Shown one piece after another: positions 1 to 58,386 of a DNA stretch of 58,386 nucleotides. Under the pieces are notes generated by a model. That model searched no databases. It was not told where the DNA came from and worked only from the letters and a program-made list of their open reading frames with translations. The stretch spans positions 1 to 58,386 of the forward strand of contig LCKO01000010.1 in NCBI GenBank assembly GCA_001001485.1. The letters are read 5' to 3'. Source of the DNA: Candidatus Collierbacteria bacterium GW2011_GWB2_45_17 (GTDB lineage Bacteria > Patescibacteriota > Microgenomatia > UBA1400 > MFAQ01). Both the position numbers and the translations under genes were made by a program. How positions within the stretch are numbered: position 1 is the stretch's first letter; every line of letters begins with the position of its first letter.

Positions 1-175
1 TCTCATGAGAAGAAGGCCTGCATCGCTGGTCGAGGCAGGCCAAAAGGAAACCCCGTACAACGCCAAGCTGAAAGCTTGCTGTGCGGGGAGGACGTCATTG
101 TTGACTTGTAATAAAACTCCCATTGCTGTTCTAGTTTGTTATAATGGTGGTGTTGTTAATTTATCTAAAGAAAAA

Positions 176-610
176 ATGGAAATAACAAACCTTGATCTAG
201 GGATTTTTGAGAAATTAGGTGTAGGAGAGTTAAGTAGAAAACTGGAAGCCATAGATGCGGGGAGGCAAGCGATGAAAGAGGATTATTTTACAAAAAGACA
301 GACGATATTTGACGCTTCGGGAGAACATCAGGATGAATATCGTGAGATAGAAAAGAGAATAAGTGAAAACATAGAGGGACTGAATTTACTCAACCCACAT
401 AGAGATCCTTTTTTAATGGAAGACAGCTATGAATATTTTGTGGATTATGATCTTCTTGATAAATTGGAGAACAAGATAATTGATGGGTGTGGCGATAAAG
501 CGTTCCAACAAATGCATCGAACATGGGAGATGCTGGGTCACTTTAGAGAGAGGCTCGACTATGCCGTTTTTAAGAAAAAAATGGCTGAGATGGGTGGGGA
601 ATTAGATTAA
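176..610 (+). CDS. hypothetical protein (ORF track 5..610; plausible start ATG 176)
   Basis: Open frame 5..610. First ATG is at 176 (MEITNLDLG...), downstream of a TATAAT-like box at about 140-146. Acidic, helical-looking, no recognisable motif. Confidence 0.4.
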   Translation: MEITNLDLGIFEKLGVGELSRKLEAIDAGRQAMKEDYFTKRQTIFDASGEHQDEYREIEKRISENIEGLNLLNPHRDPFLMEDSYEYFVDYDLLDKLENKIIDGCGDKAFQQMHRTWEMLGHFRERLDYAVFKKKMAEMGGELD

Positions 611-631
611 GGAGTAAGTGCAGATCTCCCG

Positions 632-654
632 CCTGCGAGGACAGTCCTCGCAGG
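632..654. repeat. REP-B palindrome copy
   Basis: Perfect 23-nt palindrome CCTGCGAGGACAGTCCTCGCAGG (11-bp arms, 1-nt centre). Confidence 0.9.
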
Positions 655-660
655 GGGCGG

Positions 661-684
661 TACTTCAAGGAGACTCCTTTAAGT
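661..684. repeat. REP-D palindrome copy
   Basis: TACTTCAAGGAGACTCCTTTAAGT, an imperfect palindrome. Related copies at 2190-2213 and 42199-42220. Confidence 0.7.
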
Positions 685-702
685 TTAAATTGTCAGTCTT
701 TT

Positions 703-818
703 TCCTGTCCGGTGATTTGTGCGACTTGGAACCACCTCTTCCCATTTCGAACAGAGAAGTGAAACAGGTCAGCGTCGATGATAGTGATTGGGCAACTGAT
801 TGCGCCTGCGAGGACAGT
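703..818 (+). rRNA. rrf: 5S ribosomal RNA (3' boundary uncertain)
   Basis: Contains the bacterial 5S signature blocks CCCATTTCGAACAGAGAAGTGAAAC (cf. CCCATGCCGAACTCAGAAGTGAAAC) and GTCGATGATAGTG (cf. GCCGATGGTAGTG). Helix II GACTTG/CAGGTC pairs, and 5' CTGTCC (705-710) pairs with GGACAG (812-817). Helix I is only about 6 bp because the 3' end runs into a REP-B copy. Confidence 0.65.
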
Positions 819-827
819 CCTCGCAGG
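805..827. repeat. REP-B palindrome copy overlapping the 3' end of 5S rRNA
   Basis: Perfect CCTGCGAGGACAGTCCTCGCAGG. Its left arm supplies the GGACAG that closes 5S helix I. Confidence 0.9.
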
Positions 828-888
828 AGGTTCTTGAAGGTTGTCATCTTCGCGAATGCGGGGATCCATTTTTATTCGGAACTAATTT

Positions 889-933
889 GTATAGATTCCG
901 GGTCAAGGCCTGCCTACCGGCAGGCAGGGATGT
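889..933 (+). repeat. G-type hairpin element
   Basis: TGTATAGATTCCGGGTC..GGCCTGCCTACCGGCAGGCAGGGATG. It has the TATAGATTCC 5' end shared with copies at 8794 and 57906, and an internal hairpin. Confidence 0.5.
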
Positions 934-993
934 GTACCAAATGGGATATTGACTTGACAAATAGTTAAGCTTTATGTATAGTGTATATTACAT

Positions 994-2172
994 ATGGTAT
1001 ACAAACGTAAAATATATCAAGATCTTTTGGCTCACGCTCAAACTCCAATGGTGACGGTTTTAACCGGCATGAGGAGAACGGGCAAGACAACTTTGATTAC
1101 CCAACTTTTGAAGGATTTGCGAAACAAAAACTCTATTTTTCTGGATTTGCAACGCCCGGACAATAGGGAGCTGTTTGAACAGAAAAACTATGACAGTATT
1201 TACGAGGTTTTGGTGGCCAGAGGCATGTCTAAAGACAGTCCGATGGTGGTGGCTTTGGATGAAATCCAATTAGCTCCCGAGTGTCCCAGTGCCATTAAAT
1301 ATTTATTGGATCACAAAGGCATCAAGTTTATTGTCACCGGTTCGAGCTCGTATTACTTGAAAAATTTGTTTACCGAGTCTTTAGCTGGGAGAAAGAAAGT
1401 GTTTGAGTTATTTCCGTTGGACTTTGGGGAGTTTTTACTGTTTAAAGAAATAAAATCGGTGGCGACGGACTGGCAAAAAAAGCATTTTGATAAGGACGAG
1501 TACAATAGGTTAACGGCCTACTATGAAGAATTTATTAAGTTTGGGGGTTTTCCTCAAGTGGTTTTGGCAGAGACAGACGCGATGAAGAAAGATATATTGC
1601 TCGATATTATGTCTTCGTATGTAAATATTGACGTCAGATCATTGGCAGACTTTGCTGATGAGAGAAATCTGTTTGCTTTGGCAAAGCTGTTGGCTACCAG
1701 AGTGGGGAATAGGATTGAGTACAACACTTTGGCAAAATTAATCGGACTGTCTAGACACACCGTGAAAAACTACATCACTTTTTTTGAGAAAACCTATCTG
1801 GTACATACGGTGCCGGTATATACCAACAACGTGGGTCGGGAGATTGTGAAAGCAAGGAAATTGTATTTTTGTGATACCGGTTTGGCTAATACTTTAGCGG
1901 AAATATCCAGTGGGGTGCAGTTTGAAAATACGGTATACAACCAGATAATAAAACAAGGTACGGTACAGTATTATGCTTTGAAAACCGGTAATGAGATTGA
2001 TTTTGTCATGGATGGAAAGCTGGCTATCGAAACCAAGGAAACGCCAACCGATGGCGATTTGATGATTCTGACACGCTTGTCGGAGACGGCCGGCTTAAAA
2101 GAGGTGAAATTGGTATCCAGAAACCGGTCTCCTCGATTTGAGAATTATGTTTGGGGTGGGTCGATACAGTAA
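994..2172 (+). CDS. AAA+ ATPase (AAA_14 / DUF4143-type ATP-binding protein)
   Basis: 392 aa. Walker A GMRRTGKTTL, Walker B VVALDEIQ, and a C-terminal region typical of DUF4143-containing ATPases. Confidence 0.85.
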   Translation: MVYKRKIYQDLLAHAQTPMVTVLTGMRRTGKTTLITQLLKDLRNKNSIFLDLQRPDNRELFEQKNYDSIYEVLVARGMSKDSPMVVALDEIQLAPECPSAIKYLLDHKGIKFIVTGSSSYYLKNLFTESLAGRKKVFELFPLDFGEFLLFKEIKSVATDWQKKHFDKDEYNRLTAYYEEFIKFGGFPQVVLAETDAMKKDILLDIMSSYVNIDVRSLADFADERNLFALAKLLATRVGNRIEYNTLAKLIGLSRHTVKNYITFFEKTYLVHTVPVYTNNVGREIVKARKLYFCDTGLANTLAEISSGVQFENTVYNQIIKQGTVQYYALKTGNEIDFVMDGKLAIETKETPTDGDLMILTRLSETAGLKEVKLVSRNRSPRFENYVWGGSIQ

Positions 2173-2189
2173 ACAGGCCAGCGTCGATG
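2171..2189 (+). repeat. 19-nt duplicate of an internal 5S rRNA segment
   Basis: AAACAGGCCAGCGTCGATG versus 5S positions 762-780 AAACAGGTCAGCGTCGATG (18/19). It lies immediately after the ATPase stop codon and abuts a REP-D copy. Confidence 0.6.
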
Positions 2190-2213
2190 TACTTCAAGGA
2201 GTCTCCTTGAAGT
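2190..2213. repeat. REP-D palindrome copy
   Basis: TACTTCAAGGAGTCTCCTTGAAGT, a near-perfect palindrome. Confidence 0.75.
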
Positions 2214-2237
2214 GAGTGAAGCGGGCTTGAAGTGTGT

Positions 2238-2262
2238 AAAAAAACTCCGGCGTGAACCGGAG
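2238..2262 (-). terminator. rho-independent terminator for 2290..2778
   Basis: CTCCGG-CGTGAA-CCGGAG hairpin. On the minus strand it is followed by a T7 run (plus-strand AAAAAAA 2238-2244). Confidence 0.6.
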
Positions 2263-2289
2263 GGGTATGAAAAATCTATCTTAATTTGT

Positions 2290-2778
2290 CTAGTCGGGAA
2301 TTACTTTGTCTAGCCAGGCCAAAAAACCGACGGAAAATATCCAGAAAATAAACCCAAAGACGGCTCCGAGAATGACATTCAAACCCTTTTCAAAAAAGTT
2401 AGGTGTGGAAATGAAGGTAGATGTTTCGAGACTGAAGATCTCGGGAGAGCTGTTGGAGACTGTCCAGCTACCGGTCATGGGGTAATCCCTGATCCAGTAC
2501 AGACCGCTGTTTTCACCAATAGTTGGTTCTTCGTAGACGGATTGTTTAACGATGTCACCCTGGCTTAACTCAAAGTAGTTGGAGCTTTTGAGAGAAAAAG
2601 TGCCTTCAAGAGAGCGAGATAGGGTGTAGCCTGAGGTCCAGAAATAGGTTTGGTTTGGACCAACTTCAATCTGTTTTGGCGTATTGGCGGACGAGACGAC
2701 TTTGTAAGGAACAATGATGCTTGCGAATGTAAAAAGGACAAAGAGGCTGATCGAAAAGGTAGTTTTCATCATGGTCAA
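2290..2778 (-). CDS. hypothetical secreted/membrane protein
   Basis: 162 aa. N-terminal signal/TM segment (FSISLFVLFTFASIIV) and C-terminal TM segment (LGAVFGFIFWIFSVGFLAWL). Confidence 0.6.
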   Translation of the reverse strand: MTMMKTTFSISLFVLFTFASIIVPYKVVSSANTPKQIEVGPNQTYFWTSGYTLSRSLEGTFSLKSSNYFELSQGDIVKQSVYEEPTIGENSGLYWIRDYPMTGSWTVSNSSPEIFSLETSTFISTPNFFEKGLNVILGAVFGFIFWIFSVGFLAWLDKVIPD

Positions 2779-2926
2779 AACTCCTGAATAATGGATTTTA
2801 AGGGGCGAACTGGGCTATTGTACCATGGGAGACGGGTTGGTCACGCCCAACCCCTACACCAGCTATACAGGCGTATTTTGTGGTAGAATAAACGAGTCTA
2901 AAAGACAGGAAAGGAATTTATGATCA

Positions 2927-4051
2927 ATGAAAAAAACTCAGAAACTGGAGGAAGTAGGTAAGAAGCTAATATCCGTCATGGACAGGCTAATGGAGGGAGC
3001 CGCCGGCTTCCCCGGAGCCTTGAAGAGAAACCAGAAAGTTGAGGGTACGATAACCGCCATCAGTAAGAAGATGGTGCTGATTGATATTGGAGCCAAGACC
3101 GAAGGAATGGTGTCCGGTGAAGACCTGGCCGAAGCCTACGATGTTCTCAAAGAAATCAAAGAGGGTGACAAAATAAGCGCTTACGTCAAGTTTCCAGAGA
3201 ATGACCAGGGGCAGATAATTCTGACTCTCAAGCAAGCGGCTGACGAAAACCGCTGGTACAAGTACAAGAAGATCATGGAGGAAGAGAAAGAAGTGGACGT
3301 CATGGGACTCGAAGTGAATAAGGGTGGTATGGTGGTCAAGATTGGCGAGATCCGTGGCTTTGTTCCGACGTCCCAGTTTGGGGAAAGGTTCCTCGGAAAC
3401 ATGGACACTCTCTTGAACAAAACCTTTAAAGTACGCGTTATCGAGGTAGATAAAGATCAAAATAGACTGATTTTTTCCGAAAAATTGGTGTCCGACTTCG
3501 AGGCTCTGGCTAAGAAGGGTGTGGCTTTGGAGCTGGTCAATGCCGGAGATAAATTTGAAGGAACCGTTTCGGGGATTATGCCTTTTGGAGTTTTTGTGAC
3601 CGTCAATGTCCCGATGAAGGAAAAGAACGAAGCGGCCAAGGTCGAAGGATTGATTCATATCTCCGAGATCTCTTGGGAAAAAGTGGAAGACCCGAATGTT
3701 ATGTTTAAAGTTGGTCAGGAAGTCCACGTCCAAGTTATCGGAATTGATAAAGGAGCGGGTAAACTGAACCTTTCCATCAAACAGATGTCCGGCGACCCAT
3801 GGTCCAAGATAGAGACAGACTATGCCATTGGAACCAAACATTCGGGCAAGGTGGTGCGCCTGGCTCCCTACGGAATCTTTGTCAACTTTGATAAAGGAGT
3901 CGATGGTTTGATCCATATTTCCAAGAAGCCGGCCGATAAAGAGTTTAAGATGGGGGACGCGGTGGAAGTGTTTGTCGAAAACCTGGATGTCAAGGCGCGA
4001 CGGATGTCGCTTGGAGTAGTGCTGACTGAGGTGCCGGTGGCATACAAGTAA
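2927..4051 (+). CDS. rpsA: 30S ribosomal protein S1 (short, four S1 domains)
   Basis: 374 aa with four S1/OB repeats, e.g. VEGTITAISKKMVLIDIG, GMVVKIGEIRGFVPTSQ, FEGTVSGIMPFGVFV...GLIHISE, HSGKVVRLAPYGIFVNF..GLIHISK. Confidence 0.85.
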   Translation: MKKTQKLEEVGKKLISVMDRLMEGAAGFPGALKRNQKVEGTITAISKKMVLIDIGAKTEGMVSGEDLAEAYDVLKEIKEGDKISAYVKFPENDQGQIILTLKQAADENRWYKYKKIMEEEKEVDVMGLEVNKGGMVVKIGEIRGFVPTSQFGERFLGNMDTLLNKTFKVRVIEVDKDQNRLIFSEKLVSDFEALAKKGVALELVNAGDKFEGTVSGIMPFGVFVTVNVPMKEKNEAAKVEGLIHISEISWEKVEDPNVMFKVGQEVHVQVIGIDKGAGKLNLSIKQMSGDPWSKIETDYAIGTKHSGKVVRLAPYGIFVNFDKGVDGLIHISKKPADKEFKMGDAVEVFVENLDVKARRMSLGVVLTEVPVAYK

Positions 4052-4070
4052 TCAATATATAATCTAAAAT

Positions 4071-4223
4071 ATGGCAAAAACAAAAATGATAGTAAAAGAA
4101 GATCAGATACTGGTAGATGTAGAAATGATCTTTAAAGAAATTGAAGCGGCTAATGGGGATTGGAAAAAAGTTTGGGAAGAGTTTAAAGCCTACCTAAAAG
4201 ACGTGAAGGGCGAAGAAAAATAA
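4071..4223 (+). CDS. possible small protein (50 aa)
   Basis: ATG 4071 to TAA 4221-4223, MAKTKMIVKEDQILVDVEMIFKEIEAANGDWKKVWEEFKAYLKDVKGEEK. It fills the rpsA-methyltransferase gap. Below the ORF-track size cutoff, no homology recognised. Confidence 0.3.
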   Translation: MAKTKMIVKEDQILVDVEMIFKEIEAANGDWKKVWEEFKAYLKDVKGEEK

Positions 4224-4227
4224 TCAA

Positions 4228-4782
4228 ATGGAAGCCGCACCTTCTACTATTATAGGGGAAGCTGTTCGTACGTATAGCGAAAGGGATAATAGGGTTCCGG
4301 GGGAAGTGACAAAAGAGGTGTTAGATTTTTTGGGACAGAGATATTCTAAAAGCAGTCCTTACGAAAAAAGAGTTTTGGAACTTGGGGTGGGGGCAGGATC
4401 GATAATGACATTTTTGAGGGAGAAATTTGGGGAAAAGGTTTTTGGGATGGATATCAGAGATAAATTGATTCGTGACGAAAAGATAATGAATCACTTATTG
4501 GCCGGTGATATTCTGAATATGCCTATAGCATCAAATTCGGTGGACGTGGTGGTTTCCATGCATAAATACGAATCACATGATCTGGAAAATATTCTGAGGG
4601 AAATAGAGAGAATTTTAAACTTTGGTGGAGAGGCGACTTTGGTGATACCTAGAACCGGTAAAAAAGGAGAACCGGCAGTGGGGTTACCGGGAGAAACAAA
4701 ACTAGGGGTAGATGGATTTAAAGAAATTTCTGTTCCGGGTGAAGTTGGTGACGCTTGGATAATCACCCTGAAGAAGAAGTGA
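4228..4782 (+). CDS. class I SAM-dependent methyltransferase
   Basis: 184 aa. Motif I VLELGVGAGS, and the post-I acidic residue in FGMDI. Confidence 0.7.
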   Translation: MEAAPSTIIGEAVRTYSERDNRVPGEVTKEVLDFLGQRYSKSSPYEKRVLELGVGAGSIMTFLREKFGEKVFGMDIRDKLIRDEKIMNHLLAGDILNMPIASNSVDVVVSMHKYESHDLENILREIERILNFGGEATLVIPRTGKKGEPAVGLPGETKLGVDGFKEISVPGEVGDAWIITLKKK

Positions 4783-4805
4783 CCTGCAGGGCCAGGCCCT
4801 GCAGG
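4783..4805. repeat. REP-A palindrome copy
   Basis: Perfect CCTGCAGGGCCAGGCCCTGCAGG, starting directly after the TGA stop of the methyltransferase. Confidence 0.9.
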
Positions 4806-4834
4806 TAAAAATTTGACAAAAGGCGTTTGGATGT

Positions 4835-5545
4835 GTGAAGATGGTGGATATGGATGAAAATACGGGTATAACAAACGATCAGGCGACGACATGGGCGCAG
4901 GATAATAAAACGATCATGGCACCTGAAGGATCGGTGGATCAGGGCAGAATTGCCGACTCCCCGACTGCTCAAAGAATGGCTAATTTTGAAAACATTACTC
5001 ATGACCCAAATGCTACCGATACAGATAAGGAATTAGCGACCAAAGCCGAATCAACAATAGAGGCCGTAGCAGAAGTGGACGCCAGTGGCCTTACTTCAGA
5101 GCAAAAGAAATTTGTAGAGGCGATTGAGAGTGTCAATGAGCGCCATCCTGGTGTTTTAGAGGTAGAGGTTGAGGAAAATCAAAAGTTTTGGAAAATCAAG
5201 AATTACAAGACTCATGAAATGATGTTTTTTTCTAAAAATGGTGTTTATAATATCAATTTGGAAAAAAACACTGACGATATAAATATATTAAGTCTTACAA
5301 AAATAACAGATCAGCTTGATATGGTTCCAGAAAAACACATGCGGTTTATTTCCGGAAGTGTCTCCAAAGATCTAACGGTTTATAACATGGGTTTCAGTTT
5401 GAATGCGGTGAAGCTTAATCTTGACGATGAGAACGAAAAAAGGTGGCTTTCAAATGCCATTGCTCTTGGAGATAATTTGGTTAGAGAAGAGGCTGAAGAA
5501 ACTCAAAAGGTAGGTGCCTCAGTTGATGTGCTTAATGCGCTATAA
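4835..5545 (+). CDS. hypothetical protein
   Basis: 236-aa ORF (GTG 4835; alternative ATGs at 4841 and 4850). No motif recognised. Confidence 0.5.
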   Translation: MKMVDMDENTGITNDQATTWAQDNKTIMAPEGSVDQGRIADSPTAQRMANFENITHDPNATDTDKELATKAESTIEAVAEVDASGLTSEQKKFVEAIESVNERHPGVLEVEVEENQKFWKIKNYKTHEMMFFSKNGVYNINLEKNTDDINILSLTKITDQLDMVPEKHMRFISGSVSKDLTVYNMGFSLNAVKLNLDDENEKRWLSNAIALGDNLVREEAEETQKVGASVDVLNAL

Positions 5546-5595
5546 AGTTAATTAACAGATATTGTAGTCGAGGCGGCGGAGGGTGAAGGTGATAT

Positions 5596-5760
5596 TTATA
5601 TAGATTCCCGCTTTAGCAGAGATTTATTTTTGTAATAAGTTTTATGGATGGCGGCTAGAACGAGATCACTAATGGTTAGGTTTGTTTCTTTGGCTAGATT
5701 TTCAAGTAGTTTTCTATCCGTTTCGGTTTGACGGAAAGTGATGTGGTGTTTGGCAGACAT
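5596..5760 (-). CDS. ribbon-helix-helix (CopG/Arc-like) DNA-binding protein, orphan antitoxin-like
   Basis: 54 aa, not in the ORF track: MSAKHHITFRQTETDRKLLENLAKETNLTISDLVLAAIHKTYYKNKSLLKRESI. The beta-strand plus two-helix RHH pattern is present. Confidence 0.5.
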   Translation of the reverse strand: MSAKHHITFRQTETDRKLLENLAKETNLTISDLVLAAIHKTYYKNKSLLKRESI

Positions 5761-5800
5761 ATTTAAATAATACCACTTGGTGAATAATTTTTATTTTTTG

Positions 5801-5888
5801 GATTGCCACAGCATTGTATAGATTGCCGCGTCGTGCGGGTTTGATAAATCAAACCCCTACTCTTCGCAATGACGCATACGCAATGACG
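5801..5888 (+). repeat. E-type hairpin elements (tandem/partial copies)
   Basis: GATTGCCACAGC..TATAGATTGCCGCGTCGTGCGGG..CTCTTCGCAATGACGCATACGCAATGACG, with the conserved GATTGCC and CGCAATGACG termini of family E. Confidence 0.7.
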
Positions 5889-5903
5889 AGCCGTAGGTCT
5901 GTG

Positions 5904-5916
5904 CTACAATATGTAG
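5904..5916. promoter_or_regulatory. candidate BlaI/CopY-type operator overlapping the -10 box of the first repressor gene
   Basis: Inverted repeat CTACA-ATA-TGTAG contains the TACA/TGTA half-sites typical of BlaI/MecI/CopY operators. TACAAT at 5905-5910 is a -10 box only about 10 nt from ATG 5920. Confidence 0.4.
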
Positions 5917-5919
5917 TAT

Positions 5920-6288
5920 ATGAAAAGCAAACTGTTTGGACCCCTTGAAGAACAGGTGATGAACATCCTTTGGAAAGCTAAAAAACCTCTTAAACCGCAA
6001 GAAGTTCTGGGAAAATTGACCGGAGATCATGCCTATACCACGATCATGACGGTGCTTAAGAGAATGGCTGATAAGAAGATATTAAAAAGGAAGATGTGCG
6101 GAAAGGCTTTTGAGTACTGCCCGTGCGTGGAAAGGGAAATTTTTGTAAGGAAAAATTTATCGGTTATTTATGGAAGTTTGGTTAAAGACTTTGGAGGTCT
6201 GGCCATTTCTCAGTTTGTAGACGGGCTAAAAAAGAACAAGGAAGACATGAAGCTACTGAAGAGGTATATTGAAAGTAAGTCTAAATGA
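5920..6288 (+). CDS. BlaI/MecI/CopY-family winged-helix transcriptional repressor (copy 1)
   Basis: 122 aa. LEEQVMNILWK...PQEVLGKL....AYTTIMTVLKRMADKKILKRK matches the penicillinase-repressor family fold. Unusual Cys cluster MCGKAFEYCPCV in the wing. Confidence 0.8.
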   Translation: MKSKLFGPLEEQVMNILWKAKKPLKPQEVLGKLTGDHAYTTIMTVLKRMADKKILKRKMCGKAFEYCPCVEREIFVRKNLSVIYGSLVKDFGGLAISQFVDGLKKNKEDMKLLKRYIESKSK

Positions 6289-7178
6289 ATTACCGAGTCT
6301 TAAACAAGTTGACCTCGTTATATTTTGTGGCTGTGATGGCTATCGGTGTCATATATTTGGCCTTGATATGGTGGGTGTTTGTCAAAACCGTTCCGGGAAC
6401 GACAATGCTTTTAATCTATTTTTTGGATTCAAAAAGATATGGATACGACTTGGCGAGTATTGGAGATATGCCTTGGCTGTGGGCGAGCCTTGGACTTTGG
6501 CTTTTGAGCTTGGTGTGGTTATGGAAGGCGCTGGTGGCGGGGATAAAAACCGTTCGGAAAATAATGAGTACCGAGAAGTATGTGAACGGTCTGAAACTGC
6601 TTTCGCGGACAGGAAATAAAGTTCGTTTTGATTCTGCTTCGGGAGAGATTTTTACCGCCGGAATGCTACACCCAACAATATATCTGGCTAGCGGGCTAAA
6701 CAAAACGCACAGTAACCGAGAGATACAAGCCATGATAGCGCACGAAGAAAATCATGTCAGAATGAAAGATCCGCTCAGAACTACCCTGGCGATGATGGTG
6801 GAGAAGGGCTTGCCGAGTTTCCCGATGAAAGAAAAAATGTTCCGGTATTTTATGACATTGACTGAACTATGCGCCGATAAGTCGGCCGAAGAAAGTCTGG
6901 CGGATGGTTTGCCCCTGATCACCGCCCTGTACAAAAAGCTACAGTTGTCCAATCGGAGTCTTTCGGCCGGAATTAATTATTTTAGCAGTCAAAGTGAAAG
7001 AATCGGTATTTTGGTGGGGAAAAAGAAACTTAACTGGGGGATGAATATGAGGTTGACGTCCGGAGTGATGGTGGGGTTACTGGTTTTTACTTACGTAATT
7101 ATCAAGTCGAATTTTTATAGTTGTCCCCATCTGTCTTTGTGTTTGTCGGCGCTAACCTCGGTATTGAAGATACATTAA
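6285..7178 (+). CDS. BlaR1/MecR1-like M56 metallopeptidase, no penicillin-binding sensor domain (copy 1)
   Basis: 297 aa. Multi-TM N-terminus and HEXXH zinc motif in MIAHEENHVRMKDP. Overlaps the repressor stop by 4 nt (operon). Confidence 0.75.
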   Translation: MNYRVLNKLTSLYFVAVMAIGVIYLALIWWVFVKTVPGTTMLLIYFLDSKRYGYDLASIGDMPWLWASLGLWLLSLVWLWKALVAGIKTVRKIMSTEKYVNGLKLLSRTGNKVRFDSASGEIFTAGMLHPTIYLASGLNKTHSNREIQAMIAHEENHVRMKDPLRTTLAMMVEKGLPSFPMKEKMFRYFMTLTELCADKSAEESLADGLPLITALYKKLQLSNRSLSAGINYFSSQSERIGILVGKKKLNWGMNMRLTSGVMVGLLVFTYVIIKSNFYSCPHLSLCLSALTSVLKIH

Positions 7179-7180
7179 CT

Positions 7181-7214
7181 GGAGTGAGATCCCTCGACTA
7201 CGCTCGGGATGACG
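7181..7214 (+). repeat. F-type hairpin element
   Basis: GGAGTGAGATCCCTCGACTACGCTCGGGATGACG. Same family at 21247, 39871 (inverted), 39920 and 40391. Confidence 0.75.
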
Positions 7215-7229
7215 AGGACGAGATGGGGC

Positions 7230-7265
7230 TTGACAGGGATTGGATAACCCACTACACTACGTAGT
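7230..7265 (+). promoter_or_regulatory. sigma70-like promoter plus palindromic operator candidate, apparently leaderless
   Basis: TTGACA 7230-7235, 17-nt spacer, TACACT 7253-7258. Perfect palindrome ACTACGTAGT at 7256-7265 abuts ATG 7266. The GTAGTAT(AT)G string is shared with the 5911-5922 region. Confidence 0.5.
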
Positions 7266-8783
7266 ATGTCAAATAATAATCGAGATCGGACAGTCTCCAC
7301 TTTCTACATCAGAGGACTGCACTGCGCCGCGTGCGAGCTGATTATAGAAAAGAGACTGAACAAAATAGAGGGGATTATCAAAGCTGATGTTTCTCTTCAA
7401 AAAGAAACACTGGATGTTGAAACTGAAACGGATCAGAGGATTTCGACTGATTTTTTGAATGGGTTTTTTGCGGGGGACGGTTACACTTTTTCCGAGAAAC
7501 CGTTTGAGAAGCAAAACAAAAATATCAATATTTCGTGTGAGTCAGAAGAAGTTCCGAATGGTGAGGCTGACAAGTTTATGCCTTTTATGATTGCGGCTCT
7601 AATCCTGATGGTTTTTTATATCCTCCAAAAAACAGGATTTACCTCACTTGTCTCGGTTAATTCTCAATCAGCTCTTCCGGCCTTTTTTCTTTTTGGACTG
7701 CTGGCCGGGGTTTCCAGCTGTGCCGCTTTGGTGGGAGGTATAGTTCTGTCCATGTCCAAGCAGTGGATGTCGCAATACAATGAGGGTGACTCGTTTGAAA
7801 AGAAAGCCGAACCCCATATCTTATTTAATATAGGGAGAGTAGCCGGATACGCTTTATTTGGAGCAGTGCTCGGTTATATCGGCAACTTTTTCCGTTTGTC
7901 TCCATCATTTTCGGCCATGCTCGTAATTGGGGTTTCAGCGGTGATGATACTTCTGGGCTTACAGATGCTAGGGGTGAAGGTGGCACATAAATTTCAACTG
8001 AGACTACCGAAGTCTTTTACCAATAAAGTGTCTGACGAGCAAAACTTTAAGGGAAGAACGGCGCCATTTTTTATGGGAGCGTTGACCTTTTTTCTACCCT
8101 GTGGCTTCACCGTGACGGCGCAGGCTTTGGCTCTCGCCTCCGGAGTACCCTTGCAGGGAGCTCTCATCATGGGGCTTTTTGCCTTGGGGACAGTACCAGG
8201 ACTGATGGCCATAGGACTTGGCAGTGTCCAGATGTTTGGTGACAAAAATAAATCGAAACAGTTTTCGACGGTGGCTGGTCTGCTGGTATTGGCTTTTTCG
8301 GCCTTTAATATTAACGCTCAGATGACGGTACTGGGACTAACTAACATTGGAGACATTGTCTCGGCAATGAGTACATCACAAGTGCTGGGTGCGACAGATT
8401 TGGTCCCGTCGGTGGGTGGAAAGCAAGTTATCAAGATGACGGCTTCGTCGAATGGCTATACTCCTAATAAATTTAGAGTTAAGGTGGGACAGATTGTGCG
8501 TCTCCAAATAACCGATACCGGCACCAGTGGCTGTACCAACGCCGTGATTTCAAAGTTGTGGGAGGGACAGATTGATCTGACTCAGGGTGAGACGGCGATT
8601 AAAGAGTTTACTCCGACAAAGGTCGGTATTTACAAATTCTCCTGTTGGATGGGAATGATTTCGGGGACGATCGAAGTGGTTGATGCTCAGGGCTTGGTAG
8701 GATCGAACACCACCCCCGTTGCTACCGGAGCCAAGGGCTGTGGTTGTGGCGGGGGAGGAACGGGGTCTTGCGGTGCAAAGTGA
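7266..8783 (+). CDS. HMA domain - TauE/SafE(DsbD_2)-like membrane domain - cupredoxin-like domain fusion protein
   Basis: 505 aa. N-terminal HMA with GLHCAACELI, central polytopic region with Cys motifs (GVSSCAAL, FFLPCGFT), and a C-terminal beta-rich domain (KFRVKVGQIVRLQITDTGTSGC...YKFSCWMGMISGTIEVV) resembling cupredoxin folds. Gly/Cys-rich tail. Confidence 0.75.
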   Translation: MSNNNRDRTVSTFYIRGLHCAACELIIEKRLNKIEGIIKADVSLQKETLDVETETDQRISTDFLNGFFAGDGYTFSEKPFEKQNKNINISCESEEVPNGEADKFMPFMIAALILMVFYILQKTGFTSLVSVNSQSALPAFFLFGLLAGVSSCAALVGGIVLSMSKQWMSQYNEGDSFEKKAEPHILFNIGRVAGYALFGAVLGYIGNFFRLSPSFSAMLVIGVSAVMILLGLQMLGVKVAHKFQLRLPKSFTNKVSDEQNFKGRTAPFFMGALTFFLPCGFTVTAQALALASGVPLQGALIMGLFALGTVPGLMAIGLGSVQMFGDKNKSKQFSTVAGLLVLAFSAFNINAQMTVLGLTNIGDIVSAMSTSQVLGATDLVPSVGGKQVIKMTASSNGYTPNKFRVKVGQIVRLQITDTGTSGCTNAVISKLWEGQIDLTQGETAIKEFTPTKVGIYKFSCWMGMISGTIEVVDAQGLVGSNTTPVATGAKGCGCGGGGTGSCGAK

Positions 8784-8793
8784 AATTATAATT

Positions 8794-8825
8794 TATATAG
8801 ATTCCCGATCAGGTCGGGAATGACA
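8794..8825 (+). repeat. G-type hairpin element
   Basis: TATATAGATTCCCGATCAGGTCGGGAATGACA: outer inverted repeat ATTCCCG/CGGGAAT. Confidence 0.7.
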
Positions 8826-8833
8826 AGGAAACA

Positions 8834-11800
8834 ATGAAAACAAAAATAACACAACTTTCGGTACCGGACATGCACTGTGAAGCCTGCCCAAAATTAATTA
8901 CCATGAATCTTAAGGAACTCAAAGAGGTCAAGGAGGTTGAGGCTGATTTGGAAACAAAAATGGTGACGGTGACTCATGCCGAAGGCCTAACAAAGGAAGC
9001 CATCATCGACAATATTAAAGAGTCTGGATATACGGCAGAGGTGATTGATGGAGTGAGATTTACCCGCAAGGGGTATCCAGGAGAGCCACAGTCGCTTGGG
9101 CGACTTCGCAATGACGAAGAGGTAGTTGGAGAAGAGTCAAAAAAAAAATCTGAACCAGACTCCCAAGTAGCGTACCTGGAAATATCGGGAATGCACTGCA
9201 GTAGCTGTGCCGGAATAATCGAGAAAACCCTCATGAAGACTAGCGGGGTATCTGAGGCGAATGTTAATTTTGCTACCAGTAAAGCCAGAATAAAGTTTGA
9301 GACGAAACTCACCAACCTGGGGGGGCTGGTGGCGGCTGTGAAGTCCACCGGTTACGGCGCCGAAATTCCATCCGAGACAAACTCCAAGTCCGAAACCGAA
9401 AAAAGAGCCGTCGAGATAGACTTTTGGTTTACAAAATTTATAGCAGGATTGGTGCTGAGTATACCAATGTTGTTATTTATGGTTTATGACTTTGTACCCA
9501 ACATGCCTTGGGCCAAAGTAATAATGCCAATCTCCGGCTTGATTTCTCTAGTGCTCGCCACCCCAGTGCAGTTTTGGGTAGGAAAAAACTTTATTCTGGG
9601 AGCGATCTCGGCTTTCAAAATGAAGACATTCAGTATGGATTCCTTGATTGCCATTGGAACGCTCACAGCTTATACCTACAGTGTCTTTGAACTTCTGAAA
9701 TATTTTGTAGAGACTGGATCGGCTATTGGTTTGAATGGGATGAAGATAGGCAATCTTTATTTTGAAGTAGCGTCACTTCTGATTACCTTCGTAGCTCTAG
9801 GAAAATGGTTGGAAGCCAAAGCCAAGGGAAAAACCTCTCAAGCGATCGAAAAGCTAGTAGGCTTGGCTCCAAAGATGGCCCGAGTAATGAGAAATGGCAC
9901 CCCAACTGACCTGCCTGTGGAGCAAGTGGTGGTGGGAGACATCGTGGTCGTTCGGCCCGGAGAGAGAATTCCGGTGGATGGAGTAATTATTTCCGGTTCC
10001 AGCTCTGTCGATGAGTCGGCGCTCACGGGAGAGAGTATTCCGATAGAGAAAACTATCGGAGCTAAAGTGTTTACGGCGACTATAAATAAGACGGGTAGTT
10101 TTGAATTTAAAGTGCAAAAAGTGGGCGAGGACACGGTGCTTTCTCAAATAGTGAAGCTGATTGAAGATGCTCAGGGAACTAAAGCCCCAATCCAGGGCTT
10201 TGCCGACAAAATTTCTTCGGTTTTTGTACCGCTGGTGATTTTAATGGCTATCGCCACCTTTCTGATTTGGTATTTCGTCCTCGGAGCGCCGTTTGAATTC
10301 GCGATTTTAGCCTTTGTTTCGGTAATTGTGATTGCTTGTCCGTGTGCTTTGGGTCTTGCGACTCCCACAGCGATTATGGTGGCCACGGGTAAAGGGGCAG
10401 AGCAGGGAATCTTGATTAAAGGCGGTGAACCGCTGGAAACGGCTTGTAAGATTGATACCATTATTTTTGACAAGACGGGGACACTCACCAAAGGCCAGCC
10501 GGAGGTGACTGACCTGATTAATTACTCTGGTAAGTCGGAACAGGAAGTTTTGATCGTGCTGTATGCTTTGGAATCTAAGTCCGAACATCCGTTGGCGGAG
10601 GCCATTGTCGAGTACTGTAAAAGTAGAATTTCGTCTGTCGATATGCAGACCCCGACCACCGATTTTAGCGCCATTCCGGGTCACGGGGTGGAAGCCAAGA
10701 TTAACGGACACACTTACTATGTGGGTAACCGCCGTTTGATGGAGCAGAAAAAGATTCACTCTTACTCCTTTATGGATTTGGAAAGATTGGAAGAAGATGG
10801 TAAAACAGCCATGCTGATTGCCTCTGCCGAACAAGTATTGGGAATAGTGGCGGTCGCCGACCAAGTAAAAGAGACCACAGTAGAAGTGGTTAAGAAATTG
10901 CAGAAAATGGGTATCGAAGTTTATATGATCACCGGGGACAACCGACGAACGGCCAATGCCATCGCCAAGCAAATTGGCATCACTAATGTTTTGGCTGAAG
11001 TCTTACCTCAAAATAAAGCCGAAGAAGTTAAAAAACTCCAAGAGCAAGGAAATATTGTGGCTATGGTAGGGGATGGGATTAATGATTCGCCGGCTTTGGT
11101 CCAGTCTGACCTCGGTATTGTGATGGCGTCCGGCGCCGACGTAGCGCTGGAGTCCGGAAGTATCATCATTATGAATAATGACTTGGATGGAGTCATCACC
11201 GCCATCAAACTGAGTATGGAAACGGTTGGAAAGATTAAGCAAAATATGTTTTTTGCGCTTTTTTATAACGTTCTCGGTATTCCGGTGGCGGCGCGAGTTT
11301 TCGTGTCTGCCGGTTTGGTACTTAAGCCGGAACTGGCCGGTCTGGCCATGGCGCTGTCTTCGGTTTCGGTCGTAAGTAACTCGCTTCTCCTTAAAGGATT
11401 TAACCCTAAGAAGTTTAATCTCATTTCCCGTTTGGCGCCGATCGTGATGACGGTTGGGTTCTTGCTTATTTTTTGGCAATTTGCAGTCATCTCTTCCAAA
11501 GAAAACTTGGGTGTGGTAACGACTTATGTCCAAAAGGATCCGGGTCTTGCAACTCAACTAAATTGGCTTATAACCAAGAATGAATCCAAGGTGACCATAA
11601 CCGAAGAAGGTTTTGTAAAACTGTTTCTAAAGACTGAGAGGATCACCGTGCCGCTGATTTTGGCTGAAGGAAAACCGGAAGCCGAGGGGACCGTGTCGGG
11701 CATGATAATTGGCAGTAAGGAGGCAGAGATGATGCGTGAAGAGAAATTGTTTTCCAATATTGGAGATGAAATAGAAAACTTCTTCGGAGTGCCCAAGATA

Positions 11801-12232
11801 CGAGTTACGGGAATTTTGGCACCGACCAACACGATTTTAGATGAGTACCACCTGATGGAGCCGACTGCTTTTGACCAGGTCAAGGCAGACGAACTGATAG
11901 TCGCCGAAACCCCATTTGGAGGGATCAAGATTTTCTATCTCTATGATGAAAAAAACATTCCCGACCAACTGAGGGGACTGATTGATCCATATCGAACCGA
12001 GTACCAGATAGAAGGCGAGACATATTTCTCAATCTATATTGGTTACGACGAGGCGAAAGAAATGAAGATGGAAAAACTGATTTACAAGATTGGTGATAAG
12101 CTCAAGAATTTTTTCGGCAACAATGTCTTGGTGGCTGGTCTACCCAGAAAGACCATGACCACTTTGGACATGATGCACTTTGTACCCAAGGAGTTTAAGG
12201 AAAATTATCTAAAGAGTTTGGAAATTAAGTAA
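8834..12232 (+). CDS. copA: copper-translocating P1B-type ATPase with two N-terminal HMA domains and a roughly 277-aa C-terminal extension
   Basis: 1132 aa. HMA motifs DMHCEACP and [16 protein letters not shown] ([12 protein letters not shown]), [17 protein letters not shown]. The canonical end is near 11400; an extra TM helix and a large domain follow. Confidence 0.95.
9061..9116 (+). repeat. E-type hairpin element inserted in frame in the copA inter-HMA linker
   Basis: TACCCGCAAGGGGTATCCAGGAGAGCCACAGTCGCTTGGGCGACTTCGCAATGACG, translated as [20 protein letters not shown] near-identical 57-nt copy lies in noncoding DNA at 58211-58267. Confidence 0.8.
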
Positions 12233-12241
12233 GGGCGGAGT

Positions 12242-12264
12242 CCTGCAGGGCCAGGCCCTGCAGG
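12242..12264. repeat. REP-A palindrome copy (left flank of RAYT-1)
   Basis: Perfect CCTGCAGGGCCAGGCCCTGCAGG. Confidence 0.9.
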
Positions 12265-12295
12265 TGGATGTGATTCATGTTTATAATGGTGGTAT

Positions 12296-12970
12296 ATGCC
12301 ACAAAAGAATAGTCGTAAAGAATATGGTGCCGGCGGGTATTACCATATCTTTAATCGAGGAGTAGAGAAGAGGAATATTTTTCTAGATGAACAAGATTAC
12401 AAAGTTTTTCTTGGCTATATGAAATTTTATCTCGAGATGCCTAGCCTGCAGGGCCAGGCCCTGCAGGCGGTGTCGCCATCAAAGATTCTCAAAAATTACC
12501 ATGACCAGATTGAGTTGCTTGCTTATTGTTTGATGCCAAATCATTTTCACTTTTTGATAAAACAATCGACCGATCGAGGTATCGCAGAATTTATGCAGTC
12601 TTTGGTGCTGAAGTACGTGATGTATTTTAATAAGAAATATAAACGAGTGGGGAGTTTGTTTCAAAGCCGATATAAGACAGTTCTAGTTGAAAATGAAAAT
12701 CAGTTTGTTTATATAACCAAATATATTCATCGGAATCCAATTGATATTTTACCTGCAGGGCCAGGCCCTGCAGGTCTGGAGGAGTATAAATATTCCAGTT
12801 ATGGAAATTACCTGGGATTGTTCCGGCAGGATTGGGTGAAGGCGGAAGAGATACTTTTTAACTTTTCAAAGAAAAATCATAGAAACACCTACCGATCTTT
12901 TGTGGAAGACTCGAGAGACACGGAAGACATCAAGAAAGTGTATCGTGAGATGATTGACCTGGATGATTAG
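12296..12970 (+). CDS. REP-associated tyrosine transposase (RAYT, Y1/HUH IS200-like transposase family), paralog 1
   Basis: 224 aa. YHIFNRGVEKRNIF N-terminus, HUH motif in MPNHFHFLIKQ, catalytic-Tyr region YITKYIHRNP. Flanked by REP-A on both sides and carrying two in-frame internal REP-A copies. Confidence 0.85.
   Translation: MPQKNSRKEYGAGGYYHIFNRGVEKRNIFLDEQDYKVFLGYMKFYLEMPSLQGQALQAVSPSKILKNYHDQIELLAYCLMPNHFHFLIKQSTDRGIAEFMQSLVLKYVMYFNKKYKRVGSLFQSRYKTVLVENENQFVYITKYIHRNPIDILPAGPGPAGLEEYKYSSYGNYLGLFRQDWVKAEEILFNFSKKNHRNTYRSFVEDSRDTEDIKKVYREMIDLDD
12445..12467. repeat. REP-A copy inside the RAYT-1 CDS
   Basis: Perfect palindrome, translated SLQGQALQAV. Confidence 0.9.
12752..12774. repeat. 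REP-A copy inside the RAYT-1 CDS
   Basis: Perfect palindrome, translated LPAGPGPAGL. Confidence 0.9.
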
Positions 12971-12979
12971 ACGCCTTTG

Positions 12980-13002
12980 CCTGCAGGGCCAGGCCCTGCA
13001 GG
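12980..13002. repeat. REP-A palindrome copy (right flank of RAYT-1)
   Basis: Perfect CCTGCAGGGCCAGGCCCTGCAGG, 10 nt after the RAYT-1 stop. Confidence 0.9.
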
Positions 13003-13020
13003 TATACAATAGAATACTTG

Positions 13021-13401
13021 ATGATACAAAAAAGATTGAGCCCTTTGGAGCAAGAAGTGATGATTGTGGTTTGGGAACTTAAAAGTTGCCATGCTAGGGA
13101 TATTGTGAGTAAATTTGAAAAGACTAAGCCCCTGGCTTATACAACTGTGGCGACTTTGCTAGATAGGCTTTATAAAAAAGGTATGGTGAATAGAAAAAAT
13201 GAAGGTTCCGTCTTTGTCTTCTCGCCAAAGTCTACTAGCGAAGAATATAGTAAAAAGATTGCCAAGTCTTTTCTTAATAATTTTTTTGATTCGTTTGGAG
13301 AGTCGGCGATGGTTTCGTTTGCTGAATCGGTAGAAAGCCTACCCAGGAAAAAAAGAGAAGACTTGTTGCGCTTGCTGAGAACTTACCATGCGAAACAATA
13401 A
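13021..13401 (+). CDS. BlaI/MecI/CopY-family transcriptional repressor (copy 2)
   Basis: ORF track 13018..13401 (TTG); ATG at 13021. LSPLEQEVMIVVWE....ARDIV...KPLAYTTVATLLDRLYKKGMVNRK. Confidence 0.8.
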   Translation: MIQKRLSPLEQEVMIVVWELKSCHARDIVSKFEKTKPLAYTTVATLLDRLYKKGMVNRKNEGSVFVFSPKSTSEEYSKKIAKSFLNNFFDSFGESAMVSFAESVESLPRKKREDLLRLLRTYHAKQ

Positions 13402-14353
13402 GTATTTTTTGGTTTTAGTTAGTTTTTTTGTTTTCTCCAGTATTATTTTGGGAATTATTTTTAAGAAGTATGTTTTCTTGCTTTTTCACCACTCTGTCTA
13501 CTACTGTCAACAGGTAATTGGTGCTTTGCCGATACGATTACCCGGAAACTTGGGGGAAGCCAGCCTGACTGTATTGCTGGTAATGTTTTTGTATACCACC
13601 TTAAAACTGGTGGTTACTCAGATAAAGACTTTTAAAATGAGGCGATGGTTATATTTATCCACTGTCCGCAGTGGCACGATAAAAAAGTTAGCTAATAGAC
13701 TGGAGCTGAAAAATAAGGTATTTGTCTTTAAAAAGAGTTATCCTTCGGCTTTTTGTTTTGGTTTTTGGAAGCCAAAAATTTATTTGTCGACCGGACTGGT
13801 CAAGATTCTTTCTCGGTCCGAACTGGAGGCAGTTGTGAGACATGAGAAATACCACCTGGAAAACAAAGATGCCTTCGTTTTTCTTCTCTCGTCGATGGCA
13901 CAAATTTTATTGCCTTTTTTTCCATTAATCTCCGACATTTCTAAAAAATATCGGATTCAAAATGAGATGGCGGCAGATGAGGCGGCTGTAGTGGGGATGA
14001 GAGAGGCGAAGTCTTTGGTATCGGTCCTGAAAAAACTGGTGGCCTATGAACCCAAGAGATCTTTGGCTTTGGCACTTTCTTTGGCAGACTGGAACACTTT
14101 GGAGTTTAGAATCAAAAGACTGCTTAATAAAAAAATCGAGTCAAAAAAAATACCGGTCGGAAGCATTCTCATCAGCGTGATCTCTTGGTTGATTTTGGGC
14201 GCATTAGCATTTACTCCCGTAGAGGCCCTTGACAACGACCTACATTCTTACTACACTTGTAGTAGTTATGATAATCAAAAATACCAGTCAAAACCCTATT
14301 CTAGTTATTCTTCTGATCGTGGCCGCCTTTTTTCTGGGTTCTTTGTGGACTGA
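13388..14353 (+). CDS. BlaR1-like M56 metallopeptidase without sensor domain (copy 2)
   Basis: 321 aa. TM-rich N-terminus, HEXXH in VVRHEKYHLENKD. Overlaps the repressor gene by 14 nt. Confidence 0.7.
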   Translation: MRNNKYFLVLVSFFVFSSIILGIIFKKYVFLLFHHSVYYCQQVIGALPIRLPGNLGEASLTVLLVMFLYTTLKLVVTQIKTFKMRRWLYLSTVRSGTIKKLANRLELKNKVFVFKKSYPSAFCFGFWKPKIYLSTGLVKILSRSELEAVVRHEKYHLENKDAFVFLLSSMAQILLPFFPLISDISKKYRIQNEMAADEAAVVGMREAKSLVSVLKKLVAYEPKRSLALALSLADWNTLEFRIKRLLNKKIESKKIPVGSILISVISWLILGALAFTPVEALDNDLHSYYTCSSYDNQKYQSKPYSSYSSDRGRLFSGFFVD

Positions 14354-15020
14354 AGTTAAGTATTTAAAAAAGACAAACGGTCAACAAGCGACAGGCGCTG
14401 CTCCAACCCAACAAGTACCGTCCCAACCAGATACAACAGATAACGGCGCGCCGATAAAAGTCTCAGTGGACAATGATCCGGTTTTGGGAGATAAAAAAGC
14501 TATAGTGACCTTAATTGAGTTTTCGGACTATGAATGCCCGTTCTGTAAAAAGTATTTTACCGATACCTATCCACAAATTAAAAAAGACTACATTGATACA
14601 GGAAAGGTTAAGATGGTATTTCGTGACTTGCCTCTTGGTTTCCATCAAAATGCTCCGAAAGAAGCAGAGGCGGCTGAGTGTGCCAGAAAGCAAGGCGGGG
14701 ACACGACCTACTTCAAATACCATGATCAGATATTTACCAAAACAACCTCCAATGGTACCGGCTTGGCTTTGGATCAACTACCGATCATAGCCAAAGAGTT
14801 GGGCTTGAACGTGAATAAGTTTCAGCAATGCTTGGACTCGGGTGAGTTTAAGAGTGAAGTGGATAAAGATCTGGCTGATGCTGGAGCCGTCGGGGCTAAT
14901 GGTACGCCAACTTTCTTTATCGGTAAGTCGACCAGTAACGGAGAGGTTGATGGTATCAAAGTTGTCGGTGCCCAGCCGTATAGCGCCTTTAAGACGATCA
15001 TAGACGAACTATTGAAGTAA
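14268..15020 (+). CDS. DsbA/BdbD-like thiol:disulfide oxidoreductase, membrane anchored
   Basis: ORF track 14229..15020; ATG 14268 gives MIIKNTSQNPILVILLIVAAFFLGSLW (TM anchor). Thioredoxin-fold active site CPFC in FSDYECPFCKKY. Overlaps the preceding ORF by 86-125 nt. Confidence 0.8.
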   Translation: MIIKNTSQNPILVILLIVAAFFLGSLWTEVKYLKKTNGQQATGAAPTQQVPSQPDTTDNGAPIKVSVDNDPVLGDKKAIVTLIEFSDYECPFCKKYFTDTYPQIKKDYIDTGKVKMVFRDLPLGFHQNAPKEAEAAECARKQGGDTTYFKYHDQIFTKTTSNGTGLALDQLPIIAKELGLNVNKFQQCLDSGEFKSEVDKDLADAGAVGANGTPTFFIGKSTSNGEVDGIKVVGAQPYSAFKTIIDELLK

Positions 15021-15023
15021 AAG

Positions 15024-15425
15024 ATGAGTAATAAAATTTTACTGGTGACCTTAGTTCTCATGGTGGGGTTGATTGGAGTGATGAGTTGGAAAGTAAAATC
15101 TGCTTCGGTTTTGGGTGCTACTGCCGGAAGTGAGACAATTTCTCTCTCTACCGATCCAAATCCTTTACGACCCGGACGGGCTACCTTTGTAATTGAGGTA
15201 AGAGATGCAGGCGGTGAACCGGTTGATAACGCCACGGTATCATATGACCTGAACATGACGACGATGAATATGGGCATTCAACAAGGAAGTGCGACTCCAC
15301 TGGGAAGGGGGCGATACACAGCTACAGGAAACTTGTCGATGCGAGGTCCTTGGAGAGTTCGCACCAAAGTGATTATGCCGGATGAAAGGACTGAGAACAA
15401 AGACTTTGTGATAAATGTGCCATAA
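15024..15425 (+). CDS. YtkA/FixH-like Ig-fold protein, Met-rich (putative Cu-binding)
   Basis: 133 aa. Signal/TM anchor, and the pattern VSYDLNMTTMNMG....GRGRYTATGNLSMRGPWRV is typical of YtkA-like domains found in copper loci. Confidence 0.5.
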   Translation: MSNKILLVTLVLMVGLIGVMSWKVKSASVLGATAGSETISLSTDPNPLRPGRATFVIEVRDAGGEPVDNATVSYDLNMTTMNMGIQQGSATPLGRGRYTATGNLSMRGPWRVRTKVIMPDERTENKDFVINVP

Positions 15426-15444
15426 TTATTAATAAAGAATTTTT

Positions 15445-15828
15445 ATGAACTTTGATTACACAGTTACAACAACAAAATCGTTTGACGAAGCGGTTCGTGC
15501 AGTTGAGCTGGAGACACAAGAGGCTGGTTTTAGAGTGCTTTATATTCATGATGTGGCTGAAACTTTGAAAGAAAAGGGCTTGGAAATTGAGCCTTTGAAG
15601 ATAATTGAGATCTGTAACGCTAAAAGTGCTTATGCGGTACTACAGGCGGATATCAAGATAGGTCTTTGTCTGCCCTGTAAGATAAATGTCTACCGGAAGG
15701 ATGGAGTGACGTATATTTCGGGGATGAGGCCGATTATTTTACCCAAATTTTTCCCCGATGCGGATTTGGGTAATCTTCCTAATGAAGTAGACGCGATAAT
15801 CAAAAAAATTATCGACGAAAGTAAGTAA
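15445..15828 (+). CDS. DUF302 domain protein
   Basis: 127 aa. SFDEAV..VE....AGFRVLYIHDV...L.EKG.EIEPLKIIEICNAK....VL matches the DUF302 pattern. Confidence 0.7.
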   Translation: MNFDYTVTTTKSFDEAVRAVELETQEAGFRVLYIHDVAETLKEKGLEIEPLKIIEICNAKSAYAVLQADIKIGLCLPCKINVYRKDGVTYISGMRPIILPKFFPDADLGNLPNEVDAIIKKIIDESK

Positions 15829-15842
15829 CTAAGGCCTGCAGG

Positions 15843-16112
15843 CTATTTTTTGCCTAAGAAGAAGTTGTAAAAGTAGGCAAATAGGTAGCCTACTAACCAA
15901 GCGCTCACCGTGGCAGAGACCAGACCAGAGAAAAAGTTCCCCGAGACCAAGTCCGCAGTGCCGAGTTTTTGGAGCGCTATACCGTGGAACCATGACTGCC
16001 CCATGGCGAACATCCAATCGGGAAATAACCCCACCAGAAATCGACAAGCCACAAAGACAACCGCGGTGGTGGCACCGGCGGCGTGGGCAGTTGAAACAGG
16101 ATGGTGTTTCAT
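15843..16112 (-). CDS. small membrane protein (DUF5676-like)
   Basis: 89 aa, two or three hydrophobic helices, convergent with the DUF302 gene. The family assignment is from memory of similar metal-locus proteins and is tentative. Confidence 0.5.
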   Translation of the reverse strand: MKHHPVSTAHAAGATTAVVFVACRFLVGLFPDWMFAMGQSWFHGIALQKLGTADLVSGNFFSGLVSATVSAWLVGYLFAYFYNFFLGKK

Positions 16113-16302
16113 TTTATTTTTGTTATATTAATACCTTAACTGTAGCACTTGAGTAACAAAAGTCAAAAAAAAAAGAAAAGAACCTCTTGCGAGGCCTTTT
16201 CTCGATTTACGATTGCTCGTATCTCTGACCAAAAACTTGCGTTCTTGGCTAACTGTATTTATAAGCCATTGGAGGCTGATTGTCAATAGGCCGTTGTTTA
16301 GG

Positions 16303-16334
16303 CAAAAGAAAACCCCCGCCATGGCGGGGGGTTT
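16303..16334 (-). terminator. rho-independent terminator for 16344..17066
   Basis: CCCCCGCC-ATGG-CGGGGGG hairpin. On the minus strand it is followed by TTTTCTTTTG. Confidence 0.7.
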
Positions 16335-16343
16335 CAAATTCAT

Positions 16344-17066
16344 TTACAGCTTGACGCTGGTGATCTTATCGATCTCGGCCACGAAAGTGGTTCCTTTATG
16401 CGAAAGGTATGTTAGATCGCTTTCGTCCCAGGTAACAACAGCTCCCATAGGGAGAACGCGACAGTAGTTTAATTTTTCTGCTGCTGGCATGTTCTTCCAA
16501 AAAACACGATGGGCAAAGTTTTTGTCACCATAATGGACAGAGGCAACTCCACTTAAGGGGTTGTAACTCAGTACAGTGCCAATCGCCGTGTCTTCGGTTG
16601 CGATGATTGACTCTCTCTGTACAATCGCGAAGAATACGCGGTTGAATTGGCAGAAAATGCCGAGAGAATAAACTTCCCCATTAATACGGATACCGATCAT
16701 GTTGATGGGGAACCGCCCTGAACCAGGATAGCCATTGTATGGCTTAATGTCAATTTTCTTCACGAAGACTGAACTTTCGAGGGTTTGTTCCAGATGGCTT
16801 TTGGCTGCCGGTAGGACGATATTCATTTGTCGAACAAAACCCTTTGGAAGTCTGATGGCTGGAGCTTTGTCCACTGGTTGGATATGGTTATCGAGAGTAA
16901 AGACGCTGAAGTCTTTTTCAGCCTCTACCTCGAGAATGATCTCAACTTTGCCCCTTTGAAATTTACCCAAATATCCATCTCGGGGAGTGATCATCTTACC
17001 GTCAAGGCGAAGTTCTACACGTAAGCCTTTTATGGCTGTTGTTACGGGTGAAGTAAAGATTGTCAT
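16344..17066 (-). CDS. hypothetical protein
   Basis: 240-aa ORF with its own promoter (17148-17176) and terminator. No motif recognised. Confidence 0.6.
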   Translation of the reverse strand: MTIFTSPVTTAIKGLRVELRLDGKMITPRDGYLGKFQRGKVEIILEVEAEKDFSVFTLDNHIQPVDKAPAIRLPKGFVRQMNIVLPAAKSHLEQTLESSVFVKKIDIKPYNGYPGSGRFPINMIGIRINGEVYSLGIFCQFNRVFFAIVQRESIIATEDTAIGTVLSYNPLSGVASVHYGDKNFAHRVFWKNMPAAEKLNYCRVLPMGAVVTWDESDLTYLSHKGTTFVAEIDKITSVKL

Positions 17067-17147
17067 TTTTCTCTCCTTGAGAGTCTTGCTATGGAATTGA
17101 AAGGTACGGTGCGGGCCGAGAGGCCAGCAGAGGAAGCTAACTGGCCT

Positions 17148-17176
17148 ATAATAACATAGGTAGGCTCGCTTGTCAA
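17148..17176 (-). promoter_or_regulatory. sigma70-like promoter for 16344..17066
   Basis: Minus strand reads TTGACA (17176-17171), 17-nt spacer, TATTAT (17153-17148). Confidence 0.55.
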
Positions 17177-17185
17177 GACTATTGA

Positions 17186-17208
17186 CCTGCAGGGCCAGGC
17201 CCTGCAGG
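17186..17208. repeat. REP-A palindrome copy
   Basis: Perfect CCTGCAGGGCCAGGCCCTGCAGG, in the intergenic region. Confidence 0.9.
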
Positions 17209-17223
17209 ATATAAAATCCACCC

Positions 17224-17907
17224 CTAGCTAGGGGTGGATGGAAAGATATTGAAACTAAAGCTGTTCCAGTTGGCTATAGCCCATTTTGGACCAAGTAAGA
17301 GACTAAGCCGATTAATCACAAGTTCTACATCTTCAGGTAAGACGTTGGCTGGTGCAAGACCGATCTCTTTTCTAAAGAACCTGGATTGGTGTTTCACCAG
17401 ACCAGTATTGATTACCTGTAAGGCTTTTCCGGCGAGAGAGTTGATTCTCTGTTCGATCTCGGTATTCACCTCTTCCGGAGTGAGAGCGAGGAGGGGGGCG
17501 AAGTCGAGGTAGTACCAAGACTCGTCTTCATTAAAGGTGACTATCCATCCAAAGGCTTCAAGTATCCACAGAACGAACTCGATAACTCGATTAACCTTGT
17601 CTTTATCCCTATGAATGTAATCTGGGAAAATGTTTGGTCCAAAAGTGAACCGATACCCATTCCGGAAGTCGTAGTTAAAAAGTAACTCGTTACCTGCTCC
17701 AAGTAATAATCCGAGGCTATATTCCTCATTTTTATAGCCGTGGATCTTATGGATTTTGGCGATGTTGGCGGAGATGTCCGAAGAAAGGTTTTCGTAGAAG
17801 TTAAAATTTTTTCCAGATTCACGATCTTCCCTGAAGGTAATTACTTCCTGGGGAGAACAAATAGATATTTCGGTACCGTCAAAGACGAGTTTCATAGAGT
17901 CCTCCAA
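17224..17907 (-). CDS. hypothetical protein
   Basis: 227-aa ORF. No motif recognised. Confidence 0.55.
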   Translation of the reverse strand: MEDSMKLVFDGTEISICSPQEVITFREDRESGKNFNFYENLSSDISANIAKIHKIHGYKNEEYSLGLLLGAGNELLFNYDFRNGYRFTFGPNIFPDYIHRDKDKVNRVIEFVLWILEAFGWIVTFNEDESWYYLDFAPLLALTPEEVNTEIEQRINSLAGKALQVINTGLVKHQSRFFRKEIGLAPANVLPEDVELVINRLSLLLGPKWAIANWNSFSFNIFPSTPS

Positions 17908-17941
17908 TTTTTAAGTTGCGAATGGGGGTATTATACAACGA

Positions 17942-19354
17942 TTACGTCAGCTTGATGGAGCGGATGGAGGCGTGGGAGAGGGGGGAGAAAACGATGGTGT
18001 AGCCGAGGGATTTGGCTTCTTTGAGCATTTTATCGGTGAAGCCGACTTTTCTGATTTCGCCCAGAAGACCGAGCTCGCCGAAGCAGATGGAGTTTTCCGG
18101 CAAGGGTTTGTCTTTGACCGAGGAGACGATGGCTAGAGCGATGCCTAGGTCGGCACCCGGGTCTTTGACCTCCAGGCCGCCAGTGACGTTCACAAAAACG
18201 TCTTTGGTGGCCAGGCTCAGATTTAGGTGCTTGGTGAGGATGGCGCAGATAAGCTGGAGACGGTTTCCCGAGATGCCTTTGGCGATGCGGCGGGGGATGG
18301 GGAGGGGTGAGGCGACCACCAATGCTTGGATCTCGACTGTGAGGGGACGAGTGCCTTCCATGATCATGGTCAAACAGGAGCCTGGAGCATTTTTGACCCG
18401 TCCTTCAAGCAAAATGGCACCCGGGTCTTTGACCTCGTTGAGGCCGCCGCCATCCATGCGGAAGATGCCGGTTTCGTCTGTCGGGCCAAAGCGGTTTTTG
18501 ACGGTACGCAGAAGTCTAAGAAGATGTTGGCGGTCGCCTGAAAGCTCCAGAACAGTGTCCACCATGTGCTCCAGCATTTTGGGGCCGGCGATGTCTCCGT
18601 CCTTCGTCACGTGCCCCACAATGATCAAGGGAACGGAGTGTTCTTTGGCGGCCTGAATGAGAAAGCTGGCACTGTCGCGGATCTGGGAGGGCGAGCCTGG
18701 GGTGGTGGGGTTCGTGACAGTCGAGACGGACTGGATGGAGTCGACAATACATATTAGATCACAGCTCTCAGATTTCAGATCTCGGTTACTAATTGTTGGT
18801 TTAAGGGCGTCAATAATATTTTCCACGCAGGAGGTGTTGAGGAGCTGGATATGATCGGCCTGCGAGGACAGTCCTTGCAGGCGGGTGATGCGGGAGGCTA
18901 CTTGAGCCGGATTTTCCTCGGAACAGACGTATAAAACCCCTCCGGCCTGCTGGCCACCTCCCCTTGACAGGGGAGGTTGAAGCGATAGTGCGAGCTGGGT
19001 GAGAAGGGTGGATTTGCCGATGCCTGGCTGGCCGGCCAGAAGATAGACGCCGCCTTTGGTGAGGCCGGGACCCAGGACACGGTCGAACTCACCGATGCCG
19101 GTAGAAAAGGTGTAGCCGGTTTGGGAAGAAAGAGCTGTTTTGACCGTAAAACTTTCGGCTGGTTTGAGACTAACTTTCTGGCCGGTTTTGGTTCTGGCGG
19201 TTTTGAGGAAGGGAGCGGTCTCGACGAGCGTATTCCACTCGTGGCAAGCAGGGCATTGACCGGCCCACTTGGGCTCTATTGTAGAGCATTCTGCTTGGCT
19301 TGACTTTTTGAGTGTTATGGGGTATAATGCCGGCAGTCTTGTACGTTCGTCCAT
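17942..19354 (-). CDS. radA: DNA repair protein RadA/Sms carrying two in-frame repeat insertions
   Basis: 470 aa. Zinc-ribbon remnant KWAGQCPACHEWNTL, Walker A GQPGIGKSTL, RadA KNRFG motif (TVKNRFGPT), Lon-like C-terminal domain. Confidence 0.9.
   Translation of the reverse strand: MDERTRLPALYPITLKKSSQAECSTIEPKWAGQCPACHEWNTLVETAPFLKTARTKTGQKVSLKPAESFTVKTALSSQTGYTFSTGIGEFDRVLGPGLTKGGVYLLAGQPGIGKSTLLTQLALSLQPPLSRGGGQQAGGVLYVCSEENPAQVASRITRLQGLSSQADHIQLLNTSCVENIIDALKPTISNRDLKSESCDLICIVDSIQSVSTVTNPTTPGSPSQIRDSASFLIQAAKEHSVPLIIVGHVTKDGDIAGPKMLEHMVDTVLELSGDRQHLLRLLRTVKNRFGPTDETGIFRMDGGGLNEVKDPGAILLEGRVKNAPGSCLTMIMEGTRPLTVEIQALVVASPLPIPRRIAKGISGNRLQLICAILTKHLNLSLATKDVFVNVTGGLEVKDPGADLGIALAIVSSVKDKPLPENSICFGELGLLGEIRKVGFTDKMLKEAKSLGYTIVFSPLSHASIRSIKLT
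18858..18880. repeat. REP-B copy inside the radA CDS
   Basis: CCTGCGAGGACAGTCCTTGCAGG (one G:T mismatch in the stem), translated RLQGLSSQAD. Confidence 0.85.
18957..18976. repeat. REP-C palindrome inside the radA CDS
   Basis: CCTCCCCT-TGAC-AGGGGAGG, translated within LSLQPPLSRGGGQQ. Other copies at 24709, 42254 and 42295. Confidence 0.8.
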
Positions 19355-19382
19355 ACCTTAAAATATCCAAAAGGAGACCAAA

Positions 19383-19661
19383 ATGAGCTATATTTTTAAA
19401 ACCCTTGTCGCGACTCTGCCGAAGATTAAGGTAGAGATCTGGGGCTGGAGCCGAGAATTAGGCTCGTGGGTCTGTAAAAAGTCCATGACCATGGACGAGT
19501 GGCTAGCCAGCAGAGAGCTGGCACCATCTGCTTTGAAGGAGAAGGATCTAAGAGGGTTTGCTAAAGACAAATGGATCTTGTGGGAAGGAAAAGCCCTTCT
19601 GCCTACTCCGATCACCAAGATAAGCCTAAAAACTCTCATCTCGCGTAACGTCAGGCCTTAG
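19383..19661 (+). CDS. hypothetical protein
   Basis: 92-aa ORF preceded by a strong RBS (AAAAGGAGACCAAAATG) and followed by a terminator. Confidence 0.55.
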   Translation: MSYIFKTLVATLPKIKVEIWGWSRELGSWVCKKSMTMDEWLASRELAPSALKEKDLRGFAKDKWILWEGKALLPTPITKISLKTLISRNVRP

Positions 19662-19667
19662 ACAAAT

Positions 19668-19696
19668 TCCTCCGGTGAACCCGGGGGATTTTTTTG
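19668..19696 (+). terminator. rho-independent terminator
   Basis: TCCTCCGG-TGAAC-CCGGGGGA hairpin followed by a T7 run. Confidence 0.6.
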
Positions 19697-19734
19697 GCCA
19701 GAGTGCCATATGTATCACGACCTAGACAGTTGAA

Positions 19735-19995
19735 TTAGTGTCTATAAATGTCGTGGGAACCGATGGTGTGAAACCAGACCTCTGAATCATTGACGAAGTC
19801 GAATATGATGCGAGTTTTGAAGTTTACGGAGAATGACCAGGCACCTTTTAGGTTCCCAGTGAGAGAGTGAGTTTTGAGCCTGGTATCAAAGGGATTTGTT
19901 CTAAAAACTACCTCTTTTATTTTGGCCAATTCCTTGAGTTTTTGGGGGAGTTTCCGATACTCTCTTTCAAATTTTGGAGAGTAGTATATCTTCAT
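19735..19995 (-). CDS. type II toxin, RelE/ParE superfamily mRNA interferase
   Basis: 86 aa. MKIYYSPKFEREYRKLP....K......F..NPF...LKTHSLTG.L.G.WSFSV....RIIF matches the RelE/YafQ-like pattern. Adjacent to the antitoxin gene. Confidence 0.75.
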   Translation of the reverse strand: MKIYYSPKFEREYRKLPQKLKELAKIKEVVFRTNPFDTRLKTHSLTGNLKGAWSFSVNFKTRIIFDFVNDSEVWFHTIGSHDIYRH

Positions 19996-20004
19996 TTGAA
20001 GACT

Positions 20005-20220
20005 TTAATCCAGGTCGGCTAAAGACCGGAGGAGTTTTCCCTTTCCCGCCTTCATTTCTTTGCGTGATTGATCGAGTTCTTTGGCTAGCTTGATTTCGCT
20101 CCAATCTCTAAAGAGGGCTCTAAAGAATTCACTTTTGGAGGCGTATTTGCCGGTGGAGATTTCCTTGTTGATTAGGAGTGCCATGGGCTCGGGAAGGGAT
20201 ATGTTCATGATTGTTCTCAT
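20005..20220 (-). CDS. type II antitoxin, ParD/RHH family
   Basis: 71 aa (or start at ATG 20208, MNISLPEP...). ISLPEPMALLINKEISTGKYASKSEFFRALFRDW matches the ParD-type RHH pattern. 9-nt gap to the toxin gene. Confidence 0.75.
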   Translation of the reverse strand: MRTIMNISLPEPMALLINKEISTGKYASKSEFFRALFRDWSEIKLAKELDQSRKEMKAGKGKLLRSLADLD

Positions 20221-20330
20221 AACTGTAATATATTGTATTACAGCCTGTCTGTCAAGAGATGTAGGTGTAATGTGGGCAAAAAAAGCCCCGCGGGTTAGGC
20301 GGGACTGGGGAGAGAACTCGAGAAAGGTGA

Positions 20331-21095
20331 CTATTGAGTGGGTACACAGTAACTGCGGGCGCCGTGGTAATCCAGGCTTGGAGGGTTAAAGCTGGGCTGT
20401 TCTTGGAGGCCGTTGACGTCTACTTGCACCAAAGTGGTTTCTTCGGGAAGGTCAAAGGTGTAGAGCCAGTCCGTGCCATCAGGACGGGGGTTTGTGATCC
20501 TCCAAGCATTTTTGAGGTTACCGTTGAGATAGATACCAATCTGACGGTAGCCCCACCCACCATGGTTCTTAATGAGAACCCGAAGGGTGTTTTGAGTACA
20601 AGTGATGATTTTGTACTCGAAGGGTAAGATAGCTTTTTCACCAGGAACTTCGACCACGGCATATTTATGATATCGACCGTAGGAACTCGAAAAGATGTTG
20701 GGAGCGGGGATAAATAAGGAAACATCTACCAGGGTTTGCCCGGGCACTTCCAGCTTCGGCAAGTGAAAATTGTATGACCGAGTTTCATCTGGTTGAAGGG
20801 GTGCCCCTACGGGCAAGGTAATTCGATGAGAGACACCACGTTCCCAATTTTTTACAATATACATCTTTGGGTTGTAGAGTGGATTGTAAATGGGGGTGAC
20901 TGGTACCCCCTGGTTTTCGAGCCTTACCTCGATACCTTCTGGCTGTACCTCGCTGTTTTCGTTGTTGGTAACGGTGAAGTTACAGATGTTTGCGGTATTA
21001 CAGTCCACAGGTGAAAGGGAGACTTTGAGTGGATTGCACCCTACCAATAATAGAGCGAGAGCGGCTAAAAACCATTTAAGTGATTTTTTCATCAA
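20331..21095 (-). CDS. hypothetical lipoprotein
   Basis: 254 aa. Signal peptide with lipobox LLVGC. Confidence 0.6.
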   Translation of the reverse strand: MMKKSLKWFLAALALLLVGCNPLKVSLSPVDCNTANICNFTVTNNENSEVQPEGIEVRLENQGVPVTPIYNPLYNPKMYIVKNWERGVSHRITLPVGAPLQPDETRSYNFHLPKLEVPGQTLVDVSLFIPAPNIFSSSYGRYHKYAVVEVPGEKAILPFEYKIITCTQNTLRVLIKNHGGWGYRQIGIYLNGNLKNAWRITNPRPDGTDWLYTFDLPEETTLVQVDVNGLQEQPSFNPPSLDYHGARSYCVPTQ

Positions 21096-21167
21096 GATTC
21101 TCCTTGGGGGAAGCCCCCTGAATGGTGGCTAGATAGCCACGAACTAAATTGTCAATTTACAAGTGGA

Positions 21168-21196
21168 ATCATAGCATATTATAAGCTATTTGTCAA
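21168..21196 (-). promoter_or_regulatory. sigma70-like promoter for 20331..21095
   Basis: Minus strand reads TTGACA (21196-21191), 17-nt spacer, TATGAT (21173-21168). Confidence 0.5.
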
Positions 21197-21208
21197 GTCT
21201 TTAGGTAC

Positions 21209-21238
21209 AAAAAGGCCGCGTGGGTACGCGGCATTTTG
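21209..21238. terminator. bidirectional hairpin terminator (serves 21310..21906 on the minus strand)
   Basis: AAAAA-GCCGCG-TGGGTA-CGCGGC-ATTTTG. Confidence 0.55.
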
Positions 21239-21246
21239 AGACGGGT

Positions 21247-21280
21247 GGAGTGAGATCCCTCCACTACGGTCGGGATGACA
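21247..21280 (+). repeat. F-type hairpin element
   Basis: GGAGTGAGATCCCTCCACTACGGTCGGGATGACA. Confidence 0.75.
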
Positions 21281-21309
21281 AGACAAAAAAGCCCCGGCGG
21301 GATGACGGG

Positions 21310-21906
21310 TTAGCCGAGATCGGAGGGATCGTAGGAGACACAGAGCCAGGAGTTATCACCGGTACTTTTGACGAGTTCCAAAGCCAGTCCAAAAAAGATC
21401 ATGGCGGCAATTTCCATGCCGGTCAAGAAAAAGATGTCTTCGGAAAAGGGATAATCTTTGAGAAACTGAAAAACCAGAGCTGTAGATGGATCTTTTTGGA
21501 GGAGATTGCAGGTGGCATTTAGATCGAGTGCTATTTGATCTTGGATACGGAGCGTGTCGAAATGGTGGGTAGTGCTGACTAGCTGTTCGTAAAGGGACAG
21601 CCTTTCTTCCTTGGTAGCCACTTTTTTACAGACAGCTGAGGCTTGAATAGTCTCGAGCGGGTATTGGAAACCCATGATTAAGTTTTGAAGATTCTTTTCG
21701 GTGACTTGATAGGTATTTAGAGTATTGACATCTAAACGGAGAATAACTGCGTAAGTGGTCATGATGGGAGCAATGTTCAAAGCTATGGCCGCGGCTGGTT
21801 CAAAGGTGGGGCTGATTTCGCGGATAACATCATCAATAACGGCGAGATGGTCGAACTGGGGTAAAAAAGGAGAACCTTGGAAAATTAAAGGAAACTGATT
21901 GGTCAT
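21310..21906 (-). CDS. hypothetical protein
   Basis: 198-aa ORF. No motif recognised. Confidence 0.55.
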   Translation of the reverse strand: MTNQFPLIFQGSPFLPQFDHLAVIDDVIREISPTFEPAAAIALNIAPIMTTYAVILRLDVNTLNTYQVTEKNLQNLIMGFQYPLETIQASAVCKKVATKEERLSLYEQLVSTTHHFDTLRIQDQIALDLNATCNLLQKDPSTALVFQFLKDYPFSEDIFFLTGMEIAAMIFFGLALELVKSTGDNSWLCVSYDPSDLG

Positions 21907-22222
21907 GGCGACCTCCTATTTGTAAAGGAACTTCTGGAGGGTATTGTACCAGGTATGGGGTATATTTGGGGAAAAATGAGGCTGGAATTTATATGGGCTG
22001 GGGAGGATATCGGCTATAGGTTGAGAAACTTGACAAGATGTGATATATTTTGGGTATATCAAGTTAATCTTTGAAAAAATATGAAAAATCTGCTCAACCG
22101 ACTGGTGAATAGGCGTAAAAAATCTCTTCGCTGGTCACGCACAATTGCCAGAAGTGTCAGTTCGATTCAGATCTCCAAGATGGGCCAGTTGGGTCAATCT
22201 TTGGTAGTGATGAGCCGATGAT

Positions 22223-22266
22223 GGAGTGAGATTGCCACAGTCGCCTAAGGCGACTTCGCAATGACG
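22223..22266 (+). repeat. E-type hairpin element
   Basis: GGAGTGAGATTGCCACAGTCGCCTAAGGCGACTTCGCAATGACG. Confidence 0.8.
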
Positions 22267-22404
22267 ATCATCGAGACAGAAAAAAAGCAATATCACCGTA
22301 GCCTAACTCGAATGACATTGCTTTTCTTTTTCTAGATATTGTCTGGACAGTAGACTTTATCTGAATACAGAGTAACACTGTAAAAAATAACTGTCAACTG
22401 TAAC

Positions 22405-22478
22405 AAAAGGCCTCAGAGAGAGGAGTGATGACCAGTCGGGCAGGCAGGTCGTCACCCTCACTGTGAGGCTTTTGGGGT
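22405..22478 (+). other. long imperfect hairpin with flanking A/T runs (terminator-like or small RNA)
   Basis: AAAAGGCCTCAGAGAGAGGAGTGATGACC..loop..GGTCGTCACCCTCACTGTGAGGCTTTTGG: roughly 23-bp imperfect stem, about 45 nt upstream of ATG 22522. Confidence 0.3.
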
Positions 22479-22521
22479 AGAACTTAACTTAACAGTTCAA
22501 GAACATTTAAAGGAGAAGATC

Positions 22522-22755
22522 ATGATTGATAAACAGTTTCAGGTAATTGTGTTCCAGACAAATACGTTTGGAAATGAGGTGCTCATAGATGACGGAGTGT
22601 TTGTTGGTAATGACAGTCCCGTTAGAAAGGCCGGCGCTAACGCGTATATCGCGGAACTAGGAAGCAGAGGGTTTAAATTTGTTTCTCAGATCCAGGTAAA
22701 GATGTTCAATGGAGAGTATCGAATAAATTGGGTGTTTGAGCGTCAACTAAACTAG
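22522..22755 (+). CDS. hypothetical protein
   Basis: 77-aa ORF with RBS AAAGGAGAAGATCATG. Confidence 0.5.
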   Translation: MIDKQFQVIVFQTNTFGNEVLIDDGVFVGNDSPVRKAGANAYIAELGSRGFKFVSQIQVKMFNGEYRINWVFERQLN

Positions 22756-22761
22756 TTTTGC

Positions 22762-25700
22762 TTATGACCCGCCACGGCGGGTCCTTTTTGTGGCTAGAAG
22801 TCTTTGGAGAATGAAGATGAAGATGAAAAGGGGGGTGATAAGAAAGGCGAGGCCGAGGAATTCGAGGTACTGGGGGAGGAAGATGATGGCGATGGAAGAT
22901 GAAGAGTCTTGTGGAGTGAGATTGCCACGGTCGCCTAGGCGACCTCGCAATGACGATAAATCCCAGGAGTTGTGCCAGAGAGCGAAATCGTTGTGAGCCA
23001 GCTTGTTTAGATAAGGATAGGTGAAAAGGATTTTGGCGGTAAGTAACCAAGGGGGAAGCCGGAGGTCTGCCTCGGTCACTTCTATGGCCTGCCAGTAGGG
23101 GCATTGGGTTTGGTAGAGGGATAATTGGGGGAAATTTTCAATTTTCGAATTTTCATTGGTGACGGAAATGGTGTAGAGGAATTCGGCGGGGTGGGTGGAG
23201 GAGAGGGTAGGGACTTGGGCAGGCGCAAGGCCAGCCCCTACGGGATTCGCAATGACGGATTTAAGGGAGATGGATTTCATGAAGTTGAGGGGGATGGGGC
23301 GAAGGGAGAGATTTTTTAGGAGATTGGAAGTGATTCTGTTACCGATTGATTGATTAAAAAGATGCAGGGTGTAGCCTGGTGGTTCTTCGGAGTTGGAAAT
23401 GGGCTGGATGAGGGATTGGGTGGCGTTGGTTTTGGCCAGGCGTTCGAAGACATCGCAACGATAAGTGGATTGATTTTCTAAACAAACAGTCAAGGGCAAT
23501 CCTCTTTGGAATTCGGTCTGGAAAGAGAGAAGATAGTTGAGTGAGTGAGGCAGATGGCGAAGATTGAGATAGTCGCATTCGATAGCATTTTTACTTTGGT
23601 AAAGAAAGCCGTTTTTGGAAACTAGTTTGACAGTATTGCCTGAATTGAATTGATCGCAGTTACGGCTTTCCGGGAAGAGGCCGTTACTATCCGGAGTTTG
23701 TCTGATATCAAAAGCGGTATCGGTGATAGGTAAAGAAATTTGAAGATTTTTTTCCTCACCGGTTAAGGTTATTTCTTGATTGGGAATTTCTTTGATTTGC
23801 GACTTGGCAGAATAAAGCAGTTGGTGAGTGGAAAGGCTAATATTTTGGTAGACAATCTCTTGAACAGACTTGGTGTCTGAGGCTTCTAAAATTAGATTTG
23901 CCTGCTGATATTTTCCGGTGGATCTCGCAAAAACTTGGACGCGTCTCGGGACGGACCTTGGTTCAAGCGGTTGAGGAATTGCTAAAGCCCCGTAGTCCTG
24001 GCCGGAGATGTTGGCGTTGCCCGGCGTTAGAGTCGGAGAGGAATAGGTAAAGGAAAGGGAGATGAGAGAGCCGGCGGAAATAAGAGGCAGGGGGGTGGAG
24101 AGGCAACCGACGACATCGGTTCCCAAGAGAGAGATTCTTTGATGGGAGGTTATTTTTTCTATTTTTCGGTTGGGTTTTTGGAGGTAGCATTGGGCAGGAT
24201 CGGACTGGGAAAGATTGTTGGTCAGATCGATAGTGTCGAGGCTCGTAGCATCGAAAAGATTGACCTGAAAACTACTTTTGGTAGGTAAGTAAGTGGTGGC
24301 GAGCGGGGTAAAGTTTTCCAGGTTGGGAAGTTCGGCGGGGATTTGGATGGGCCAAAACTGGTGGTCTACCTGAAGAATAAAGGAGTTGGTGGTGGAAGAA
24401 AGGGGAAGAGAAATGAAGGTCGGTTCTGGGTGAAGGTCGATTTGTTTTTGATCTATGAAAAGAACGGGAGTGATGGGAGTGAATCGAATAGTTAGAAAGT
24501 TGGAAGATTTTTGATACTCGAGACGAACGGGGAGAAGGTTTTCGGTGGCGGTGAGGGAGGGGATGGTGAGGAGACCCGCCGTCGCCTGCGGCTTTGGCGA
24601 GGCGAGGGAGACGGAGGTGGAGAGGTAGTCGGATTTTTCGGTCCAGTCTGAGTTTGGGCGGAGAGGGAGGGAGGAGAAGGGGAATAAACCCCTCTCGGCT
24701 TCGCCGCTTCTCCCCTTGACAGGGGAGATCGAGAGGAAGTTTTGGGGTTTCGGATCGAGAGCGACTTGATAGAGAAAAATTTTGTCGTTGAAGTTTTTGG
24801 ATAGAGAAAACTTTGAGGAAGAGGTGAGAAATTTTTCGAGAGTGAAAAGAATCCAACTGATAGAGTACTTGTCTACCAGAGTCTCGAACTCTGTCTGGTT
24901 GTCGGAGTAGAGGGCAGTTGAAACTTCTTCGTAGTACGTTTCGGATTTTTTTTCCCAGACATCAAAGGCGCGGTCAAGGATGGGTTGGTGAATTCCATAC
25001 CAGAGGAAGCCGGAACCTCTATATCCCCAACTATAGTAATTCCAACCCCAGAAAGTGTACTGAGGAAAATTGGCAATGCGAGTAGACGGGTCTTGGCTCT
25101 TTAAATAATTAAAGAGATCGAGGTATTCTGAGGGTAAGATAAGACGCATGTTGGCACTGAACAGATGACCGGAAAAGACGGGGGACATAAAAATGATGAG
25201 AGTGAAGGCGACGGAAAAAAGAGTCAGGGGGTAAGTCAGACGACTGTGGAGATAGGTAAACAGATCCAAGACAAAGACCGTGCCAATGGCAAAAAAACAA
25301 GCGAAAGTAAAACTCAAGGGAGTGGAAAACTTGGTGAAGGGAGAGCGAAAAAGCTCTCCTACCAGAGGCAGACCGGAGTTGATAAGAAGCCCACCGCCGA
25401 GGAGGAAGAAGAGGCAGATGAGCAAAATACCAATAAGACTTTTGGTCCAGAAAAATTTCTTGGTGATGGAGTAGTAGAGACCGACTAGAACGAAGACAAA
25501 AAGAAGATAGCCGATGGGAGTGATGACCGGAATGGTGAGATGACTGCGCCAAACAGACAGAAGATAGTCGAACCGGCCGAGCTCGGAGAGGTCGACGAAG
25601 TTAAAGAAGTAGCCCTTGAGAAGGGCAATGTCTAGTAAGTTGCCAAACTGGAGATTTCGAAAATAGGTTTCGGGAGAAGAGATCAGATTTATCTTGGCCT

Positions 25701-26538
25701 GTTCACCGACATGAGCATTGGTAAAGACAAAGAAAACGACGGGAAGGAGCCAAAAAAGACTGGGAATTAGCACGGATAAAATAGATTGGGAGATCTTTTT
25801 TAGAGAGTTAATTTTCTTTTTGGGGGAGAAAAAAACTTCGCTGAAAATGGGGATAAGTGAAAGACAGAAGACGACAAAAAGAGTTTCGACGTAAAAAGCG
25901 GGTGAGGAAATAAAGGAAACTATAAAAATAGCTATGAGGGATCGCCAACTGGGAGTTTCCAGGTAACCGGTAACAAAAAAGAGCAACCACGGAAAGGCTC
26001 CGTAGAAGTAAGTAAACGACTCGAAAGGAGTAAAAAATGTCTGCAGTGTGGCTAGGTTGAGAAGATAGAATAGACCACCCAAAAAAGAGGCGTATTGAAC
26101 TGTCCTAGAGTCTAGGTGAGTTTTGAAGAGCCGTTGACTTAAAAATAAGTAAACACCTAGAGGTCCTAGGATCAAAGGGAGGAAAATAAATAAGTAACGA
26201 ATTGAAGAAAACGGCAGACCGGGAAGGAGGGAAAATAGATAAATGAGAAAAACGCGGGGAAGGTCAGCGGCGTGAGCCATACCGCCCAAAAGTCCCAAGG
26301 ACTGGTACTCTTGCCAGACGGAAAAGAGAGCTCGTTTGAGATTGATAGCCGGTCCTAATTCGGAGGATAAGTTGTCCCAACCAAGAAGAAAGGTGCCTGG
26401 CTCGTAGTTGAGGAAGGCAATAAGGATGGTGAGAGTGATAAGTGTGAGGATGGGCCAGGAGCGCCGTAAGAATTTGGGGATCCGCCGGATCTGCCTAAGA
26501 GGGAAGCGGTGTTTGGCTTTGGTGATGTTCTTTGCCAC
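22762..26538 (-). CDS. large polytopic membrane protein, probable GT-C-type glycosyltransferase with a large extracytoplasmic C-terminal region
   Basis: 1258 aa, about 12 or more predicted TM helices in the N-terminal 480 aa. Adjacent to two GT2 genes. Carries three in-frame repeat insertions. The family assignment is inferential. Confidence 0.7.
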   Translation of the reverse strand: MAKNITKAKHRFPLRQIRRIPKFLRRSWPILTLITLTILIAFLNYEPGTFLLGWDNLSSELGPAINLKRALFSVWQEYQSLGLLGGMAHAADLPRVFLIYLFSLLPGLPFSSIRYLFIFLPLILGPLGVYLFLSQRLFKTHLDSRTVQYASFLGGLFYLLNLATLQTFFTPFESFTYFYGAFPWLLFFVTGYLETPSWRSLIAIFIVSFISSPAFYVETLFVVFCLSLIPIFSEVFFSPKKKINSLKKISQSILSVLIPSLFWLLPVVFFVFTNAHVGEQAKINLISSPETYFRNLQFGNLLDIALLKGYFFNFVDLSELGRFDYLLSVWRSHLTIPVITPIGYLLFVFVLVGLYYSITKKFFWTKSLIGILLICLFFLLGGGLLINSGLPLVGELFRSPFTKFSTPLSFTFACFFAIGTVFVLDLFTYLHSRLTYPLTLFSVAFTLIIFMSPVFSGHLFSANMRLILPSEYLDLFNYLKSQDPSTRIANFPQYTFWGWNYYSWGYRGSGFLWYGIHQPILDRAFDVWEKKSETYYEEVSTALYSDNQTEFETLVDKYSISWILFTLEKFLTSSSKFSLSKNFNDKIFLYQVALDPKPQNFLSISPVKGRSGEAERGLFPFSSLPLRPNSDWTEKSDYLSTSVSLASPKPQATAGLLTIPSLTATENLLPVRLEYQKSSNFLTIRFTPITPVLFIDQKQIDLHPEPTFISLPLSSTTNSFILQVDHQFWPIQIPAELPNLENFTPLATTYLPTKSSFQVNLFDATSLDTIDLTNNLSQSDPAQCYLQKPNRKIEKITSHQRISLLGTDVVGCLSTPLPLISAGSLISLSFTYSSPTLTPGNANISGQDYGALAIPQPLEPRSVPRRVQVFARSTGKYQQANLILEASDTKSVQEIVYQNISLSTHQLLYSAKSQIKEIPNQEITLTGEEKNLQISLPITDTAFDIRQTPDSNGLFPESRNCDQFNSGNTVKLVSKNGFLYQSKNAIECDYLNLRHLPHSLNYLLSFQTEFQRGLPLTVCLENQSTYRCDVFERLAKTNATQSLIQPISNSEEPPGYTLHLFNQSIGNRITSNLLKNLSLRPIPLNFMKSISLKSVIANPVGAGLAPAQVPTLSSTHPAEFLYTISVTNENSKIENFPQLSLYQTQCPYWQAIEVTEADLRLPPWLLTAKILFTYPYLNKLAHNDFALWHNSWDLSSLRGRLGDRGNLTPQDSSSSIAIIFLPQYLEFLGLAFLITPLFIFIFILQRLLATKRTRRGGS
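22913..22955 (+). repeat. E-type hairpin element inside the 22762..26538 CDS
   Basis: GGAGTGAGATTGCCACGGTCGCCTAGGCGACCTCGCAATGACG, translated on the minus strand as SSLRGRLGDRGNLTP. Confidence 0.8.
23221..23258 (+). repeat. E-like element inside the 22762..26538 CDS
   Basis: ..GCAAGGCCAGCCCCTACGGGATTCGCAATGACG, translated VIANPVGAGLAPA. Confidence 0.6.
24709..24728. repeat. REP-C palindrome inside the 22762..26538 CDS
   Basis: TCTCCCCT-TGAC-AGGGGAGA, translated within ISPVKGRSGEAERG. Confidence 0.75.
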
Positions 26539-26546
26539 AAACTAGT

Positions 26547-27227
26547 TTAGCATTCGTAATCGATAGCGGTTAAATAAATGGGAGTGATGTCTTCTGGTTC
26601 CTCAACAAATCTTTGGTATGAACTATTTTGTTTGCCGCCAAAGTTAACAATAATTTCTTCTGGACGAACCCATTTTTGGTGAAAATGACCAAGATAATTT
26701 GGATAAGAAGAATATCTATATTCAGACAACTTGTGGGGAGACTCCTTGTAATAAGATGAGAGACCTAGGGGGTTTCGATGGATGTATTTTGATAAGTGTA
26801 TCCATTGATTTTCAGCCTCAATTCTAACGGCCTTATATCTGTCTTGGAACAAGTGTCCGACCCGTTTATATCTTGTGTTGAAGTATCTGACATATTTGGT
26901 GGAAAGTGAACTCATAAAGTTGCTCATGGAAAAGTCATCGTTTTGTTTTATAAAAAGATGAAAGTGGTTGGGCATAAGACAGTAGGCAATTAAGGTGATC
27001 GATTCTGAATAATTACGAAGTATTTTTGAAGGAGACGTTGGTCTTACCTGCGAGGACAGTCCTCGCAGGTCTATTGAATTTGGGTTAGTGAGGTAGAACT
27101 TCAGGTAGGAGAGGAAGGTTTTGTAGTCTTGTTCGTCTAGAAAAATAAGTCGCTTCTCTACTCCGCGATTGTAAATATGATAATAAGCTCCAGACTCATA
27201 TTCCTTAATAGCATTTTTTGAGGGCAT
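26547..27227 (-). CDS. REP-associated tyrosine transposase (RAYT), paralog 2
   Basis: 226 aa, strongly similar to RAYT-1 across the N-terminal and HUH-motif blocks compared here (YHIYNRGVEKRLIFLDEQDYKTF, MPNHFHLFIKQ, LSKYIHRNP). One in-frame REP-B inside and one REP-B 37 nt upstream of its start. Confidence 0.85.
   Translation of the reverse strand: MPSKNAIKEYESGAYYHIYNRGVEKRLIFLDEQDYKTFLSYLKFYLTNPNSIDLRGLSSQVRPTSPSKILRNYSESITLIAYCLMPNHFHLFIKQNDDFSMSNFMSSLSTKYVRYFNTRYKRVGHLFQDRYKAVRIEAENQWIHLSKYIHRNPLGLSSYYKESPHKLSEYRYSSYPNYLGHFHQKWVRPEEIIVNFGGKQNSSYQRFVEEPEDITPIYLTAIDYEC
27047..27069. repeat. REP-B copy inside the RAYT-2 CDS
   Basis: Perfect CCTGCGAGGACAGTCCTCGCAGG, translated DLRGLSSQVR. 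Confidence 0.9.
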
Positions 27228-27263
27228 TAATTAATAATAGTCCCTAGAAGGGTATATTATTCG

Positions 27264-27286
27264 CCTGCGAGGACAGTCCTCGCAGG
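27264..27286. repeat. REP-B palindrome copy (flank of RAYT-2)
   Basis: Perfect CCTGCGAGGACAGTCCTCGCAGG. Confidence 0.9.
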
Positions 27287-27326
27287 TGTACGAAAAAAGA
27301 ATTAAACACCTGGAAAAATTTGTGGT

Positions 27327-28154
27327 TTAGCGTTTTGACATGCCACGGAGGTGCTTGTGGAGGGGGTAGATAAATTTTTCGGAGAGAATCAAGATAGCTA
27401 AGGTCTGAGCCAGAACTATCAGGAAAGACTTGAAGGAGGGGAGATATCCTCGATTGAAGATTCCATCTAGTCTGGCTCGAGTAATACGCCAAAAGGTGAA
27501 TTTGGGGCGTACGAGAGAGATATTGGTGTCGTGCTCGCGGTAGAAATGGGTGAAATTGGGCAAGTTCGCGAACTGACCAAAACGGGAGGCTGAAAAGAAA
27601 AGACCGTAGTCCTCCGCAGGAGAAAAACGAGGGTCGCTATAAAGAAAGTCTTTAGGGAGCTTATTGCGATTGATCATAACGGTCGGCTGTTGCATGGGAA
27701 CAGTTTGAAAAAGCATTTCATAGATTTCTGGGTGGGTGAGAGGAAAGCGTTTGGTACCAATTTTTTTACCGTGGTCGTTGATGAGGTAGCATTGACCACC
27801 GACAATCACAGTTTCGGAATGCTCGTCCAGATATTTCTTTTGAAGTGAAAGACGGGTGGGTGCCATAAGATCGTCGGCATCCATACGGGCGATATATTTG
27901 GACTTAGCTTGGGTAATGGCAAAATTGAAAGTGGGGCTAACACCAAGATTTCTACTGTTCTGAAACGAGTGGATCCAGGAGTGTTTTTTGGCAAATTTTT
28001 TAATTATTTCCCAGGAGTTATCGGTAGAACAGTCATCGACGATAATAAGCTCGATTGGTTTTAGGGCTTGAGCCACAATGCTTTCTAAACACCGTCTCAG
28101 ATATGAACCAGCGTTATAAACGGGGAGACAAACGGAAACTGCGGGCTTTTTCAT
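27327..28154 (-). CDS. family 2 glycosyltransferase
   Basis: 275 aa. VSVCLPVYNAGSYL, IVDDCSTD and ARMDADD (DXD) motifs of GT-A/GT2. Confidence 0.85.
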   Translation of the reverse strand: MKKPAVSVCLPVYNAGSYLRRCLESIVAQALKPIELIIVDDCSTDNSWEIIKKFAKKHSWIHSFQNSRNLGVSPTFNFAITQAKSKYIARMDADDLMAPTRLSLQKKYLDEHSETVIVGGQCYLINDHGKKIGTKRFPLTHPEIYEMLFQTVPMQQPTVMINRNKLPKDFLYSDPRFSPAEDYGLFFSASRFGQFANLPNFTHFYREHDTNISLVRPKFTFWRITRARLDGIFNRGYLPSFKSFLIVLAQTLAILILSEKFIYPLHKHLRGMSKR

Positions 28155-28915
28155 TAAGAAAAATTATAGTCGCTTTCTTGATAGACGATGTTGTAACCAC
28201 CAATAAAATACCTGAAACGAATCTCCAGCAATTCTCTGAAGGAGTTGATAGAGTCTTTAATTAGACTTACTTTGGTGTTTTTCTGATTTGCCCAAATTAC
28301 AGCTTTTTCAACCATGTAGAAGCCAAGTTTTCGGGCGAGAAAGATAATTTCGGAGTCGTAACCCCAACGGTTGATTTTGGCCCGACTGAAAATGGCTTGT
28401 TTAGCTTCGCGTTTGAACATTTTGAATCCACAAGTAAAATCGGTGATGTTTTTTACGCCTAGTATTTGCCTGGAGATGGCAGTGAAGACCTTACCCATAT
28501 TCTCACGAACCCACGACTGGTGGATGGTGACGGTAGAGTGGCCATTCTTGCGGGTGCCAATAATGACATCTAAGTTGGCTTTCATAAACGGTAGGAACTT
28601 CTCGATTTGAGGAAGGGGAGTGGAAATGTCTGCGTCCATAAGAAGGGTGTATTCTGCCTTTGAGGTTAACATACCCTTGCGAACAGCAAAACCTTTACCC
28701 ATATTCTTTTTGTAGGTGATGACGCGAAGATGGTACTTTGATTTGAAACTTTTGAGTAGTTTGAGAGTTTGATCTGTAGAGCCGTCGTTTACAAAAATTA
28801 CTTCATCGATCTTAATACCCTTGGGGGTGTGGAAAGAAGATAGGGCGTTGAAAGCTCTACCAACTCTTTTGGCTTCATTGTAGACGGGTATGACGAGGGA
28901 GACGGTATGAGTCAT
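28154..28915 (-). CDS. family 2 glycosyltransferase, polyprenol/dolichol-phosphate sugar synthase-like
   Basis: 253 aa. VSLVIPVYNEAKRV, FVNDGSTD, LMDADIS. The size and motifs resemble Dpm1/GtrB-type enzymes. Start/stop overlap with the downstream GT2. Confidence 0.8.
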   Translation of the reverse strand: MTHTVSLVIPVYNEAKRVGRAFNALSSFHTPKGIKIDEVIFVNDGSTDQTLKLLKSFKSKYHLRVITYKKNMGKGFAVRKGMLTSKAEYTLLMDADISTPLPQIEKFLPFMKANLDVIIGTRKNGHSTVTIHQSWVRENMGKVFTAISRQILGVKNITDFTCGFKMFKREAKQAIFSRAKINRWGYDSEIIFLARKLGFYMVEKAVIWANQKNTKVSLIKDSINSFRELLEIRFRYFIGGYNIVYQESDYNFS

Positions 28916-28968
28916 ATAGTCTTATAATATATCATGCCGAGGCTAAGATGTCAAGTTATAAGTGCATG

Positions 28969-28996
28969 AAAAAGCCCCTCGCGATTGCGGGGGGCT
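28969..28996 (-). terminator. rho-independent terminator for 29018..29725
   Basis: Minus strand reads GCCCCCCGC-AATC-GCGAGGGGC followed by TTTTT. Confidence 0.6.
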
Positions 28997-29017
28997 GATT
29001 GACGAACAGTTATTTGC

Positions 29018-29725
29018 TTATTTGGGCTGGGATTCGACGGAGGGAACAACGACCCAGGCACCAATGGCGCCATCGCCAGCGAGTTCCCAATTGGCATCCA
29101 GAAGCATGTCGGCCAATTTCTTGGCGTCCACCATCTGGTACATGCCGTCGTGGGGGGTGGGACCACCATTGTCACACCAGAAAGTGGCGGCGCTGACCAT
29201 CAGTTTGGCGGGGCCACGGACTTGGTAGGTGAGGCCGGTGATGGGGTAGAAGATGTGCCCGTAGACGTTCTCGGGAACATCGATGAACCAGTAGTCGCCG
29301 GCGGCGACTTCGGTTTCATTCTTGTCCAAGAACATGAATGAGTTGGGGACAACCTGACCGTTGTTCTTCAGAGCCGTGATGTCGTCGTCCAGACCGACGC
29401 TAGTGCAGGCGTTGAAATAGGTGCGCCCGTCGTTGGCCACAGTGATGGCTTCAACTGGGACGATTTCCACTGAGCCTGGAGCCGAAGGCAAGGGGGCGCT
29501 GGTGATGGTTTCGACGTTGGAGGGGCAGGCGTAGATATTCCCTCTGACCGTGAAGGCCAGGGACCCATCACTACATTCCTCTTCGGTGGTGACACTGCGC
29601 TCAGTGTCGAACCAAGTTGCGAAGTCGGTCAGCTTGGCGGGGGCATCAGCCATGGGATTGAAGCAGGCCGAGGCCAGCAACATGACGGCGAAGCCTAACA
29701 CGAAGGCATTTCGAAGTTTCTTCAT
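29018..29725 (-). CDS. hypothetical lipoprotein (locally GC-rich gene)
   Basis: 235 aa. Signal peptide with lipobox LLASAC. Visibly higher GC than its neighbours. Confidence 0.6.
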   Translation of the reverse strand: MKKLRNAFVLGFAVMLLASACFNPMADAPAKLTDFATWFDTERSVTTEEECSDGSLAFTVRGNIYACPSNVETITSAPLPSAPGSVEIVPVEAITVANDGRTYFNACTSVGLDDDITALKNNGQVVPNSFMFLDKNETEVAAGDYWFIDVPENVYGHIFYPITGLTYQVRGPAKLMVSAATFWCDNGGPTPHDGMYQMVDAKKLADMLLDANWELAGDGAIGAWVVVPSVESQPK

Positions 29726-29865
29726 TTTCTTTTCTCCTTTATGAGATGAATTCCCCCCATATGGAGGGTTGGATAAGCAAATAACTTTTTAAAGGTCTTG
29801 CAGACTTAAAGTCTACTCTCTGTTCCTGCTTTAGCGGGAGCAGAGGTAAAGTTCAAGAGAATATT

Positions 29866-30288
29866 TTAAGCGCGTTTGGCGAAGACGAAGGAGGCCAGGC
29901 CGGCGAGGTAGGATAAACCGGCGAAGTTAAAGAAGATTGAGTCTTGGGCACCGGTGTCGACTACGATGTGCTCGGTACAGGTGTTCGCTTGACCATAAAC
30001 CGGAGTACAAACGATGGTTTTGGTGGTTCTGGTGACGGAACCGCCTTTTTGGCCGGCTGAAGGTAAAGCAGTCAAAACAGGTTCGGCGATGGCAGGAGTG
30101 ATGGAGGGAGATCCTTCGACTCGCTTTTTGGACTCGCTCAGGATGACGGGGGTGGGAGTGATAATCTCGTTGGCGGGGATGCCAAAACGGTTTTCCTCAG
30201 CCTTCGGGATGACCCTTTTGGAGAGGGAATAAGTAATCGCTCCGGTGAGAAGCAGAAGAACCAAGATAACAGGTAGAAGTGATTTCAT
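29866..30288 (-). CDS. secreted protein with C-terminal sorting-signal-like tail
   Basis: 140 aa. N-terminal signal peptide. The C-terminus is VVDTGAQDSIFFNFAGLSYLAGLASFVFAKRA (xxTG motif, hydrophobic helix, basic tail). Confidence 0.55.
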   Translation of the reverse strand: MKSLLPVILVLLLLTGAITYSLSKRVIPKAEENRFGIPANEIITPTPVILSESKKRVEGSPSITPAIAEPVLTALPSAGQKGGSVTRTTKTIVCTPVYGQANTCTEHIVVDTGAQDSIFFNFAGLSYLAGLASFVFAKRA

Positions 30289-30526
30289 AGTGGGCAGTGT
30301 AACACACTACAGGATAGATGTCAATTCCCATTGTACTTGGGTCGCAAGAGGAACCTTGTGACTTTAAAGATCTATAAAGATCTATAATGAAGAAAATAAA
30401 AACAATTGCCTTGATTGTGTTGCTGGTCGTAGCGTGGTGGAAGAAGAGGAGGAAATAAAACGCCATTTACGCGAGTTGTATGGCTGGAAAAGTGGCCCAT
30501 AAACAGGCACGATATAGGCCTATAGC

Positions 30527-30555
30527 TTGACTTTTGAGGGGTTTGGTGGTATGAT
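30527..30555 (+). promoter_or_regulatory. sigma70-like promoter for 30640..31020
   Basis: TTGACT 30527-30532, 17-nt spacer, TATGAT 30550-30555, with an upstream TG (extended -10). Confidence 0.55.
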
Positions 30556-30639
30556 CTAGGCATCGTTAGATTACTCTAGGTTGCTCTTTCAAATCTGATA
30601 TATAGACAATTCCCTCACAAGGGGAATGAGGAGAAAAAA

Positions 30640-31020
30640 ATGAAGAAAAAACTCGCACTATTCAGTATCGCGGCTATGGTTTCTCTGGTTGTAGCTTGCG
30701 TTTTCGCCCCCCGTGCAGAGGCTTCCCAAGGCCATCCTATCTACGTCTGGAACGATAACCAGACAGTGCTTTTGGATGTGCGATATAAAATGAGCGTAGG
30801 CTACACCTACGCTGAAATTGAGGCGGCATTTTATGCTTTTGCTACCCAAGCTTGCGGAGGGGAAGGTGAAGCAAAGTGTTGGCATGGTGCCCACGTAGGA
30901 ATTCTTAAAAACATAATTTCTACTCCGAAGGTAGTTGCGGGCTTTTATCAGGCACCAGATGGAAATTATTATCTCGTTGATGTCGGGCAATGCCTTGTTA
31001 AGGACGGCTGCCAGCCGTAA
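30640..31020 (+). CDS. hypothetical secreted protein
   Basis: 126 aa, signal peptide, strong RBS (GGAATGAGGAGAAAAAAATG), four Cys. Confidence 0.6.
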   Translation: MKKKLALFSIAAMVSLVVACVFAPRAEASQGHPIYVWNDNQTVLLDVRYKMSVGYTYAEIEAAFYAFATQACGGEGEAKCWHGAHVGILKNIISTPKVVAGFYQAPDGNYYLVDVGQCLVKDGCQP

Positions 31021-31102
31021 AAAAATGTTTGCAAGTTTATTTAAAGACCATCTTTGAAAGATAAGGTGGTCTTTTTTGGTTACTATGGGTATAATCACCT
31101 AG

Positions 31103-31906
31103 ATGTCACTTGGACAAAATGAACAAGTATCACGCAGAGATTTTTTGAAACTGTCTGCTTCTGGAGTGTTGGGGCTAGCACTATCAAGGCTTGGTGTGGA
31201 TGGGGCGTTGGCCAGGGAAAGTAGTTACAGATTGGTTCATGGGGTTGAGGTCTACGGTTTGGACGAAAAGATTGATACTTTAGAAAAAGCCAAAAACCTG
31301 ACTTTTGAATTTGATTTAGATTTTGAAAGAAAACTACCAAAAGATATTAAAAGCAAAAACAGATGGGAACAGAGAGAGTATGCCATGCCAAAAGACAAAA
31401 GGCTGTTTCAGTTTGTAGTTAATGAGTCAATTTACCATGAGTATTCCAAGCAAAAAGCCAAAACAGGAGTGGATTTTGTCGAATACATCCAAATACATTT
31501 GGATTTAATGAATCGGTTTAGTAAACAACAGCCTGGTTTGGAAAATTTTAGAACGGAATTAAAAAGAGTAATTGTGGTAAGTGATGACTTCAAAAGGAAT
31601 CCCGTTGAGTATTCAAAAGATATAGATGCGATGTGGTTTAATGTTAAAGATGAGAGATATGAGGAAAAGGCTTGGAATTATTATCAATGGCAAGCTGAGA
31701 GACAAGAAAGCGGAGATTTAATTTTGACGACTGAAGAGGATCGGGCTATGGATAGCTACAAAGAAAGCGTGGTTTTGCCCAAAGCAGATGATTTACTGCA
31801 GAGTATTTCCGACAGGGGAGTTGGGGTCAACTGGGCTTTAATCCACGAACTATCGCATCACTGGAACTTGCCGGACGAACGTGGTCTTTTACTAGACCCT
31901 ATTTAA
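31103..31906 (+). CDS. Tat-signal zinc metalloprotease-like protein (HEXXH..LPDE)
   Basis: 267 aa. Twin-arginine signal SRRDFLKLSASGVLGLAL. HELSHHWNLPDE near the C-terminus resembles the M6/InhA-type HExxHxxxLPDE motif. Confidence 0.6.
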   Translation: MSLGQNEQVSRRDFLKLSASGVLGLALSRLGVDGALARESSYRLVHGVEVYGLDEKIDTLEKAKNLTFEFDLDFERKLPKDIKSKNRWEQREYAMPKDKRLFQFVVNESIYHEYSKQKAKTGVDFVEYIQIHLDLMNRFSKQQPGLENFRTELKRVIVVSDDFKRNPVEYSKDIDAMWFNVKDERYEEKAWNYYQWQAERQESGDLILTTEEDRAMDSYKESVVLPKADDLLQSISDRGVGVNWALIHELSHHWNLPDERGLLLDPI

Positions 31907-31926
31907 GTCCTTATCTTAAAGCTCTT

Positions 31927-32520
31927 TTGTTTCGAAATAAAAAGGAAAATATTCGTGGATACTATACTGACCCCCGATCGATGGAGTTGGATCGCGATGA
32001 GGTATCTCTTGATTTTTATGGGCAAGTGCCTCAAGAGGTGTCCTTTCAACTTAGCGATGCAGGTAACTTTAAAGTTTACCGATCAAGTCATGTAAAGCCG
32101 GACTATTACTCGGCTAAAATCTTTAGCGACGTTCAGGAGGTTAGCCGAAGCCCCGAGGGTAACTTCGTCTGGCCAAAAGAGTCTTTAGAGCCGCTAAAAG
32201 TCGAAGGGAAAAAGCTTTATTCCACGGTCTATGTGATAAGAACCAGTGACGGAGAAAAAAATAAGGAGTTGTATTTTCCAGTGTCTCTATTTAATATTCC
32301 GGCAATTTTTGGAGTAAAAAAGGCTAATTATAAAATCGAGTTTACCGGTTACGAGCCAGACAGCGCCTATGCCTACACACAGGTGATGGAGTATGTTGAA
32401 GCAAGTGAGATGCCGGTATTTATGGCTAAGAAGAGTCAGACCGGTGAGCCTATTTATGCCTTAATGGCTATTCCTGGTACGCAAGAGTGGGCAGTTTGGT
32501 CCTTGGTTCGGGATCTTTAA
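31927..32520 (+). CDS. hypothetical protein, possibly the frameshifted continuation of 31103..31906
   Basis: 197 aa from a TTG start with no RBS. Its frame stays open upstream to at least 31801, overlapping the end of the previous ORF. Confidence 0.45.
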   Translation: MFRNKKENIRGYYTDPRSMELDRDEVSLDFYGQVPQEVSFQLSDAGNFKVYRSSHVKPDYYSAKIFSDVQEVSRSPEGNFVWPKESLEPLKVEGKKLYSTVYVIRTSDGEKNKELYFPVSLFNIPAIFGVKKANYKIEFTGYEPDSAYAYTQVMEYVEASEMPVFMAKKSQTGEPIYALMAIPGTQEWAVWSLVRDL

Positions 32521-32606
32521 GGAGAGTCCTCGTAGGTAAAGTGTGGTATATTATAGGAGTTCTAAAGTAACTTAAAAAATGTCCACTACCCACTAAGGAG
32601 CCTGAA

Positions 32607-33008
32607 ATGAACAAAAAAATTGTTTTTGTTATTGTTTTGGTTATGATTTCTATCTTGGTTTTTGTAGACGATTTCAACCTGGAAGCGGTAAAAGTTGAGA
32701 GTTATGGCCTAACTCCTGTTTTGATCGCTCCAACTCTTCGAATTACAGGCACCAATCCGACAGATGTTCCTTATCTTAAGACCTACTCTTCTGATTCTGC
32801 AGTGATTGAAAATAACGAACACATAAGTTGTGATGGTTGGGCAACCTGTTATGAAGGAGAGATCTGTGTTCACGATCCAGAAGTTCTTTGGGCTGACGGC
32901 CTAGGAAAGGGCAATTGGGTCTGTCGAGATAAAAAAACTTATCCTTACGATCTAGTGCTTTGTCCCCATGATCCATTGCAGATGTGTGCTGTGGAAAAAA
33001 GAAAGTAG
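32607..33008 (+). CDS. hypothetical Cys-rich secreted protein
   Basis: 133 aa, N-terminal TM/signal segment, 8 Cys in the C-terminal half, RBS AAGGAG. Confidence 0.6.
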   Translation: MNKKIVFVIVLVMISILVFVDDFNLEAVKVESYGLTPVLIAPTLRITGTNPTDVPYLKTYSSDSAVIENNEHISCDGWATCYEGEICVHDPEVLWADGLGKGNWVCRDKKTYPYDLVLCPHDPLQMCAVEKRK

Positions 33009-33019
33009 TTTTGATATTT

Positions 33020-33048
33020 GCCGCTCTGTTTACAGAGCGGCGTTTTCA
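33020..33048 (+). terminator. rho-independent terminator
   Basis: GCCGCTCTG-TTTA-CAGAGCGGC followed by GTTTTC. Confidence 0.65.
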
Positions 33049-33163
33049 TTAGATAAGATGGTTTAGATCTAAAAGGAAGTGTCATGGAGAAAGAAGACAC
33101 TTAACTGGGACAACAACAAGCGACAAGTTGATATCAGATGGAGTATGGTTTAGACTGAAATAG

Positions 33164-33691
33164 ATGAAAATACGGGTGGTTGTATTATCTGGATTGATAT
33201 TGATTGTTTTTTTTGTATTATTTGGATATCTCAGTTTTGCTTATTATGTAAAGGCAACAAGCTATATTTATTCTTTGAGTTATGCTGAACGAAATGACTC
33301 TCTTATTCGCTTATATGACGACTTCAGTCTTGGGAAATTGGGAGGTATTTTGGTATATATTTCAGATGGAAGTAAACCTGGCATTTGGTTTTGGTATAAA
33401 AACAGACTGAAGTTTGTCTCCGTCGACCACCAATCTGTCTTTTCGGTTTATAAGGGTTGTGATCTTGAGGTGTTTAATATGATGAATAATGGTGGTGATC
33501 GAACAATGCCGAGAAGGATATACACGTCTTTATCTGATCTTAAAAAAGAATTTGTTAAGAGTGGGGAGTTGGTAACTATTTTGTTGGCAAAAAACGTTGA
33601 TGGCAATAGGGTGAATGTAGTTCGTGAATTGTGGATGCAGGACTGGTGGAGTTTTAAGAATGGAGACATGAAAATACAATGCAAAAAATAA
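33164..33691 (+). CDS. hypothetical membrane-anchored protein
   Basis: 175 aa, N-terminal TM helix. Confidence 0.55.
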   Translation: MKIRVVVLSGLILIVFFVLFGYLSFAYYVKATSYIYSLSYAERNDSLIRLYDDFSLGKLGGILVYISDGSKPGIWFWYKNRLKFVSVDHQSVFSVYKGCDLEVFNMMNNGGDRTMPRRIYTSLSDLKKEFVKSGELVTILLAKNVDGNRVNVVRELWMQDWWSFKNGDMKIQCKK

Positions 33692-35790
33692 TTATCACTT
33701 TCTTATTGTTTTTTTTGTTATTTTTTTTATTTATACGAGTTGTTAGAGCCTATCAGTGTGCAAATTGGATATGTAATGATTGGCCAAGTTATTCATGTTG
33801 GTGTGAGGATGAAGGGACGGTTGAGTGTGGTCCTGGATATTATGCGTGTAACAACAATGAGAATTGTTGCGAGGTTGGGCCGGTGGAGTGTCCATGTGGC
33901 ACAAAGCCAAGTGGGGCTTGTGAATCGTGTTGTGTACCGGAGGCAACCACTTGCGATGCTTGTTCGGTAAGCTGTGGCGGCGGGACTCAGCACTGTACAG
34001 ATGGCTGTAGTGGCTGGGATGAGGCTTGTAATACGCAGTCGTGTTGCACTAACACTGCTCCCAACGCGGCAACTTTGTCATCTCCGGCAAACGGAACACA
34101 GATTTTAAAGGGAGTCGCGACAGCATTGGACTGGTCCGATGTGACCGCATGGGGGACGAACTGCGCCGGAAATAATAATAAATATGAAGTGTGTATCAGT
34201 AGTAATCAGACGTCTTGTAACTTGGCTAATTATGTATCTACCGGATTAACTTCCCAGTATTCTTGGACTCCTGCGAAGGCCGATAACTACGTCACCTGGT
34301 CGGTGAGATCCAATAATGGAGCGTTGACTACCAGCTCGGTGACGCGCGACCTTTGTGTAGAAGCGACGGCTCCAACTGTTTCAGCTTGGGATGCGTGGTC
34401 TGCTGTTTGTGGTAGCGCTACACGAACTAGGACTTGTAGTGAAACCTGTGGTACAGATGATTGTCCGGCTTACTTTGCAAATCCGGCGAACTGTCCCGTA
34501 GCCGGTGCATGCTCAACAGTAGGTAATACTCAGACGCAAACAAGGTGTACTCACTGTGCTCCTACGCTAACTACATGGGGGGCTTGCGATGCAAATCATA
34601 GAAGAACCAGAAATTGTACAGAAAATGATGGACTCTGTGATGGCAATGATTGTGCCTTAGAGGTAACGAATGAGAATTGTGTGGGGACAATTACGGGATC
34701 GCTTTTTGATGCGTCTGACTACACAAGCTGTGGTGGTATCGCGATGGGAGATAAATATAAAAATCAAACATTTAACATCACGGGAACCTGGCCGGTAATA
34801 TCGGCACCGGTAAACACGGACTCTGTTGGTAATTATTCTGAGTCTGTTTATGCTTCCACAGTCAATCCGCTTTATACCTACAACTATTCTGATCTAATTA
34901 ACTCCGGATTGGCCGCGGGGGTAAAGTTTCAGTGTCAATCTGCTTCGGTGACGGTAACCGACCAAGCTCAGACTGTGACGAAGGATACCGGTTTCTGGAG
35001 GGTGTATGGCGGGTGGTGGCAGGCGGTGGGAGGTAATGTCTATGGAGATGACGGCATCAAGAGCGAGATCCCGTCGAGTCTGGCGATTCTGATTCCTCCG
35101 GCCGAGATGTCCCTGATCTTGCCTACGGCGGGAAATCGGAGAGGACTCCTGAGCTATGGCGTGACTCGTCCGGCCAATATGCTGGGAACCAACCCGAACG
35201 CGAAGGTCAGTACCAGTCTGTGGGAAAAAGAAAGTAAGTATGGCGGACAGGTTTATGATTGGGATTTTTTTGATAAACGATTTAATCTGTTTGCCAAAAC
35301 CACCTGGAGTGATGGACAGGCGATAAACTATGATGACTTAGGGATAGGCTACCAGATATTTAAGAGTGCGGGACCGATCTTTGCTTTTGACTTTAGCCCG
35401 ACAGGGACACAAAAGGCGATTTTCCACGTCAACGGCGATCTGCGAGTGACCGGCAATATTACAGTACCTAGCGGGGCGTTTCTCACGGTAATAGCTAAAG
35501 GGACCATCACTTTTGACCAGGCCGTAACCCAGGCCGATGGCTGGTACGTGGCCAAAAATATTTCGGTACCGTGTAAAGACATCGACGGTAACGGCTGTGA
35601 CAAGACCGACAGCCAGTTTTTGGGGAACGGAACCTTTGTCGGCTGGAGTGGCATAGCTTTGGGCAGAACCAGAGGCATTACCAACAACACTGCTCCCTCA
35701 GAGAAGTTTACCTACCGACAAGATCTTTTCCTGAACGCGCCGAAACCGATGAGAATGTACACCAAGTACTACAAACCGTTTGTGCCGTAA
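33679..35790 (+). CDS. large Cys-rich secreted protein with thrombospondin type-1-like repeats
   Basis: 703 aa, signal peptide. Motifs CSVSCGGGTQHC, WDAWSAVCGSATRTRTC and WGACDANHRRTRNC resemble TSP1 (W..W..C..CG.G...R.R.C). Confidence 0.65.
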   Translation: MQKIIITFLLFFLLFFLFIRVVRAYQCANWICNDWPSYSCWCEDEGTVECGPGYYACNNNENCCEVGPVECPCGTKPSGACESCCVPEATTCDACSVSCGGGTQHCTDGCSGWDEACNTQSCCTNTAPNAATLSSPANGTQILKGVATALDWSDVTAWGTNCAGNNNKYEVCISSNQTSCNLANYVSTGLTSQYSWTPAKADNYVTWSVRSNNGALTTSSVTRDLCVEATAPTVSAWDAWSAVCGSATRTRTCSETCGTDDCPAYFANPANCPVAGACSTVGNTQTQTRCTHCAPTLTTWGACDANHRRTRNCTENDGLCDGNDCALEVTNENCVGTITGSLFDASDYTSCGGIAMGDKYKNQTFNITGTWPVISAPVNTDSVGNYSESVYASTVNPLYTYNYSDLINSGLAAGVKFQCQSASVTVTDQAQTVTKDTGFWRVYGGWWQAVGGNVYGDDGIKSEIPSSLAILIPPAEMSLILPTAGNRRGLLSYGVTRPANMLGTNPNAKVSTSLWEKESKYGGQVYDWDFFDKRFNLFAKTTWSDGQAINYDDLGIGYQIFKSAGPIFAFDFSPTGTQKAIFHVNGDLRVTGNITVPSGAFLTVIAKGTITFDQAVTQADGWYVAKNISVPCKDIDGNGCDKTDSQFLGNGTFVGWSGIALGRTRGITNNTAPSEKFTYRQDLFLNAPKPMRMYTKYYKPFVP

Positions 35791-35791
35791 A
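35767..35791 (+). repeat. direct repeat 1 bracketing the AbrB/VapC cassette
   Basis: TACTACAAACCGTTTGTGCCGTAAA (encodes YYKPFVP*) versus 36520-36544 TTCTACCGGCCGTTTGTACCGTAAA (FYRPFVP*). Confidence 0.6.
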
Positions 35792-35833
35792 GTAAGGAGT
35801 TGACAAAATCAGATTTTCTGATAATATGAAAGT

Positions 35834-36091
35834 ATGCAAGTAACCAGTATCATTAGAAATAGAGGTCAACTGACGATTCCTGATTCGATTAGGAAGTTTG
35901 TTGGTTGGGCTGATACGATGTCGGCAGTGACGATCATGGTTAATAAGCAAGATGAAATACTTATTCGCCCTCAGGTAAGGGCAATGGATAAGGACAAATT
36001 GTGGAGAAGGATAAATGAAGTAAGAAATCTGAACGCAGGGGAAGCCTTTGATGTAGTGAAGTTTTTGGAAAGAGACAGACAATCTCATTAA
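35834..36091 (+). CDS. AbrB/MazE/SpoVT-family antitoxin
   Basis: 85 aa. IRNRGQLTIPDSIRKFVGW is the SpoVT-AbrB swapped-hairpin motif. Confidence 0.75.
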   Translation: MQVTSIIRNRGQLTIPDSIRKFVGWADTMSAVTIMVNKQDEILIRPQVRAMDKDKLWRRINEVRNLNAGEAFDVVKFLERDRQSH

Positions 36092-36093
36092 AA

Positions 36094-36543
36094 ATGACAA
36101 ATTTGGTAATAGACACATCAATCTTGGTGAAATGGTTAAACAAGGTGGGGGAGGAAGATCTTGGCTTGGCGGACGATTTGCTTTCTAGATGTATGTCTAG
36201 GGAGTTTGAGATCTTGGTTCCAGAATTAGCAAAATATGAGTGTGGAAACGCCCTGTTAAAAGGTAAAAAGCTTGATCTGGTTATAGGGTTTAAAACATTA
36301 AGGTTGTTCTATTCACTACCAATTGTTTTCGTGACTGAAACAGAAGATTTAGCCGTGGAAACTTTTCGAATCGCCAAAGAATGGGGAATGACGTACTATG
36401 ATGCGTCATTTTTGGCTTTGGCACAAAAATACCAGGCGATTTTGGTAACCCAAAACGTAAAACACCAAAAAAGACCGAATGAAATTGAGGTATTGAGTGT
36501 GAAGGAGTTTGGAATCAGATTCTACCGGCCGTTTGTACCGTAA
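36094..36543 (+). CDS. vapC: PIN-domain toxin (VapC family)
   Basis: 149 aa. N-terminal LVIDTSILVKW (first acidic residue), later acidic residues (E at LVPELAKYE, D at TYYDASFLALA). 2-nt gap after the antitoxin. Confidence 0.75.
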   Translation: MTNLVIDTSILVKWLNKVGEEDLGLADDLLSRCMSREFEILVPELAKYECGNALLKGKKLDLVIGFKTLRLFYSLPIVFVTETEDLAVETFRIAKEWGMTYYDASFLALAQKYQAILVTQNVKHQKRPNEIEVLSVKEFGIRFYRPFVP

Positions 36544-36544
36544 A
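36520..36544 (+). repeat. direct repeat 2 bracketing the AbrB/VapC cassette
   Basis: See 35767-35791; about 20/25 identical. Confidence 0.6.
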
Positions 36545-36666
36545 CTAGATCTCAGATGACAGATTGTAGATTGGGGGGTGTTGTGGGTGTTTTGAGTGAT
36601 AGTAGTGACCCAAGAAACTATTGGAAAGTTCTAAATAAAAACCCCGAGATGAATCGGGGTGGTAAA

Positions 36667-37395
36667 TCAGGGGAGGATGAGGACGGGGGTGCCGACTTCG
36701 GCCCAGTGGTAGAGCCAGTCGGCATCGGGGGTGTACATATTGATACAGCCGTGGGACATGGGAGTACCAAAATTAGAGTGCCAGTACGTGCCGTGAAAGC
36801 CGTAACCCTTGAAAAAGTACATGGTCCAAGGAACATCGGTCAGATCGTAACCAGGTCCGGTCATGCGGGTGGATTCCAATTTTATATAGATGGCGTAGCT
36901 GCCGGTGACAGTAGGGAAGGCGGCGACGCCGGTGGAAACGATAAACTCTTTGAGGAGAAGGCCGTCTTCGTAGACATAAGTTTTTTGTTCAGAAAGAATG
37001 ACGAGGATTTGCTTGCCTTCCAAAACTGTGGCCTTCGGTATAGTAATAGGGATACTAGCGATAAGAAGCTGTTGTCCGGCATAGATAAGGTTGATGTTGG
37101 TAAGGTGATTGGCTCGCGCCAGTCCATACAGGTCTAAGCCGAACCGTTTGGCTATCTCGGCCAAGGTATCACCCGATTCGACGGTGTAATACTCGGGGGT
37201 GGCCGGGGTGGGGGTGGCGGTAGGTTCGAGGACAACCGGAGTGGCAGTTGAAGGAACGGCCGGCTGGGTTTGTAGAATTTTAATTTCCCTTGTTGGTGAA
37301 GCGGCGGCTGTTGGAGAGATGTCATTCGAGAAGTCACAGGCGGAGATAAAAATGACTAGAAGTAGAAGCGTAAAAAGAGTTTGACGATGGGACAT
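36667..37395 (-). CDS. L,D-transpeptidase (YkuD) with LysM domain, lipoprotein
   Basis: 242 aa. Lipobox FISAC, LysM YTVESGDTLAEIAKRFG, YkuD active site FHGTYWHSNFGTPMSHGCINM. Confidence 0.85.
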   Translation of the reverse strand: MSHRQTLFTLLLLVIFISACDFSNDISPTAAASPTREIKILQTQPAVPSTATPVVLEPTATPTPATPEYYTVESGDTLAEIAKRFGLDLYGLARANHLTNINLIYAGQQLLIASIPITIPKATVLEGKQILVILSEQKTYVYEDGLLLKEFIVSTGVAAFPTVTGSYAIYIKLESTRMTGPGYDLTDVPWTMYFFKGYGFHGTYWHSNFGTPMSHGCINMYTPDADWLYHWAEVGTPVLILP

Positions 37396-37461
37396 AGGGC
37401 CTCCATAAATTTAAAGAACTTAGATGGGATATTTTACCCTAATTCGAACCAAACTCCTACG

Positions 37462-38157
37462 TCAATTGATTCTGTTGGCATAAACGAAGAAGCGAACGGG
37501 GGAGTTCCAGAGTTGGCAGGTGTAGAGGATCAGGTTCGCGCTATAGTCGGTGATCCGGGTGCCTGTTTCGGTTGAGTAGATTTTGTATTCGAATTGGCGC
37601 TGTTCCCAGATGATTTTGATAGTGTCACCGACTTTGAGCCGAGGCAGATTGTAAAAAGAATTTAGCTTACGGAAGGCAGGAGTCCATTCCAGATAACCCC
37701 AGCGATGAGCGGCGAGGATGATGGGACGTCCACAGTTCTCAGGTGACAGTTGACAGTTGTCAGATGGGGAACTGAAGTTGGGGACACGCCAGATGCCTTG
37801 TTTGAGAACTGTTTGGACGTCTTCGCTCTCGTGAATTTCGCCTCGGACACCGATCTCGTCGATAATCAGGCCGTTCTCGGCCGGAAGGGAGGGGTCGACG
37901 GAGGGGAGGGTGTTAGAAACATTCGGAAGGGATGGATCCCGGATTAAGTCCGGGATGACAGAAGGGGTTGGAGACGATGGACGAGTTAGCGATTCTTGAG
38001 CCTGGATGGCGGTTGAGGCGATGGTGGAGGCAAGCAGGCTTGAAGTTTGGGGGGAAAGACGGTAGTAGAGGTGAGGCCAGGAGGGGAGCAGGGCAAAAAT
38101 AGCTGTGAGAGTCCAAAAGGTGACGCCGAGGGTGGCAAATGTTTTAGATTTCTTCAT
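37462..38157 (-). CDS. sortase family transpeptidase
   Basis: ORF track 37462..38286, but the upstream part is repeat DNA; ATG 38157 gives MKKSKTFATLGVTFWTL (TM anchor). Catalytic His (ILAAHRWGY), Cys (LILYTCQ) and Arg (VRFFVYANR). Confidence 0.75.
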   Translation of the reverse strand: MKKSKTFATLGVTFWTLTAIFALLPSWPHLYYRLSPQTSSLLASTIASTAIQAQESLTRPSSPTPSVIPDLIRDPSLPNVSNTLPSVDPSLPAENGLIIDEIGVRGEIHESEDVQTVLKQGIWRVPNFSSPSDNCQLSPENCGRPIILAAHRWGYLEWTPAFRKLNSFYNLPRLKVGDTIKIIWEQRQFEYKIYSTETGTRITDYSANLILYTCQLWNSPVRFFVYANRIN

Positions 38158-38181
38158 ATTTATCATTTTACATTTATTTCT

Positions 38182-38218
38182 GGATTGCCACACCCGCCAC
38201 GGCGGGTTCGCAATGACG
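38182..38218 (+). repeat. E-type hairpin element
   Basis: GGATTGCCACACCCGCCACGGCGGGTTCGCAATGACG. Confidence 0.75.
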
Positions 38219-38225
38219 GAGATTA

Positions 38226-38248
38226 CCTGCAAGGCCAGGCCTTGCAGG
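38226..38248. repeat. REP-A variant copy
   Basis: CCTGCAAGGCCAGGCCTTGCAGG: a G-to-A change in the left arm is matched by C-to-T in the right arm, so the palindrome is preserved. Confidence 0.9.
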
Positions 38249-38299
38249 TGAGATGGTGGTTGATGGATTGATATTATTAGATGCACCTATAGTCTGTGC

Positions 38300-38329
38300 T
38301 TGACAAAGGGTAGGCTCGCGTGCTATACT
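38300..38329 (+). promoter_or_regulatory. distal sigma70-like promoter upstream of rho
   Basis: TTGACA 38300-38305, 18-nt spacer, TATACT 38324-38329. Confidence 0.5.
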
Positions 38330-38464
38330 ACCCATTAGTTTGATATAGTTTGAGTTAATCAAAGGTGAAATGGGTTTGGTTTGCAGTGCCACCTTAAAAA
38401 CGGCGCTGCGGCTAAAGCCTTACGCGTTTCACCCTTAATTGACTTAAGTGATTCCCCAAACCAG

Positions 38465-38492
38465 TTGACAGAGACGTGCTAGCGTGTAGAAT
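38465..38492 (+). promoter_or_regulatory. proximal sigma70-like promoter upstream of rho
   Basis: TTGACA 38465-38470, 16-nt spacer, TAGAAT 38487-38492. Confidence 0.5.
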
Positions 38493-38560
38493 ATCCTTAG
38501 TACGTGATTAACTTCCTTTTTTCCAGAATTCTCTAATTTATTTAATTACCCATATTTCTT

Positions 38561-39859
38561 ATGGCTACAAAAGCCAAAATAGCTGTTATTAAGTCCATTC
38601 CGGCGGTTGAAGTTTCCGTGCCTAAGCCGTTTGTGGTACCTCCTTCTCAAGCGTTCAGACCGATATTCCAACCCAGATTTGGTACGCGACCCGCGTATGT
38701 CAGAACGCCCCAGGAGCCGGTAATTACCGAAGAAGTGACCGGTATTTTGGAAATGACGAGTGTGGATGGGAGGGGAATTCTGCGCCAAGGCTTCCGACCG
38801 GGTGAAAATGACGTGCTGATTCCTTCGATGGTGAGCCGCCTGGCCAAGCTCCGTGCCGGAGACGTGGTGACCGGATTGGCCCGCAGACCGAAAGAGACCG
38901 AACCATACTGGACGATGGTGCAGGTGACCAAGGTCAACGGCGAGGAACCGGCCAAGATGTTTGATCGGTTTAAATTTGAAAAAGGCATCCCCATCTATCC
39001 CTACGAAAAATTGAAGCTGGAAACTGGTAAAGAGATTCTTTCTACCCGACTGATTGATCTCTGCGCGCCTATCGGCCGGGGACAAAGAGGTATTATCGTA
39101 TCTCCTCCCAAAGCCGGTAAGACAACCATAATAAAAGAAATTGCCAGTGGAATCGCGACGAACTATCCCGAAATTCACATCATGGCCGTGCTGGTGGGAG
39201 AAAGACCTGAAGAGGTGACGGATATTTCCAGACACATTTTGGCCGTAACCAAAGAAAGTGTCATGCCCGGAGAAACAGCGGCCAGTAACTTTGACGAAAA
39301 AGCCGAAGATCAGACTAAAGTGGCCGAGATGGCCTTGGAGCGGGCTAAACGTTTGGTGGAACTGGGCAAAGACGTGGTGATTTTGCTGGACTCGGTTACG
39401 AGGCTAGCCCGTGCCTATAACTTGGCCATCCCGACTTCGGGAAGAACCCTCTCCGGAGGCTTTGATCCGGCGGCTTTGTATCCACCGAAGAAATTTTTTG
39501 GAGCGGCCCGGAAGATTGAGGGCGGGGGAAGCTTGACGATCATCGGGACGGCTTTGACGGACACCGGCAGTCGGATGGATGATCTGGTTTATGAAGAGTT
39601 TAAGGGTACCGGTAACATGGAGCTACACCTGGATCGACGCCTGGCCGAACGGAGAATTTATCCGGCGATCGATGTCATGAGATCAGGCACCAGAAGAGAC
39701 GATCTGCTGTTTGACTCGGTGGAGTACCAAAGTATCGTACTCATGCGCCGGATGCTGGACATGCTGGGGGATAATGAGCGAACGGAAGTGATCTCCGGCC
39801 GGATCGCCCGCACCAAATCGAATAAAGAGTTTTTGGCGACCCTGAAGGATGGGGGGTAA
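38561..39859 (+). CDS. rho: transcription termination factor Rho
   Basis: 432 aa. OB-fold RNA-binding region ([16 protein letters not shown]), Walker [10 protein letters not shown], Walker [18 protein letters not shown]-loop/Q-loop region. Confidence 0.95.
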
Positions 39860-39870
39860 AATCCCTCCGT

Positions 39871-39903
39871 GTCATCCCGAGCGTAGTCGAGGGATCTCAC
39901 TCC
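39871..39903 (-). repeat. F-type hairpin element (inverted orientation)
   Basis: GTCATCCCGAGCGTAGTCGAGGGATCTCACTCC is the reverse complement of the 7181-type element. Confidence 0.75.
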
Positions 39904-39919
39904 AGCCACAAATTGACAT

Positions 39920-39950
39920 GTGAGATTTCTCCACTTCGGTCGAAATGACG
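39920..39950 (+). repeat. F-like hairpin element
   Basis: GTGAGATTTCTCCACTTCGGTCGAAATGACG. Confidence 0.65.
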
Positions 39951-39982
39951 ATGTACGAGATGTTATTCAACAGTCTCTAAGA

Positions 39983-41344
39983 CTAGGGATAGTAAAAGGA
40001 TTGGGTGAGGTTGGTGGCTAGAGGTTGGCCGAAGAGGTCGATGGTTTGGGGGGAAGAGACGAGGCCGTGTTGTTTCAGGATGGCTAGGGAGTAGTTTGCC
40101 TGGTTTGGGAGGGTGTAGCTGAGGGTGATGGTGCTTTCGCCACCGGCCAGGGTGGTGTGCCAGAAGCCAATCTCGGTGAGGCCGTAGGCAGATTTCAGAT
40201 CGTAGTTCTCAGATGTCAGTTCTCGGTAGTCAGATGGGGTGCGGGAGAGGGAGATGTTTTGGGCATTTTCGGGGATATAGAGACGGAGATAGGCAATGTA
40301 ATTGCCGCCGTAATGAAGAGGAGGGTTGGGGTTAGCTTCGATAGAGGAGTTTTGGAATTGGATGGTGACGGAATGATGGATGGTGGTGGAGGGAGATTTC
40401 TCGGCTACGCTCGAAATGACGTGGTTGGTTTGGCGAGTGATGAAGGCGTTGGCCTTATTGGCGCCCAGATTGGTCTCGATCATCGAGTAAGTATCAAAAG
40501 CTTCCGATTGAAAAACTCCGGCGAGCTTTTTTTGTTTCAGTAGGCTTTGAAAAGATAAATTGGTCGAGTGAATCATGATATTTTGATCTATGATGTCTGT
40601 ATAAAGTATTTGCGCAATACGGAGTTTTTGGATAAACGACAGGGACTTTATTTTCTTGACCAGGGCGCTACCCACGGCGGTCAGGGCGTCTTTTTTTTGG
40701 GTGGAACCCGGGAAGAAGTTGAGTTCGGCTTTGCCTTGGAGAAATAAATAGAGATTGTCGGGCGTGAGGGTGGCGGAGTGTTCCGGCACCGGAAAAGAGC
40801 CGACAACAGCCAGGACTTTTTTGATGGTGGAGAGATTTAAGATGGCTAAAATGTCCGGATTGATTTCACGGCCTTTCTCCAAAAACCAGCGGATGGTCTT
40901 GGCTGAGCTCGGGAAGTCCGGCTCCCAGTCGGCGTTGGCTAGCTCCCAGGTGCCGTGACCGAAGGCTTGCTGAATAGGTTCGGGAGGCTTCACAAAAAGG
41001 CCGGCGATTTGACCGTTCGGGACGTAGATGTCTTGAAACTCGAATGTAATTGTGGGTTTGGGGATTCGAGTTTTAAGAAAGAACTCAAGAACTCGAGGAT
41101 TCAAGAACTCAAGGCGTTTGGTGGAGAGGGTGAGCTTGGCGTAGGAGCCGGCAAAGCCGCCGTTGGCGCGCATTTCGGCATCGTTTCCCAAAAGAATGAG
41201 ATACGAGGTGGGACGGTCTATACCCAATAAGTAGTTGGTGAAAGGTAAGTAGGGTTTAAAGAACGCAAGAACTCTAGAACTCAAGTAAAAGACAAGCAGG
41301 AGGGAAAAGAAAATAGATAGAGAAAGAAATAAAAAACGCTTCAC
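39983..41344 (-). CDS. DUF4012 domain protein (membrane anchored)
   Basis: 453 aa, N-terminal TM helix. LLGNDAEMRANGGFAGSYAKLT matches the DUF4012 signature. Carries an F-like element and minisatellite insertions in frame. Confidence 0.75.
   Translation of the reverse strand: MKRFLFLSLSIFFSLLLVFYLSSRVLAFFKPYLPFTNYLLGIDRPTSYLILLGNDAEMRANGGFAGSYAKLTLSTKRLEFLNPRVLEFFLKTRIPKPTITFEFQDIYVPNGQIAGLFVKPPEPIQQAFGHGTWELANADWEPDFPSSAKTIRWFLEKGREINPDILAILNLSTIKKVLAVVGSFPVPEHSATLTPDNLYLFLQGKAELNFFPGSTQKKDALTAVGSALVKKIKSLSFIQKLRIAQILYTDIIDQNIMIHSTNLSFQSLLKQKKLAGVFQSEAFDTYSMIETNLGANKANAFITRQTNHVISSVAEKSPSTTIHHSVTIQFQNSSIEANPNPPLHYGGNYIAYLRLYIPENAQNISLSRTPSDYRELTSENYDLKSAYGLTEIGFWHTTLAGGESTITLSYTLPNQANYSLAILKQHGLVSSPQTIDLFGQPLATNLTQSFYYP
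40391..40421 (+). repeat. F-like element inside the DUF4012 CDS
   Basis: GGGAGATTTCTCGGCTACGCTCGAAATGACG, translated on the minus strand as HVISSVAEKSPS. Confidence 0.65.
41075..41115 (+). repeat. AACTCAAGG-type 8-9-nt tandem repeat tract (inside the DUF4012 CDS)
   Basis: AAGAAAGAACTCAAGAACTCGAGGATTCAAGAACTCAAGGCG, translated LEFLNPRVLEFFLK. Confidence 0.7.
41258..41290 (+). repeat. AACTCAAGG-type tandem repeat tract (inside the DUF4012 CDS)
   Basis: AAAGAACGCAAGAACTCTAGAACTCAAGTAAAAG. Confidence 0.6.
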
Positions 41345-41367
41345 AAATTTAATTGTAAACTAGAGAT

Positions 41368-42225
41368 ATGGATTTTAAGCAGATACTCATGGCTACCTCA
41401 CTTTATGACTGGTTGGGGAAGCGAACTTATGCTCAATCGGGGGAGGATGTGATCGCGTGGGGGGAGCTAAAAGAACTCAAGGAATCAAGAACTCAAGAAA
41501 TCAAGGTACCTGCAGGGCCAGGCCTTGCAGATTGGGGACCTCTAAGGCCTGGCCCTAGGGGGTCAAAAACGGGGTTTTATGTGGATGTGGGGGCGTATCA
41601 TCCGAAACTATTTTCGAATACGTATTTGTTCTACAAAAAAGGCTGGCGGGGCATTTGTATTGAACCGAATCCGAGAATGAAAAAGTTGTTTCTGATAGCC
41701 AGGCCGAGGGATGTGTTTGTGAGTGTGGGAGTGGGGGAAAATCAAGAACTCAAGAACTCAAGGAATCAAGGAATCAAGACAAAAAGAGTTTTGGAGTATT
41801 TTGAGTTTGAGGATGGGGCGGTGAATACTTTTTCGGCGGAGCAAGCCAGGAAAAATCAGGAGGAAGCAGGCCGGAAACTGATAGGCAGAAGAAGGATACC
41901 GGTTCTGCCGCTCAAAACTATTTTGGATAAATATTTGCCTAAAGGCCAAAAAATTGATCTGCTGTCGGTGGACGCGGAGGGGATGGATTTGGAGGTTTTG
42001 AGATCGAATGACTGGAAAAAGTATCGGCCGGAGATGATTATTGCGGAGGATTTGACCGACAGGGCCAGGCCTTATAGGGGATTTAATCCTTCAAGGCCTG
42101 GCCCTGCGGGTGGTGGTAGTGGAGGGGTGGTGAGATTTTTGGACAGTGTTGGATATAGATTGGTGGCGAAGACGCCGTATTCGGTGATATTTAGAGTCCA
42201 ACAAGGAGTCTCCTTGAAGGTATAA
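41368..42225 (+). CDS. FkbM-family methyltransferase riddled with repeat insertions
   Basis: 285 aa. YAQSGEDVI...FYVDVGAYHP..FSNTY.FYKKGWRGICIEPNP and DLLSVDAEGMDLEVL are FkbM/Methyltransf_21-like. It contains two minisatellite tracts and two REP-A dimers in frame. Confidence 0.7.
   Translation: MDFKQILMATSLYDWLGKRTYAQSGEDVIAWGELKELKESRTQEIKVPAGPGLADWGPLRPGPRGSKTGFYVDVGAYHPKLFSNTYLFYKKGWRGICIEPNPRMKKLFLIARPRDVFVSVGVGENQELKNSRNQGIKTKRVLEYFEFEDGAVNTFSAEQARKNQEEAGRKLIGRRRIPVLPLKTILDKYLPKGQKIDLLSVDAEGMDLEVLRSNDWKKYRPEMIIAEDLTDRARPYRGFNPSRPGPAGGGSGGVVRFLDSVGYRLVAKTPYSVIFRVQQGVSLKV
41465..41505 (+). repeat. AACTCAAGG-type tandem repeat tract (inside the FkbM CDS)
   Basis: GAGCTAAAAGAACTCAAGGAATCAAGAACTCAAGAAATCAAG, translated ELKELKESRTQEIK. 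Confidence 0.7.
41509..41561. repeat. REP-A dimer (two units separated by a short spacer)
   Basis: CCTGCAGGGCCAGGCCTTGCAGA-ttgggga-CCTCTAAGGCCTGGCCCTAGGGG. Confidence 0.8.
41738..41782 (+). repeat. AACTCAAGG-type tandem repeat tract (inside the FkbM CDS)
   Basis: AAAATCAAGAACTCAAGAACTCAAGGAATCAAGGAATCAAGACAAAA, translated NQELKNSRNQGIKTK. Confidence 0.7.
42056..42110. repeat. REP-A dimer (degenerate)
   Basis: CCGACAGGGCCAGGCCTTATAGG..CCTTCAAGGCCTGGCCCTGCGGG, inside the FkbM CDS. Confidence 0.7.
42199..42220. repeat. REP-D palindrome copy
   Basis: CAACAAGGAGTCTCCTTGAAGG at the 3' end of the FkbM CDS. Confidence 0.65.
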
Positions 42226-42253
42226 ACCCTTCAGCCCCGCCAAAGGCGGGGCA

Positions 42254-42273
42254 GCTCCCCTTGACAGGGGAGC
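42254..42273. repeat. REP-C palindrome copy
   Basis: GCTCCCCT-TGAC-AGGGGAGC. Confidence 0.75.
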
Positions 42274-42294
42274 CAGGAATGAATTGTATTTTTT

Positions 42295-42314
42295 CCTCCC
42301 CTGTCAAGGGGAGG
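42295..42314. repeat. REP-C palindrome copy (loop inverted)
   Basis: CCTCCCCT-GTCA-AGGGGAGG. Confidence 0.75.
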
Positions 42315-42359
42315 ATTAAGGAGGGGTTTGGGGGGTGGTAGAATAGGTTTTGCTTAAAT

Positions 42360-43502
42360 ATGATCAGCCTGAAGATATTTTTTAGCGACTGGGTGGTGGA
42401 TTTTTTTAGATTTCTAAAAAAGCTTTTTTCGTACTTTGCTCAGGTTTATCTTCGACCGAAGTTTACTGCCTTTGAAGCGGTCAAGACATTGATCGTGGGC
42501 AAGATGTACAGCCAGCGAGGAAAACACTCTCAACTAATGATCAACTACGCTATCGTGACGGTCATGGCTCTTTCGGTGACTTTGGGGCCATCCCTGGTGG
42601 TGAACGATTCCGAGACACAGGCGGTATTTTCTTTGGGACTTGGAAATAAGTTTGCTTTTGCTCAAGAAAGTAGCCAAGAACTGGGATTGACGACAGAGAC
42701 GGTCGAAATAGATCCGTTGACACAGGTGTCGGACAAACCCAGAGCCGACACGCTGGACTATACCGTGGAAGACGGCGATACTTTGGCGACCATAGCCAAA
42801 AAATTTGGGGTCGATACCGACTCAATTAAGTGGCTCAATAAGGGTCTAGTGGAGAAAAAAATAAAAGTCGGGTCGGTGATAAAAATTCCGCCGGTGACCG
42901 GAGTGGTGCACATTGTCAAGGGAGGCGAAACGATATATTCGATCGCTAAGAAGTACGATGTTTCCGCTCAGGCAGTGGTAGACTTTCCGTTTAACGAATT
43001 TACCAACGACGAAACCTTCTCTTTGGCGATTGGACAACAAATAATTGTGCCCGATGGGCAGATGCCGGACGAACCGATACTCTCTCCCAGGTCTAATCTG
43101 GCCGGACTGCCGACACCCAATGCCGGCGCGGTTTCGGCGACCGGGAACTGGATTTGGCCGGCGGCGGGCAGTATCTCGCAGGGATTTAAGTCGTGGCACA
43201 AAGGCATTGATATCGCCAATCGTGGCGGAGGAGCGATTTTGGCGGCAGACTCGGGCAAGGTGCTGGTGGCGAGCTGGCTCGATAACACGGGCTACGGAAA
43301 CAGAGTGCTGATTGATCATGGAAATGGTATTAAAACTCTTTATGGACACATGGCTTCTTTTTCGGTAGTAGTCGGACAGACGGTGAAGAGGGGCGATAAA
43401 CTGGGGATGATGGGCAGTACCGGCCGCTCGACGGGAACACATCTTCACTTTGAGATTAGAACCGGTGGCGGCCTAGCAAATCCGCTGACGGCGCTGAAGT
43501 AG
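42360..43502 (+). CDS. LysM-domain M23 family metallopeptidase
   Basis: 380 aa. TM anchor, two LysM repeats (YTVEDGDTLATIAKKFG, HIVKGGETIYSIAKKYD), M23 motifs (HKGIDIA, GSTGRSTGTHLHFEI). Confidence 0.9.
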   Translation: MISLKIFFSDWVVDFFRFLKKLFSYFAQVYLRPKFTAFEAVKTLIVGKMYSQRGKHSQLMINYAIVTVMALSVTLGPSLVVNDSETQAVFSLGLGNKFAFAQESSQELGLTTETVEIDPLTQVSDKPRADTLDYTVEDGDTLATIAKKFGVDTDSIKWLNKGLVEKKIKVGSVIKIPPVTGVVHIVKGGETIYSIAKKYDVSAQAVVDFPFNEFTNDETFSLAIGQQIIVPDGQMPDEPILSPRSNLAGLPTPNAGAVSATGNWIWPAAGSISQGFKSWHKGIDIANRGGGAILAADSGKVLVASWLDNTGYGNRVLIDHGNGIKTLYGHMASFSVVVGQTVKRGDKLGMMGSTGRSTGTHLHFEIRTGGGLANPLTALK

Positions 43503-43507
43503 AGTAG

Positions 43508-45221
<1,714 letters not shown>

Positions 45222-45232
45222 AGTTTATTGTA

Positions 45233-48200
45233 CTATTTTGTCTCCACTAGCCAGTAGTTGAAGGAGATTCCGGCGGAGGGGGAGGCAGGGACAGCGACGG
45301 TGAAGCCCGTACCAGCTTGTTTGGACTTGACATATAGGACTTGGTTGGAAGTGTCGGAGATGGGGGTGAGGTAGATCAGGGTCTGATCGGTAACTTTTTG
45401 GTTGGCAACGACTATTTCGGCCGACCCACTAGCAATGGTGGCAGTGCCGATGGTGGTGTTGGAGCCGGTTTGGGCCGAAATGGTGGCCGTCTGATCGAGA
45501 TTGTCCGAGGCGATGATGAGGCCGCCGGCGGCGAGAGTGCCCGAGACGGTGGCGGTGCGGGTGTCGAGCCCCATACTATATATAGTACCGGTAATCAAGA
45601 GATCGCCATTGACCACTATTTTGCCGTCGGGGTAAAGCGTCATTAGATTCGCTAGGAGGTGGACCGGTTTGTCGCCGGTGGGTTGGATGTACAGATCGCT
45701 GTCGAAAGAACTAAATGACTGGGCAAAGAGCGAGCCGTTGACCAAGAGGGAGTCGAGGACTAGATCTGAGGGTAGAGTGGCCGAGGTGGTGGCGAGGGGT
45801 GAAAGAGCCAGCGGGTCACTATCGGTGATTGGTGCGGAGTTATTGGTGCCTAGTGCGAGAGAGTCGTAAGAAGTGTACTTGGCTTGGAGGTCGGCCAGAA
45901 TGGCGGAGGCGGTGGAGTATTTTTCGCTCAGAAGATCCAGCTGGGTGGTGAGATGGTCGACAGTTTTGCCCTTGATATTGTCGGCGTAAAGAGTGCCGGA
46001 GATGGTGGCATCGATGACTTTGAGCTGATCGATGTCGGCGATGGGAGAAATGAGTTTGGTGCGGACTGTTAAGTTGGTGGCGACCAGATCGGTAACTACT
46101 TGAGCACCGACCTTTAGATTGGCAATTAGACTTTGGAAGAAAGAGGAGACCTCTTTGGTTTCTTGACCATTAATTTTTACTTGATAGGAGCCATCAACTT
46201 TGGCAATCAGTTCTGGGGCAATAATCAGGGAACTGAGCAGACCGGTACCGGCAGTGTTTTGGTTGTTGTCCGGGTCGTTTAAGACGAAACCGACGGCGCC
46301 GGAGGTTCTGGTATTGGCCCACTGGGCACTATCGAATCTGGGAGCGGTCAGGCGATAGGTGACATCGGCCGGAGTGGAGGAGTAAATGGCGAGAATTTTG
46401 TTTGGCTCGTCGACTTCGTACCAGGTTTTGGCTTGACCGGCGGCGGTGAGGAGGACAGAAAGACTATCGATGTTGGCTTTTAGATCGGTGGTTTTGCTAA
46501 AAAGCCAGAGGTCGGAACCTTTGGGCTGAGCGTCTAGGTCGATAAGAACTCGATAGCCCAAGCCGTCCACTGCTTCCGAAACGGTAATCTTTCCCATAAC
46601 TTCTTCTTTGATACCAATGGTGCTGGAGAGGTAGGTGGCGTATTTTTCACCGTTAATGGTGTATGGCGGGTCGACCGTTCCAACGTCCATCTTGCCGGAG
46701 CCTCCACCGACGGTGACAGTACCGGCCAGGTTTGAATCACCTTTGACATAAAGAGTACTTTCTGTACCCAAAGTGCCGGAAATGGTGGCGGTGCCGGTGA
46801 CATCGAGGTTGAAGGTGGGGGCGACGGTGCTACCAATTCTCAGTTTGGAGGCCACCTTCCAGTCGCCATTGGTCAGCTGATTATTGAGAACATCAATGGT
46901 GGCGGTGCCGGAGTCGTCGGCAATTTGATTGACATATAAACCTGTCCAAGTTTGGGTGCTACTGCCTAGCGAGTAGGTCAGGTCGGAGTGGGGTAGGATG
47001 TGCCCCTCGGTTTCAAGAACTGCGAGGGCGTTCGTGATCGGGGTGGTGACGGAGTTGAAGCCAATTCCGAGTGGGTTCATGAAGAAAGATTGATTATCAT
47101 CACTTGACCCGGAGAGATGGATCAGAGCGGAGCTGGTGGCCGTGGCGCCGAGATTGACCGAGTCAGTGATCTGGGCCGGAGCCAAGGAAAGAGAGGTTCT
47201 TTGCCAGTTACTCGATGATAGAGGGGAGCCGTTCACCGTGTAATTGCCAGTGATATTGACATCGCCGACGACATCGAGTTTGTAAGCAGGCGCCGTCGTC
47301 CCAATCCCCACGTTGCCAGCATAGTCAACTACGAAAGGAGTCGTATCGGTATAAGTGCCATCATCGTTGACTCGGAGAGCATAAGCAGAAGTACCAGTTT
47401 GGGCGGTCGTTACATTTAAAGCTGTGCCATCGCCGGCTCCAGCTCCAGTTATGCCAACTTTTAGAGCCGAGCCGTCAATATCAGCGTCTGTACTTGTGGT
47501 ATATTCAATCTTAGCAAGATTTCCCGTCCACGAAGCGCCAGGATTTCCTGACGCGGTAATATTTAAAAGACCGCCAGTTGTAAGTGCGGTTGAAGTTGAG
47601 GCTAAACTAATAGCAGTTCCCGTAGTCAATGAATTGGCATTATAAGTTACGCCCGTCGTTGTGTCACCGGTAAAGTTTTGTGTCCAAGTAAAGGTAGTTT
47701 GATTTAAAATCAAATTAGCATCAAGATCTAAAGTATCTTCAAAATTGGAAAAATCAAGACAGTTGACACAACTGACATCGGTAGCGTACAGAGTGCCGTC
47801 AACTTCCGCATTTCCATAGACATAAAGATCTTCGTTGGCCGTGCCGTTATCAAAAGTATATCCGGTATCGGGGGCAATATACACATCTCCTCCGACCGTA
47901 TGGAATTTACTATCAGGAGCTACCGTTCCCACTCCCACATTTCCATTGGCCAAGACTTTCAAACCTGTAGTCCCACCACCGGTGAGGATACCACCAAGGG
48001 CAAAATCTCCACCCTGGACTTCTTTGAGCGAGAAAGTATCAAGGGTGAAAGCTTGTCCTGCCGTGAGAGTAGTGGTGATGACAAAGTCAGTGGGAGTGGT
48101 GGCTGATTTGAAATAAGTAGTCTGGGTACCGGCCGTCAAAGTCAAAGCAGTGGTCGCAGAAGCAAAAGCTGTCGTGATATTGGCAGTAGGAGTACCGGTC

Positions 48201-51049
48201 AAACCGGAGACGGTGTAGACAAACTTGTACCAACGTGAGCCAACTCCGGCCACAGCCAGGGTTCCACTGGCTTGCTGGACGGTTGAGGCAGTGCCAGCCG
48301 CAAAGGTACAGGTGGCGGCATCAGTAGCCAAAGCACAGTCGGTAGTTTGAGTCCAGGAAGTGCCGGCAGTCAAGTTGCCATTGGTCAGACTCTCAGTCCC
48401 AAGATCAGTCGGATCCATGATACTGCCATCTCCACCCCAGACAGAGAGTTTTTTGTCAGGGGTAAGGGTGCCGATACCGACGTTGCCGCTACTATCAACT
48501 CGCAACTTTTCACTATTATCAACTTTAACTATAAAGGCAGAATTTCCTTGTTGACTGCCTTCATCAGCAGATAAAATTATTTGTCCGTTATCCGCTGAGA
48601 TGACACTATAATTAGAAGTACCCAAAGTATCTTCAAGACGAATTCTGGGAGCTTGTGCCGCTATGTGCAACGGGTTACTTGGCGCCGTCGTCCCGATGCC
48701 GACGTTGCCGGCGTTACCTCCTTGCCCAACTACGGTAAAATAATCATTTGTACCAAAAGCGGTGCTTTGTGATAATGTAAAGCTGTCAGAATTAGATGTG
48801 TCAATTCCCATTGCCCACGCTGTACCCGCATTAAGCTCTTTCATTACAAGTAAAGCGTCATTACCAGGAGCAGAAAAAGCAAATGAATTATTTGCATTAG
48901 ACTCCCTAATAATTCGAAGGATATCATTACCGCTTGCGCCTCCATCAATTTGTAGTTTTGATCCTGGTCCCGTCGTCCCGATGCCCACATTCCCATTTTC
49001 AACAAGGAGACCATAGTTGTTGGTGGCGCCACTGGCAGAGAAATAACCGCCGATGTTGGTTGAAGTTGTCCCGGTGTTGGTGACGGCTGAGTAAAGACCG
49101 TAGGCGGTATGGGAAGCATTGGAGTTGGTTCCTGACCGGCTGATATCCAAAAGTTTAGAAACACCACTGGCTCCACCTGCAGTAGAAGTAGAGGAGAGGT
49201 CAAACAGAGTACCGGTGGTTAAAGAAGTAGAGGCAAGGGCAAAAGCATCGGCGGTGGTGACTGAATCAAAAGTAAAGGCGGTGGTATAGCCGGCATGGGC
49301 CAGGGAGAGATTGGCAGTGGGGGCTATGATAGAGGACCAAGGCAGGGTGCCGGCGAATGTTCCGGTGATGGTGCCGTTACAAGAGAGGTTGCCATTGCTG
49401 TTGGTGACGGTACAGCCGGTACCGCCATAGCCACCAGCCAGGTTGACGTCTCCGGTGGCGGTGCCGTTTAAGTTCAAAGCATCAGCTCCTTTACTATCAA
49501 TGGAAAGGGCAATGTCAGTATCTCCACCGGTGGCGGCAAGTAAGACTGTGCCGGCGGTAGCGGCATTGGTTAAAGTAGCCTCGTTCACGGCCGAGGCGGT
49601 GGTGCCAAACCTGATTGATTCATTACCGTTACTATCCAAGATATCTCCACCGGTAATTTGGAGATCGTCGGCAATGATGGTTTTGGTGCCGGTGTTGTCA
49701 ATAGTTAAATTACCTGATGAGTCAACAGTATGGGCGGAGTAGACTGTGCCGTCGGTGTAGGTGAGTCTTAGTTGTTCAGTAGTAGCCAAACTATCCAGCT
49801 TGGCGTCAGGCCCCGTCGTCCCGATGCCGACGTTGCCGGCATCAAAGATGGCGGCATAGTTGTTGGTGCCACCCGAAGCTGAGAAGTAGCCGCCGACGTT
49901 GGTGGTTGAAGCGCCGGTCTTGGTGGCATAAAGACCATAGCCGGTTCCAGTAATGGCTCCAGATTGGGCGATTTCCAGTCCCTTGATACTGGCAGTAGTA
50001 GCGGTACTGTTGATATAGGTGTTGTGGGCGACGATGCCGTTGGCGACGAAGTTGTGGGTGTTTTTCACCTCAATATCCCAAACTTGTTCCTCGCCGACGT
50101 ATGTGATGGAGGCAATTTTGACAAAGACTACCTCTTTAAGATCAGAGGTTGTTTCCATAACGGCAATTTCGTCGCCGGGGGAAAGATCGACAACCTTTGT
50201 CCAACCCAGGCTAAAACTTTTGTTGGCAGGCGATTTGACATTATTTGATTGATTTGTGATATTATTGGGAGGAATGGGAAGATTATCGACAGGCCAGTTA
50301 GGAAGATCTTCGGAAATTGCAGGAAATATTGCGGTTGCTTGGTTTTCAGCTGGAGCAATTTCCCCACTTTTGGCTCGCCCTAAATCGATTATTGATTTTA
50401 CGGTTACTTTTGTTGTTTCACTCGTAATATCTGGAGTGTTCTTTATTATTTCATTAAAATTAGCTAAGGAGGTAAGATGATGATTGAATGGAATGTTACC
50501 AACACTTATTTGTTGGCCGCTATCGTCAGTTGTTTGGTCTGGATTGTTTTCTATTATATTTACAAGAAAGGAAGGTGAGCTGTTGTGCAGGCTAACATTT
50601 ATTTGGTTATTATCGCTTTGGTTGTTATTTCTATCATCGGCTATCTGATCTTGTTCCGTTTGGGAAGGAAGTGAAGTTTTTACCAAGTAAGGATGATTAC
50701 CTGTGGTTCTGATAGTTTTTCCGTCTTTGGTGGTGAGTTTGTATACAGGTTTGACCCCCATGTTTAGTAAGCCTTTGATTGGCTGGGGTTCCAGCTGGCC
50801 GGTAGTTTCGTTAAAAGATAAAACATATTCACCACCTTTGACTTGGTCGATTCTTTGAGTGGAGCCGTCAGCTAAAGAAAGGAGTGAGTCGCCGGTGATA
50901 CACTGGCCGGCAACTTCCAGATTTGCCCCAGGAGCGGTTGTTCCGATGCCGACCGATCCATTTTCCACTATCAAACCATAGTTGTTGGTAGCCCCGGAGG
51001 CGGAGAAGTAGCCGCCGACGTTGGTGGAAGTTGTCCCGGTGTTGGTCAC
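45233..51049 (-). CDS. giant surface protein, C-terminal segment (frame stays open upstream to about 51303)
   Basis: 1938-aa ORF. Many NVGIGTT.P..KL tail-fibre-like motifs, one roughly 122-aa module, one intein. The track start (GTG 51049) is internal, because upstream codons read ...VSKLLDISRSGTNANASHTAYGLYSA. Confidence 0.7.
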   Translation of the reverse strand: MTNTGTTSTNVGGYFSASGATNNYGLIVENGSVGIGTTAPGANLEVAGQCITGDSLLSLADGSTQRIDQVKGGEYVLSFNETTGQLEPQPIKGLLNMGVKPVYKLTTKDGKTIRTTGNHPYLVKTSLPSQTEQDQIADDRNNNQSDNNQINVSLHNSSPSFLVNIIENNPDQTTDDSGQQISVGNIPFNHHLTSLANFNEIIKNTPDITSETTKVTVKSIIDLGRAKSGEIAPAENQATAIFPAISEDLPNWPVDNLPIPPNNITNQSNNVKSPANKSFSLGWTKVVDLSPGDEIAVMETTSDLKEVVFVKIASITYVGEEQVWDIEVKNTHNFVANGIVAHNTYINSTATTASIKGLEIAQSGAITGTGYGLYATKTGASTTNVGGYFSASGGTNNYAAIFDAGNVGIGTTGPDAKLDSLATTEQLRLTYTDGTVYSAHTVDSSGNLTIDNTGTKTIIADDLQITGGDILDSNGNESIRFGTTASAVNEATLTNAATAGTVLLAATGGDTDIALSIDSKGADALNLNGTATGDVNLAGGYGGTGCTVTNSNGNLSCNGTITGTFAGTLPWSSIIAPTANLSLAHAGYTTAFTFDSVTTADAFALASTSLTTGTLFDLSSTSTAGGASGVSKLLDISRSGTNSNASHTAYGLYSAVTNTGTTSTNIGGYFSASGATNNYGLLVENGNVGIGTTGPGSKLQIDGGASGNDILRIIRESNANNSFAFSAPGNDALLVMKELNAGTAWAMGIDTSNSDSFTLSQSTAFGTNDYFTVVGQGGNAGNVGIGTTAPSNPLHIAAQAPRIRLEDTLGTSNYSVISADNGQIILSADEGSQQGNSAFIVKVDNSEKLRVDSSGNVGIGTLTPDKKLSVWGGDGSIMDPTDLGTESLTNGNLTAGTSWTQTTDCALATDAATCTFAAGTASTVQQASGTLAVAGVGSRWYKFVYTVSGLTGTPTANITTAFASATTALTLTAGTQTTYFKSATTPTDFVITTTLTAGQAFTLDTFSLKEVQGGDFALGGILTGGGTTGLKVLANGNVGVGTVAPDSKFHTVGGDVYIAPDTGYTFDNGTANEDLYVYGNAEVDGTLYATDVSCVNCLDFSNFEDTLDLDANLILNQTTFTWTQNFTGDTTTGVTYNANSLTTGTAISLASTSTALTTGGLLNITASGNPGASWTGNLAKIEYTTSTDADIDGSALKVGITGAGAGDGTALNVTTAQTGTSAYALRVNDDGTYTDTTPFVVDYAGNVGIGTTAPAYKLDVVGDVNITGNYTVNGSPLSSSNWQRTSLSLAPAQITDSVNLGATATSSALIHLSGSSDDNQSFFMNPLGIGFNSVTTPITNALAVLETEGHILPHSDLTYSLGSSTQTWTGLYVNQIADDSGTATIDVLNNQLTNGDWKVASKLRIGSTVAPTFNLDVTGTATISGTLGTESTLYVKGDSNLAGTVTVGGGSGKMDVGTVDPPYTINGEKYATYLSSTIGIKEEVMGKITVSEAVDGLGYRVLIDLDAQPKGSDLWLFSKTTDLKANIDSLSVLLTAAGQAKTWYEVDEPNKILAIYSSTPADVTYRLTAPRFDSAQWANTRTSGAVGFVLNDPDNNQNTAGTGLLSSLIIAPELIAKVDGSYQVKINGQETKEVSSFFQSLIANLKVGAQVVTDLVATNLTVRTKLISPIADIDQLKVIDATISGTLYADNIKGKTVDHLTTQLDLLSEKYSTASAILADLQAKYTSYDSLALGTNNSAPITDSDPLALSPLATTSATLPSDLVLDSLLVNGSLFAQSFSSFDSDLYIQPTGDKPVHLLANLMTLYPDGKIVVNGDLLITGTIYSMGLDTRTATVSGTLAAGGLIIASDNLDQTATISAQTGSNTTIGTATIASGSAEIVVANQKVTDQTLIYLTPISDTSNQVLYVKSKQAGTGFTVAVPASPSAGISFNYWLVETK
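49442..49807 (-). repeat. 122-aa module copy 1 (DAKLDSLATTEQLRLTYTDGTVYSAHTVDSSGNLTIDN...NLNGTATGDVN)
   Basis: A 366-nt unit repeated four times in the locus; by eye, roughly 85-90% nt identity between copies. Confidence 0.85.
50021..50902 (-). mobile_element. mini-intein 2 (294 aa) in the giant surface protein
   Basis: Starts at Cys after ..GANLEVAGQ (CITGDSLLSL, block A). Block B TTGNHPYLV, block F/G VWDIEVKNTHNFVANGIVAHN followed by +1 Thr (TYINS). The N/Q/T-rich linker takes the place of a homing endonuclease. Confidence 0.75.
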
Positions 51050-51111
51050 GGCAGAGTAGAGTCCATAGGCGGTATGGGAAGCATTGGCATTGGTGCCTGA
51101 TCTACTAATAT

Positions 51112-52494
51112 CTAAAAGTTTAGAAACTCCACTAGCTCCTCCGGCGGTGGAGGTAGAGGAGAGTGCAAAAGCAGAGGCGCTAGTGAGTGAATCAAAAGTA
51201 AAGGCAGTGGTATAGCCGGCATGAGCCAGGGAGAGATTGGCGGTGGGGGCAATAATGGATGACCAAGGCAGGGTGCCGGCGAATGTTCCGGTGATGGTGC
51301 CGTTATTAAAGCATCCGCTCCTTTGCTGTCAATTGATAAAGCAACGTCGGTATCTCCTCCGGTGGCGGCCAGAGTGACTGTTCCACCGGTGGCGGCATTG
51401 GTGAGAGTAGCTTCGTTGACGGCAGAGGCGGTGGTGCCAAAGCGGATTGATTCGTTGCCGTTGCTATCAAGAATATCCCCACCCGTGATTTGGAGATCAT
51501 CGGCAATGATGGTTTTGGTGCCGGTGTTGTCAATTGTCAGGTTTCCGGAGGAGTCAACGGTGTGGGCGGAATAGACCGTGCCGTCAGTGTAGGTGAGGCG
51601 GAGCTGTTCCGTAGTTGCCAAAGAATCAAGTTTAGCATCCGGCCCCGTCGTCCCGATGCCGACGTTGCCGTTACCTAAAATTGACAACAACTTTGTATCA
51701 CTACCTATAATTCCTGTAGCGACCTGGAAAACAGTTTCAAGCGCCCCCAATGCCACACGATTAACACCACTTTTCTTGTTACCACTTAACCATATTGCGG
51801 GAGTTGTGTCGGTTGGATCATCTACTCCAATTATTCCCTCCATTTGTATACCGGGAAAAGCTGCGCTTGTACTTATACCAGCCAAACCAGCACCACCAAC
51901 AGTGGCATGTGTAGGTTTTATTTGTAAAATAGAATTGGTTGGAGCAAAGTCCACCATACCATGTGCTATATCGGTATCTGTCAAAAGAAGATTTCCATCT
52001 CTTACATCCAGTTTCGCTCCCGGTCCCGTCGTCCCGATGCCGACGTTGCCGGCGCCAACAATTAAGCCGTAGTTGTTGGTAGCCCCAGAGGCGGAGAAGT
52101 AGCCGCCGATATTGATGGAAGTGGTGCCGGTGTTGGTAACGGCAGAATAGAGTCCATAGGCGGTATGGGAAGCATTGGAGTTGGCGCCTGATCTACTAAT
52201 ATCCAAAAGTTTAGAAACTCCACTAGCTCCTCCGGCTGTGGAGGTGGAGGAGAGAGCAAAAGCAGAGGCGCTAGTGAGTGAATCAAAAGTAAAGGCGGTG
52301 GTATAGCCGGCATGAGCCAGGGAGAGATTGGCGGTGGGGGCAATAATGGATGACCAAGGCAGGGTGCCGGCGAATGTTCCGGTGATGGTGCCGTTAGTTG
52401 ACATCACCGGTGGCGGTGCCATTGAGATTGAGCGCATCAGCTCCTTTACTGTCAATTGATAAAGCAACGTCAGTATCTCCACCGGTGGCGGCAA
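51112..52494 (-). CDS. giant surface protein, internal segment (true coding part about 51303-52396; both ends of the ORF are out-of-frame read-through)
   Basis: 460-aa ORF. The central part reads STNGTITGTFAGTLPWSS...NVGIGTTGPDAKLDSLATTEQ... The N- and C-terminal Pro-rich stretches are alternative-frame translations of the repeat. Confidence 0.55.
   Translation of the reverse strand: MPPPVEILTLLYQLTVKELMRSISMAPPPVMSTNGTITGTFAGTLPWSSIIAPTANLSLAHAGYTTAFTFDSLTSASAFALSSTSTAGGASGVSKLLDISRSGANSNASHTAYGLYSAVTNTGTTSINIGGYFSASGATNNYGLIVGAGNVGIGTTGPGAKLDVRDGNLLLTDTDIAHGMVDFAPTNSILQIKPTHATVGGAGLAGISTSAAFPGIQMEGIIGVDDPTDTTPAIWLSGNKKSGVNRVALGALETVFQVATGIIGSDTKLLSILGNGNVGIGTTGPDAKLDSLATTEQLRLTYTDGTVYSAHTVDSSGNLTIDNTGTKTIIADDLQITGGDILDSNGNESIRFGTTASAVNEATLTNAATGGTVTLAATGGDTDVALSIDSKGADALITAPSPEHSPAPCLGHPLLPPPPISPWLMPAIPLPLLLIHSLAPLLLHSPLPPPPEELVEFLNF
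51304..51639 (-). repeat. 122-aa module copy 2 (3'-truncated at a deletion junction)
   Basis: Same unit as 49442-49807. It ends at DSKGADAL, followed by the junction ..GCTTTAATAACGGCACC. Confidence 0.8.
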
Positions 52495-55400
52495 ACAAGA
52501 CGGTGCCAGCTGTGGCTGCGTTAGTCAAAGTAGCTTCGTTGACGGCCGAGGCGGTGGTGCCAAAGCGGATTGATTCGTTGCCATTACTATCCAGGATATC
52601 TCCACCCGTTATCTGCAGATCGTCGGCAATGATGGTTTTGGTGCCGGTGTTATCAATGGTTAGGTTGCCTGAGGAATCGACGGTATGGGCGGAGTAGACT
52701 GTGCCGTCCGTATAAGTTAGTCTTAGTTGTTCGGTGAGTGCCAAAGAATCCAACTTAGCATCCGGTCCCGCCGTCCCGATGCCGACGTTGCCAGTGTCTC
52801 TATCCACCGTCAACCTTGTATTTATCGTTACGCCAGTCGCAGAATTTAAATAGAATTTATTATCTCCACCGTCATACACCATGCGAAAACCTCCTGAATT
52901 TGCATTACCAAAGGCGCCATTAGCCTCTGAATTAGCTTCTGTCAAGTCAATATAGGAGTCGTAAGTACTAAGAGTATTAAGTAAAACATTAGAATTAGTA
53001 GCACCATATACATTTAATTTACTTAACGGTCCCGTCGTCCCGATGCCGACTTGCCCGGCTTCATCAACCACAAAAGGAGTGGAATCGGTAAAAGTACCGT
53101 CATCATTGACGCGGAGAGCAAAGTTGGAAGTTCCGGCATCTGTTGAGGCGGTGGTAATATTTAGAGCTGATGAATTGGCCCCTGTATAGTTTTGAGCAAT
53201 CCTCATCGTGTCTCCGGTCCAAGTTAAGGTTCCGGCGGTTTGAGTTCCCGAGTCAGATACGGTTACCCCGGCTCCTGATACGGTATGGGTATTGCCAACG
53301 TTATTGAGAGTGATGGCGCGGGAGAGATCCAAGACATTGCCGGTTGAGTCAAGTCCAGCCCCGCCGTTAAATGTTTGGGAGTAGGTGACATTGGCAATAT
53401 CCGAGGTAAAGGCAGTTGAGCCGGACGACCCTGTTTTACTTAAAGTCAAAAGCTCTCCATTAAAGGCGGTGGCGGTCGAGGAGAGAGCCAGAGCCGTACC
53501 TGTTGTCAAACTTGTGGATGAAAGAGCAAAGGCATCGGCGCTAGTGAGTGAATCAAAAGTAAAGGCGGTGGTATAGCCGGCGTGAGCGAGGGAGAGATTG
53601 GCAGTTGGCGCAATGATAGAAGACCAAGGGAGGGTTCCGGCAAATGTTCCGGTGATGGTTCCATTACAAGAGAGGTTGCCATTGCTATTGGTCACGGTAC
53701 AGCCGGTACCTCCATATCCGCCGGCAATATTTACGTCCCCGGTGGCGGTGCCATTGAGATTTAAGGCATCAGCCCCTTTACTGTCAATTGATAAAGCAAT
53801 GTCCGTATCTCCACCGGTGGCGGCAAGTAAGACGGTGCCGGCGGTAGCGGCATTGGTTAAAGTGGCTTCATTCACGGCCGAGGCCGTGGTGCCAAACCGG
53901 ATTGATTCATTACCGTTACTATCCAAAATATCTCCACCGGTAATTTGGAGATCGTCGGCAATGATTGTTTTGGTGCCGGTGTTGTCAATGGTCAGGTTGC
54001 CGGAGGAGTCAACGGTATGGGCGGAGTAGACAGTGCCGTCGGTGTAGGTCAGTCTTAATTGTTCGGTCGTGGCTAAAGAATCCAATTTAGCGTCCGGCCC
54101 CGTCGTCCCGACGCCGACGTTGCCGGAATTATCTATTGTCATTCGTGTGCCTATTGCCGTCCCATTATATGTCGCAAAGTGAATGTTCTTTTGTATATTT
54201 GTTCTCGCTTGCAGGTAAAGATCTCCACTGTTCGAGTTGTATATGGTAGGTACACTCACAGATGAAAGAGCTGTTTGGCTTGCTTCAAGTCGCAGGTAGC
54301 CATCAAGGGAAGTATCTCCATCCTCATCAACATAAAACGCAGTTGTGTTTAGATTTGAACCTATCGTGAATAATATTTGGTTGCCGCTAACTGCGGAATC
54401 ATAGATTTCAAGGTTTGCCCCCGGTCCCGTCGTCCCGATGCCGACGTTGCCGGCGCCAACAATTAAGCCGTAGTTGTTGGTAGCTCCTGAAGCGGAGAAG
54501 TAACCACCGACGTTGGTGGTAGAAGCGCCGGTCTTGGCGGCATACAGTCCATAGCCGGTACCGGTAATTGCTCCCGACTGGGCGATCTCCAAGCCTTTCA
54601 CACTGGCAGTAGTTGCCGTGCTGTTGATATAGGTGTTGTGAGCCACGATGCCGTTGGCGACGAAGTTGTGGGTGTTGGCAATTTGGAGATCGTAGACATG
54701 TTTGGCTGGGAGGATGCGAATGGAGATGATTTTTTCAAATTGTAATTCTCCGTTAGGGTCTGTCCTTTTTGGGGAACCAGATCCGTTAAGGACAGACCCT
54801 ATTGGACTCAAGACCGCGATTTCGTCACCTTTGTTGAGATAGATGACCTTGGTCCATTGTGGTAAAGTATTATTGATGTCAATTAATCCGGCTTGGTCAT
54901 CGGTGGTTTCTGATTTGTTTGTTAATTTGTCAGCCGGTTGGTTTGGAGCCGCATTTATTGTGCCTAATTTTTCTAATGTAAAAGGAGCGAAAAGGTTAGT
55001 GATGTTGACGGGTGATTTAGTATTTGCTATAGTTTCATTGTTAATAGCATCTTGGTTGAGATTATGAAAAATATTGAAAAATTCGACATTCTTGATATCA
55101 ACGCCCGAGTGGCTATTGCTTTCGGACTGGCGTTGGTTGCTTTGTTGCTGACCTATATCGCTTTCTTTAAGTAATTTGGTTCTCGCTAAGTACGGGTGAT
55201 TGGCGGTCGTTTCAATTCTTTTGCCTGTTTCGGTAGTTAATTCATAGATTTCTTTGGTGCCCATGTCCAGGGTTTTTTCGACGATCTGGTACTCAAACTG
55301 TCCGGTTGCTTCGTTGAGAGACAGAACTTGGTCGCCGGACTGAATGTCTTTGATTTTTTTCTCACCGACAGAAGTGCTGACTAAGGAGTTTTCTTCGATA

Positions 55401-55675
55401 CACTGGCCGGCAACTTCCAGATTTGCCCCAGGCCCCGTCGTCCCGATGCCGACGTTGCCGGCGTTTAGAATAATATTTCCGGTAGTGGAGTTACCCAGGG
55501 TCAGAGATTGCTTCGCGGTGGTCGCCAGGTTGCCGTCTTGACGTTTAGGACCGCGAACTTGGCCGAGGTCGAGGCCGTACTGCCCACGAGGAGGTCGAGC
55601 GTGTCGTTTATGGGGGAGAGGGCGCCGGCGGTGATGCGCCAGTTTGAGGAACCACCGGCAGATTGAGCCACCCAA
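52394..55675 (-). CDS. giant surface protein, central segment (true coding part from about 55538)
   Basis: 1093-aa ORF. Two module copies and one intein. The first roughly 45 aa of the track ORF (MGGSICRWFLKLAHHRRRP...) are out-of-frame read-through of the upstream segment. Confidence 0.7.
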   Translation of the reverse strand: MGGSICRWFLKLAHHRRRPLPHKRHARPPRGQYGLDLGQVRGPKRQDGNLATTAKQSLTLGNSTTGNIILNAGNVGIGTTGPGANLEVAGQCIEENSLVSTSVGEKKIKDIQSGDQVLSLNEATGQFEYQIVEKTLDMGTKEIYELTTETGKRIETTANHPYLARTKLLKESDIGQQQSNQRQSESNSHSGVDIKNVEFFNIFHNLNQDAINNETIANTKSPVNITNLFAPFTLEKLGTINAAPNQPADKLTNKSETTDDQAGLIDINNTLPQWTKVIYLNKGDEIAVLSPIGSVLNGSGSPKRTDPNGELQFEKIISIRILPAKHVYDLQIANTHNFVANGIVAHNTYINSTATTASVKGLEIAQSGAITGTGYGLYAAKTGASTTNVGGYFSASGATNNYGLIVGAGNVGIGTTGPGANLEIYDSAVSGNQILFTIGSNLNTTAFYVDEDGDTSLDGYLRLEASQTALSSVSVPTIYNSNSGDLYLQARTNIQKNIHFATYNGTAIGTRMTIDNSGNVGVGTTGPDAKLDSLATTEQLRLTYTDGTVYSAHTVDSSGNLTIDNTGTKTIIADDLQITGGDILDSNGNESIRFGTTASAVNEATLTNAATAGTVLLAATGGDTDIALSIDSKGADALNLNGTATGDVNIAGGYGGTGCTVTNSNGNLSCNGTITGTFAGTLPWSSIIAPTANLSLAHAGYTTAFTFDSLTSADAFALSSTSLTTGTALALSSTATAFNGELLTLSKTGSSGSTAFTSDIANVTYSQTFNGGAGLDSTGNVLDLSRAITLNNVGNTHTVSGAGVTVSDSGTQTAGTLTWTGDTMRIAQNYTGANSSALNITTASTDAGTSNFALRVNDDGTFTDSTPFVVDEAGQVGIGTTGPLSKLNVYGATNSNVLLNTLSTYDSYIDLTEANSEANGAFGNANSGGFRMVYDGGDNKFYLNSATGVTINTRLTVDRDTGNVGIGTAGPDAKLDSLALTEQLRLTYTDGTVYSAHTVDSSGNLTIDNTGTKTIIADDLQITGGDILDSNGNESIRFGTTASAVNEATLTNAATAGTVLFAATGGDTDVALSIDSKGADALNLNGTATGDVN
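52397..52762 (-). repeat. 122-aa module copy 3
   Basis: DAKLDSLALTEQLRLTYTDG...NLNGTATGDVN, followed directly by a stop created at a 62-nt deletion junction. Confidence 0.85.
53729..54094 (-). repeat. 122-aa module copy 4
   Basis: DAKLDSLATTEQLRLTYTDG...NLNGTATGDVN, followed by the intact IAGGYGGTGCTVTNSNGNLSCNGTITG segment. Confidence 0.85.
54635..55402 (-). mobile_element. mini-intein 1 (256 aa) in the giant surface protein
   Basis: Cys1 after ..GANLEVAGQ (CIEENSLVST). Block B TTANHPYLA, block F/G VYDLQIANTHNFVANGIVAHN plus Thr (TYINS). Q/N/S-rich linker, no endonuclease motifs seen. Confidence 0.75.
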
Positions 55676-56775
55676 GAGAGCGTGCCGGAGCCGTTGGTTT
55701 GTAAGACATAGTTAGTTGTTTGAGAGCTGGGCCAGGTGTAAGAGAGAGAGTTGAGAGTGGTGGTGCCGGCGAAGGTAACGTTGTCGTTTAGGGAGATGAT
55801 GGTGGAGTTGGAAGTCAGAGTTAAGTTGCCGGCAATATCATCAAGGGTGTGAGCCACGCCGTCCAGAAGAGAGATAATTCCCGCGTTGTTTAGAGTAAAC
55901 TTGGCCACGCCGGAGGCGGAGGCGGAAAAAAGATTGCCGGCGCCTGATTGATTTACAATAAAAGCGGAGTCGGTGGCGTTGGTGTTTAGATAGGCTCGGC
56001 CATCGGCGGCCACCCAGAAGCGATCGGTCTCGGTGGAGCCTGAAGTAAGAGAGAGGAGCCTGCCGGTCGCCGTGTCGTTCCCTACGTAACCCGAGAGGAG
56101 AGAGCCGGAAGTGAGATTGGCGTTCGTGACTCTAAAAGAGTCTTCGGTGGTAGTGCCACCCAGAGCCAGGATTTGGCCGGAGCCAAGGGCGTCCGGCTGA
56201 AAAATAACGTCGCCACCGGAGTCAGTGCCAGTTTTGAGGGCCAGGACTTGACCTTGAACAGAAAAAGTGCCGGAACTGGAAATGAGGGAAGGAGAGGGGG
56301 CAGCGATATTGATGTTGCCGGAGTTGTCGACCACCGGTACGGTGTTGATGGTGGCGGACGAAGATGCCGGATACCCCTGGAGGGTTTCGGAGTTGAGAGC
56401 GTAGCCGACGGTGGCAATTTGCTGACGGGGGGTTAGAGTTTCGGCGCCGACGGTGATTTCCAGATAAACGTCCCGATTGTCCGTGAAAACAGTGGAAGTT
56501 ATTTCCGCACCACAGACAGTGTCGCCTAGGAGAGTGTTAAAAATGCCATCTTGGTCGGGAGTGATCGAACAGGTACCGGTGGTGTAGAGCTGAGTGGGGC
56601 CGGTGAGCGCGTTGTAGAGCTTGAAAACTACGTTGACGGCGGTGGTGATGGGAGTGCCGCCACTGTCGGTGAGCCTGCCTTGGAAGGAAAGTTGTCTTTT
56701 GGGAGGGGTAAGTGAAGTGGCGGCGGAGCTGGGTCTCGCTTGGCTCACGATCTGATTGTAGGCGAAGATAGCCAT
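55501..56775 (-). CDS. giant surface protein, N-proximal extracellular segment (frame open without a start codon up to about 57242)
   Basis: 424-aa ORF from ATG 56775, but the upstream in-frame codons encode a second SAM-like repeat and a TM helix (..LPWTPYLNLALLVLATTAMAIFAY). Motif SFQGRLTDSGGTPITTAVNVVFKLY...YLEITVGAETLTPRQQI. Confidence 0.65.
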   Translation of the reverse strand: MAIFAYNQIVSQARPSSAATSLTPPKRQLSFQGRLTDSGGTPITTAVNVVFKLYNALTGPTQLYTTGTCSITPDQDGIFNTLLGDTVCGAEITSTVFTDNRDVYLEITVGAETLTPRQQIATVGYALNSETLQGYPASSSATINTVPVVDNSGNINIAAPSPSLISSSGTFSVQGQVLALKTGTDSGGDVIFQPDALGSGQILALGGTTTEDSFRVTNANLTSGSLLSGYVGNDTATGRLLSLTSGSTETDRFWVAADGRAYLNTNATDSAFIVNQSGAGNLFSASASGVAKFTLNNAGIISLLDGVAHTLDDIAGNLTLTSNSTIISLNDNVTFAGTTTLNSLSYTWPSSQTTNYVLQTNGSGTLSWVAQSAGGSSNWRITAGALSPINDTLDLLVGSTASTSAKFAVLNVKTATWRPPRSNL

Positions 56776-57056
56776 GGCGGTAGTGGCCAGGACTAGGAGA
56801 GCCAGATTGAGGTAGGGCGTCCAAGGCAGAGCGTGGTAGCGGTCGTAGGCTTGGCCGAGTCTGTTTCTAGGCGTGGGGGATTCTTTCTTTCTTTGGGTCA
56901 GTCTTTCCAGCCAGGCCAGGGGAGAGAGAGTCTGGGGAGTAGCTTTCAGTTCGAAAGGATTTTCGGGGAGATAGCTTTGCTCGTAAGAAAACTTGGTGAG
57001 CTTTTTGATGGAGGACTGGCGACGGTTGATGACGGAAGTACTAGTATGAGATAGTT

Positions 57057-57590
57057 TTAGGTAGGTAACATAGGTGGAAAGTAGCTGTTCGCTAAGAATG
57101 TTGACCAGATTTTGGTCGGTAAAGGGGGTTTGGTTGGCAGTCCAGAGAAAGAAGTGATGAAGATCCGAAAGGTAGTTTTTGACGGTATTTTGGCGGAGGA
57201 GAGGGAAGCGGCGGGTGACACACCCTGTAGGGCCAGGCCTTGAGGATTGGTGCCCTTTAAGGCCTGGCCCTGGAGAGGGGCGAGGCCGAACTGGGCGTGC
57301 AGGAAAGTAGAGAAGCGGCGGATGGAGGCGAGGCGCCTGGCAGTGGTGTTTGCCGGAGTGAAGGAGGCTTTTTGAGCTTGAAGATAGGGATCGAGGTATT
57401 GATTGAGATTTTGGAAGATGTCTTTGGTGGTGAGGGTGAGGCCCGCCGCCGCCGAAGGCTCTGGCGAGGTAAAGGAGAGGAAGTGGCGGAGATCGGAGAG
57501 GTAGTTTTTGATAGAGACGGAAGAAAGACCGGCCTGCTGGAGAAAGGCTTGGAAGAATTTTAACAGTTCTACTTGGTCGGGCAGGTACAT
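57057..57590 (-). CDS. giant surface protein, N-terminal cytoplasmic segment with tyrosine-recombinase core-binding (SAM-like) repeat
   Basis: 177-aa ORF. FLQQAGLSSVSIKNYLSDLRHFLSF ... TTARRLASIRRFSTFL resembles the phage-integrase N-terminal SAM-like domain. The last roughly 60 aa are out-of-frame after the REP-A dimer. Confidence 0.6.
   Translation of the reverse strand: MYLPDQVELLKFFQAFLQQAGLSSVSIKNYLSDLRHFLSFTSPEPSAAAGLTLTTKDIFQNLNQYLDPYLQAQKASFTPANTTARRLASIRRFSTFLHAQFGLAPLQGQALKGTNPQGLALQGVSPAASLSSAKIPSKTTFRIFITSFSGLPTKPPLPTKIWSTFLANSYFPPMLPT
57224..57275. repeat. REP-A dimer with a 1-nt gap in one arm (site of frame break)
   Basis: CCTGTAGGGCCAGGCCTTG-AGG ... CCCTTTAAGGCCTGGCCCTGGAG. 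The arm GGCCTTGAGG lacks the C expected from palindrome symmetry (GGCCTTGCAGG). Confidence 0.75.
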
Positions 57591-57684
57591 AAAATTTAAC
57601 TGGCAGTGATGACCAGTAAAAATATAATGGGGAGAATAAAAATCAGGCCGGCGGTGAGAAGTTCGGGGAGAAACGAATTTTTGT

Positions 57685-57726
57685 TATATAGATTGCCGCG
57701 ATCGCCTAGGCAACCTCGCAATGACG
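57685..57726 (+). repeat. E-type hairpin element
   Basis: TATATAGATTGCCGCGATCGCCTAGGCAACCTCGCAATGACG. Confidence 0.8.
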
Positions 57727-57905
57727 ATTCGGAGTAGTCGGTAATTAACATGTGTTGATTAAGTGTTGATAACTTTGTTTTAGGTTTGGATTAGACGATA
57801 TTAGACGGTAATATACTAGGCTATATACTAATATAATAAGAGATTGTGACCAAGTCAAGAGGGAGAGAAAGGATGCGGAGAATCGATAAAATAGGTAATA
57901 ATTTG

Positions 57906-57936
57906 TATGGATTCCGGGTCGGTACCCGGAATGACA
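57906..57936 (+). repeat. G-type hairpin element
   Basis: TATGGATTCCGGGTCGGTACCCGGAATGACA. Confidence 0.7.
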
Positions 57937-58162
57937 TAGATTATTGACGCAGATGTTTGCGGGATAAATTATCTTCATGCGGATATTGTGGCTAATATTT
58001 TTAAATATCGCGCGGAAATACTAAATAGGCTCGGCTTTGTTGTGAAAATATTATCTGATGTAGAGTGATGTCTATTGATAATGAGATATATAGTATGCGG
58101 TAATTGCGTGACATGATTGAATTTATGGCTAACGCAGCAGAGTAAACCCTAATCGATTCTTC

Positions 58163-58199
58163 CGTCATTGCGAGGTTGCCTAGGTGACCGCGGCAATCC
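58163..58199 (-). repeat. E-type hairpin element (inverted)
   Basis: CGTCATTGCGAGGTTGCCTAGGTGACCGCGGCAATCC is the reverse complement of the E consensus. Confidence 0.8.
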
Positions 58200-58210
58200 G
58201 GGGAATGGAT

Positions 58211-58267
58211 CTACCCGCAAGGGGTATCCAGGAGAGCCACATCTCGACTACAAGATTTGCGATGACG
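58211..58267 (+). repeat. E-type long element, near-copy of the one inside copA
   Basis: CTACCCGCAAGGGGTATCCAGGAGAGCCACATCTCGACTACAAGATTTGCGATGACG versus 9061-9116. Confidence 0.75.
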
Positions 58268-58268
58268 A

Positions 58269-58385
58269 TTATATCTTGGGGTAGAGATATTCGGAGAAGA
58301 GGTACTGGAGAGAGAGGTAGGCGTAGATAAGGATGGGGTAGGAGGGTTTGATGGCAAAGGCAGTGAGGCTTGTAAGGCAGGCGAT
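58269..58385 (-). CDS. 3' end of a gene truncated by the window edge (hydrophobic C-terminus)
   Basis: Minus-strand frame reads IACLTSLTAFAIKPSYPILIYAYLSLQYLFSEYLYPKI, then stop (TAA, complement of 58269-58271). No stop occurs up to the window end. Confidence 0.35.
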   Translation of the reverse strand: MACLTSLTAFAIKPSYPILIYAYLSLQYLFSEYLYPKI

Positions 58386-58386
58386 A

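Follow-up and report, generated by a model that had tools for sequence, protein, structure and literature searches.

A putative REPtron-type system with palindromes inside its transposase gene in Candidatus Collierbacteria

The coexistence of a domesticated transposase with non-autonomous elements has its standard example in the REP/RAYT system, and knowledge of that system comes almost wholly from Proteobacteria and Cyanobacteria.

RAYTs with their REPs and REPINs (REPtrons) are well known (Nunvar 2010, PMC2817692; Bertels & Rainey 2011, PMC3116915; PMC5581495), and the structure of the E. coli TnpAREP is available as 4ER8 (PMC3479197). The tyrosine motif of class 2, the RAYT type, has the form Y-x-x-x-N-P, versus Y-x-x-x-Q in IS200 (PMC6006769). 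REPs that lie in frame inside tnpAREP genes have been described for subclass 2.4, Bertels group 4 (Quentin, Siguier, Chandler & Fichant 2018, PMC6006769). Members of subclass 2.1/TIRYT (Bertels group 1) are reported without REP-like sequences, or with terminal inverted repeats instead (PMC6006769; PMC3733652), and they are also reported to carry a distal HTH/DnaA_C-like domain together with the motifs NH[YF]H, FQ and Y[IV]HLNP and an SS tail. Intragenic REPs of the GTAG/CGTC type and Rickettsia palindromic elements (RPEs) have been catalogued as well, many of them in repair genes (Di Nocera 2013, PMC3733652). A literature search of partial coverage gave no description of RAYT, REP or IS200 in Patescibacteria/CPR, which is absence of evidence only. 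Here we describe a gene of this kind, RAYT-1, and its palindrome, REP-A, in a stretch of 58,386 nt from Candidatus Collierbacteria bacterium GW2011_GWB2_45_17, the whole of which is referred to as the window.

RAYT-1, RAYT-2 and their palindromes

RAYT-1 encodes a Y1/HUH tyrosine transposase homologue of 224 aa that matches the Pfam profile Y1_Tnp (PF01797) at 44 bits (E = 2.9e-11, cut-off 23) and contains the motifs YHIFNRG, MPNHFHFLI and YIHRNP. Its HUH motif is H83-F-H85, and the catalytic Tyr143 sits in YIHRNP, which has the class-2 Y-x-x-x-N-P form; all three residues are invariant in an alignment of 71 RAYT-1 homologues that has 46 invariant columns. NHFH, FQ and the tail motif YSSY are also present, and a Pfam profile search detected no HTH/DnaA_C domain. 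The sole NCBIfam match is REP_Tyr_transpos (NF047646), at 42.9 bits and thus under the equivalog cut-off of 80. When an AlphaFold2 model built from the 71 homologues (mean pLDDT 69, with a confident core) was searched with Foldseek, the top matches (E about 1e-4, probability 1.0) were ISDra2 TnpA, IS608 TnpA and the E. coli RAYT 4ER8. Sequence and profile searches of the PDB reached IS200-type TnpA weakly and did not reach 4ER8, so that the predicted kinship of RAYT-1 to the E. coli RAYT comes from the modelled fold alone.

REP-A (CCTGCAGGGCCAGGCCCTGCAGG) is a perfect 23-nt palindrome that forms a GC-rich hairpin with a loop of 1-3 nt and lacks stop codons in all six frames. The exact 23-mer starts at 4783, 12242, 12445, 12752, 12980 and 17186, and four of these copies fall within 761 nt around and in RAYT-1. 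The variant CCTGCAAGGCCAGGCCTTGCAGG, found at 38226 and 43801, differs by two mismatches that constitute a compensatory double change, such that palindromy remains perfect. Four longer elements begin at 41509, 42056, 44290 and 57224, each of which folds as one hairpin of ~55 nt made of two inverted units (REPIN-like). The total for the window is 8 monomers and 4 inverted dimers, or 12 units for 1 gene, with 0 units expected, and 100 dinucleotide-preserving shuffles of the window gave 0 REP-A matches. The features are as follows.

12296..12970, plus strand: RAYT-1, 224-aa Y1/HUH tyrosine transposase homologue (Pfam Y1_Tnp; AlphaFold2/Foldseek)
12242..12264, plus strand: REP-A, upstream flank, 31 nt before the RAYT-1 start codon; same in the related loci L082 and L084
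12445..12467, plus strand: REP-A, internal site 1, in frame, encoding LQGQALQ (aa 51-57)
12752..12774, plus strand: REP-A, internal site 2, in frame in another register, encoding PAGPGPAG (aa 153-160)
12980..13002, plus strand: REP-A, downstream flank, 9 nt past the RAYT-1 stop codon
4783..4805, plus strand: REP-A, dispersed and intergenic, immediately past the end of a methyltransferase gene at its stop codon
15835..15842, plus strand: half-REP remnant CCTGCAGG; full REP in L084, 28-nt deletion in the window
17186..17208, plus strand: REP-A, dispersed and intergenic
38226..38248, plus strand: REP-A variant, probably shortly before the real start of a sortase gene
41509..41562, plus strand: REP-A inverted dimer in an FkbM-type methyltransferase gene, in frame
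42056..42110, plus strand: second REP-A inverted dimer in the same FkbM-type gene, in frame
43801..43823, plus strand: REP-A variant in obg, in frame, encoding GLQGQALQV (aa 95-103)
44290..44343, plus strand: REP-A inverted dimer in obg, in frame (aa 258-276)
57224..57278, plus strand: REP-A inverted dimer inside the minus-strand ORF 57057..57590

These results agree with the original prediction, in which an ORF with Y1/HUH hallmarks was said to be bracketed by identical palindromes: the motifs were found, the profile search that it proposed was significant, and every coordinate that it gave for the two brackets, the eight monomers and the four dimers proved correct, with 38226 and 43801 being the two-mismatch variants. 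The comparison with shuffled controls that it proposed, made here within the window, likewise showed an excess.

Most of the dimers and one of the monomers fall inside real genes. This location, the in-frame coding of the two internal copies, the half-REP at 15835 and RAYT-2 with REP-B go beyond what the original prediction had noticed. The ORF at 57057-57590 (minus strand) has, of a tyrosine integrase, the N-terminal SAM-like domain only; behind it come the peptide that the REP-A dimer encodes and a tail of low complexity. Downstream of the ORF no catalytic domain was found, and the ORF may be a truncated xerC/D-like gene.

The sole other homologue in the window, RAYT-2, is 56% identical to RAYT-1 and has a palindrome of its own, REP-B (CCTGCGAGGACAGTCCTCGCAGG), which differs from REP-A.

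26550..27227, minus strand: RAYT-2, 226 aa (Y1_Tnp, 49 bits)
27047..27069, plus strand: REP-B, internal site 1 of RAYT-2
27264..27286, plus strand: REP-B, upstream of RAYT-2

REP-B was also encountered at a structural RNA gene. A 5S rRNA gene lies at 708-829 on the plus strand (Rfam 49.7 bits, gathering score 38), and an exact REP-B 23-mer (805-827) forms its 3' end, where the 3' strands of helices V and I lie; a second exact REP-B at 632-654 lies about 55 nt upstream of the gene. It seems that a REP has been built into, or fused to, this 5S rRNA gene, and no orthologous 5S genes were found in the retrieved homologue loci. The candidate ORF 618..968, which would carry both REP-B copies, was rejected as a gene: it has no Pfam match and the region is the 5S rRNA gene. 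Other families of short GC-rich palindromes occur at 18960, 24712, 42257, 42298 (minus strand), 22239, 22929 and 29293, among them CCCCTTGACAGGGG, with 4 copies versus 0.03 expected, and another of the type GTCGCC..GGCGAC. Some members of these families lie inside long ORFs, and no cognate transposase gene for them was found in the window.

Orientation was compared by means of the central base of the palindromes. All 13 REP-A and REP-B monomers of the window have the central A on the G-rich plus strand. GC skew is strongly positive (0.08-0.37) across the entire window, 1-58386, and never changes sign. At metagenomic sites the orientation of the central base is only weakly biased (53:33; n=86 informative, p=0.04). 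A ratio of 53:33, which coding constraints confound, is too weak to support a claim of lagging-strand-specific insertion.

Conservation and dispersal of the palindromes

The closest relatives of RAYT-1 are found in Candidatus Collierbacteria, where the proteins are 91-95% identical. In these relatives (loci L081-L086) the gene occupies a constant site between copA, which encodes a copper P-type ATPase, and a gene for a BlaI/Penicillinase_R-like repressor, with 73-92% DNA identity around the locus; the neighbours in the window are the same and no tnpB is adjacent. RAYT-1 is single-copy within the window, where its paralogue is merely 56% identical and no near-identical duplicates occur. Between the window and L082, 16.4% of the positions of RAYT-1 outside the REPs differ, rising to 35% at third-codon positions, versus 0 differences in the 92 nt of REP-A (46 internal and 46 flanking). 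The comparison of these sequences indicates that the palindromes at RAYT-1 are maintained at the DNA level.

The presence of REPs nevertheless varies between strains whose DNA is 92% identical, as is seen between the window and L084. A 28-nt REP indel lies right after the stop codon of ytkA. Moreover, a single REP at 4783 in the window corresponds in L084 to an extra segment of ~1.07 kb (1072-2165), which carries a ParA/ArsA-like ATPase gene and has a REP-A copy at each end, the centre bases of the two being opposite. This arrangement suggests that REPs act as junctions for the insertion or deletion of gene cassettes. An unrelated perfect palindrome of 20 nt, CCTGCCTGCCGGCAGGCAGG, abuts REP-A at 15380-15399 of L084 and is missing at the 17186 site of the window; the related CCTGCCTACCGGCAGGCAGG occurs in the window at ~908-927.

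Relatives of RAYT-1 were found at >598 loci among GTDB species representatives, nearly all of them Patescibacteria, with hosts among the Beckwith-, Levy-, Davies-, Woese-, Chisholm-, Curtiss-, Shapiro- and Saccharibacteria. Six loci (L005, L007, L009, L031, L043 and L071) come from MAGs labelled as Gammaproteobacteria, Pseudomonadales, Bathyarchaeia or Nanoarchaeia and encode a protein of Patescibacteria type. These labels are probably binning or labelling errors, and a real presence of the protein in DPANN archaea is possible.

Are hairpins a general property of the family? Perfect hairpins with a stem of at least 7 bp were scanned for in 93 homologous genes from 87 loci, with site 1 defined as reference aa 45-70 and site 2 as reference aa 146-166. 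They were found upstream in 58 genes, downstream in 56, at site 1 in 24 and at site 2 in 29, and only 6 hairpins were located elsewhere in the genes; with imperfect palindromes allowed, nearly all family members of at least 50% identity have 3-4 copies. The hairpin sequence varies between genomes and matches within one locus, such that a 7-mer is shared by 123 of 131 within-locus hairpin pairs (94%) versus 6-10% of between-locus pairs, and an AGG...CCT core near the loop is common to 33 of 38 cognate hairpins. As far as the sequences tell, this within-locus matching is the signature of a protein that co-evolves with its hairpin. Cognate hairpins are sparse in the ±10 kb flanks of the homologous loci (0.05 per kb), being 30-60 times denser in or beside the gene, and a distant cognate copy is present at 15 of 40 loci. 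For many genomes, the hairpins of the gene itself may make up nearly the whole 'REP family'.

REP-A itself is widespread in metagenomes, where the exact 23-mer was recovered from >110 stretches representing 100 distinct contexts. No conserved base was found within ±12 nt of REP-A across these contexts, and neither a GTAG/CGTC tag nor a guide tetranucleotide was seen. About half of the usable sites (46 of 91) lie in long ORFs, and only two of the reading frames are used there, PAGPGPAG and LQG[QL]ALQ, the Cys/Arg-rich frame never being used; this restriction indicates that the inserts are probably translated and under selection. In the window, the product of obg has 353 aa versus 344 aa in 96%-identical proteins, which lack half of the dimer, and both REP-A insertions are absent from more distant Obg orthologues. 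A one-mismatch variant of REP-B at 18859 is likewise in frame inside radA (RLQGLSSQA), and it is also present in L084.

The two copies inside RAYT-1 were placed on the AlphaFold2 model. Both fall in loops of low confidence, site 1 in the one that joins helix 32-46 to strand 72-80 and site 2 in the linker (aa 146-177) that follows the catalytic helix. Among the homologues, site 2 occurs in all three frames, with its centre 5 to 41 nt past the NP motif; such variability points to repeated insertion or replacement and speaks against a single ancestral event at site 2. At site 1 a single ancestral insertion is possible within the clade of at least 55% identity. The frame of site 1 (L-Q/R-G) is constant in four lineages with different REPs, and Gly53 is invariant in the 71 homologues, while the DNA of the site follows the lineage-specific flanking REP; such constancy requires concerted evolution or selection. 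Internal copies are commoner at loci with dispersed REPs (9/13 vs 6/21, p=0.03). The loop location, the variability of site 2, the REPs in other genes and the association with dispersal together favour local, recurrent insertion or conversion filtered by tolerance. Most likely, then, the internal copies arose by recurrent in-frame insertion or conversion of the cognate REP and are tolerated by the protein; they probably do not belong to the catalytic design.

Relation to described systems

How does this locus compare with the known systems? REPtrons likewise consist of a single-copy, vertically inherited Y1/HUH gene that has the tyrosine motif Y-x-x-x-N-P and is flanked by cognate GC-rich hairpins, which are dispersed as monomers and inverted dimers (REPIN-like), with a separate REP family for each paralogue. 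Dispersal of the flanking palindromes beyond the copy number of the gene (12 units vs 1 gene) is observed here, as are low copy number in the window and vertical inheritance, indicated by the synteny in L081-L086. In contrast to described REPtrons, RAYT-1 scores below the NCBIfam equivalog cut-off, the foot of the REP-A hairpin has no GTAG/CGTC tag, REP-A is perfectly palindromic over its 23 nt, has a loop of 1-3 nt and lies within genes in about half of its copies, and the host belongs to the Patescibacteria rather than the Proteobacteria. The identification as a RAYT made by the original prediction is accordingly supported, with one qualification: the Y1/HUH fold family, the Y-x-x-x-N-P motif and the cognate REPs speak for it, but a score of 42.9 bits, where the cut-off is 80, sets the protein apart from canonical RAYTs. 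The label 'REPtron-like' is fair, since none of the three outcomes that the original prediction named as refuting it was seen: the profile match is significant, the palindrome is abundant outside the window, and RAYT-1 is not a normal multicopy IS, being single-copy and syntenic between copA and the BlaI-like gene, with a paralogue of 56% identity that has a different hairpin.

Subclass 2.4 shares with RAYT-1 the presence of cognate REPs within the transposase gene that leave the frame unbroken and are predicted to be peripheral to the active site. It differs in that the insertions of RAYT-1 lie before HuH 83-85 (aa 51-57) and after Y143 (aa 153-160), in that its motifs are WQ and YIxNNP versus FQ and YIHRNP in RAYT-1, a separation drawn from motifs only, and in that its REPs, which carry GT[AG]G, are either long or of the 'double-foot' kind, whereas REP-A has no tag of the GTAG/CGTC type. 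As judged by motifs, RAYT-1 resembles subclass 2.1, with a signature of NHFH, FQ, YIHRNP (YIHLNP in paralogues) and an SS motif in the proximal tail (YSSY), and with a similar length of about 225-238 aa; unlike that subclass, it has cognate hairpins and no detected HTH domain. The intragenic copies resemble RPEs and other intragenic REPs in that short palindromes are inserted in frame in conserved genes, including a DNA repair gene (radA here), and, as monomers or dimers, lengthen loops by 8-30 amino acids. The obg ORF stays intact, and Obg has the properties of a protein with an in-frame palindromic element (RPE-like). REP-A is, however, another sequence family, and it is linked to a Y1 transposase gene that itself carries REPs.

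That REPs occur within genes of many kinds, tnpAREP included, is known already (Quentin 2018; Di Nocera 2013), and the original prediction overrated the novelty, since REPs within tnpAREP had been published for another subclass (PMC6006769). For the protein subfamily, as for the lineage, the literature search of partial coverage gave no description of such a system. What sets the present family apart is the combination of a subclass-2.1-like protein with REPs, the insertion sites before HuH and after Y, the lack of a GTAG/CGTC tag and the Patescibacteria hosts.

Proposed mechanism and rival explanations

We consider it likely that a REPtron-type system is present in this Collierbacteria chromosome, consisting of RAYT-1 and its cognate REP-A, and that the internal copies are tolerated insertions. 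For the enzymology, IS608 TnpA and E. coli TnpAREP serve as models. RAYT-1 would be a domesticated, vertically inherited Y1/HUH single-strand DNA endonuclease/transposase whose cognate substrate would be the REP-A hairpin. The protein would bind this hairpin in single-stranded DNA, would cleave and rejoin beside it via HUH (H83/H85) and Tyr143, and by this activity would spread, replace and homogenise REP-A monomers and inverted dimers. Because REP-A is free of stop codons in six frames, copies can persist inside genes. Copies would accumulate around the transposase gene and be retained only where they are harmless, namely in the two intergenic flanks and in two surface loops, of which one connects helix A with strand 2 and the other is part of the linker that follows the catalytic helix.

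An alternative hypothesis is that the internal hairpins are selected cis-elements of a conserved four-hairpin module (upstream, site 1, site 2 and downstream), by which the protein recognises its own gene or mRNA, for example in self-repression, in self-cleavage or as REP master copies. The four copies are indeed perfectly conserved despite 35% synonymous-site divergence, but the dispersed copies are conserved equally (the exact 23-mer in 100 contexts), so that conservation is not special to those inside the gene. The same four positions recur in distant members with unrelated hairpin sequences, yet a perfect internal hairpin is absent in about half of the homologues and both position and frame vary at site 2. 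That site 1 keeps its frame and Gly53 across 71 homologues, its DNA meanwhile following whichever REP flanks the gene in each lineage, and that compensatory double changes keep variant copies palindromic, would also be expected of cis-elements; against this, the same REPs occupy loops of unrelated genes and internal copies accompany REP dispersal. The density in the gene, 30-60 times that of the flanks, speaks for such elements as well, and gene-centred density together with the constant frame of site 1 fits a selected role at least as well as passive tolerance. Taken as a whole, we regard the cis-element explanation as unlikely. We are similarly doubtful that an obligate four-hairpin module exists across Patescibacteria, in which the coding hairpins would be self-recognition sites (for autoregulation or as master copies that seed REPs) and REPs would generate in-frame insertions in essential genes and even in a 5S rRNA gene.

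It is very unlikely that the palindromes spread without the RAYT-1 protein, leaving the gene as a hotspot or bystander, whether by template-switch or fold-back synthesis, by another recombinase, or as host-factor sites with the 8-bp CCTGCAGG motif. Fold-back copying could produce both the perfect palindromy and the symmetric variants, the REPs have no conserved flanking cleavage tag, and the window contains no cognate transposase gene for the further palindrome families. However, every paralogue and orthologue across the 87 loci has its own matching hairpin, and the AGG/CCT core is common to the family; such specificity between hairpin and protein is the hallmark of RAYT-REP co-evolution (PMC6006769). 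An ordinary IS of the IS200/IS605 type, in which the gene and its subterminal hairpins move as one unit, is largely refuted and extremely improbable: the order of hairpin, gene and hairpin does recall how IS200/IS605 elements are built at their left and right ends, and the TnpA proteins of ISDra2 and IS608 are the best structural matches, but the gene is single-copy at a chromosomal site shared with relatives at 73-92% DNA identity, RAYT-2, at just 56% identity, comes with another hairpin, there are far more hairpins than copies of the gene, the tyrosine motif reads Y...NP instead of the IS200 Y...Q, and tnpB is not adjacent.

The REPtron-type reading, in which REP-A would be the substrate of RAYT-1, extends the REP/RAYT system to the ultra-small Patescibacteria, and it does so with a protein subfamily that resembles one reported as REP-free. 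The arrangement is clean, with perfect palindromes, two paralogues that have two distinct REPs in one 58-kb window and four gene-associated copies, and for this reason the specificity and co-evolution of RAYT and REP are directly testable. Finally, palindromes that are open in all frames and spread in frame into obg, radA and other genes would provide a concrete mechanism for some of the lineage-specific insertions in CPR proteins.

Follow-up and report, generated by a model that had tools for sequence, protein, structure and literature searches.

The TnpA_REP/RAYT protein of E. coli (YafM) has a Y1 HUH fold with HUH and tyrosine motifs (4ER8; PMC3479197; PMC8266576; PMC6006769). In the E. coli REPtron, cognate REP hairpins flank the single-locus gene, and members of the hairpin family are dispersed in the genome. 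In RAYT/REP systems, one foot of the REP has a conserved tetranucleotide head, GT[AG]G, and paralog-specific REP classes as well as congruent RAYT and REP trees are already established for RAYTs (PMC2817692; PMC6006769). Pseudomonas fluorescens SBW25 and Stenotrophomonas harbor several paralogs, each with its own REP/REPIN class (PMC2817692; PMC3116915; PMC3337134; PMC5581495); enzyme and repeat trees co-diverge there, with compensatory changes that keep the palindrome, vertical low-copy inheritance and inverted doublets (REPINs). Short in-frame palindromes in functional protein genes have been described as the RPE of Rickettsia and as intragenic GTAG/CGTC REPs, the hosts of which are often DNA-repair or RNA-related genes with presumed tolerant loops (PMC3733652). 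The TnpA proteins of IS200/IS605 (IS608, ISDra2) have the same catalytic fold and recognize subterminal hairpins on single-stranded DNA in a strand-specific manner linked to the lagging-strand template (PMC6006769). The copying and uniformity of REPs and REPINs and their co-evolution with RAYTs are open questions in the field (PMC3337134; PMC8266576).

The two RAYT genes described here share with these systems the fold and its motifs, a single locus per gene with flanking cognate hairpins and a dispersed hairpin family, paralog-specific repeats that co-diverge with the enzyme by compensatory changes, and vertical low-copy inheritance; some REPIN-like inverted doublets also occur in the window. 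They differ from the E. coli RAYT in sequence (~14% identity only), in a conserved C-terminal extension of ~70 aa, in 23-mers that are symmetric and near-perfect, with CCTGC/GCAGG feet where E. coli has an asymmetric GT[AG]G head, and in REPs lying at two fixed loops of the RAYT ORF, of which the RAYT papers covered make no mention. The repeats of SBW25 and Stenotrophomonas are extragenic and flanking and occur as REPIN doublets, whereas 13 of 20 copies here lie within ORFs, RAYT ORFs included, the RAYT-linked copies are singlets and the host belongs to the CPR/Patescibacteria. Copies in radA and obg fit the RPE-type picture. However, RPE-type repeats target many proteins, the repeat's own transposase was found unmentioned as a host, and that work describes neither co-evolving sites conserved across an enzyme family nor in-place switching of variants (PMC3733652). 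Unlike IS200/IS605, the present genes are not multi-copy mobile units and come with no tnpB, and the short, dispersed hairpins do not depend on the gene. In the literature covered, which lies mostly outside the subscription journals and in which absence is not proof, no REP inside a RAYT ORF was found; the trait of carrying the own repeat within the ORF belongs to a large CPR RAYT family and is apparently hitherto undescribed.

Two RAYT paralogs and their cognate repeats

The window analyzed covers positions 1 to 58,386 of contig LCKO01000010.1 (GCA_001001485.1) of Candidatus Collierbacteria bacterium GW2011_GWB2_45_17. The coordinates of its RAYT genes and repeats are listed in Table 1. Pfam Y1_Tnp (PF01797) matched RAYT-2 with 49 bits and RAYT-1 with 44 bits (cutoff 23). 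In RAYT-2 the HUH motif is H88-F-H90 and the catalytic tyrosine is Y148 in K-Y148-IHRNP; HFH and KYIHRNP are present in both window genes, and H88, H90, and Y148 were invariant in a 51-sequence alignment. The AF2 model of RAYT-2 (pLDDT 82) had 4ER8, a RAYT bound to REP, as its top PDB match in Foldseek (E = 2e-5). This fold search was needed to reach 4ER8, as a PDB sequence search with the family profile gave marginal ISDra2 matches only. The NCBIfam RAYT equivalog NF047646 was missed (43 bits against a cutoff of 80), and the genes are a distant subfamily and not E. coli-type equivalogs. An IS200/IS605 insertion sequence, which would be present as several near-identical copies of the whole element (tnpA with LE/RE hairpins) at varying loci, was considered and rejected, the window having only two copies, 58% identical, each at a locus conserved in relatives. 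This identity and the Y1_Tnp match agree with the earlier note, which had called RAYT-2 a second RAYT paralog with its own palindrome. As in other RAYT systems, the own palindromic repeat flanks the gene and is dispersed (20 copies in 58 kb), and the genes show a fixed locus, low copy number and vertical inheritance, being domesticated rather than IS-like.

The 23-nt repeats have common CCT..AGG feet, vary in the inner stem, and contain no stop codon in any of the six frames. The GT[AG]G head is absent, as GCAGG/CCTGC forms both ends of the repeats in the window; since GTAGG occurs in relatives (L002, L004, and L037), the head is a variant that is symmetric here. REP-A and REP-B were said to differ in the inner stem, and they do so at three base pairs (6/18, 7/17, and 10/14), every one compensatory. 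The exact REP-B word, CCTGCGAGGACAGTCCTCGCAGG, is present within the RAYT-2 ORF and upstream of it at the positions first reported; it had ten strand-matches in the window, where 100 shuffles gave an expectation of 0. REP-A alone was found in and next to RAYT-1, with four perfect copies (upstream, downstream, and two internal), and REP-B alone in and next to RAYT-2. The two-gene loci L005, L014, and L054 likewise pair each paralog with a single repeat class. All RAYT-linked perfect copies are singlets.

Pairwise alignment placed the site 1 palindromes of RAYT-1 and RAYT-2 in one gap-flanked stretch between FYL and SPSKIL, with a common reading phase (C|CTG|C.., giving L-Q/R-G-x-x-x-Q). The earlier note had quoted both insert peptides correctly, and its claim that the internal REPs lie at a homologous site holds in stretch and phase alike. 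The REP-B hairpin at site 1 of RAYT-2 folds at -22.4 kcal/mol and is identical in nucleotides to that of ortholog L081; the REP-A hairpin at site 2 of RAYT-1 folds at -23.7 kcal/mol. Site 2 of RAYT-2 holds a relic whose left arm and loop resemble an older, L083-type variant and whose right arm has decayed; the relic folds at only -2.6 kcal/mol while the gene is still intact. In the AF2 model, the pLDDT was 58-67 and 63-71 at the two repeat sites and ~90 or higher in the core. Both sites are best read as predicted permissive, flexible surface loops, one between helix 1 and strand 2 and the other after the catalytic-Tyr helix; a surface loop was what the earlier note had proposed to look for. 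Among homologs these sites are loops of variable length.

Table 1. RAYT genes and repeat copies in the window (positions in nt)
Feature	Position	Strand	Context
REP-B	632..654		Perfect; intergenic, ~54 nt upstream of 5S rRNA
REP-B	805..827		Perfect; apparently in place of the 5S rRNA gene's final ~22 nt
REP-A	4783..4805		Perfect; directly past the stop codon of a methyltransferase gene
REP-A, upstream of RAYT-1	12242..12264		31 nt before ATG
RAYT-1 gene	12296..12970	+	224 aa; paralog 58% identical to RAYT-2
REP-A, RAYT-1 site 1	12445..12467		Peptide SLQGQALQA; site homologous to that of REP-B in RAYT-2
REP-A, RAYT-1 site 2	12752..12774		PAGPGPAG, phase 0; directly after the catalytic-Tyr helix
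REP-A, downstream of RAYT-1	12980..13002		9 nt past stop
REP-A	17186..17208		Perfect; intergenic
REP-B, one mismatch	18859..18881		In frame in radA, RLQGLSSQA
RAYT-2 gene	26547..27227	-	226 aa; Y1/HUH tyrosine transposase-like (ORF list and Pfam)
Decayed REP relic, RAYT-2 site 2	26730..26753	-	Sense TATTACAAGGAGTCTCCCCACAAG; peptide YYKESPHK
REP-B, RAYT-2 site 1	27047..27069		In frame, codons 53-61, peptide DLRGLSSQV; perfect 10-bp stem
REP-B, upstream of RAYT-2	27264..27286		36 nt before ATG; site filled in all three orthologs
REP-A'	38226..38248		Extreme 5' end of a sortase-domain ORF
Three diverged REP-A-like copies	41509..42110		In frame in an FkbM-type methyltransferase gene; 41509 and inverted doublet 42056/42088
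REP-A' (CCTGCAAGGCCAGGCCTTGCAGG)	43801..43823		In frame, obg site 1
Inverted REP-A-like doublet	44290..44343		In frame, obg site 2
Diverged inverted doublet	57224..57276		ORF 57057..57590, phage-integrase N-terminal SAM-like domain

Conservation of the internal hairpins across the family

Nearly all of ~230 close homologs, taken from lists of a word-seeded search that may slightly favour sequences sharing repeat-coded words, encode a reverse-complement-covarying peptide at the shared internal site. Orthologs lacking the internal palindrome had been named as a potential refutation, and the survey found it in nearly all of them. In the site 1 heptads, residues 2 and 6 were reverse-complement-compatible in 35 of 45 distinct sequences (expected 17; maximum 27 in 2000 shuffles). 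At the DNA level, 96.9% of cells were paired, and changes on both sides were seen in 17 cells against 5.4 expected. In 37 of 59 distinct pairs, sites 1 and 2 encode one 23-mer that is read in two phases, as evaluated by dynamic programming (expected 10.6; maximum 20 in 1000 shuffles). Both sites were occupied in all 113 RAYT-1-lineage homologs, with site 2 covarying with site 1. Phase and exact position were constant within each lineage (113 and ~118 homologs), the reading phase of site 2 being 0 in the RAYT-1 lineage and 1 in the RAYT-2 lineage.

A requirement of the protein for a peptide motif (L-x-G-x-S-x-Q/K and PxGPGPxG), to which the palindromic DNA would be incidental, could account for a peptide pattern conserved across the ~230 homologs. 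Conservation at the peptide level is rejected because the residues covary as complementary codons and not by physicochemical class (R/S, Q/L, P/R, and S/R). The two sites moreover covary as one DNA word in two phases, the same word is also found between genes, and the sites are of low model confidence. Distant relatives have unrelated peptides at the site, and yet these relatives still have a hairpin there that matches the repeat flanking their own gene. A required peptide is thus highly improbable and by now close to refuted, and the sequences indicate that the hairpin, rather than the peptide, is what is conserved.

In a set of 91 genes from related CPR loci, 79 had a hairpin in the flank. 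Internal hairpins that match the flank of their own gene numbered 35, of which 15 were located at residues 53-71, 16 at residues 158-167 and 3 at the C-terminus, while the 46 not matching it were scattered and mostly AT-rich. With 31 of the 35 in two loops, the positions are strongly non-random, and the earlier note was for this reason right in setting its proposal against random insertion.

Orthologous loci and repeats in other genes

RAYT-2 has syntenic orthologs with the same neighbours in L081, L083, and L085 (84, 72, and 67% identity), and RAYT-1 has one in L088 (91% identity), again with the same neighbours. In each lineage a single variant is found across the upstream, site 1, site 2, and downstream copies, and the variants differ by compensatory pairs. 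L088 has kept four perfect REP-A copies though its intergenic flanks have diverged. At site 2, L081 has an intact REP-B where RAYT-2 of the window has the decayed older type, and L083 and L085 have variants of their own. The upstream copy lies at a constant distance from a conserved spacer in all orthologs. The co-divergence of enzyme and repeat suggested in the earlier note is thus seen in orthologs of 67-91% identity, as lineage-specific variants at the same positions related by compensatory pairs. These observations are best explained by RAYT-1 and RAYT-2 being anciently separated, vertically inherited and fixed at their loci, each the hub of its own REPtron.

Residence within genes is general. 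Solved Obg proteins have gaps at both obg inserts, which most homologs lack and which are patchy among relatives; at obg site 2, a 24-nt block is missing from a 98.5%-identical relative (L087). At the radA site, the window and L081 differ in 6 of 23 nt, with 5 of these changes leading toward REP-B, whereas 1 of 42 nt differs in the flank next to it. Compared with L085, the radA copy lengthens the gene by just two codons, and it aligns ungapped to solved RadA; as it adds almost no length, simple insertion is not the whole story. An in-frame insert relative to homologs, as in RPE-type repeats, was accordingly found in obg and at the RAYT sites, the radA copy being in frame with almost no length added. 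The repeat sites of obg and radA are patchier and more degenerate than the copies in the RAYT loops, and occupancy is ~28% for obg compared to ~96% of close homologs at RAYT site 1.

Recurrent independent insertion by RAYT, in which only the two permissive loops survive selection and decayed copies are replaced afresh without any homogenisation, is consistent with several of these features. Site 1 is surrounded by indels and shows partial duplications of repeat arms (DLQ-DLQGLSLK in L085 and SSQASSQA in P0080), site 2 is read in different phases in the two lineages, and a second repeat of 24 nt was gained or lost in obg between nearly identical genes. However, the constancy of phase and position per lineage is unexpected from three phases and many positions, the radA site and site 2 of L081 have switched variant without moving, and the upstream copy has stayed at the same distance from the spacer in all orthologs. 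Repeated insertion is thus an improbable source of the internal copies.

Maintenance of the internal copies

We favour, with moderate confidence, an explanation in which the copies are residents of permissive loops that stay identical through concerted, probably RAYT-driven renewal in place. The copies within RAYT genes would be ordinary members of the repeat family of that gene. In this gene-dense CPR lineage such repeats reside within ORFs as well as between them, and the two flexible surface loops would tolerate 7-9 extra residues. Internal copies would match the flanking ones owing to a concerted renewal of every copy in the vicinity of a RAYT gene. Most probably this would proceed through RAYT itself, acting on single-stranded DNA preferentially near its own gene, where it would cut at the feet of a resident hairpin and replace or repair it with the currently active variant. 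Such renewal, by an as yet hypothetical exchange chemistry, would be an in-place cassette exchange or a conversion that keeps position and reading phase. It may be more reliable the nearer a resident site is to the enzyme, and the RAYT loops would therefore almost always hold a perfect cognate copy. The part of RAYT as catalyst, its bias in cis, the chemistry of exchange and an influence, if any, on the expression of RAYT are what we infer here. Concerted change could also come from gene conversion or from strong selection acting on each copy independently. The gap in occupancy between RAYT and obg is explained by this by-product model only through the assumed cis bias.

Alternatively, the internal hairpins may be selected cis-elements of the RAYT gene, serving autoregulation through single-stranded DNA or mRNA, a throttle on translation (-22 to -24 kcal/mol), or as an unlosable master or donor copy that links the repeats to the enzyme. 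The hairpin energies, near-universal occupancy of one site in one phase among the close homologs of either paralog, and the far lower occupancy of obg as a housekeeping control would all agree with such a role. Moreover, the RAYT-internal copies showed 0 mismatches in the window census, where many dispersed copies are degenerate, and the internal copy is always of the own family, even with two families in one genome. L017, L018, and L019 have a strong internal hairpin and lack any other copy within 20 kb, and the internal hairpin could in these cases be maintained for its own sake. However, the hairpins show no conserved orientation with respect to the sense strand (T-centre, codon L/V, in 17; A-centre, codon Q/D/E/Y, in 22; alternating in L085), and the RNA loops therefore differ between genes. 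RAYT-2 has a decayed site 2 and a few RAYT-1-lineage homologs a decayed site 1, all with intact ORFs; a large subfamily has a helical insert at site 1 and no hairpin there; the same repeats lie in loops of unrelated proteins; and a relation of the hairpins to a promoter, RBS or terminator was not detected, scans of the relevant strands around RAYT-1 and RAYT-2 giving no promoter or terminator above shuffle expectation. A selected cis-element is accordingly possible but rather unlikely. The step of the earlier note to autoregulation or self-recognition gains no specific support, given the repeats in obg, radA and other genes, the varying orientation, the decaying sites and the subfamily devoid of a site 1 hairpin.

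In a bolder form, the CPR RAYT gene would carry its substrate hairpins as permanent in-frame, self-recognised sites, and the enzyme would overwrite resident hairpins in place genome-wide, including those in essential genes and at the end of the 5S rRNA. We consider this proposal doubtful. If true, a domesticated transposase would be a 'cassette editor' of short hairpins that encode peptides, leaving their sites in place, and the copies within the ORF would serve as unlosable master copies and/or autoregulatory sites.

The trait gives a handle on how RAYT repeats are copied and kept uniform. Copies pinned at alignable positions in a conserved ORF and at a fixed distance from the start codon constitute a natural experiment, in which the joint switching of variants over hundreds of lineages makes concerted evolution, donor/recipient relations and enzyme-substrate specificity measurable from sequence. 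The two paralogs, whose two hairpins are distinguished by three base pairs, provide a simple biochemical test system. The data also show that where CPR genomes are gene-dense, most members of a repeat family can reside within proteins, which matters for annotation, protein-family alignments and the assembly of metagenomes around repeats.

A sensitive census of the 58-kb window gave 20 family copies, 13 within ORFs, and three inverted doublets (42056/42088, 44290/44321, and 57224/57254). All 17 singlet or first-of-doublet copies share one strand orientation irrespective of gene strand, and the window is uniformly G-skewed. This fits a process linked to the DNA strand or to replication and, by analogy, is compatible with the strand-specific action of IS200/IS605. 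In related loci, orientation was uniform where the skew is strong (the window, L048, L038, and mostly L001) and mixed in others as well as in L085, where it alternates; a replication-strand rule is only suggestive because of these mixed loci. An Rfam scan found no known RNA family at the hairpins. The REP-A' copy at 38226..38248 may sit upstream of the true start of the sortase ORF. Besides the RAYT-2 site 2 relic, the earlier note had overlooked the second internal and the downstream REP-A of RAYT-1 and the REP-B copies at 632, 805, and 18859. A third, degraded RAYT was considered at 618..968 from weak tblastn matches and rejected, as the frames are broken except for a 116-aa ORF with no Pfam match; the region is instead the 5S rRNA locus with its REP copies.

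Two RAYT paralogs and their cognate repeats

The RAYT-2 protein, a REP-associated tyrosine transposase, matched Pfam Y1_Tnp (PF01797) with 49 bits and the NCBIfam RAYT model with 43 bits, under the cutoff of 80. A tblastn search of the window with RAYT-2 revealed one paralog, RAYT-1 (56–58% identity), in agreement with the earlier note. An AlphaFold2 model of RAYT-2 (input alignment of 51 sequences, mean pLDDT 82) best matched, among solved structures, 4ER8, in which the REP-associated tyrosine transposase of E. coli is bound to a REP hairpin; the ISDra2, IS200 and IS608 transposases came next. The HUH histidines and the Tyr of KYIHRNP were invariant in the family alignment. The two low-confidence stretches of the model, residues 47–70 (between helix 32–46 and strand 77–85) and 152–170 (directly after the Tyr helix 139–151), contain the two internal repeat positions, site 1 and site 2; the low pLDDT there indicates uncertainty and is no proof of a loop.

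Exact copies of the 23-nt palindrome REP-B, of which none is expected by chance in the window, bore out the claim that RAYT-2 carries its own repeat within and upstream of its ORF. REP-A, the repeat of RAYT-1, differs from REP-B at three base pairs, all compensatory. In the pairwise protein alignment, the internal REP-B shares one gap-flanked stretch between FYL and SPSKIL with the first of the two REP-A copies inside RAYT-1, and the two are read in the same phase (DLRGLSSQV and SLQGQALQA, respectively), so the proposed homology of the two positions holds. The RAYT-linked copies listed earlier were correct, and the second internal and the downstream copies of RAYT-1 had been missed. In RAYT homolog alignments, the residue following a conserved P-S 3′ of site 1 tracks the heptad end (Q with PSK, K with PSR); as CCTTCAAGG in phase 0 reads P-S-R, this stretch may be a second, adjacent repeat-arm relic.

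Features of the window and their coordinates
Feature	Position	Strand	Remark
RAYT-1	12296..12970	plus	found by tblastn with RAYT-2
RAYT-2	26547..27227	minus	226 aa
REP-B, CCTGCGAGGACAGTCCTCGCAGG	27047-27069		exact, inside RAYT-2 ORF
REP-B, CCTGCGAGGACAGTCCTCGCAGG	27264-27286		exact, 36 nt upstream of RAYT-2 ATG
REP-B	632-654		upstream of 5S rRNA
REP-B	805-827		perfect, in 5S rRNA
REP-B, one mismatch	18859..18881		in radA
REP-A, CCTGCAGGGCCAGGCCCTGCAGG	12242		upstream of RAYT-1
REP-A	12445		internal, RAYT-1
REP-A	12752		internal, RAYT-1
REP-A	12980		downstream of RAYT-1
REP-A	4783 and 17186		further copies
REP-A′ (variant of REP-A), CCTGCAAGGCCAGGCCTTGCAGG	38226 and 43801
P-S residue stretches	12468..12490 and 27020..27046		3′ of site 1
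radA	17942..19354		470 aa
obg doublet	44290..44343		inverted repeats
5S rRNA	708..829	plus	Rfam 49.7 bits (gathering score 38)
Degenerate older variant, CTTCAAGGAGACTCCTTTAAG	664..684		between REP-B and 5S rRNA
Short hairpin, CCTGCCTACCGGCAGGCAGG	909..928		3′ of 5S locus

Conservation of the internal hairpin in relatives

The internal hairpin characterizes the family and is kept as nucleic acid. Homolog lists came from a word-seeded search, which for RAYT-2 gave a best 120 (55–96% identity), from CPR/Microgenomates sources including several named Collierbacteria; taxon labels on MAGs, such as 'uncultured Gammaproteobacteria', cannot be relied on. The survey of relatives for the internal palindrome did not refute the earlier proposal, as almost all of these 120 carry L-x-G-x-S-x-Q/K at site 1. 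Residues 2 and 6 of this heptad covary as reverse-complement codons (R/S, Q/L, P/R, S/R), and 35 of the 45 distinct heptads are compatible (expected 17, maximum 27 over 2000 shuffles). Both sites were occupied in 113/113 best RAYT-1 homologs (56–95% identity), where the site-1 and site-2 peptides covary as one 23-mer in two phases (LQGQALQ with PAGPGPAG, LQGQALK with PSRPGLEG, LQGQTLQ with PARSDLAG); a single DNA word can encode 37 of 59 distinct pairs (expected 10.6, maximum 20 over 1000 shuffles). Among 13 DNA variants, 96.9% of stem cells were paired, compensatory change was found in 4/10 pairs, and both sides had changed in 17 cells against 5.4 expected (17 was reached in 0/500 shuffles). 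Selection on the encoded peptide, against which the codon-complement covariation argues, is a very improbable source of the pattern.

Beyond these close relatives, 80 related loci from species-representative genomes, nearly all Patescibacteria MAGs, contained 89 RAYT-like genes. With the two window genes, 79 of 91 had a flanking hairpin no more than 90 nt from the ORF, and hairpin sequences were wholly different from lineage to lineage. The internal hairpins matching their own gene's flank (n = 35) lay at residues 53–71 (15) and 158–167 (16) in RAYT-2 numbering, with one at residue 184 and three at the C-terminus. Those lacking a flank match (n = 46) were scattered and mostly AT-rich, and thus provide a background control. 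A large subfamily with a helical insert lacks the site-1 hairpin but often has one at site 2.

In three of the loci (L017, L018 and L019), the RAYT gene (~10000..10680 of each) has a strong in-frame site-1 hairpin with a 12–13-bp stem, of which no second copy was found within 20 kb at up to two mismatches. These are candidates for internal hairpins kept without a local repeat population.

Concerted change and repeats in other genes

RAYT-2 orthologs (L081, 84%; L083, 72%; L085 of Collierbacteria GCA_001000665, 67% identity) have the same neighbors throughout, i.e., glycosyltransferases on one side, a ~1250-aa protein on the other and radA 8–9 kb off, and the RAYT-1 ortholog L088 (91%) is flanked, as RAYT-1 is, by the P-type ATPase on one side and the BlaI/M56 genes on the other. 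Repeats occupy the same four positions in these loci, and every copy of one gene is one lineage-specific variant, the variants differing by compensatory pairs: CCTTCAAGGAG.CTCCTTGAAGG in L083, CCTTCAAGGAC.GTCCTTGAAGG in L085 and REP-B in L081 and the window. L088 retained four perfect REP-A copies, and its adjoining intergenic DNA has diverged. Recurrent independent insertion, which we consider improbable, would have to account for phase and position that are constant within lineages. The RAYT-internal repeats are ancient, near-universal in close clades and evolving in concert with the flanking copies. The explanation that we favor, at about an even chance, is that resident hairpins would be renewed in concert, in place and with a cis bias, probably by the RAYT, through enzyme steps that we infer.

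Site 2 of the L081 ortholog is an intact REP-B; that of the window RAYT-2, TATTACAAGGAGTCTCCCCACAAG, has an older-type left arm and a decayed right arm, and does not fold (−2.6 kcal/mol). Between the same two genes, the N-terminal ~135 residues are near-identical, site 1 is nucleotide-identical and the C-terminal part is far more diverged, which suggests that the gene arose as a mosaic or by recombination, with the breakpoint close to site 2.

A sensitive census gave 20 repeat copies in the window, 7 intergenic (in the ~14% non-coding part) and 13 in ORFs, namely, obg (three), an FkbM-type methyltransferase (three), an integrase-like ORF (two), radA, a sortase-domain ORF, RAYT-1 and RAYT-2. 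One fixed radA position showed three states in three lineages: a short native CCTTT..AAAGG mini-palindrome without repeat in L085, a degenerate old-type copy in L081 and the near-perfect REP-B in the window. The window and L081 repeats differ at 6/23 positions, five of the six changes being toward REP-B, against 1/42 in the adjacent upstream flank. These cases and site 2 in L081 and the window point to resident copies having been replaced or corrected in place. The radA repeat region is just two codons longer than in a repeat-less relative and aligns without gaps to solved RadA; the native sequence there, CGCCTTTCCTCAAAGGAG, is already half-repeat-like, which hints at conversion of REP-like native sequence into a REP rather than receipt of an insertion. 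Window RadA exceeds its close ortholog in L081 (437 aa) by 33 aa, with a different N-terminus and the extra internal segments PPLSRGGGQQAGG and PTISNRDL besides the REP-coded stretch.

At both obg sites, the window protein has an insert that solved Obg proteins lack. In a set of 120 Obg homologs, occupancy of site 1 was confined to relatives of at least 95% identity, and ~17 of the top 60 had a singlet or doublet at site 2; housekeeping genes can thus hold repeat sites for a while, far less pervasively than RAYT genes. Window obg differs from that of the 98.5% nucleotide-identical L087 by an additional 24-nt block (8 codons) with a second, inverted repeat, which makes an inverted doublet of a singlet. 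The remaining differences between the two genes mostly cluster at the repeat, and a 24-nt unit would leave any ORF in frame.

Every 4-kb block of the window had a strongly positive GC skew (+0.12 to +0.32), whatever the gene orientation. The center base was A on the plus (G-rich) strand in 17/17 singlet or first-of-doublet copies, independent of gene strand, and the three center-T copies were second members of doublets. This suggests that repeat orientation in the window is linked to the replication strand; related loci gave mixed support. Across homologs, the center codon implied a T center in 17 distinct heptads and an A center in 22; the hairpin therefore has no orientation relative to the gene, and a DNA-strand process fits better than a loop-dependent RNA element. 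The main rival to in-place renewal, that internal copies are selected as self-recognition, autoregulatory or master copies, would explain the very high occupancy and the three genomes whose internal hairpin has no nearby partner; we hold it to be unlikely, though a serious contender, given the unconserved orientation, the decayed sites within intact genes and the intragenic copies beyond RAYT genes.

The system is a REPtron (a RAYT with its cognate repeats) of known kind; what is new is that two permissive loops in the RAYT's own ORF house its cognate repeats. Earlier work described REPs lying in frame within repair and RNA-related genes (PMC3733652); for the ORF of a RAYT, no such report came up in the literature searched, which was mostly outside subscription journals.

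The 5S rRNA locus

The last ~22 nt of the 5S rRNA gene are replaced by REP-B. In 54 related loci, one of them on the contig of a RAYT-2 ortholog, the gene has a normal end, GATTGCGAAAGTAGATCATCGCCGGGCA, and a terminator. The window gene departs from this at GATTGCG; upstream of it, too, the flank is different and carries REP copies. The gene may have been truncated or remodelled up to a REP boundary, a REP may have mediated a rearrangement, or the assembly may have been joined at the repeat. The degenerate repeat preceding the gene is a copy of an older variant known from L083 and L004 (another related locus); old and new variants thus coexist in this genome. The short hairpin beyond the locus (7-bp stem, 6-nt loop) has CCTGC/GCAGG feet in common with the REPs, yet falls outside the 23-mer family.

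Follow-up and report, generated by a model that had tools for sequence, protein, structure and literature searches.

Mosaic adhesive trimer (MAT) fibres of Bdellovibrio bacteriovorus have a conserved beta-rich base domain of ~130 aa after the export signal (Caulton et al. 2024, PMC10769870). Their capping loops follow the consensus V-G-G/N-pi-x-x-P-x-x-x-L and are placed on a trimeric beta-helix (PMC10769870). It has also been reported that repeat-rich giant genes break short-read metagenome assemblies (West-Roberts et al. 2023, bioRxiv 10.1101/2023.11.21.568195). Here we analysed a stretch of 58,386 nucleotides (the window), which is a contig of a short-read metagenome; related records are groundwater metagenome assemblies (PRJNA268031). 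On the minus strand, a single protein reading runs from 57590 to 45233 and is spread over five stop-free stretches (57683-57060, 57642-55504, 55711-52397, 52524-51115 and 51328-45236). These five ORFs are one real gene of 12.6 kb from a tiny, Collierbacteria-like bacterium of groundwater, and the gene product is a surface protein that is anchored in the membrane and similar to phage tail fibres. The gene is a member of a very large, uncharacterised family of Patescibacteria that resembles the MAT fibres.

45233-57590, minus strand: giant gene as assembled in the window, 12358 nt including the stop codon (independent assemblies give 12627 nt and 4208 aa)

Four small edits turn the window sequence into a continuous protein of 4118 aa without an internal stop. 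The first-pass annotation had expected an intact protein of about 4100 aa; the length is 4208 aa in two independent assemblies. The gene would occupy ~1.2% of a ~1-Mb genome, if the genome has the size of that of a 1.09-Mb Collierbacteria relative. The chromosomal neighbourhood is ordinary, with Obg, Rho and LysM peptidases. Among the other large ORFs of the window, those that we checked match their domains over the full length and show no trace of breaks.

Architecture of the intact protein

The following features were assigned in order from the N-terminus of the protein. Junctions 1 to 4 are the breaks in the reading frame, numbered in the same direction.

57285-57554, minus strand: SAM-like (integrase-type core-binding) domain 1, cytoplasmic (Pfam PF02899, 35.9 bits against a cut-off of 22.3)
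56953-57189, minus strand: SAM-like domain 2, N-terminus cut by junction 1 (Pfam PF02899, 23.5 bits; the match begins at profile position 14)
56758-56814, minus strand: TM helix YLNLALLVLATTAMAIFAY, the single transmembrane helix of the protein
56371-56697, minus strand: beta-rich domain (SFQGRLTD...), directly after the TM helix (weak similarity to NCBIfam NF053851)
54635-55402, minus strand: intein 1, 256 aa, without an endonuclease domain (PF14890, 71.2 bits; TIGR01445 and TIGR01443 above cut-off)
53549-54094, minus strand: repeat module A, complete, Cys segment present (module comparison)
52279-52762, minus strand: repeat module B, cut by junction 3 (module comparison)
51188-51639, minus strand: repeat module C, cut by junction 4 (module comparison)
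50021-50902, minus strand: intein 2, 294 aa (PF14890, 57.5 bits; TIGR01445 and TIGR01443 above cut-off)
49262-49807, minus strand: repeat module D, complete (module comparison)
45233-49261, minus strand: unique C-terminal fibre and tip region, ~1340 aa, with more GNVGIG motifs (weak PDB matches to 8ojn, 8on4 and 8oml)

The cytoplasmic end would consist of two XerC/D-type core-binding (SAM-like) domains without the recombinase catalytic domain. An N-terminal cytoplasmic domain had already been noticed, and Pfam refines it to two tandem Phage_int_SAM_1 domains. XerC/XerD profile matches of the relatives are confined to positions ~2-100, and the tyrosine-recombinase catalytic domain (R-H-R-Y, PF00589) is absent from the giant protein and from ten relatives, with scores far below the equivalog cut-offs. 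Because the SAM-like domain comes without the catalytic domain, the database name 'site-specific integrase' is a misnomer. When the whole protein was scanned, YLNLALLVLATTAMAIFAY was the sole 19-residue window with a Kyte-Doolittle value of at least 1.6. The SFQGRLTD domain follows directly, so that this part of the first-pass annotation holds. The TM helix is predicted to be oriented with its N-terminus inside.

Outside the cell, a MAT_N-like beta-rich base domain would be followed by a long fibre of tail-fibre-type segments. The base domain matches NF053851, the Bdellovibrio MAT N-terminal profile, with E=2.6e-7 and 30.6 bits, which is below the cut-off of 60 and covers profile positions 8-74 of 162. 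A partial, sub-threshold match to the same profile was likewise found in eight of the ten relatives. A PDB sequence search with the base of the ectodomain returned no match. In the C-terminal part, weak PDB sequence matches were found to the crystal structures 8ojn, 8on4 and 8oml of Bdellovibrio MAT fibres. This region has no S74 chaperone (PF13884), no other tip-domain match in Pfam and no LPXTG motif. The capping-loop motif GNVGIGTTxPxxKL occurs 14 times in the protein, fewer than the dozens of copies that had been noted before.

The fibre would also hold four modules, each with a two-Cys loop, in addition to the unique C-terminal tip. The modules are ~180 aa long and 84-88% identical to one another at the DNA level; their number had been given correctly in the first reading of the sequence, whereas their length had been put at ~122 aa. 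Taken together, the architecture points to a putative trimeric surface fibre for binding other cells or surfaces, in a small-genome host that is probably episymbiotic.

Two class-1 inteins interrupt the fibre, each right after a capping-loop motif, and their splicing out is predicted to be required for the mature chain. Both exceed the Pfam and TIGRFAM cut-offs (35.8 bits for PF14890), in agreement with the two inteins recognised earlier. Intein 1 reads CIEEN...TANH...VAHN|T, that is, Cys1, block B TANH, the C-terminal HN and Thr at +1, and intein 2 reads CITGD...TGNH...VAHN|T. Thus, both have the class-1 residues (a Cys or Ser start, TxxH, and His-Asn followed by Cys, Ser or Thr). They share the same insertion site, and their mutual identity is 33%. 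Canonical class-1 inteins (DnaB, GyrA, RtcB) have Cys1, the TxxH block B, the terminal His-Asn and Thr +1 in common with them. However, the hosts of canonical inteins are replication or repair enzymes, whereas the host here is an exported structural fibre, and the homing endonuclease is replaced here by a low-complexity insert of ~100-160 aa. Bacterial intein-like (BIL) domains have a similar setting, a repeated surface protein.

The intact protein would share several properties with MAT fibres. A MAT-like beta-rich base domain would directly follow the anchor signal, as it follows the export signal in MAT fibres, and the half-length, below-cut-off NF053851 match lies at the equivalent position. 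The recurrent motifs would be capping loops of the type V-G-x-x-x-x-P-x-x-x-L, although the motif is one residue longer here (VGIGTTxPxxKL), and both proteins are mosaic and repeat-rich in composition. In contrast to MAT fibres, the giant protein is ~4 times longer (4208 vs ~1000 aa), contains two inteins, and has an N-terminal TM anchor behind two cytoplasmic SAM-like domains instead of a cleaved signal peptide. The hosts also differ; the MAT host is a predator with an outer membrane, whereas the host here belongs to a Patescibacteria lineage. Another comparison is with tail fibres and tailspikes of phages that carry the GNVGIGT motif or the intramolecular chaperone Peptidase_S74, such as K1F endosialidase and the L-shaped fibre of T5. 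The giant protein has the same type of motif and probably also a trimeric beta-helical segment. Unlike them, it is cellular, membrane-anchored and encoded at an ordinary chromosomal locus, and this copy does not have the S74 domain.

The four junctions and independent assemblies

The reading frame is broken at four junctions, which read TCCTCCGCCAAAATACCGTCAAAA, CCTAAACGTCAAGACGGCAACCTG, GGTGATGTCAACTAACGGCACCAT and CGGATGCTTTAATAACGGCACCAT in the window.

57188-57189, minus strand: junction 1, ~49-52 nt absent, coding roughly ILEQFKxYLEKxxKTxS (first helix of SAM-like domain 2)
55537-55538, minus strand: junction 2, 61 nt absent, coding NSGTPTASVSAGTAGAAYLTA; the segment is present in contig L043 and also in homologs
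52396-52397, minus strand: junction 3, 62 nt absent (Cys segment LAGGYGGTGCTVTNSNGNLSC); position 52396 is the start of an exact repeat (three copies, at least 40 nt)
51305-51306, minus strand: junction 4, 94 nt absent; position 51305 is the start of an exact repeat (three copies, at least 40 nt)

We compared the window with ten further assemblies from this population; wherever they align, their identity to it is 99.4-100%. None of the ten has an internal frameshift, and eight of them are cut only by contig ends. In the other two, JGI Ga0209727_1000475 and ENA ERZ27254732 k141_57656 (MEGAHIT), one ORF of 4208 aa was called. Its Pfam order is SAM, Hint, intein, intein, and the readable 9.3-10 kb, which leave out the N-terminal 2.6 kb, contain no internal stop. 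Exact-product searches with ORFs of the window (1938 and 177 aa) and with small ORFs upstream (77 and 55 aa) gave no match. One further contig, L001 of P0008, comes from a noisy long-read assembly and is uninformative. Scans of metagenomes and genomes recovered relatives at 27-70% identity and the short contig L024, and no intact contig.

Junctions 3 and/or 4 are covered by six distinct contigs. The contigs that reach these breaks carry 62 and 94 extra nt, respectively, and restore the Cys segments of modules B and C. In the window, both modules lack the Cys segment, and TAACGGCACCATCACC follows directly after both junctions, as the first-pass annotation had described. The extra 62 nt are identical across L036/L002, L039/L005, L040/L006 and L041. 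Four assemblies agree exactly on the 62- and 94-nt segments, which vary from copy to copy and are distinct from modules A and D; the extra sequence is therefore real and not filler. Furthermore, two independent contigs, NCBI LCKJ01000018.1 and ENA k127_466185, end exactly at 51305. Only junctions 3 and 4 lie at the start of an exact repeat, and contig ends of other assemblers coincide with junction 4.

Within the window, no exact repeat was found at junctions 1 and 2. Junction 2 is spanned by L043 only, with 61 extra nt, and the alignment of L043 to the window ends exactly at 55537. A scan of IMG/VR with a 30-mer beside this junction gave no match. Junction 1 is covered by none of the readable contigs of this population; the 1-kb contig L024 is 100% identical to 58301-57283 of the window and then diverges ~94 nt short of it. 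The first break had been expected at about 57242 and is now placed at 57189/57188. The ~17 residues that are absent there occur in every homolog, including the closest relative, L046 (80% aa and ~88% nt identity), which has 49 nt more than the window, one codon off 52. The sum 12358+52+61+62+94 equals 12627 nt, which corresponds to 4208 codons and the stop. The repair at junction 1 is deduced from homologs, the 4208-aa gene calls and length arithmetic.

Single-base repairs were also considered. One more A restores the frame at 57188 (A4 to A5) and at 55538 (A2 to A3), but homologs and contigs show longer gaps. The second of these repairs had been suggested from the sequence; it does restore the frame, but it is not the true lesion, as L043 shows that 61 nt are absent. 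Programmed frameshifting was rejected because slippery sites are lacking, the four junctions do not resemble one another, and the gene is intact elsewhere.

Origin of the broken frame

We conclude, with a probability of about 0.88, that the four breaks are assembly artefacts and that the real gene is an intact 4208-aa ORF for a membrane-anchored, putative trimeric fibre. Most likely, this assembly left out pieces of 49-94 nt, and the gene is neither decaying nor switching. At junctions 3 and 4, contigs would have ended at branch points of repeats within the gene; at junctions 1 and 2, they would have ended in stretches that vary locally, where strain variation or a paralog elsewhere may be responsible. 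The pieces would then have been joined end to end, omitting the intervening 49-94 nt. Each join shifts the frame, because the omitted ~52, 61, 62 and 94 nt are not multiples of three.

Decay, phase variation and repeat-induced assembly errors had all been offered as explanations before, and the evidence, such as the missing nucleotides found in independent assemblies, favours the last of the three and speaks against the first two. A real pseudogene would have received four independent out-of-frame deletions in the strain behind the contig. The window sequence does have four frameshifts, and the repeat region of other assemblies has length variants, but decay is unlikely; apart from the junctions, the identity of the gene to the intact versions is 99.96-100%, without a stop or any other lesion, and it is improbable that a 12-kb gene would take up four out-of-frame deletions and otherwise stay untouched. 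A rare real allele with these deletions keeps a small probability. Moreover, an exact repeat starts on the junction base at both junctions 3 and 4, and two contigs from other assemblers have their last base at junction 4. The junctions of the window are shared by no other assembly; their 24-mers are absent from all the other assemblies that we retrieved, which cover sites 2-4. Repeat-mediated phase or antigenic variation, in which module recombination or slippage switches an adhesin and the window holds the 'off' allele, is slightly less probable still. It would suit a surface fibre with internal repeats of 84-95% identity, the Cys segment lies between two copies of a short direct repeat, AACGGCACC, and alternative in-frame versions exist in L042 and L043. 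However, recombination between the two copies of AACGGCACC would give a 90-nt in-frame deletion, not one of 62 or 94 nt. Homopolymer or simple-sequence tracts are absent from the junctions, where the only runs are A4 and A2, junctions 1 and 2 lie outside the repeats, and the 'off' state would need four frameshifts at once.

That the ORFs are five genuine separate genes, or a wrongly joined chimera of several genes, is hardly credible. In its favour, ORF 1 has an ATG start, and database homologs are mostly fragments labelled 'partial'. However, ORFs 2-5 each lack a plausible start, the first ATG of ORF 2 falls within the TM helix, and homologs cross every boundary within one ORF, which bears out the earlier proposal of one giant tail-fibre-like gene in five ORFs. 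In order and content, the five pieces also agree with the uninterrupted 4208-aa ORF found elsewhere in this population.

If the breaks are artefacts, a broken or switching adhesin is not real, and annotating the contig as it stands would lead, wrongly, to a pseudogene or to five hypothetical proteins. Since the contig ends would have been joined without gap characters, the damage resembles frameshifts and can escape notice. The fragmented giant genes described previously (West-Roberts et al. 2023) share with this family that homologs are mostly 'partial' at contig ends; in contrast to them, the fragments here do not look like contig ends. In-frame variants of the repeat region occur in L042, where it is shorter by 117 and 27 nt, and in L043, which is one module short. 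This suggests that some real structural heterogeneity may exist.

The wider family in Patescibacteria

The homologs are single ORFs; one, in a Collierbacteria contig of 1.09 Mb, has 3038 aa, and many representatives have 2000-7700 aa. The family comprises 9041 clusters (50% identity) at E<=1e-3, and its largest member has 7697 aa. The 4208-aa protein itself was not among the results of the representative-protein search. In the literature, we found no description of this fibre family in CPR bacteria. The family is widespread in Patescibacteria and is held in databases mostly as 'partial' fragments misnamed 'site-specific integrase'.

As a tentative proposal, these proteins may form a very large unstudied family of membrane-anchored, MAT/tail-fibre-like attachment fibres, with a tandem recombinase-type DNA-binding module inside the cell, inteins inserted repeatedly in the most conserved fibre motif, and cassette-like variation of modules. 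If this is true, the cytoplasmic DNA-binding-type module could connect attachment at the surface with some process within the cell, and the in-frame differences of L042 and L043 could be real cassette-like fibre variation. By analogy, the likeness to MAT prey-recognition fibres may give a family-level lead on how small bacteria attach to their partners. For the giant protein, a PHROGs search returned a single weak tail-fibre match (phrog_18345, E=1.8e-4), and some family members carry a C-terminal S74 chaperone (PF13884) or collagen repeats.

Reading frame and domain order of the giant gene

The giant gene occupies five long stop-free stretches on the minus strand of 57590-45233, and its frame changes four times, at 57189/57188, 55538/55537, 52397/52396 and 51306/51305 (junctions 1 to 4).

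Stop-free stretches of the giant gene
57683-57060, minus, stretch 1
57642-55504, minus, stretch 2
55711-52397, minus, stretch 3
52524-51115, minus, stretch 4
51328-45236, minus, stretch 5

Protein sense is unbroken over all four changes, and four small edits give a continuous 4118-aa protein.

Parts of the giant protein
Part 1, from the N-terminus: two tandem Phage_int_SAM_1 domains
Part 2: one hydrophobic helix (YLNLALLVLATTAMAIFAY), the sole such segment in the protein
Part 3: a beta-rich domain that begins SFQGRLTD
Fibre region: Thr/Gly/Ala/Ser-rich, with 14 GNVGIG-type motifs
Repeats: four modules (A-D), 84-88% identical at the DNA level
Inteins, both above Pfam and TIGRFAM cut-offs:
55402-54635, minus, intein 1
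50902-50021, minus, intein 2

The first-pass annotation was largely right in proposing one giant fibre-like gene with modules and inteins. Three details had to be corrected: its first break, placed at about 57242, is at 57189/57188; its modules of ~122 aa measure about 180 aa; and its dozens of NVGIG-type motifs were counted as 14. No LPXTG motif was found in the fibre protein.

Missing segments and the origin of the breaks

The sequence features are real, and we consider it very probable (about 0.88) that the division into five ORFs is an assembly artefact. Two neighbouring genes, Obg and an adjacent 219-aa gene, led to ten other contigs (JGI, NCBI, ENA). Several of these carry groundwater metagenome names under PRJNA268031, and identity to the window is 99.4-100% wherever they align. 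The giant gene is a single 4208-aa ORF in two (JGI Ga0209727_1000475 and ENA ERZ27254732 k141_57656), with Pfam matches in the order SAM-like, Hint, intein, intein. It is cut solely by the contig end in the other eight (products of 3515, 3515, 3467, 3123, 2345, 2024, 2023 and 2008 aa). None of the ten has an internal frameshift, and no internal stop occurs in the readable 9.3-10 kb of the intact ORF. The window's four junction 24-mers are absent from all other assemblies fetched, among which six contigs cover sites 3 and/or 4, L043 (ENA k141_456120) alone covers site 2 and none covers site 1.

In the four-module alignment, module B, interrupted by junction 3, is 62 nt shorter and module C, interrupted by junction 4, 94 nt shorter than modules A and D. 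Both gaps stop just before TAACGGCACCATCACC, which confirms an earlier remark that the two deletions end at one sequence. In same-population contigs reaching these sites, the sequence is longer by 62 nt at 52396/52397 and by 94 nt at 51305/51306, and once these segments are restored all four modules carry ...GDVN(I/L)AGGYGGTGCTVTNSNGNLSCNGTITG... The restored segments are base-for-base the same in four assemblies and show copy-specific differences between the two, indicating that they are real sequence.

Adding a single A would repair the reading frame at junctions 1 and 2, as had been suggested for ~55538, but a one-base loss was rejected at both because L043 (junction 2) and homologs (both) show longer missing pieces. 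L043 aligns exactly down to 55537 and then has 61 extra nt encoding NSGTPTASVSAGTAGAAYLTA, a segment also present in more distant homologs. At junction 1, which no readable same-population contig reaches, the evidence comes from homologs, a Pfam match and a length sum. Between SS-K and TVKNY the window lacks 17 residues (ILEQFKxYLEKxxKTxS) present in every homolog, and the closest relative, at 80% aa and about 88% nt identity, is 49 nt longer there, its DNA alignment to the window resuming at 57186. In the second SAM-like domain, the Pfam match begins at profile position 14 versus 4 in the first, a late start that would fit loss of its first helix. The length sum, 12358 nt (window) + 52 + 61 + 62 + 94 = 12627 nt, or 4208 codons plus stop, agrees with the 4208-aa gene calls if the junction 1 gap is 52 nt, one codon above the closest relative.

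Exact repeats of at least 40 nt, common to three module copies, start on bases 52396 and 51305, and a de Bruijn assembler stops at such repeat starts. NCBI LCKJ01000018.1, 100% identical to the window, ends on base 51305, as does ENA contig k127_466185. These ends, the repeats at junctions 3 and 4 and the missing pieces found in other assemblies favour repeat-induced assembly error, the third option of the first-pass annotation. The window is a complete 58,386-nt contig with zero N characters; in the simplest reading, contigs ending at repeat points would have been joined directly, with loss of the unassembled 50-94 nt. For junctions 1 and 2 no repeat was found within the window, and, since L043 and L024 (a 1-kb JGI contig) have local sequence variants beside them, strain variation is likely behind the contig ends there. 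Elsewhere in the window, the large ORFs checked code for ordinary proteins whose domains match over their full length, among them S1, copper ATPase, DsbA-like and Peptidase_M48/M56 proteins, a RadA-like ATPase (judged from its domains), and Rho and Obg (annotation taken from matching contigs). The window's bases are therefore of good quality, with only local defects. Short-read assemblies are known to break up in giant genes rich in repeats (bioRxiv 10.1101/2023.11.21.568195).

A real pseudogene with four out-of-frame deletions, the decay proposed earlier, is very unlikely: the rest of the gene is 99.96-100% identical to intact copies, and two of the four deletions would fall exactly on repeat boundaries and on other assemblers' contig ends. 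Phase variation of the adhesin gene, also proposed, is less probable still, as there is no simple-sequence tract and recombination between the AACGGCACC repeats on either side would give an in-frame loss of 90 nt, versus the 62 or 94 nt missing. Some real length variation of the fibre may exist, given two in-frame versions of the module B/C region (window 51300-52800): it is 117 and 27 nt shorter in L042 (NCBI LCKV01000018.1) and has one whole module fewer in L043. Either repeats have collapsed here too, or the fibre truly varies in length. Five separate genes, each with homologs of matching length, are excluded because homologs run continuously through every ORF boundary.

Fibre family and inteins

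Relatives occur in Collierbacteria and other Microgenomates or Patescibacteria. Identity is 55-80% for the best matches, most of which are 'partial' and named 'site-specific integrase', the label that NCBI records mostly give to the family. In the full scan, at E<=1e-3, the family comprised 9041 clusters at 50% identity; many are of 2000-7700 aa, and members reach 7697 aa. They align from about residue 140-160 onward, so the first SAM-like domain lies in the same ORF. Contig ends truncate almost every short-read copy; an intact 3038-aa homolog lies on a 1.09-Mb Collierbacteria contig. XerC/XerD similarity of the N-terminal domains is limited to the core-binding part, and no recombinase catalytic domain was found in the giant protein or in the 10 relatives tested. 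Thus the protein is not a recombinase, and the integrase label was rejected.

The domain after the transmembrane helix matches the N-terminal domain of the mosaic adhesive trimer (MAT) fibres of Bdellovibrio bacteriovorus, below threshold but consistently in the giant protein and 8 of 10 relatives, and the C-terminal part weakly matches MAT crystal structures. The recurrent motif resembles the capping loop of MAT and S74 (Peptidase_S74 intramolecular chaperone) proteins, V-G-G/N-pi-x-x-P-x-x-x-L (PMC10769870), and some relatives have S74 chaperone or collagen domains. From these domain, motif and MAT/S74 likenesses, we infer a trimeric tail-fibre-like surface fibre, N-in with a one-helix anchor, that would be used for attachment. 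The gene probably encodes a tail-fibre or MAT-like fibre with inteins inside a large uncharacterised family, which may merit separate study.

Both inteins have Cys1, a TxxH block, terminal HN and Thr at +1, and share an insertion point directly after the capping-loop motif (...NLEVAGQ|C) in paralogous fibre segments, with only 33% identity to each other. Intein 1 shares about 99% identity in its splicing blocks with an intein of a Collierbacteria protein (P0002), and the N-terminal extein of P0002 shows about 63% identity. No endonuclease domain was recognisable in either intein. These sequence comparisons hint that inteins have passed from one fibre gene to another with no recognisable homing endonuclease. 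Inteins are present in many family members.

Neighbourhood and variable sites

L024 matches window 58301-57283 at 100% identity; beyond that point (window 57282; L024 positions 1019-1028) it diverges in the low-complexity linker that joins the two SAM-like domains, which suggests a linker-length variant within the population. Window 41558-41723 is strain-variable (13-nt indel and about 30 substitutions versus a JGI contig; a 100-N gap in another scaffold), and LCKJ01000018.1 has 581 nt in place of the window's 770 nt (40454-41223), which breaks the DUF4012 gene there. Both are further spots of assembly disagreement in this population.

Just upstream of the giant gene, an AT-rich non-coding stretch of 436 nt lies between the arms of a 36-nt inverted repeat (57691-57726 and 58163-58198, 94% complementary). 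No Rfam match was obtained, and the feature could be a small mobile element or a regulatory one. Part of a third copy is found at 22934-22954, within the 1258-aa ORF 22762-26538; this ORF and 33679-35790 (703 aa) are two more large ORFs with no Pfam match. Near the fibre gene, at 36.6-43.5 kb, are a sortase-like gene and LysM/YkuD and LysM/M23 cell-wall enzymes.

Follow-up and report, generated by a model that had tools for sequence, protein, structure and literature searches.

The window analyzed here is a 58,386-nucleotide stretch of DNA (GCA_001001485.1, LCKO01000010.1:1-58386) from Candidatus Collierbacteria bacterium GW2011_GWB2_45_17. It contains a host gene on the minus strand, which is split into five ORF pieces in this assembly. 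The features of the gene, in coordinates of the whole window, are as follows.

45233..57590, minus strand: host gene, one protein of ~4,200 aa
57057..57590, minus strand: fifth, N-terminal ORF piece
55501..56775, minus strand: ORF piece
52394..55675, minus strand: ORF piece
51112..52494, minus strand: ORF piece
45233..51049, minus strand: ORF piece
56830..57590, minus strand: N-terminal SAM-like region with two phage-integrase N-terminal SAM-like domains, presumably cytoplasmic
56758..56823, minus strand: single predicted transmembrane helix, WTPYLNLALLVLATTAMAIFAY, between the SAM-like domains and the fibre region

The SAM-like domains were matched by PF02899 with 35.9 and 22.9 bits for two window pieces, and with 52.8 bits and two matched stretches in the related locus L113, where the same helix layout is found in a single reading frame. 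The helix has a 19-residue Kyte-Doolittle mean of 1.78; the preceding 30 residues contain 7 K/R and the following 30 contain 4. A giant repetitive region follows, and repeats of the gene have 83-88% DNA identity. These data support a membrane-anchored, repetitive, fibre-like host protein, which agrees with the repetitive surface fibre described in the initial annotation of this DNA, and the fibre region appears to be extracytoplasmic. The AF2 model of the C-extein module described below has a mean pLDDT of 48, too low to be informative. Downstream of the inteins there are 1,600 to 3,000 aa of fibre.

In the window, the host gene comprises four main ORFs in two frames plus the fifth piece, with out-of-frame deletions at ~55540, ~52396 and ~51305 when compared with the other assemblies of the population; a fourth break probably lies at ~57200. 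If the frame break were real rather than an assembly error, the window copy would be a pseudogene and any inteins in it could be dead relics. We consider this very improbable. In the JGI assembly of the same population, the locus is a single 4,208-aa gene with two Intein_splicing matches and a Phage_int_SAM_1 match. The same-population assemblies are 100% identical over 44001-51305, and L001, L004 and L005 (JGI and two from ENA) are 100% identical outside the junctions; these three and L006 have no internal stop in the 3,115 codons that each covers. The junctions at ~55540 and ~57200 are covered only by L006 and L113, and L006 is in frame at the former. It differs from the window at 39 positions, all at assembly junctions, and its intein A is identical, so there is no dN/dS to measure. 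Differences between the window and the assemblies are confined to repeat junctions, a pattern typical of assembly path errors, and the catalytic residues of both inteins are intact. In other genomes, ORFs of 3,546+ and 4,300+ aa read through inteins, one of them on a 597-kb contig. The possibility that the inteins stem from an assembly chimera was rejected since the same in-frame context occurs in independent assemblies and in more than 140 representative proteins.

The two inteins, called A and B, and the sites related to them are as follows (a slash marks a junction here and below).

54635..55402, minus strand: intein A, a putative class-1 mini-intein of 256 aa
50021..50902, minus strand: intein B, a putative class-1 mini-intein of 294 aa
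55403..55459, minus strand: N-extein motif of intein A, GNVGIGTTGPGANLEVAGQ, terminal residues Gly-2 and Gln-1
50903..50959, minus strand: N-extein motif of intein B, GSVGIGTTAPGANLEVAGQ
54410..54634, minus strand: C-extein module of intein A, Thr+1 and then TYINSTATTASVKGLEIAQSGAITGTGYGLYAAKTGASTTNVGGYFSASGATNNYGLIVGAGNVGIGTT
49796..50020, minus strand: C-extein module of intein B, TYINSTATTASIKGLEIAQSG...GNVGIGTT, paralogous to the module after intein A
55993..55998, minus strand: empty intein site within the N-terminal domain of the fibre, ..FWVAADGR/AYLNTN..
Predicted GluC peptide of the ligated junction: VAGQTYINSTATTAS(V/I)KGLE

Both inteins start with Cys after ..GANLEVAGQ, end with NTHNFVANGIVAHN and are followed by Thr. 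The N-junction is ..GPGANLEVAGQ/CIEENSLV in intein A and ..APGANLEVAGQ/CITGDSLL in intein B, and the ends continue into the C-exteins as NTHNFVANGIVAHN/TYINSTATTASVKGLEIAQSG and NTHNFVANGIVAHN/TYINSTATTASIKGLEIAQSG, respectively. Block B reads TTANHPYL in A and TTGNHPYL in B, while block F/G reads VYDLQIANTHNFVANGIVAHN in A and VWDIEVKNTHNFVANGIVAHN in B. The N-extein motif of intein A fits the family consensus G-T-T-S-P-x-x-K-L-H-V-E-G-Q. A search of the rest of the 58-kb window with the family HMM gave no further Hint domain. The initial annotation had reported two Hint-type elements of 256 and 294 aa, and both were seen exactly at the positions given there; the coordinates, blocks and junctions hold, and the correction concerns the gene, which lies on the minus strand and is frame-broken in the window assembly.

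In the intein and Hint profile check that had been suggested with these elements, PF14890 (Pfam Intein_splicing, curated cut-off 35.8) gave 74.6 bits (E 1e-20) for intein A and 66.5 bits (E 3e-18) for intein B, well beyond what chance would give. TIGR01445 and TIGR01443 both exceeded their cut-offs in the two inteins, and the best long match was the DnaB intein. A PDB sequence search with the inteins found Npu, Ssp and other DnaB and DnaX mini-inteins, the best solved-structure match of intein A being the Npu DnaB mini-intein 4o1r (E 4.7e-13). The AF2 model of intein B has pLDDT >90 at residues 1-79 and 229-294 and <50 in the linker, and Foldseek aligned it to 4o1r with a TM of 0.90 and to 1mi8 with 0.87.

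Both inteins contain Cys1, the block B Thr and His, the block F Asp and His, the terminal His-Asn and Thr+1, and this catalytic set is the same as the class-1 intein features listed in PMC4031507. Cys1 directly follows Gln-1 (CIEENS in A, CITGDS in B); Thr(B:7) and His(B:10) are found in GKRIETTANHPYL and GKTIRTTGNHPYL; the C-terminal His-Asn (G:6, G:7) closes ..GIVAHN in both; and the first C-extein residue is Thr+1 in both. T66, T67 and H70 are invariant in an alignment of 62 sequences, a set partly chosen by that motif. When spliced in silico, extein A aligns gap-free across the junction with P0022, a homolog lacking the intein (55% over 101 aa, E 9e-29), and the spliced extein is colinear across the junction with both P0022 and P0028. 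Class-3 inteins have no N-terminal nucleophile and carry Cys at F:4 (the WCT triplet); A and B both have Cys1, and their block F residue is Asp (VYD, VWD). Profile, predicted fold and junction residues support the assignment of A and B to the canonical class-1 mini-inteins, as had been proposed.

The linker of intein A is ~110 aa long (roughly residues 76-185) and that of intein B spans residues 80-228, disordered in the AF2 model. Both linkers (110-150 aa) are N/Q/S/T-rich, of low complexity and predicted to be disordered, and their length is unusually great for a mini-intein. Between blocks B and F, neither linker has any Pfam domain match, whether to a nuclease (LAGLIDADG, HNH or other) or to another domain. 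An HMM from 13 NYN inserts, applied for a remnant of the NYN domain that is nested in some relatives, gave E ~5 for linker B and no match for linker A. Since there is no nuclease domain, the linker pLDDT is below 50 and no NYN remnant is seen, A and B are regarded as mini-inteins; the earlier description of a linker in place of the homing endonuclease is borne out. GIEP-like peptides in relatives had suggested a tRNA or structured RNA in the linkers, and ARAGORN and an Rfam E-value scan over 44000-58386 returned nothing relevant.

A different reading of the two domains is that they perform domesticated auto-processing similar to BIL or PT-HINT domains: they would cleave the fibre, or form a thioester whose reactivity serves attachment or cross-linking, but would not splice scarlessly. 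A large, variable, repetitive exported host is the typical BIL setting (PMC5874633), and inteins in suboptimal contexts often yield cleavage side-products (PMC4031507). Type A BILs resemble A and B in being Hint domains with a C-terminal His-Asn that occur in the variable parts of large bacterial surface or secreted proteins, but they lack the +1 nucleophile and mainly cleave (PMC4031507, after Amitai et al. 2003 and Dassa et al. 2004); type B BILs are also without similarity to block G. Inteins A and B have the invariant Thr+1 and a canonical block G, and intein profiles match them best. The discriminating feature is Thr+1 and not His-Asn, since type A BILs also have the latter; the earlier statement that BILs lack the His-Asn plus nucleophile junction is therefore right for the nucleophile and wrong for His-Asn. 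With 35.8 bits in its N-lobe, intein A attains the PT-HINT (PF07591) cut-off, and intein B scores 13.7 bits, but the match covers only profile positions 1-82 of 137, and the PF14890 score is about twice as high. The Hedgehog Hint profile matches weakly, in the N-terminal half. Pretoxin HINT domains resemble the two inteins in the Hint domain, the very large exported repetitive proteins and the weak N-lobe similarity; there, the domain directly precedes a C-terminal toxin and releases it, whereas the C-terminal half of the profile is unmatched here and no toxin domain was found in the downstream 1,595 aa, nor another releasable domain downstream of either intein. Moreover, the spliced junction re-creates a module that runs uninterrupted in homologs without an intein. 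We consider auto-processing without splicing to be quite improbable, and we continue with A and B as class-1 inteins.

Related inteins were found in at least 483 stretches of GTDB genomes and in 312 protein clusters (E<=1e-30). Nearly all of those examined are located at ..GNVGIGTTxPxxKLHVxGQ/C...HN/TYI.. in giant CPR/DPANN proteins, which often contain several inteins per gene. Thr+1, which splicing requires and cleavage does not, and which is not imposed by the junction parsing, is present at all 145 junctions in the best representative proteins, in 60 of the 61 fully parsed inteins and at 77 of 79 C-termini. About one quarter of the clade carries a nested NYN domain, the only nuclease type seen in it. 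At the site that is unoccupied in the window (55993..55998), the Beckwithbacteria ortholog P0002 has an A-like intein (..FTVDRSGQ/CIEENS..); it shares 49% identity with the window protein over 269 aa, stopping at exactly this position, and the C-extein of the unoccupied site aligns in P0020. This presence/absence speaks for mobility of the inteins. Among 739 unoccupied motifs, none has the identical Q/TYI flanks, which gives no sign of classical homing into empty alleles of the same sequence. Our search of the open-access literature found no description of inteins in CPR/DPANN surface proteins or of inteins bearing NYN. Apparently, this is a large and undescribed clade residing in a repeated fibre motif and not in replication or repair enzymes. 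The initial annotation had called the pair unusual, which is true when compared to the intein literature, but among CPR such inteins are common and the pair is one case of a clade with hundreds of members. A phage origin was also considered and rejected: a scan of IMG/VR gave only 27 weak matches, all of them outside a fibre context, in other host proteins whose +1 residue is Cys, Ser or Thr.

Inteins A and B are 33% identical to each other (BLASTP, 105/318), or 42% on core columns. Their flanks are nearly identical, with 17 of the 18 N-side residues up to Q-1 and ~90% of ~75 C-side residues in common, and the much greater divergence of the inteins had already been noticed by eye. At the DNA level, the identity changes sharply along the two copies: it is 80% over the last 20 N-extein codons (91% over the 57-nt motif), 37-46% in the intein body and 73-88% in the C-extein. 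Over the final 14 intein codons it rises to 95% (40/42 nt), compared with 46% just upstream. The alike flanks are two copies of the host gene's own repeat module, and their 80-88% DNA identity resembles that of the gene's other repeats.

The pair could also have come from intragenic duplication of one extein-intein-extein unit, followed by fast divergence of the inteins while the flanks were kept similar. The gene is indeed built of repeats, the last 42 nt of A and B are almost the same, and in other genomes there are inteins whose nearest relatives are co-resident (L008 74%, L047 70%, L035 67%), which indicates that intragenic duplication does occur in the clade. For A and B, however, identity on core columns is low, the linkers are unrelated, and nearer relatives exist elsewhere: B is 66% identical to the L011 intein and A 56% to the L021 intein, B is the 9th among the neighbours of A and A the 20th among those of B, and P0001 and P0004 are further relatives nearer to A or B than the two are to each other. 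This argues against a simple recent duplication, in line with the initial annotation, and any duplication would predate the divergence of several CPR lineages. We regard duplication as an unlikely origin of the pair, and the 95% tract would be better explained by later gene conversion. Across the B lineage, the columns of the splicing blocks are mostly invariant and the linker is essentially unalignable, a contrast that suggests selection on splicing.

In our assessment, A and B are likely two class-1 mini-inteins of different sub-lineages of a CPR/DPANN-specific clade, whose niche is the motif ..GNVGIGTTxPxx(K)L(H)VxGQ/intein/T(Y)(I)... The giant fibre protein of the host, a groundwater CPR (Patescibacteria) bacterium, would carry two genuine mini-inteins that splice themselves out. 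The data show homology, fold, catalytic residues, exact in-frame insertion, the distribution of the family and an orthologous site with and without an intein, as well as an intact ORF in the covered parts of other assemblies; the actual splicing, its cellular site and the way in which the inteins move are inferred. After translation, the N-lobe (~80 aa) and the C-lobe (~65 aa) would fold into the HINT horseshoe with the linker looped out. At the bond between Gln(-1) and Cys1, Cys1 would carry out an N-S acyl shift, the N-extein would pass to Thr+1 by transesterification, and the C-terminal Asn, aided by the penultimate His, would cyclise and release the intein. An O-N shift would then leave ..LEVAGQ-TYINSTATTAS.. 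with an ordinary peptide bond, so that the conserved extein module is restored. Two separate colonisations of the same repeat module, or a very old duplication, probably gave A and B, and gene conversion between host repeats probably keeps the flanks and the last 14 intein codons alike. Because neither intein carries a nuclease, both would be kept only by selection on splicing.

The DnaB mini-inteins (Npu 4o1r and Ssp 1mi8, class-1) are the best sequence and structure match to A and B, sharing the HINT fold, Cys1, the T-x-x-H block B, a block F of D..HNF(V)AN and the terminal His-Asn, and presumably the same four-step chemistry. On the other hand, the host here is an exported fibre protein and the site a repeated structural motif, compared with a replicative helicase and a catalytic motif there; Thr+1 is invariant and several copies per gene are frequent here; and the disordered linker of 110-150 aa stands where natural full-length DnaB inteins have a nuclease. 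The haloarchaeal MCM gene, with four intein insertion sites, resembles the present case in having several inteins in one gene and presence/absence polymorphism at the sites (PMC10643990). There, however, the inteins have LAGLIDADG nucleases and interrupt an essential enzyme at different conserved positions, whereas here they occupy copies of one motif in a structural protein.

The apparently extracytoplasmic position of the host region counts against splicing: to our knowledge, an exported protein that splices naturally is undocumented, and such a host prompts one to ask whether export comes after folding and splicing. The clade might be more than parasitic and have become part of fibre biogenesis, with splicing coupled to export or assembly of the fibre, such that the unspliced intein holds the repeats unfolded or unassembled in the cytoplasm, or such that splicing takes place only after translocation, in a reducing environment; spread, both inside a fibre gene and from one to another, would then be through recombination at the repeated GNVGIGTT, with nested NYN as a novel homing enzyme in some lineages. 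We think this extended scenario rather unlikely.

Reviews locate inteins mainly in replication, repair and housekeeping enzymes, at sites that are conserved and functional (PMC7765530), and Hint domains in variable secreted proteins are expected to be BILs (PMC4031507, PMC5874633). Here, the site of canonical inteins with a +1 nucleophile is a structural motif that recurs in a giant, fast-evolving fibre protein anchored in the membrane, and the same holds for hundreds of relatives in CPR bacteria and DPANN archaea. The many compact and mutually divergent Cys1/Thr+1 inteins of the clade, with nearly the same junction residues, make it attractive for orthogonal splicing tools, and NYN is a candidate new intein-associated nuclease. 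If splicing holds true, inteins can persist outside essential enzymes by means of a motif that supplies each genome with many target sites, the maturation of exported proteins in bacteria would include protein splicing, and giant CPR surface proteins would need to have their lengths and domain maps corrected for inteins.

The two inteins lie in one giant gene on the minus strand, and their positions and ends were determined by translation:

45233-57590, minus strand: host gene, coding
54635..55402, minus strand: intein A, 256 aa
50021..50902, minus strand: intein B, 294 aa

Each intein begins with Cys right behind ..GANLEVAGQ, carries TT(A/G)NHPYL as block B and closes with NTHNFVANGIVAHN, which is followed by TYINSTATTAS(V/I)KGLEIAQSG in the C-extein (host protein flank). 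The translation confirmed the two elements of the initial annotation, with their coordinates, Cys start, block B and shared flanks; its overall reading is also supported, with corrections such as the strand of the gene, which is minus. With GluC, the ligated junction would be expected to give the peptide VAGQTYINSTATTAS(V/I)KGLE, and precursor peptides would span Q-C or N-T.

The Pfam profile Intein_splicing matches A with 74.6 bits and B with 66.5 bits (cut-off 35.8), and the NCBIfam profiles intein_Nterm and intein_Cterm are both above their cut-offs, the longest matches being intein-containing DnaB. The pretoxin Hint (PT-HINT) and Hedgehog Hint profiles gave weak matches to the N-lobe only. 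In the PDB sequence search, the best matches were Npu, Ssp and other DnaB and DnaX mini-inteins. In the AF2 model of intein B, pLDDT exceeds 90 in both lobes (residues 1-79 and 229-294) and drops below 50 in between (residues 80-228), and Foldseek aligned the model with the Npu DnaB intein (TM 0.90, on target), a RecA mini-intein (0.88) and the Ssp DnaB intein (0.87). The DnaB mini-inteins are the nearest known system to A and B. The class-1 catalytic set consists of Cys1, the Thr and His of block B, the Asp and His of block F, His-Asn and a +1 nucleophile (PMC4031507), and it was found complete in both inteins, with Thr at +1 (the first C-extein residue). [quoted passage not shown] The check by Hint/intein HMMs that had been proposed placed both elements above the cut-offs of the intein profiles, and the class-1 reading was borne out by every computational test applied (profile, fold and catalytic residues). 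Judged from their sequence, A and B are class-1 mini-inteins by mechanism and membership and are predicted to splice. No further Hint domain was found in the window with the family HMM.

In the window, the host gene is in pieces in two reading frames. Three-frame translation identified the breaks as out-of-frame deletions, each inside a repeat:

~57200, minus strand: probable frame-breaking deletion
~55540, minus strand: frame-breaking deletion
52396/52397, minus strand: frame-breaking deletion
51288-51305, minus strand: frame-breaking deletion

Two of the four take out the segment ..(NLNGTATGDVN)LAGGYGGTGCTVTNSNGNLSC. An exact-protein search with the adjacent Obg gene retrieved further assemblies of the same population (JGI, NCBI, ENA), which match the window at 100% identity over 44001-51305 and are also identical outside the breaks. 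Relative to the window, three of them (L001, L004, L005) have 62 and ~94 additional bases at two internal junctions; a fourth, L006, reads in frame across the ~55540 break. No internal stop was found in the 3,115 codons covered by each of these four assemblies, and the JGI gene call is one protein of 4,208 aa with two Intein_splicing matches. The frameshifts of the window are probably due to repeat mis-assembly, and possibly represent a minority haplotype or real variation in fibre length. L006 is also without one whole repeat unit (1,091 nt).

Upstream of the fibre region, the frame runs into a hydrophobic helix of 22 residues (Kyte-Doolittle mean 1.78) with a K/R-rich stretch on its preceding side. 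N-terminal of the helix are two phage-integrase SAM-like domains (window 56830-57590, minus strand; ~4340-5200 in the related metagenomic locus L113, which has the entire such N-terminus in one frame). From the helix, its K/R-rich side and the N-terminal domains, the host is most likely an N-in protein that is anchored by a single pass through the membrane and exposes ~3,900 aa of repeats outside. For a fibre protein, it is an odd architecture to have domains of a DNA-binding type on what is presumably the cytoplasmic side. The exteins contain no Pfam domain and gave only weak matches to tail-fibre PHROG profiles; the AF2 model of the C-extein module has a pLDDT of 48, too low to be informative. 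We infer the label "surface fibre" from the topology, the repeats and these PHROG matches. Directly downstream of the gene, a 219-aa ORF (44562-45221, minus strand) begins like a type IV pilin and is rich in Cys in its C-terminal half, with only a weak ComP_DUS match in Pfam; a functional link to the fibre is possible. Across the window as a whole (1-58386), every 2-kb bin has a positive GC skew regardless of gene strand, and the cumulative curve climbs without a reversal to 6.0; from this uniform skew, the window seems to belong to a single replichore whose strands differ strongly in composition.

When A and B were compared by BLASTP, the identity was 33% (105/318, E 1e-36), within the 30-40% estimated by eye in the initial annotation; it is 42% in the core columns, and the linkers are essentially unalignable to each other. 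At DNA level, the similarity between the copies changes abruptly from segment to segment, with 80% identity in 20 N-extein codons, 37-46% in the intein body, 95% (40/42 nt) in the last 14 intein codons (54635-54676 vs 50021-50062) and 73-88% in 80 C-extein codons. The 95% tract is above the adjoining extein (82-88%), and its contrast with the 46% just upstream places the edge of a conversion or recombination tract within the inteins, close to blocks F and G. Further repeats of the host gene show 83-88% DNA identity, so the intein flanks are two copies of the normal repeat module. The GC content is 42% in the inteins and 50-55% in the exteins.

The in-silico spliced extein aligns with intein-less homologs without a gap at the junction (55% over 101 aa, E 9e-29). 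In the lineage of B, most splicing-block columns are invariant and the linker is unalignable, a pattern that would fit selection on splicing only. The nearest relatives in other genomes have 56% identity to A and 66% to B; each intein is nearer to inteins elsewhere, which upholds the earlier argument against a simple recent duplication. In other genomes, the inteins that share a gene are each other's nearest relatives in some cases but not in others, and therefore both intragenic duplication and independent colonisation occur in the clade; on these identities, the window pair is of the divergent kind. The Beckwithbacteria ortholog P0002 (49% identity to the window over 269 aa) has an A-like intein whose Cys follows ..FTVDRSGQ, exactly at a site that is empty in the window:

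55993-55998, minus strand: unoccupied second insertion site, between ..FWVAADGR and AYLNTN..

This second site is also occupied in L018, L047, L058 and L072 of the GTDB scan, where the C-extein is TTGKAL...

A and B are one instance of a large clade of CPR and DPANN inteins. Intein A, used as query in a word-indexed protein search, retrieved 20 partial CPR proteins, of which three have two inteins; where the junctions can be seen, most of these proteins have the same junction context. The scan of GTDB species representatives with the intein alignment gave at least 483 confirmed stretches, and 1.84 billion representative proteins, searched exhaustively by profile, yielded 2,770 matches at E<=1e-10, or 312 if the limit is set at 1e-30. 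The top matches are giant proteins that reach 6,089 aa and contain several inteins apiece. Of the best 79 GTDB loci, nearly all are from Patescibacteria and a few from DPANN archaea. Almost every parsed C-terminus among these 79 has the context ..GNVGIGTTSPxxKLHVEGQ, then the intein C(V/I)TGD...THNF(V/I)(A/G)N(G/D)I(V/I)AHN, then T(Y)(I)xGNVGIGTT..; the clear exception has a DnaB-like context. All 145 junctions of the top representative proteins and 60 of 61 fully parsed inteins of the GTDB loci have Thr at position +1, and position -1 (the last N-extein residue) is Gln in 101/137 of the former. In assemblies of good quality, open reading frames of 3,546+ aa (L042, on a 597-kb contig) and 4,300+ aa (L047, four inteins) run through the inteins without interruption. 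IMG/VR contained no fibre-context relatives.

The interval between blocks B and F is the usual seat of homing endonucleases. An NYN domain (PF01936, PIN-like nuclease) occupies it in 15 of 62 related inteins, for example:

L084:6001-7098, NYN-bearing relative
L053:4906-6069, NYN-bearing relative
L077:3175-4434, NYN-bearing relative
L049:5574-6680, NYN-bearing relative
L062:4822-5910, NYN-bearing relative
P0013 residues 178-332, NYN-bearing relative

None of the 62 has a LAGLIDADG or HNH domain, the linkers of A and B contain no NYN remnant, and no paper pairing an NYN domain with an intein was found in the open-access literature. NYN is a candidate that could be a new intein-associated nuclease. 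Within the otherwise unalignable low-complexity linkers, short conserved peptide islands were observed in A, B and the relatives P0003, P0004, P0006, P0008, P0011 and P0015:

window ~54850-54910: linker peptide island of intein A, LGTINAAPNQPADKLTNKSE
window ~50300-50360: linker peptide island of intein B, SGEIAPAENQATAIFPAISE

Strings of the GIEP(P/V) type, which look like a tRNA T-arm read as its reverse complement, occur in the linkers of some relatives; no tRNA-like or structured RNA was found by ARAGORN or Rfam in the part of the window that was scanned (44000-58386).

In the host proteins, 156 of 895 GIGT..P...L.V motifs are followed by an intein, and Q-T-(Y/F/A)-(I/L/F) follows none of the 739 unoccupied ones. 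After in-silico splicing, the junction-flanking GIGT motifs are <=30 aa apart in 48% (mode 23 aa; L007-L085, P0038-P0179), compared with only 6% elsewhere in the host proteins. The close-spaced pairs, together with the lack of an empty motif flanked by Q/TYI, suggest that many clade inteins may move along with a short duplicated motif unit of the extein. Inteins A and B are not of the 23-aa type; a module of ~75 aa comes after each instead. At the level of the family, these findings suggest that recombination at the repeated motif is a route of spread.

Some clade members already carry the database label "Hint domain-containing protein", and no paper on inteins in CPR or DPANN surface proteins was found in the open-access literature. 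Compared with known inteins, the clade differs in its seat, a structural motif that recurs along giant exported proteins, in having several inteins per gene, in its invariant Thr+1, in its long, disordered linkers and in NYN as the only nuclease type observed in it. The predicted splicing chemistry is of a known class (class-1), and the difference lies in the niche and some of the family-level features.
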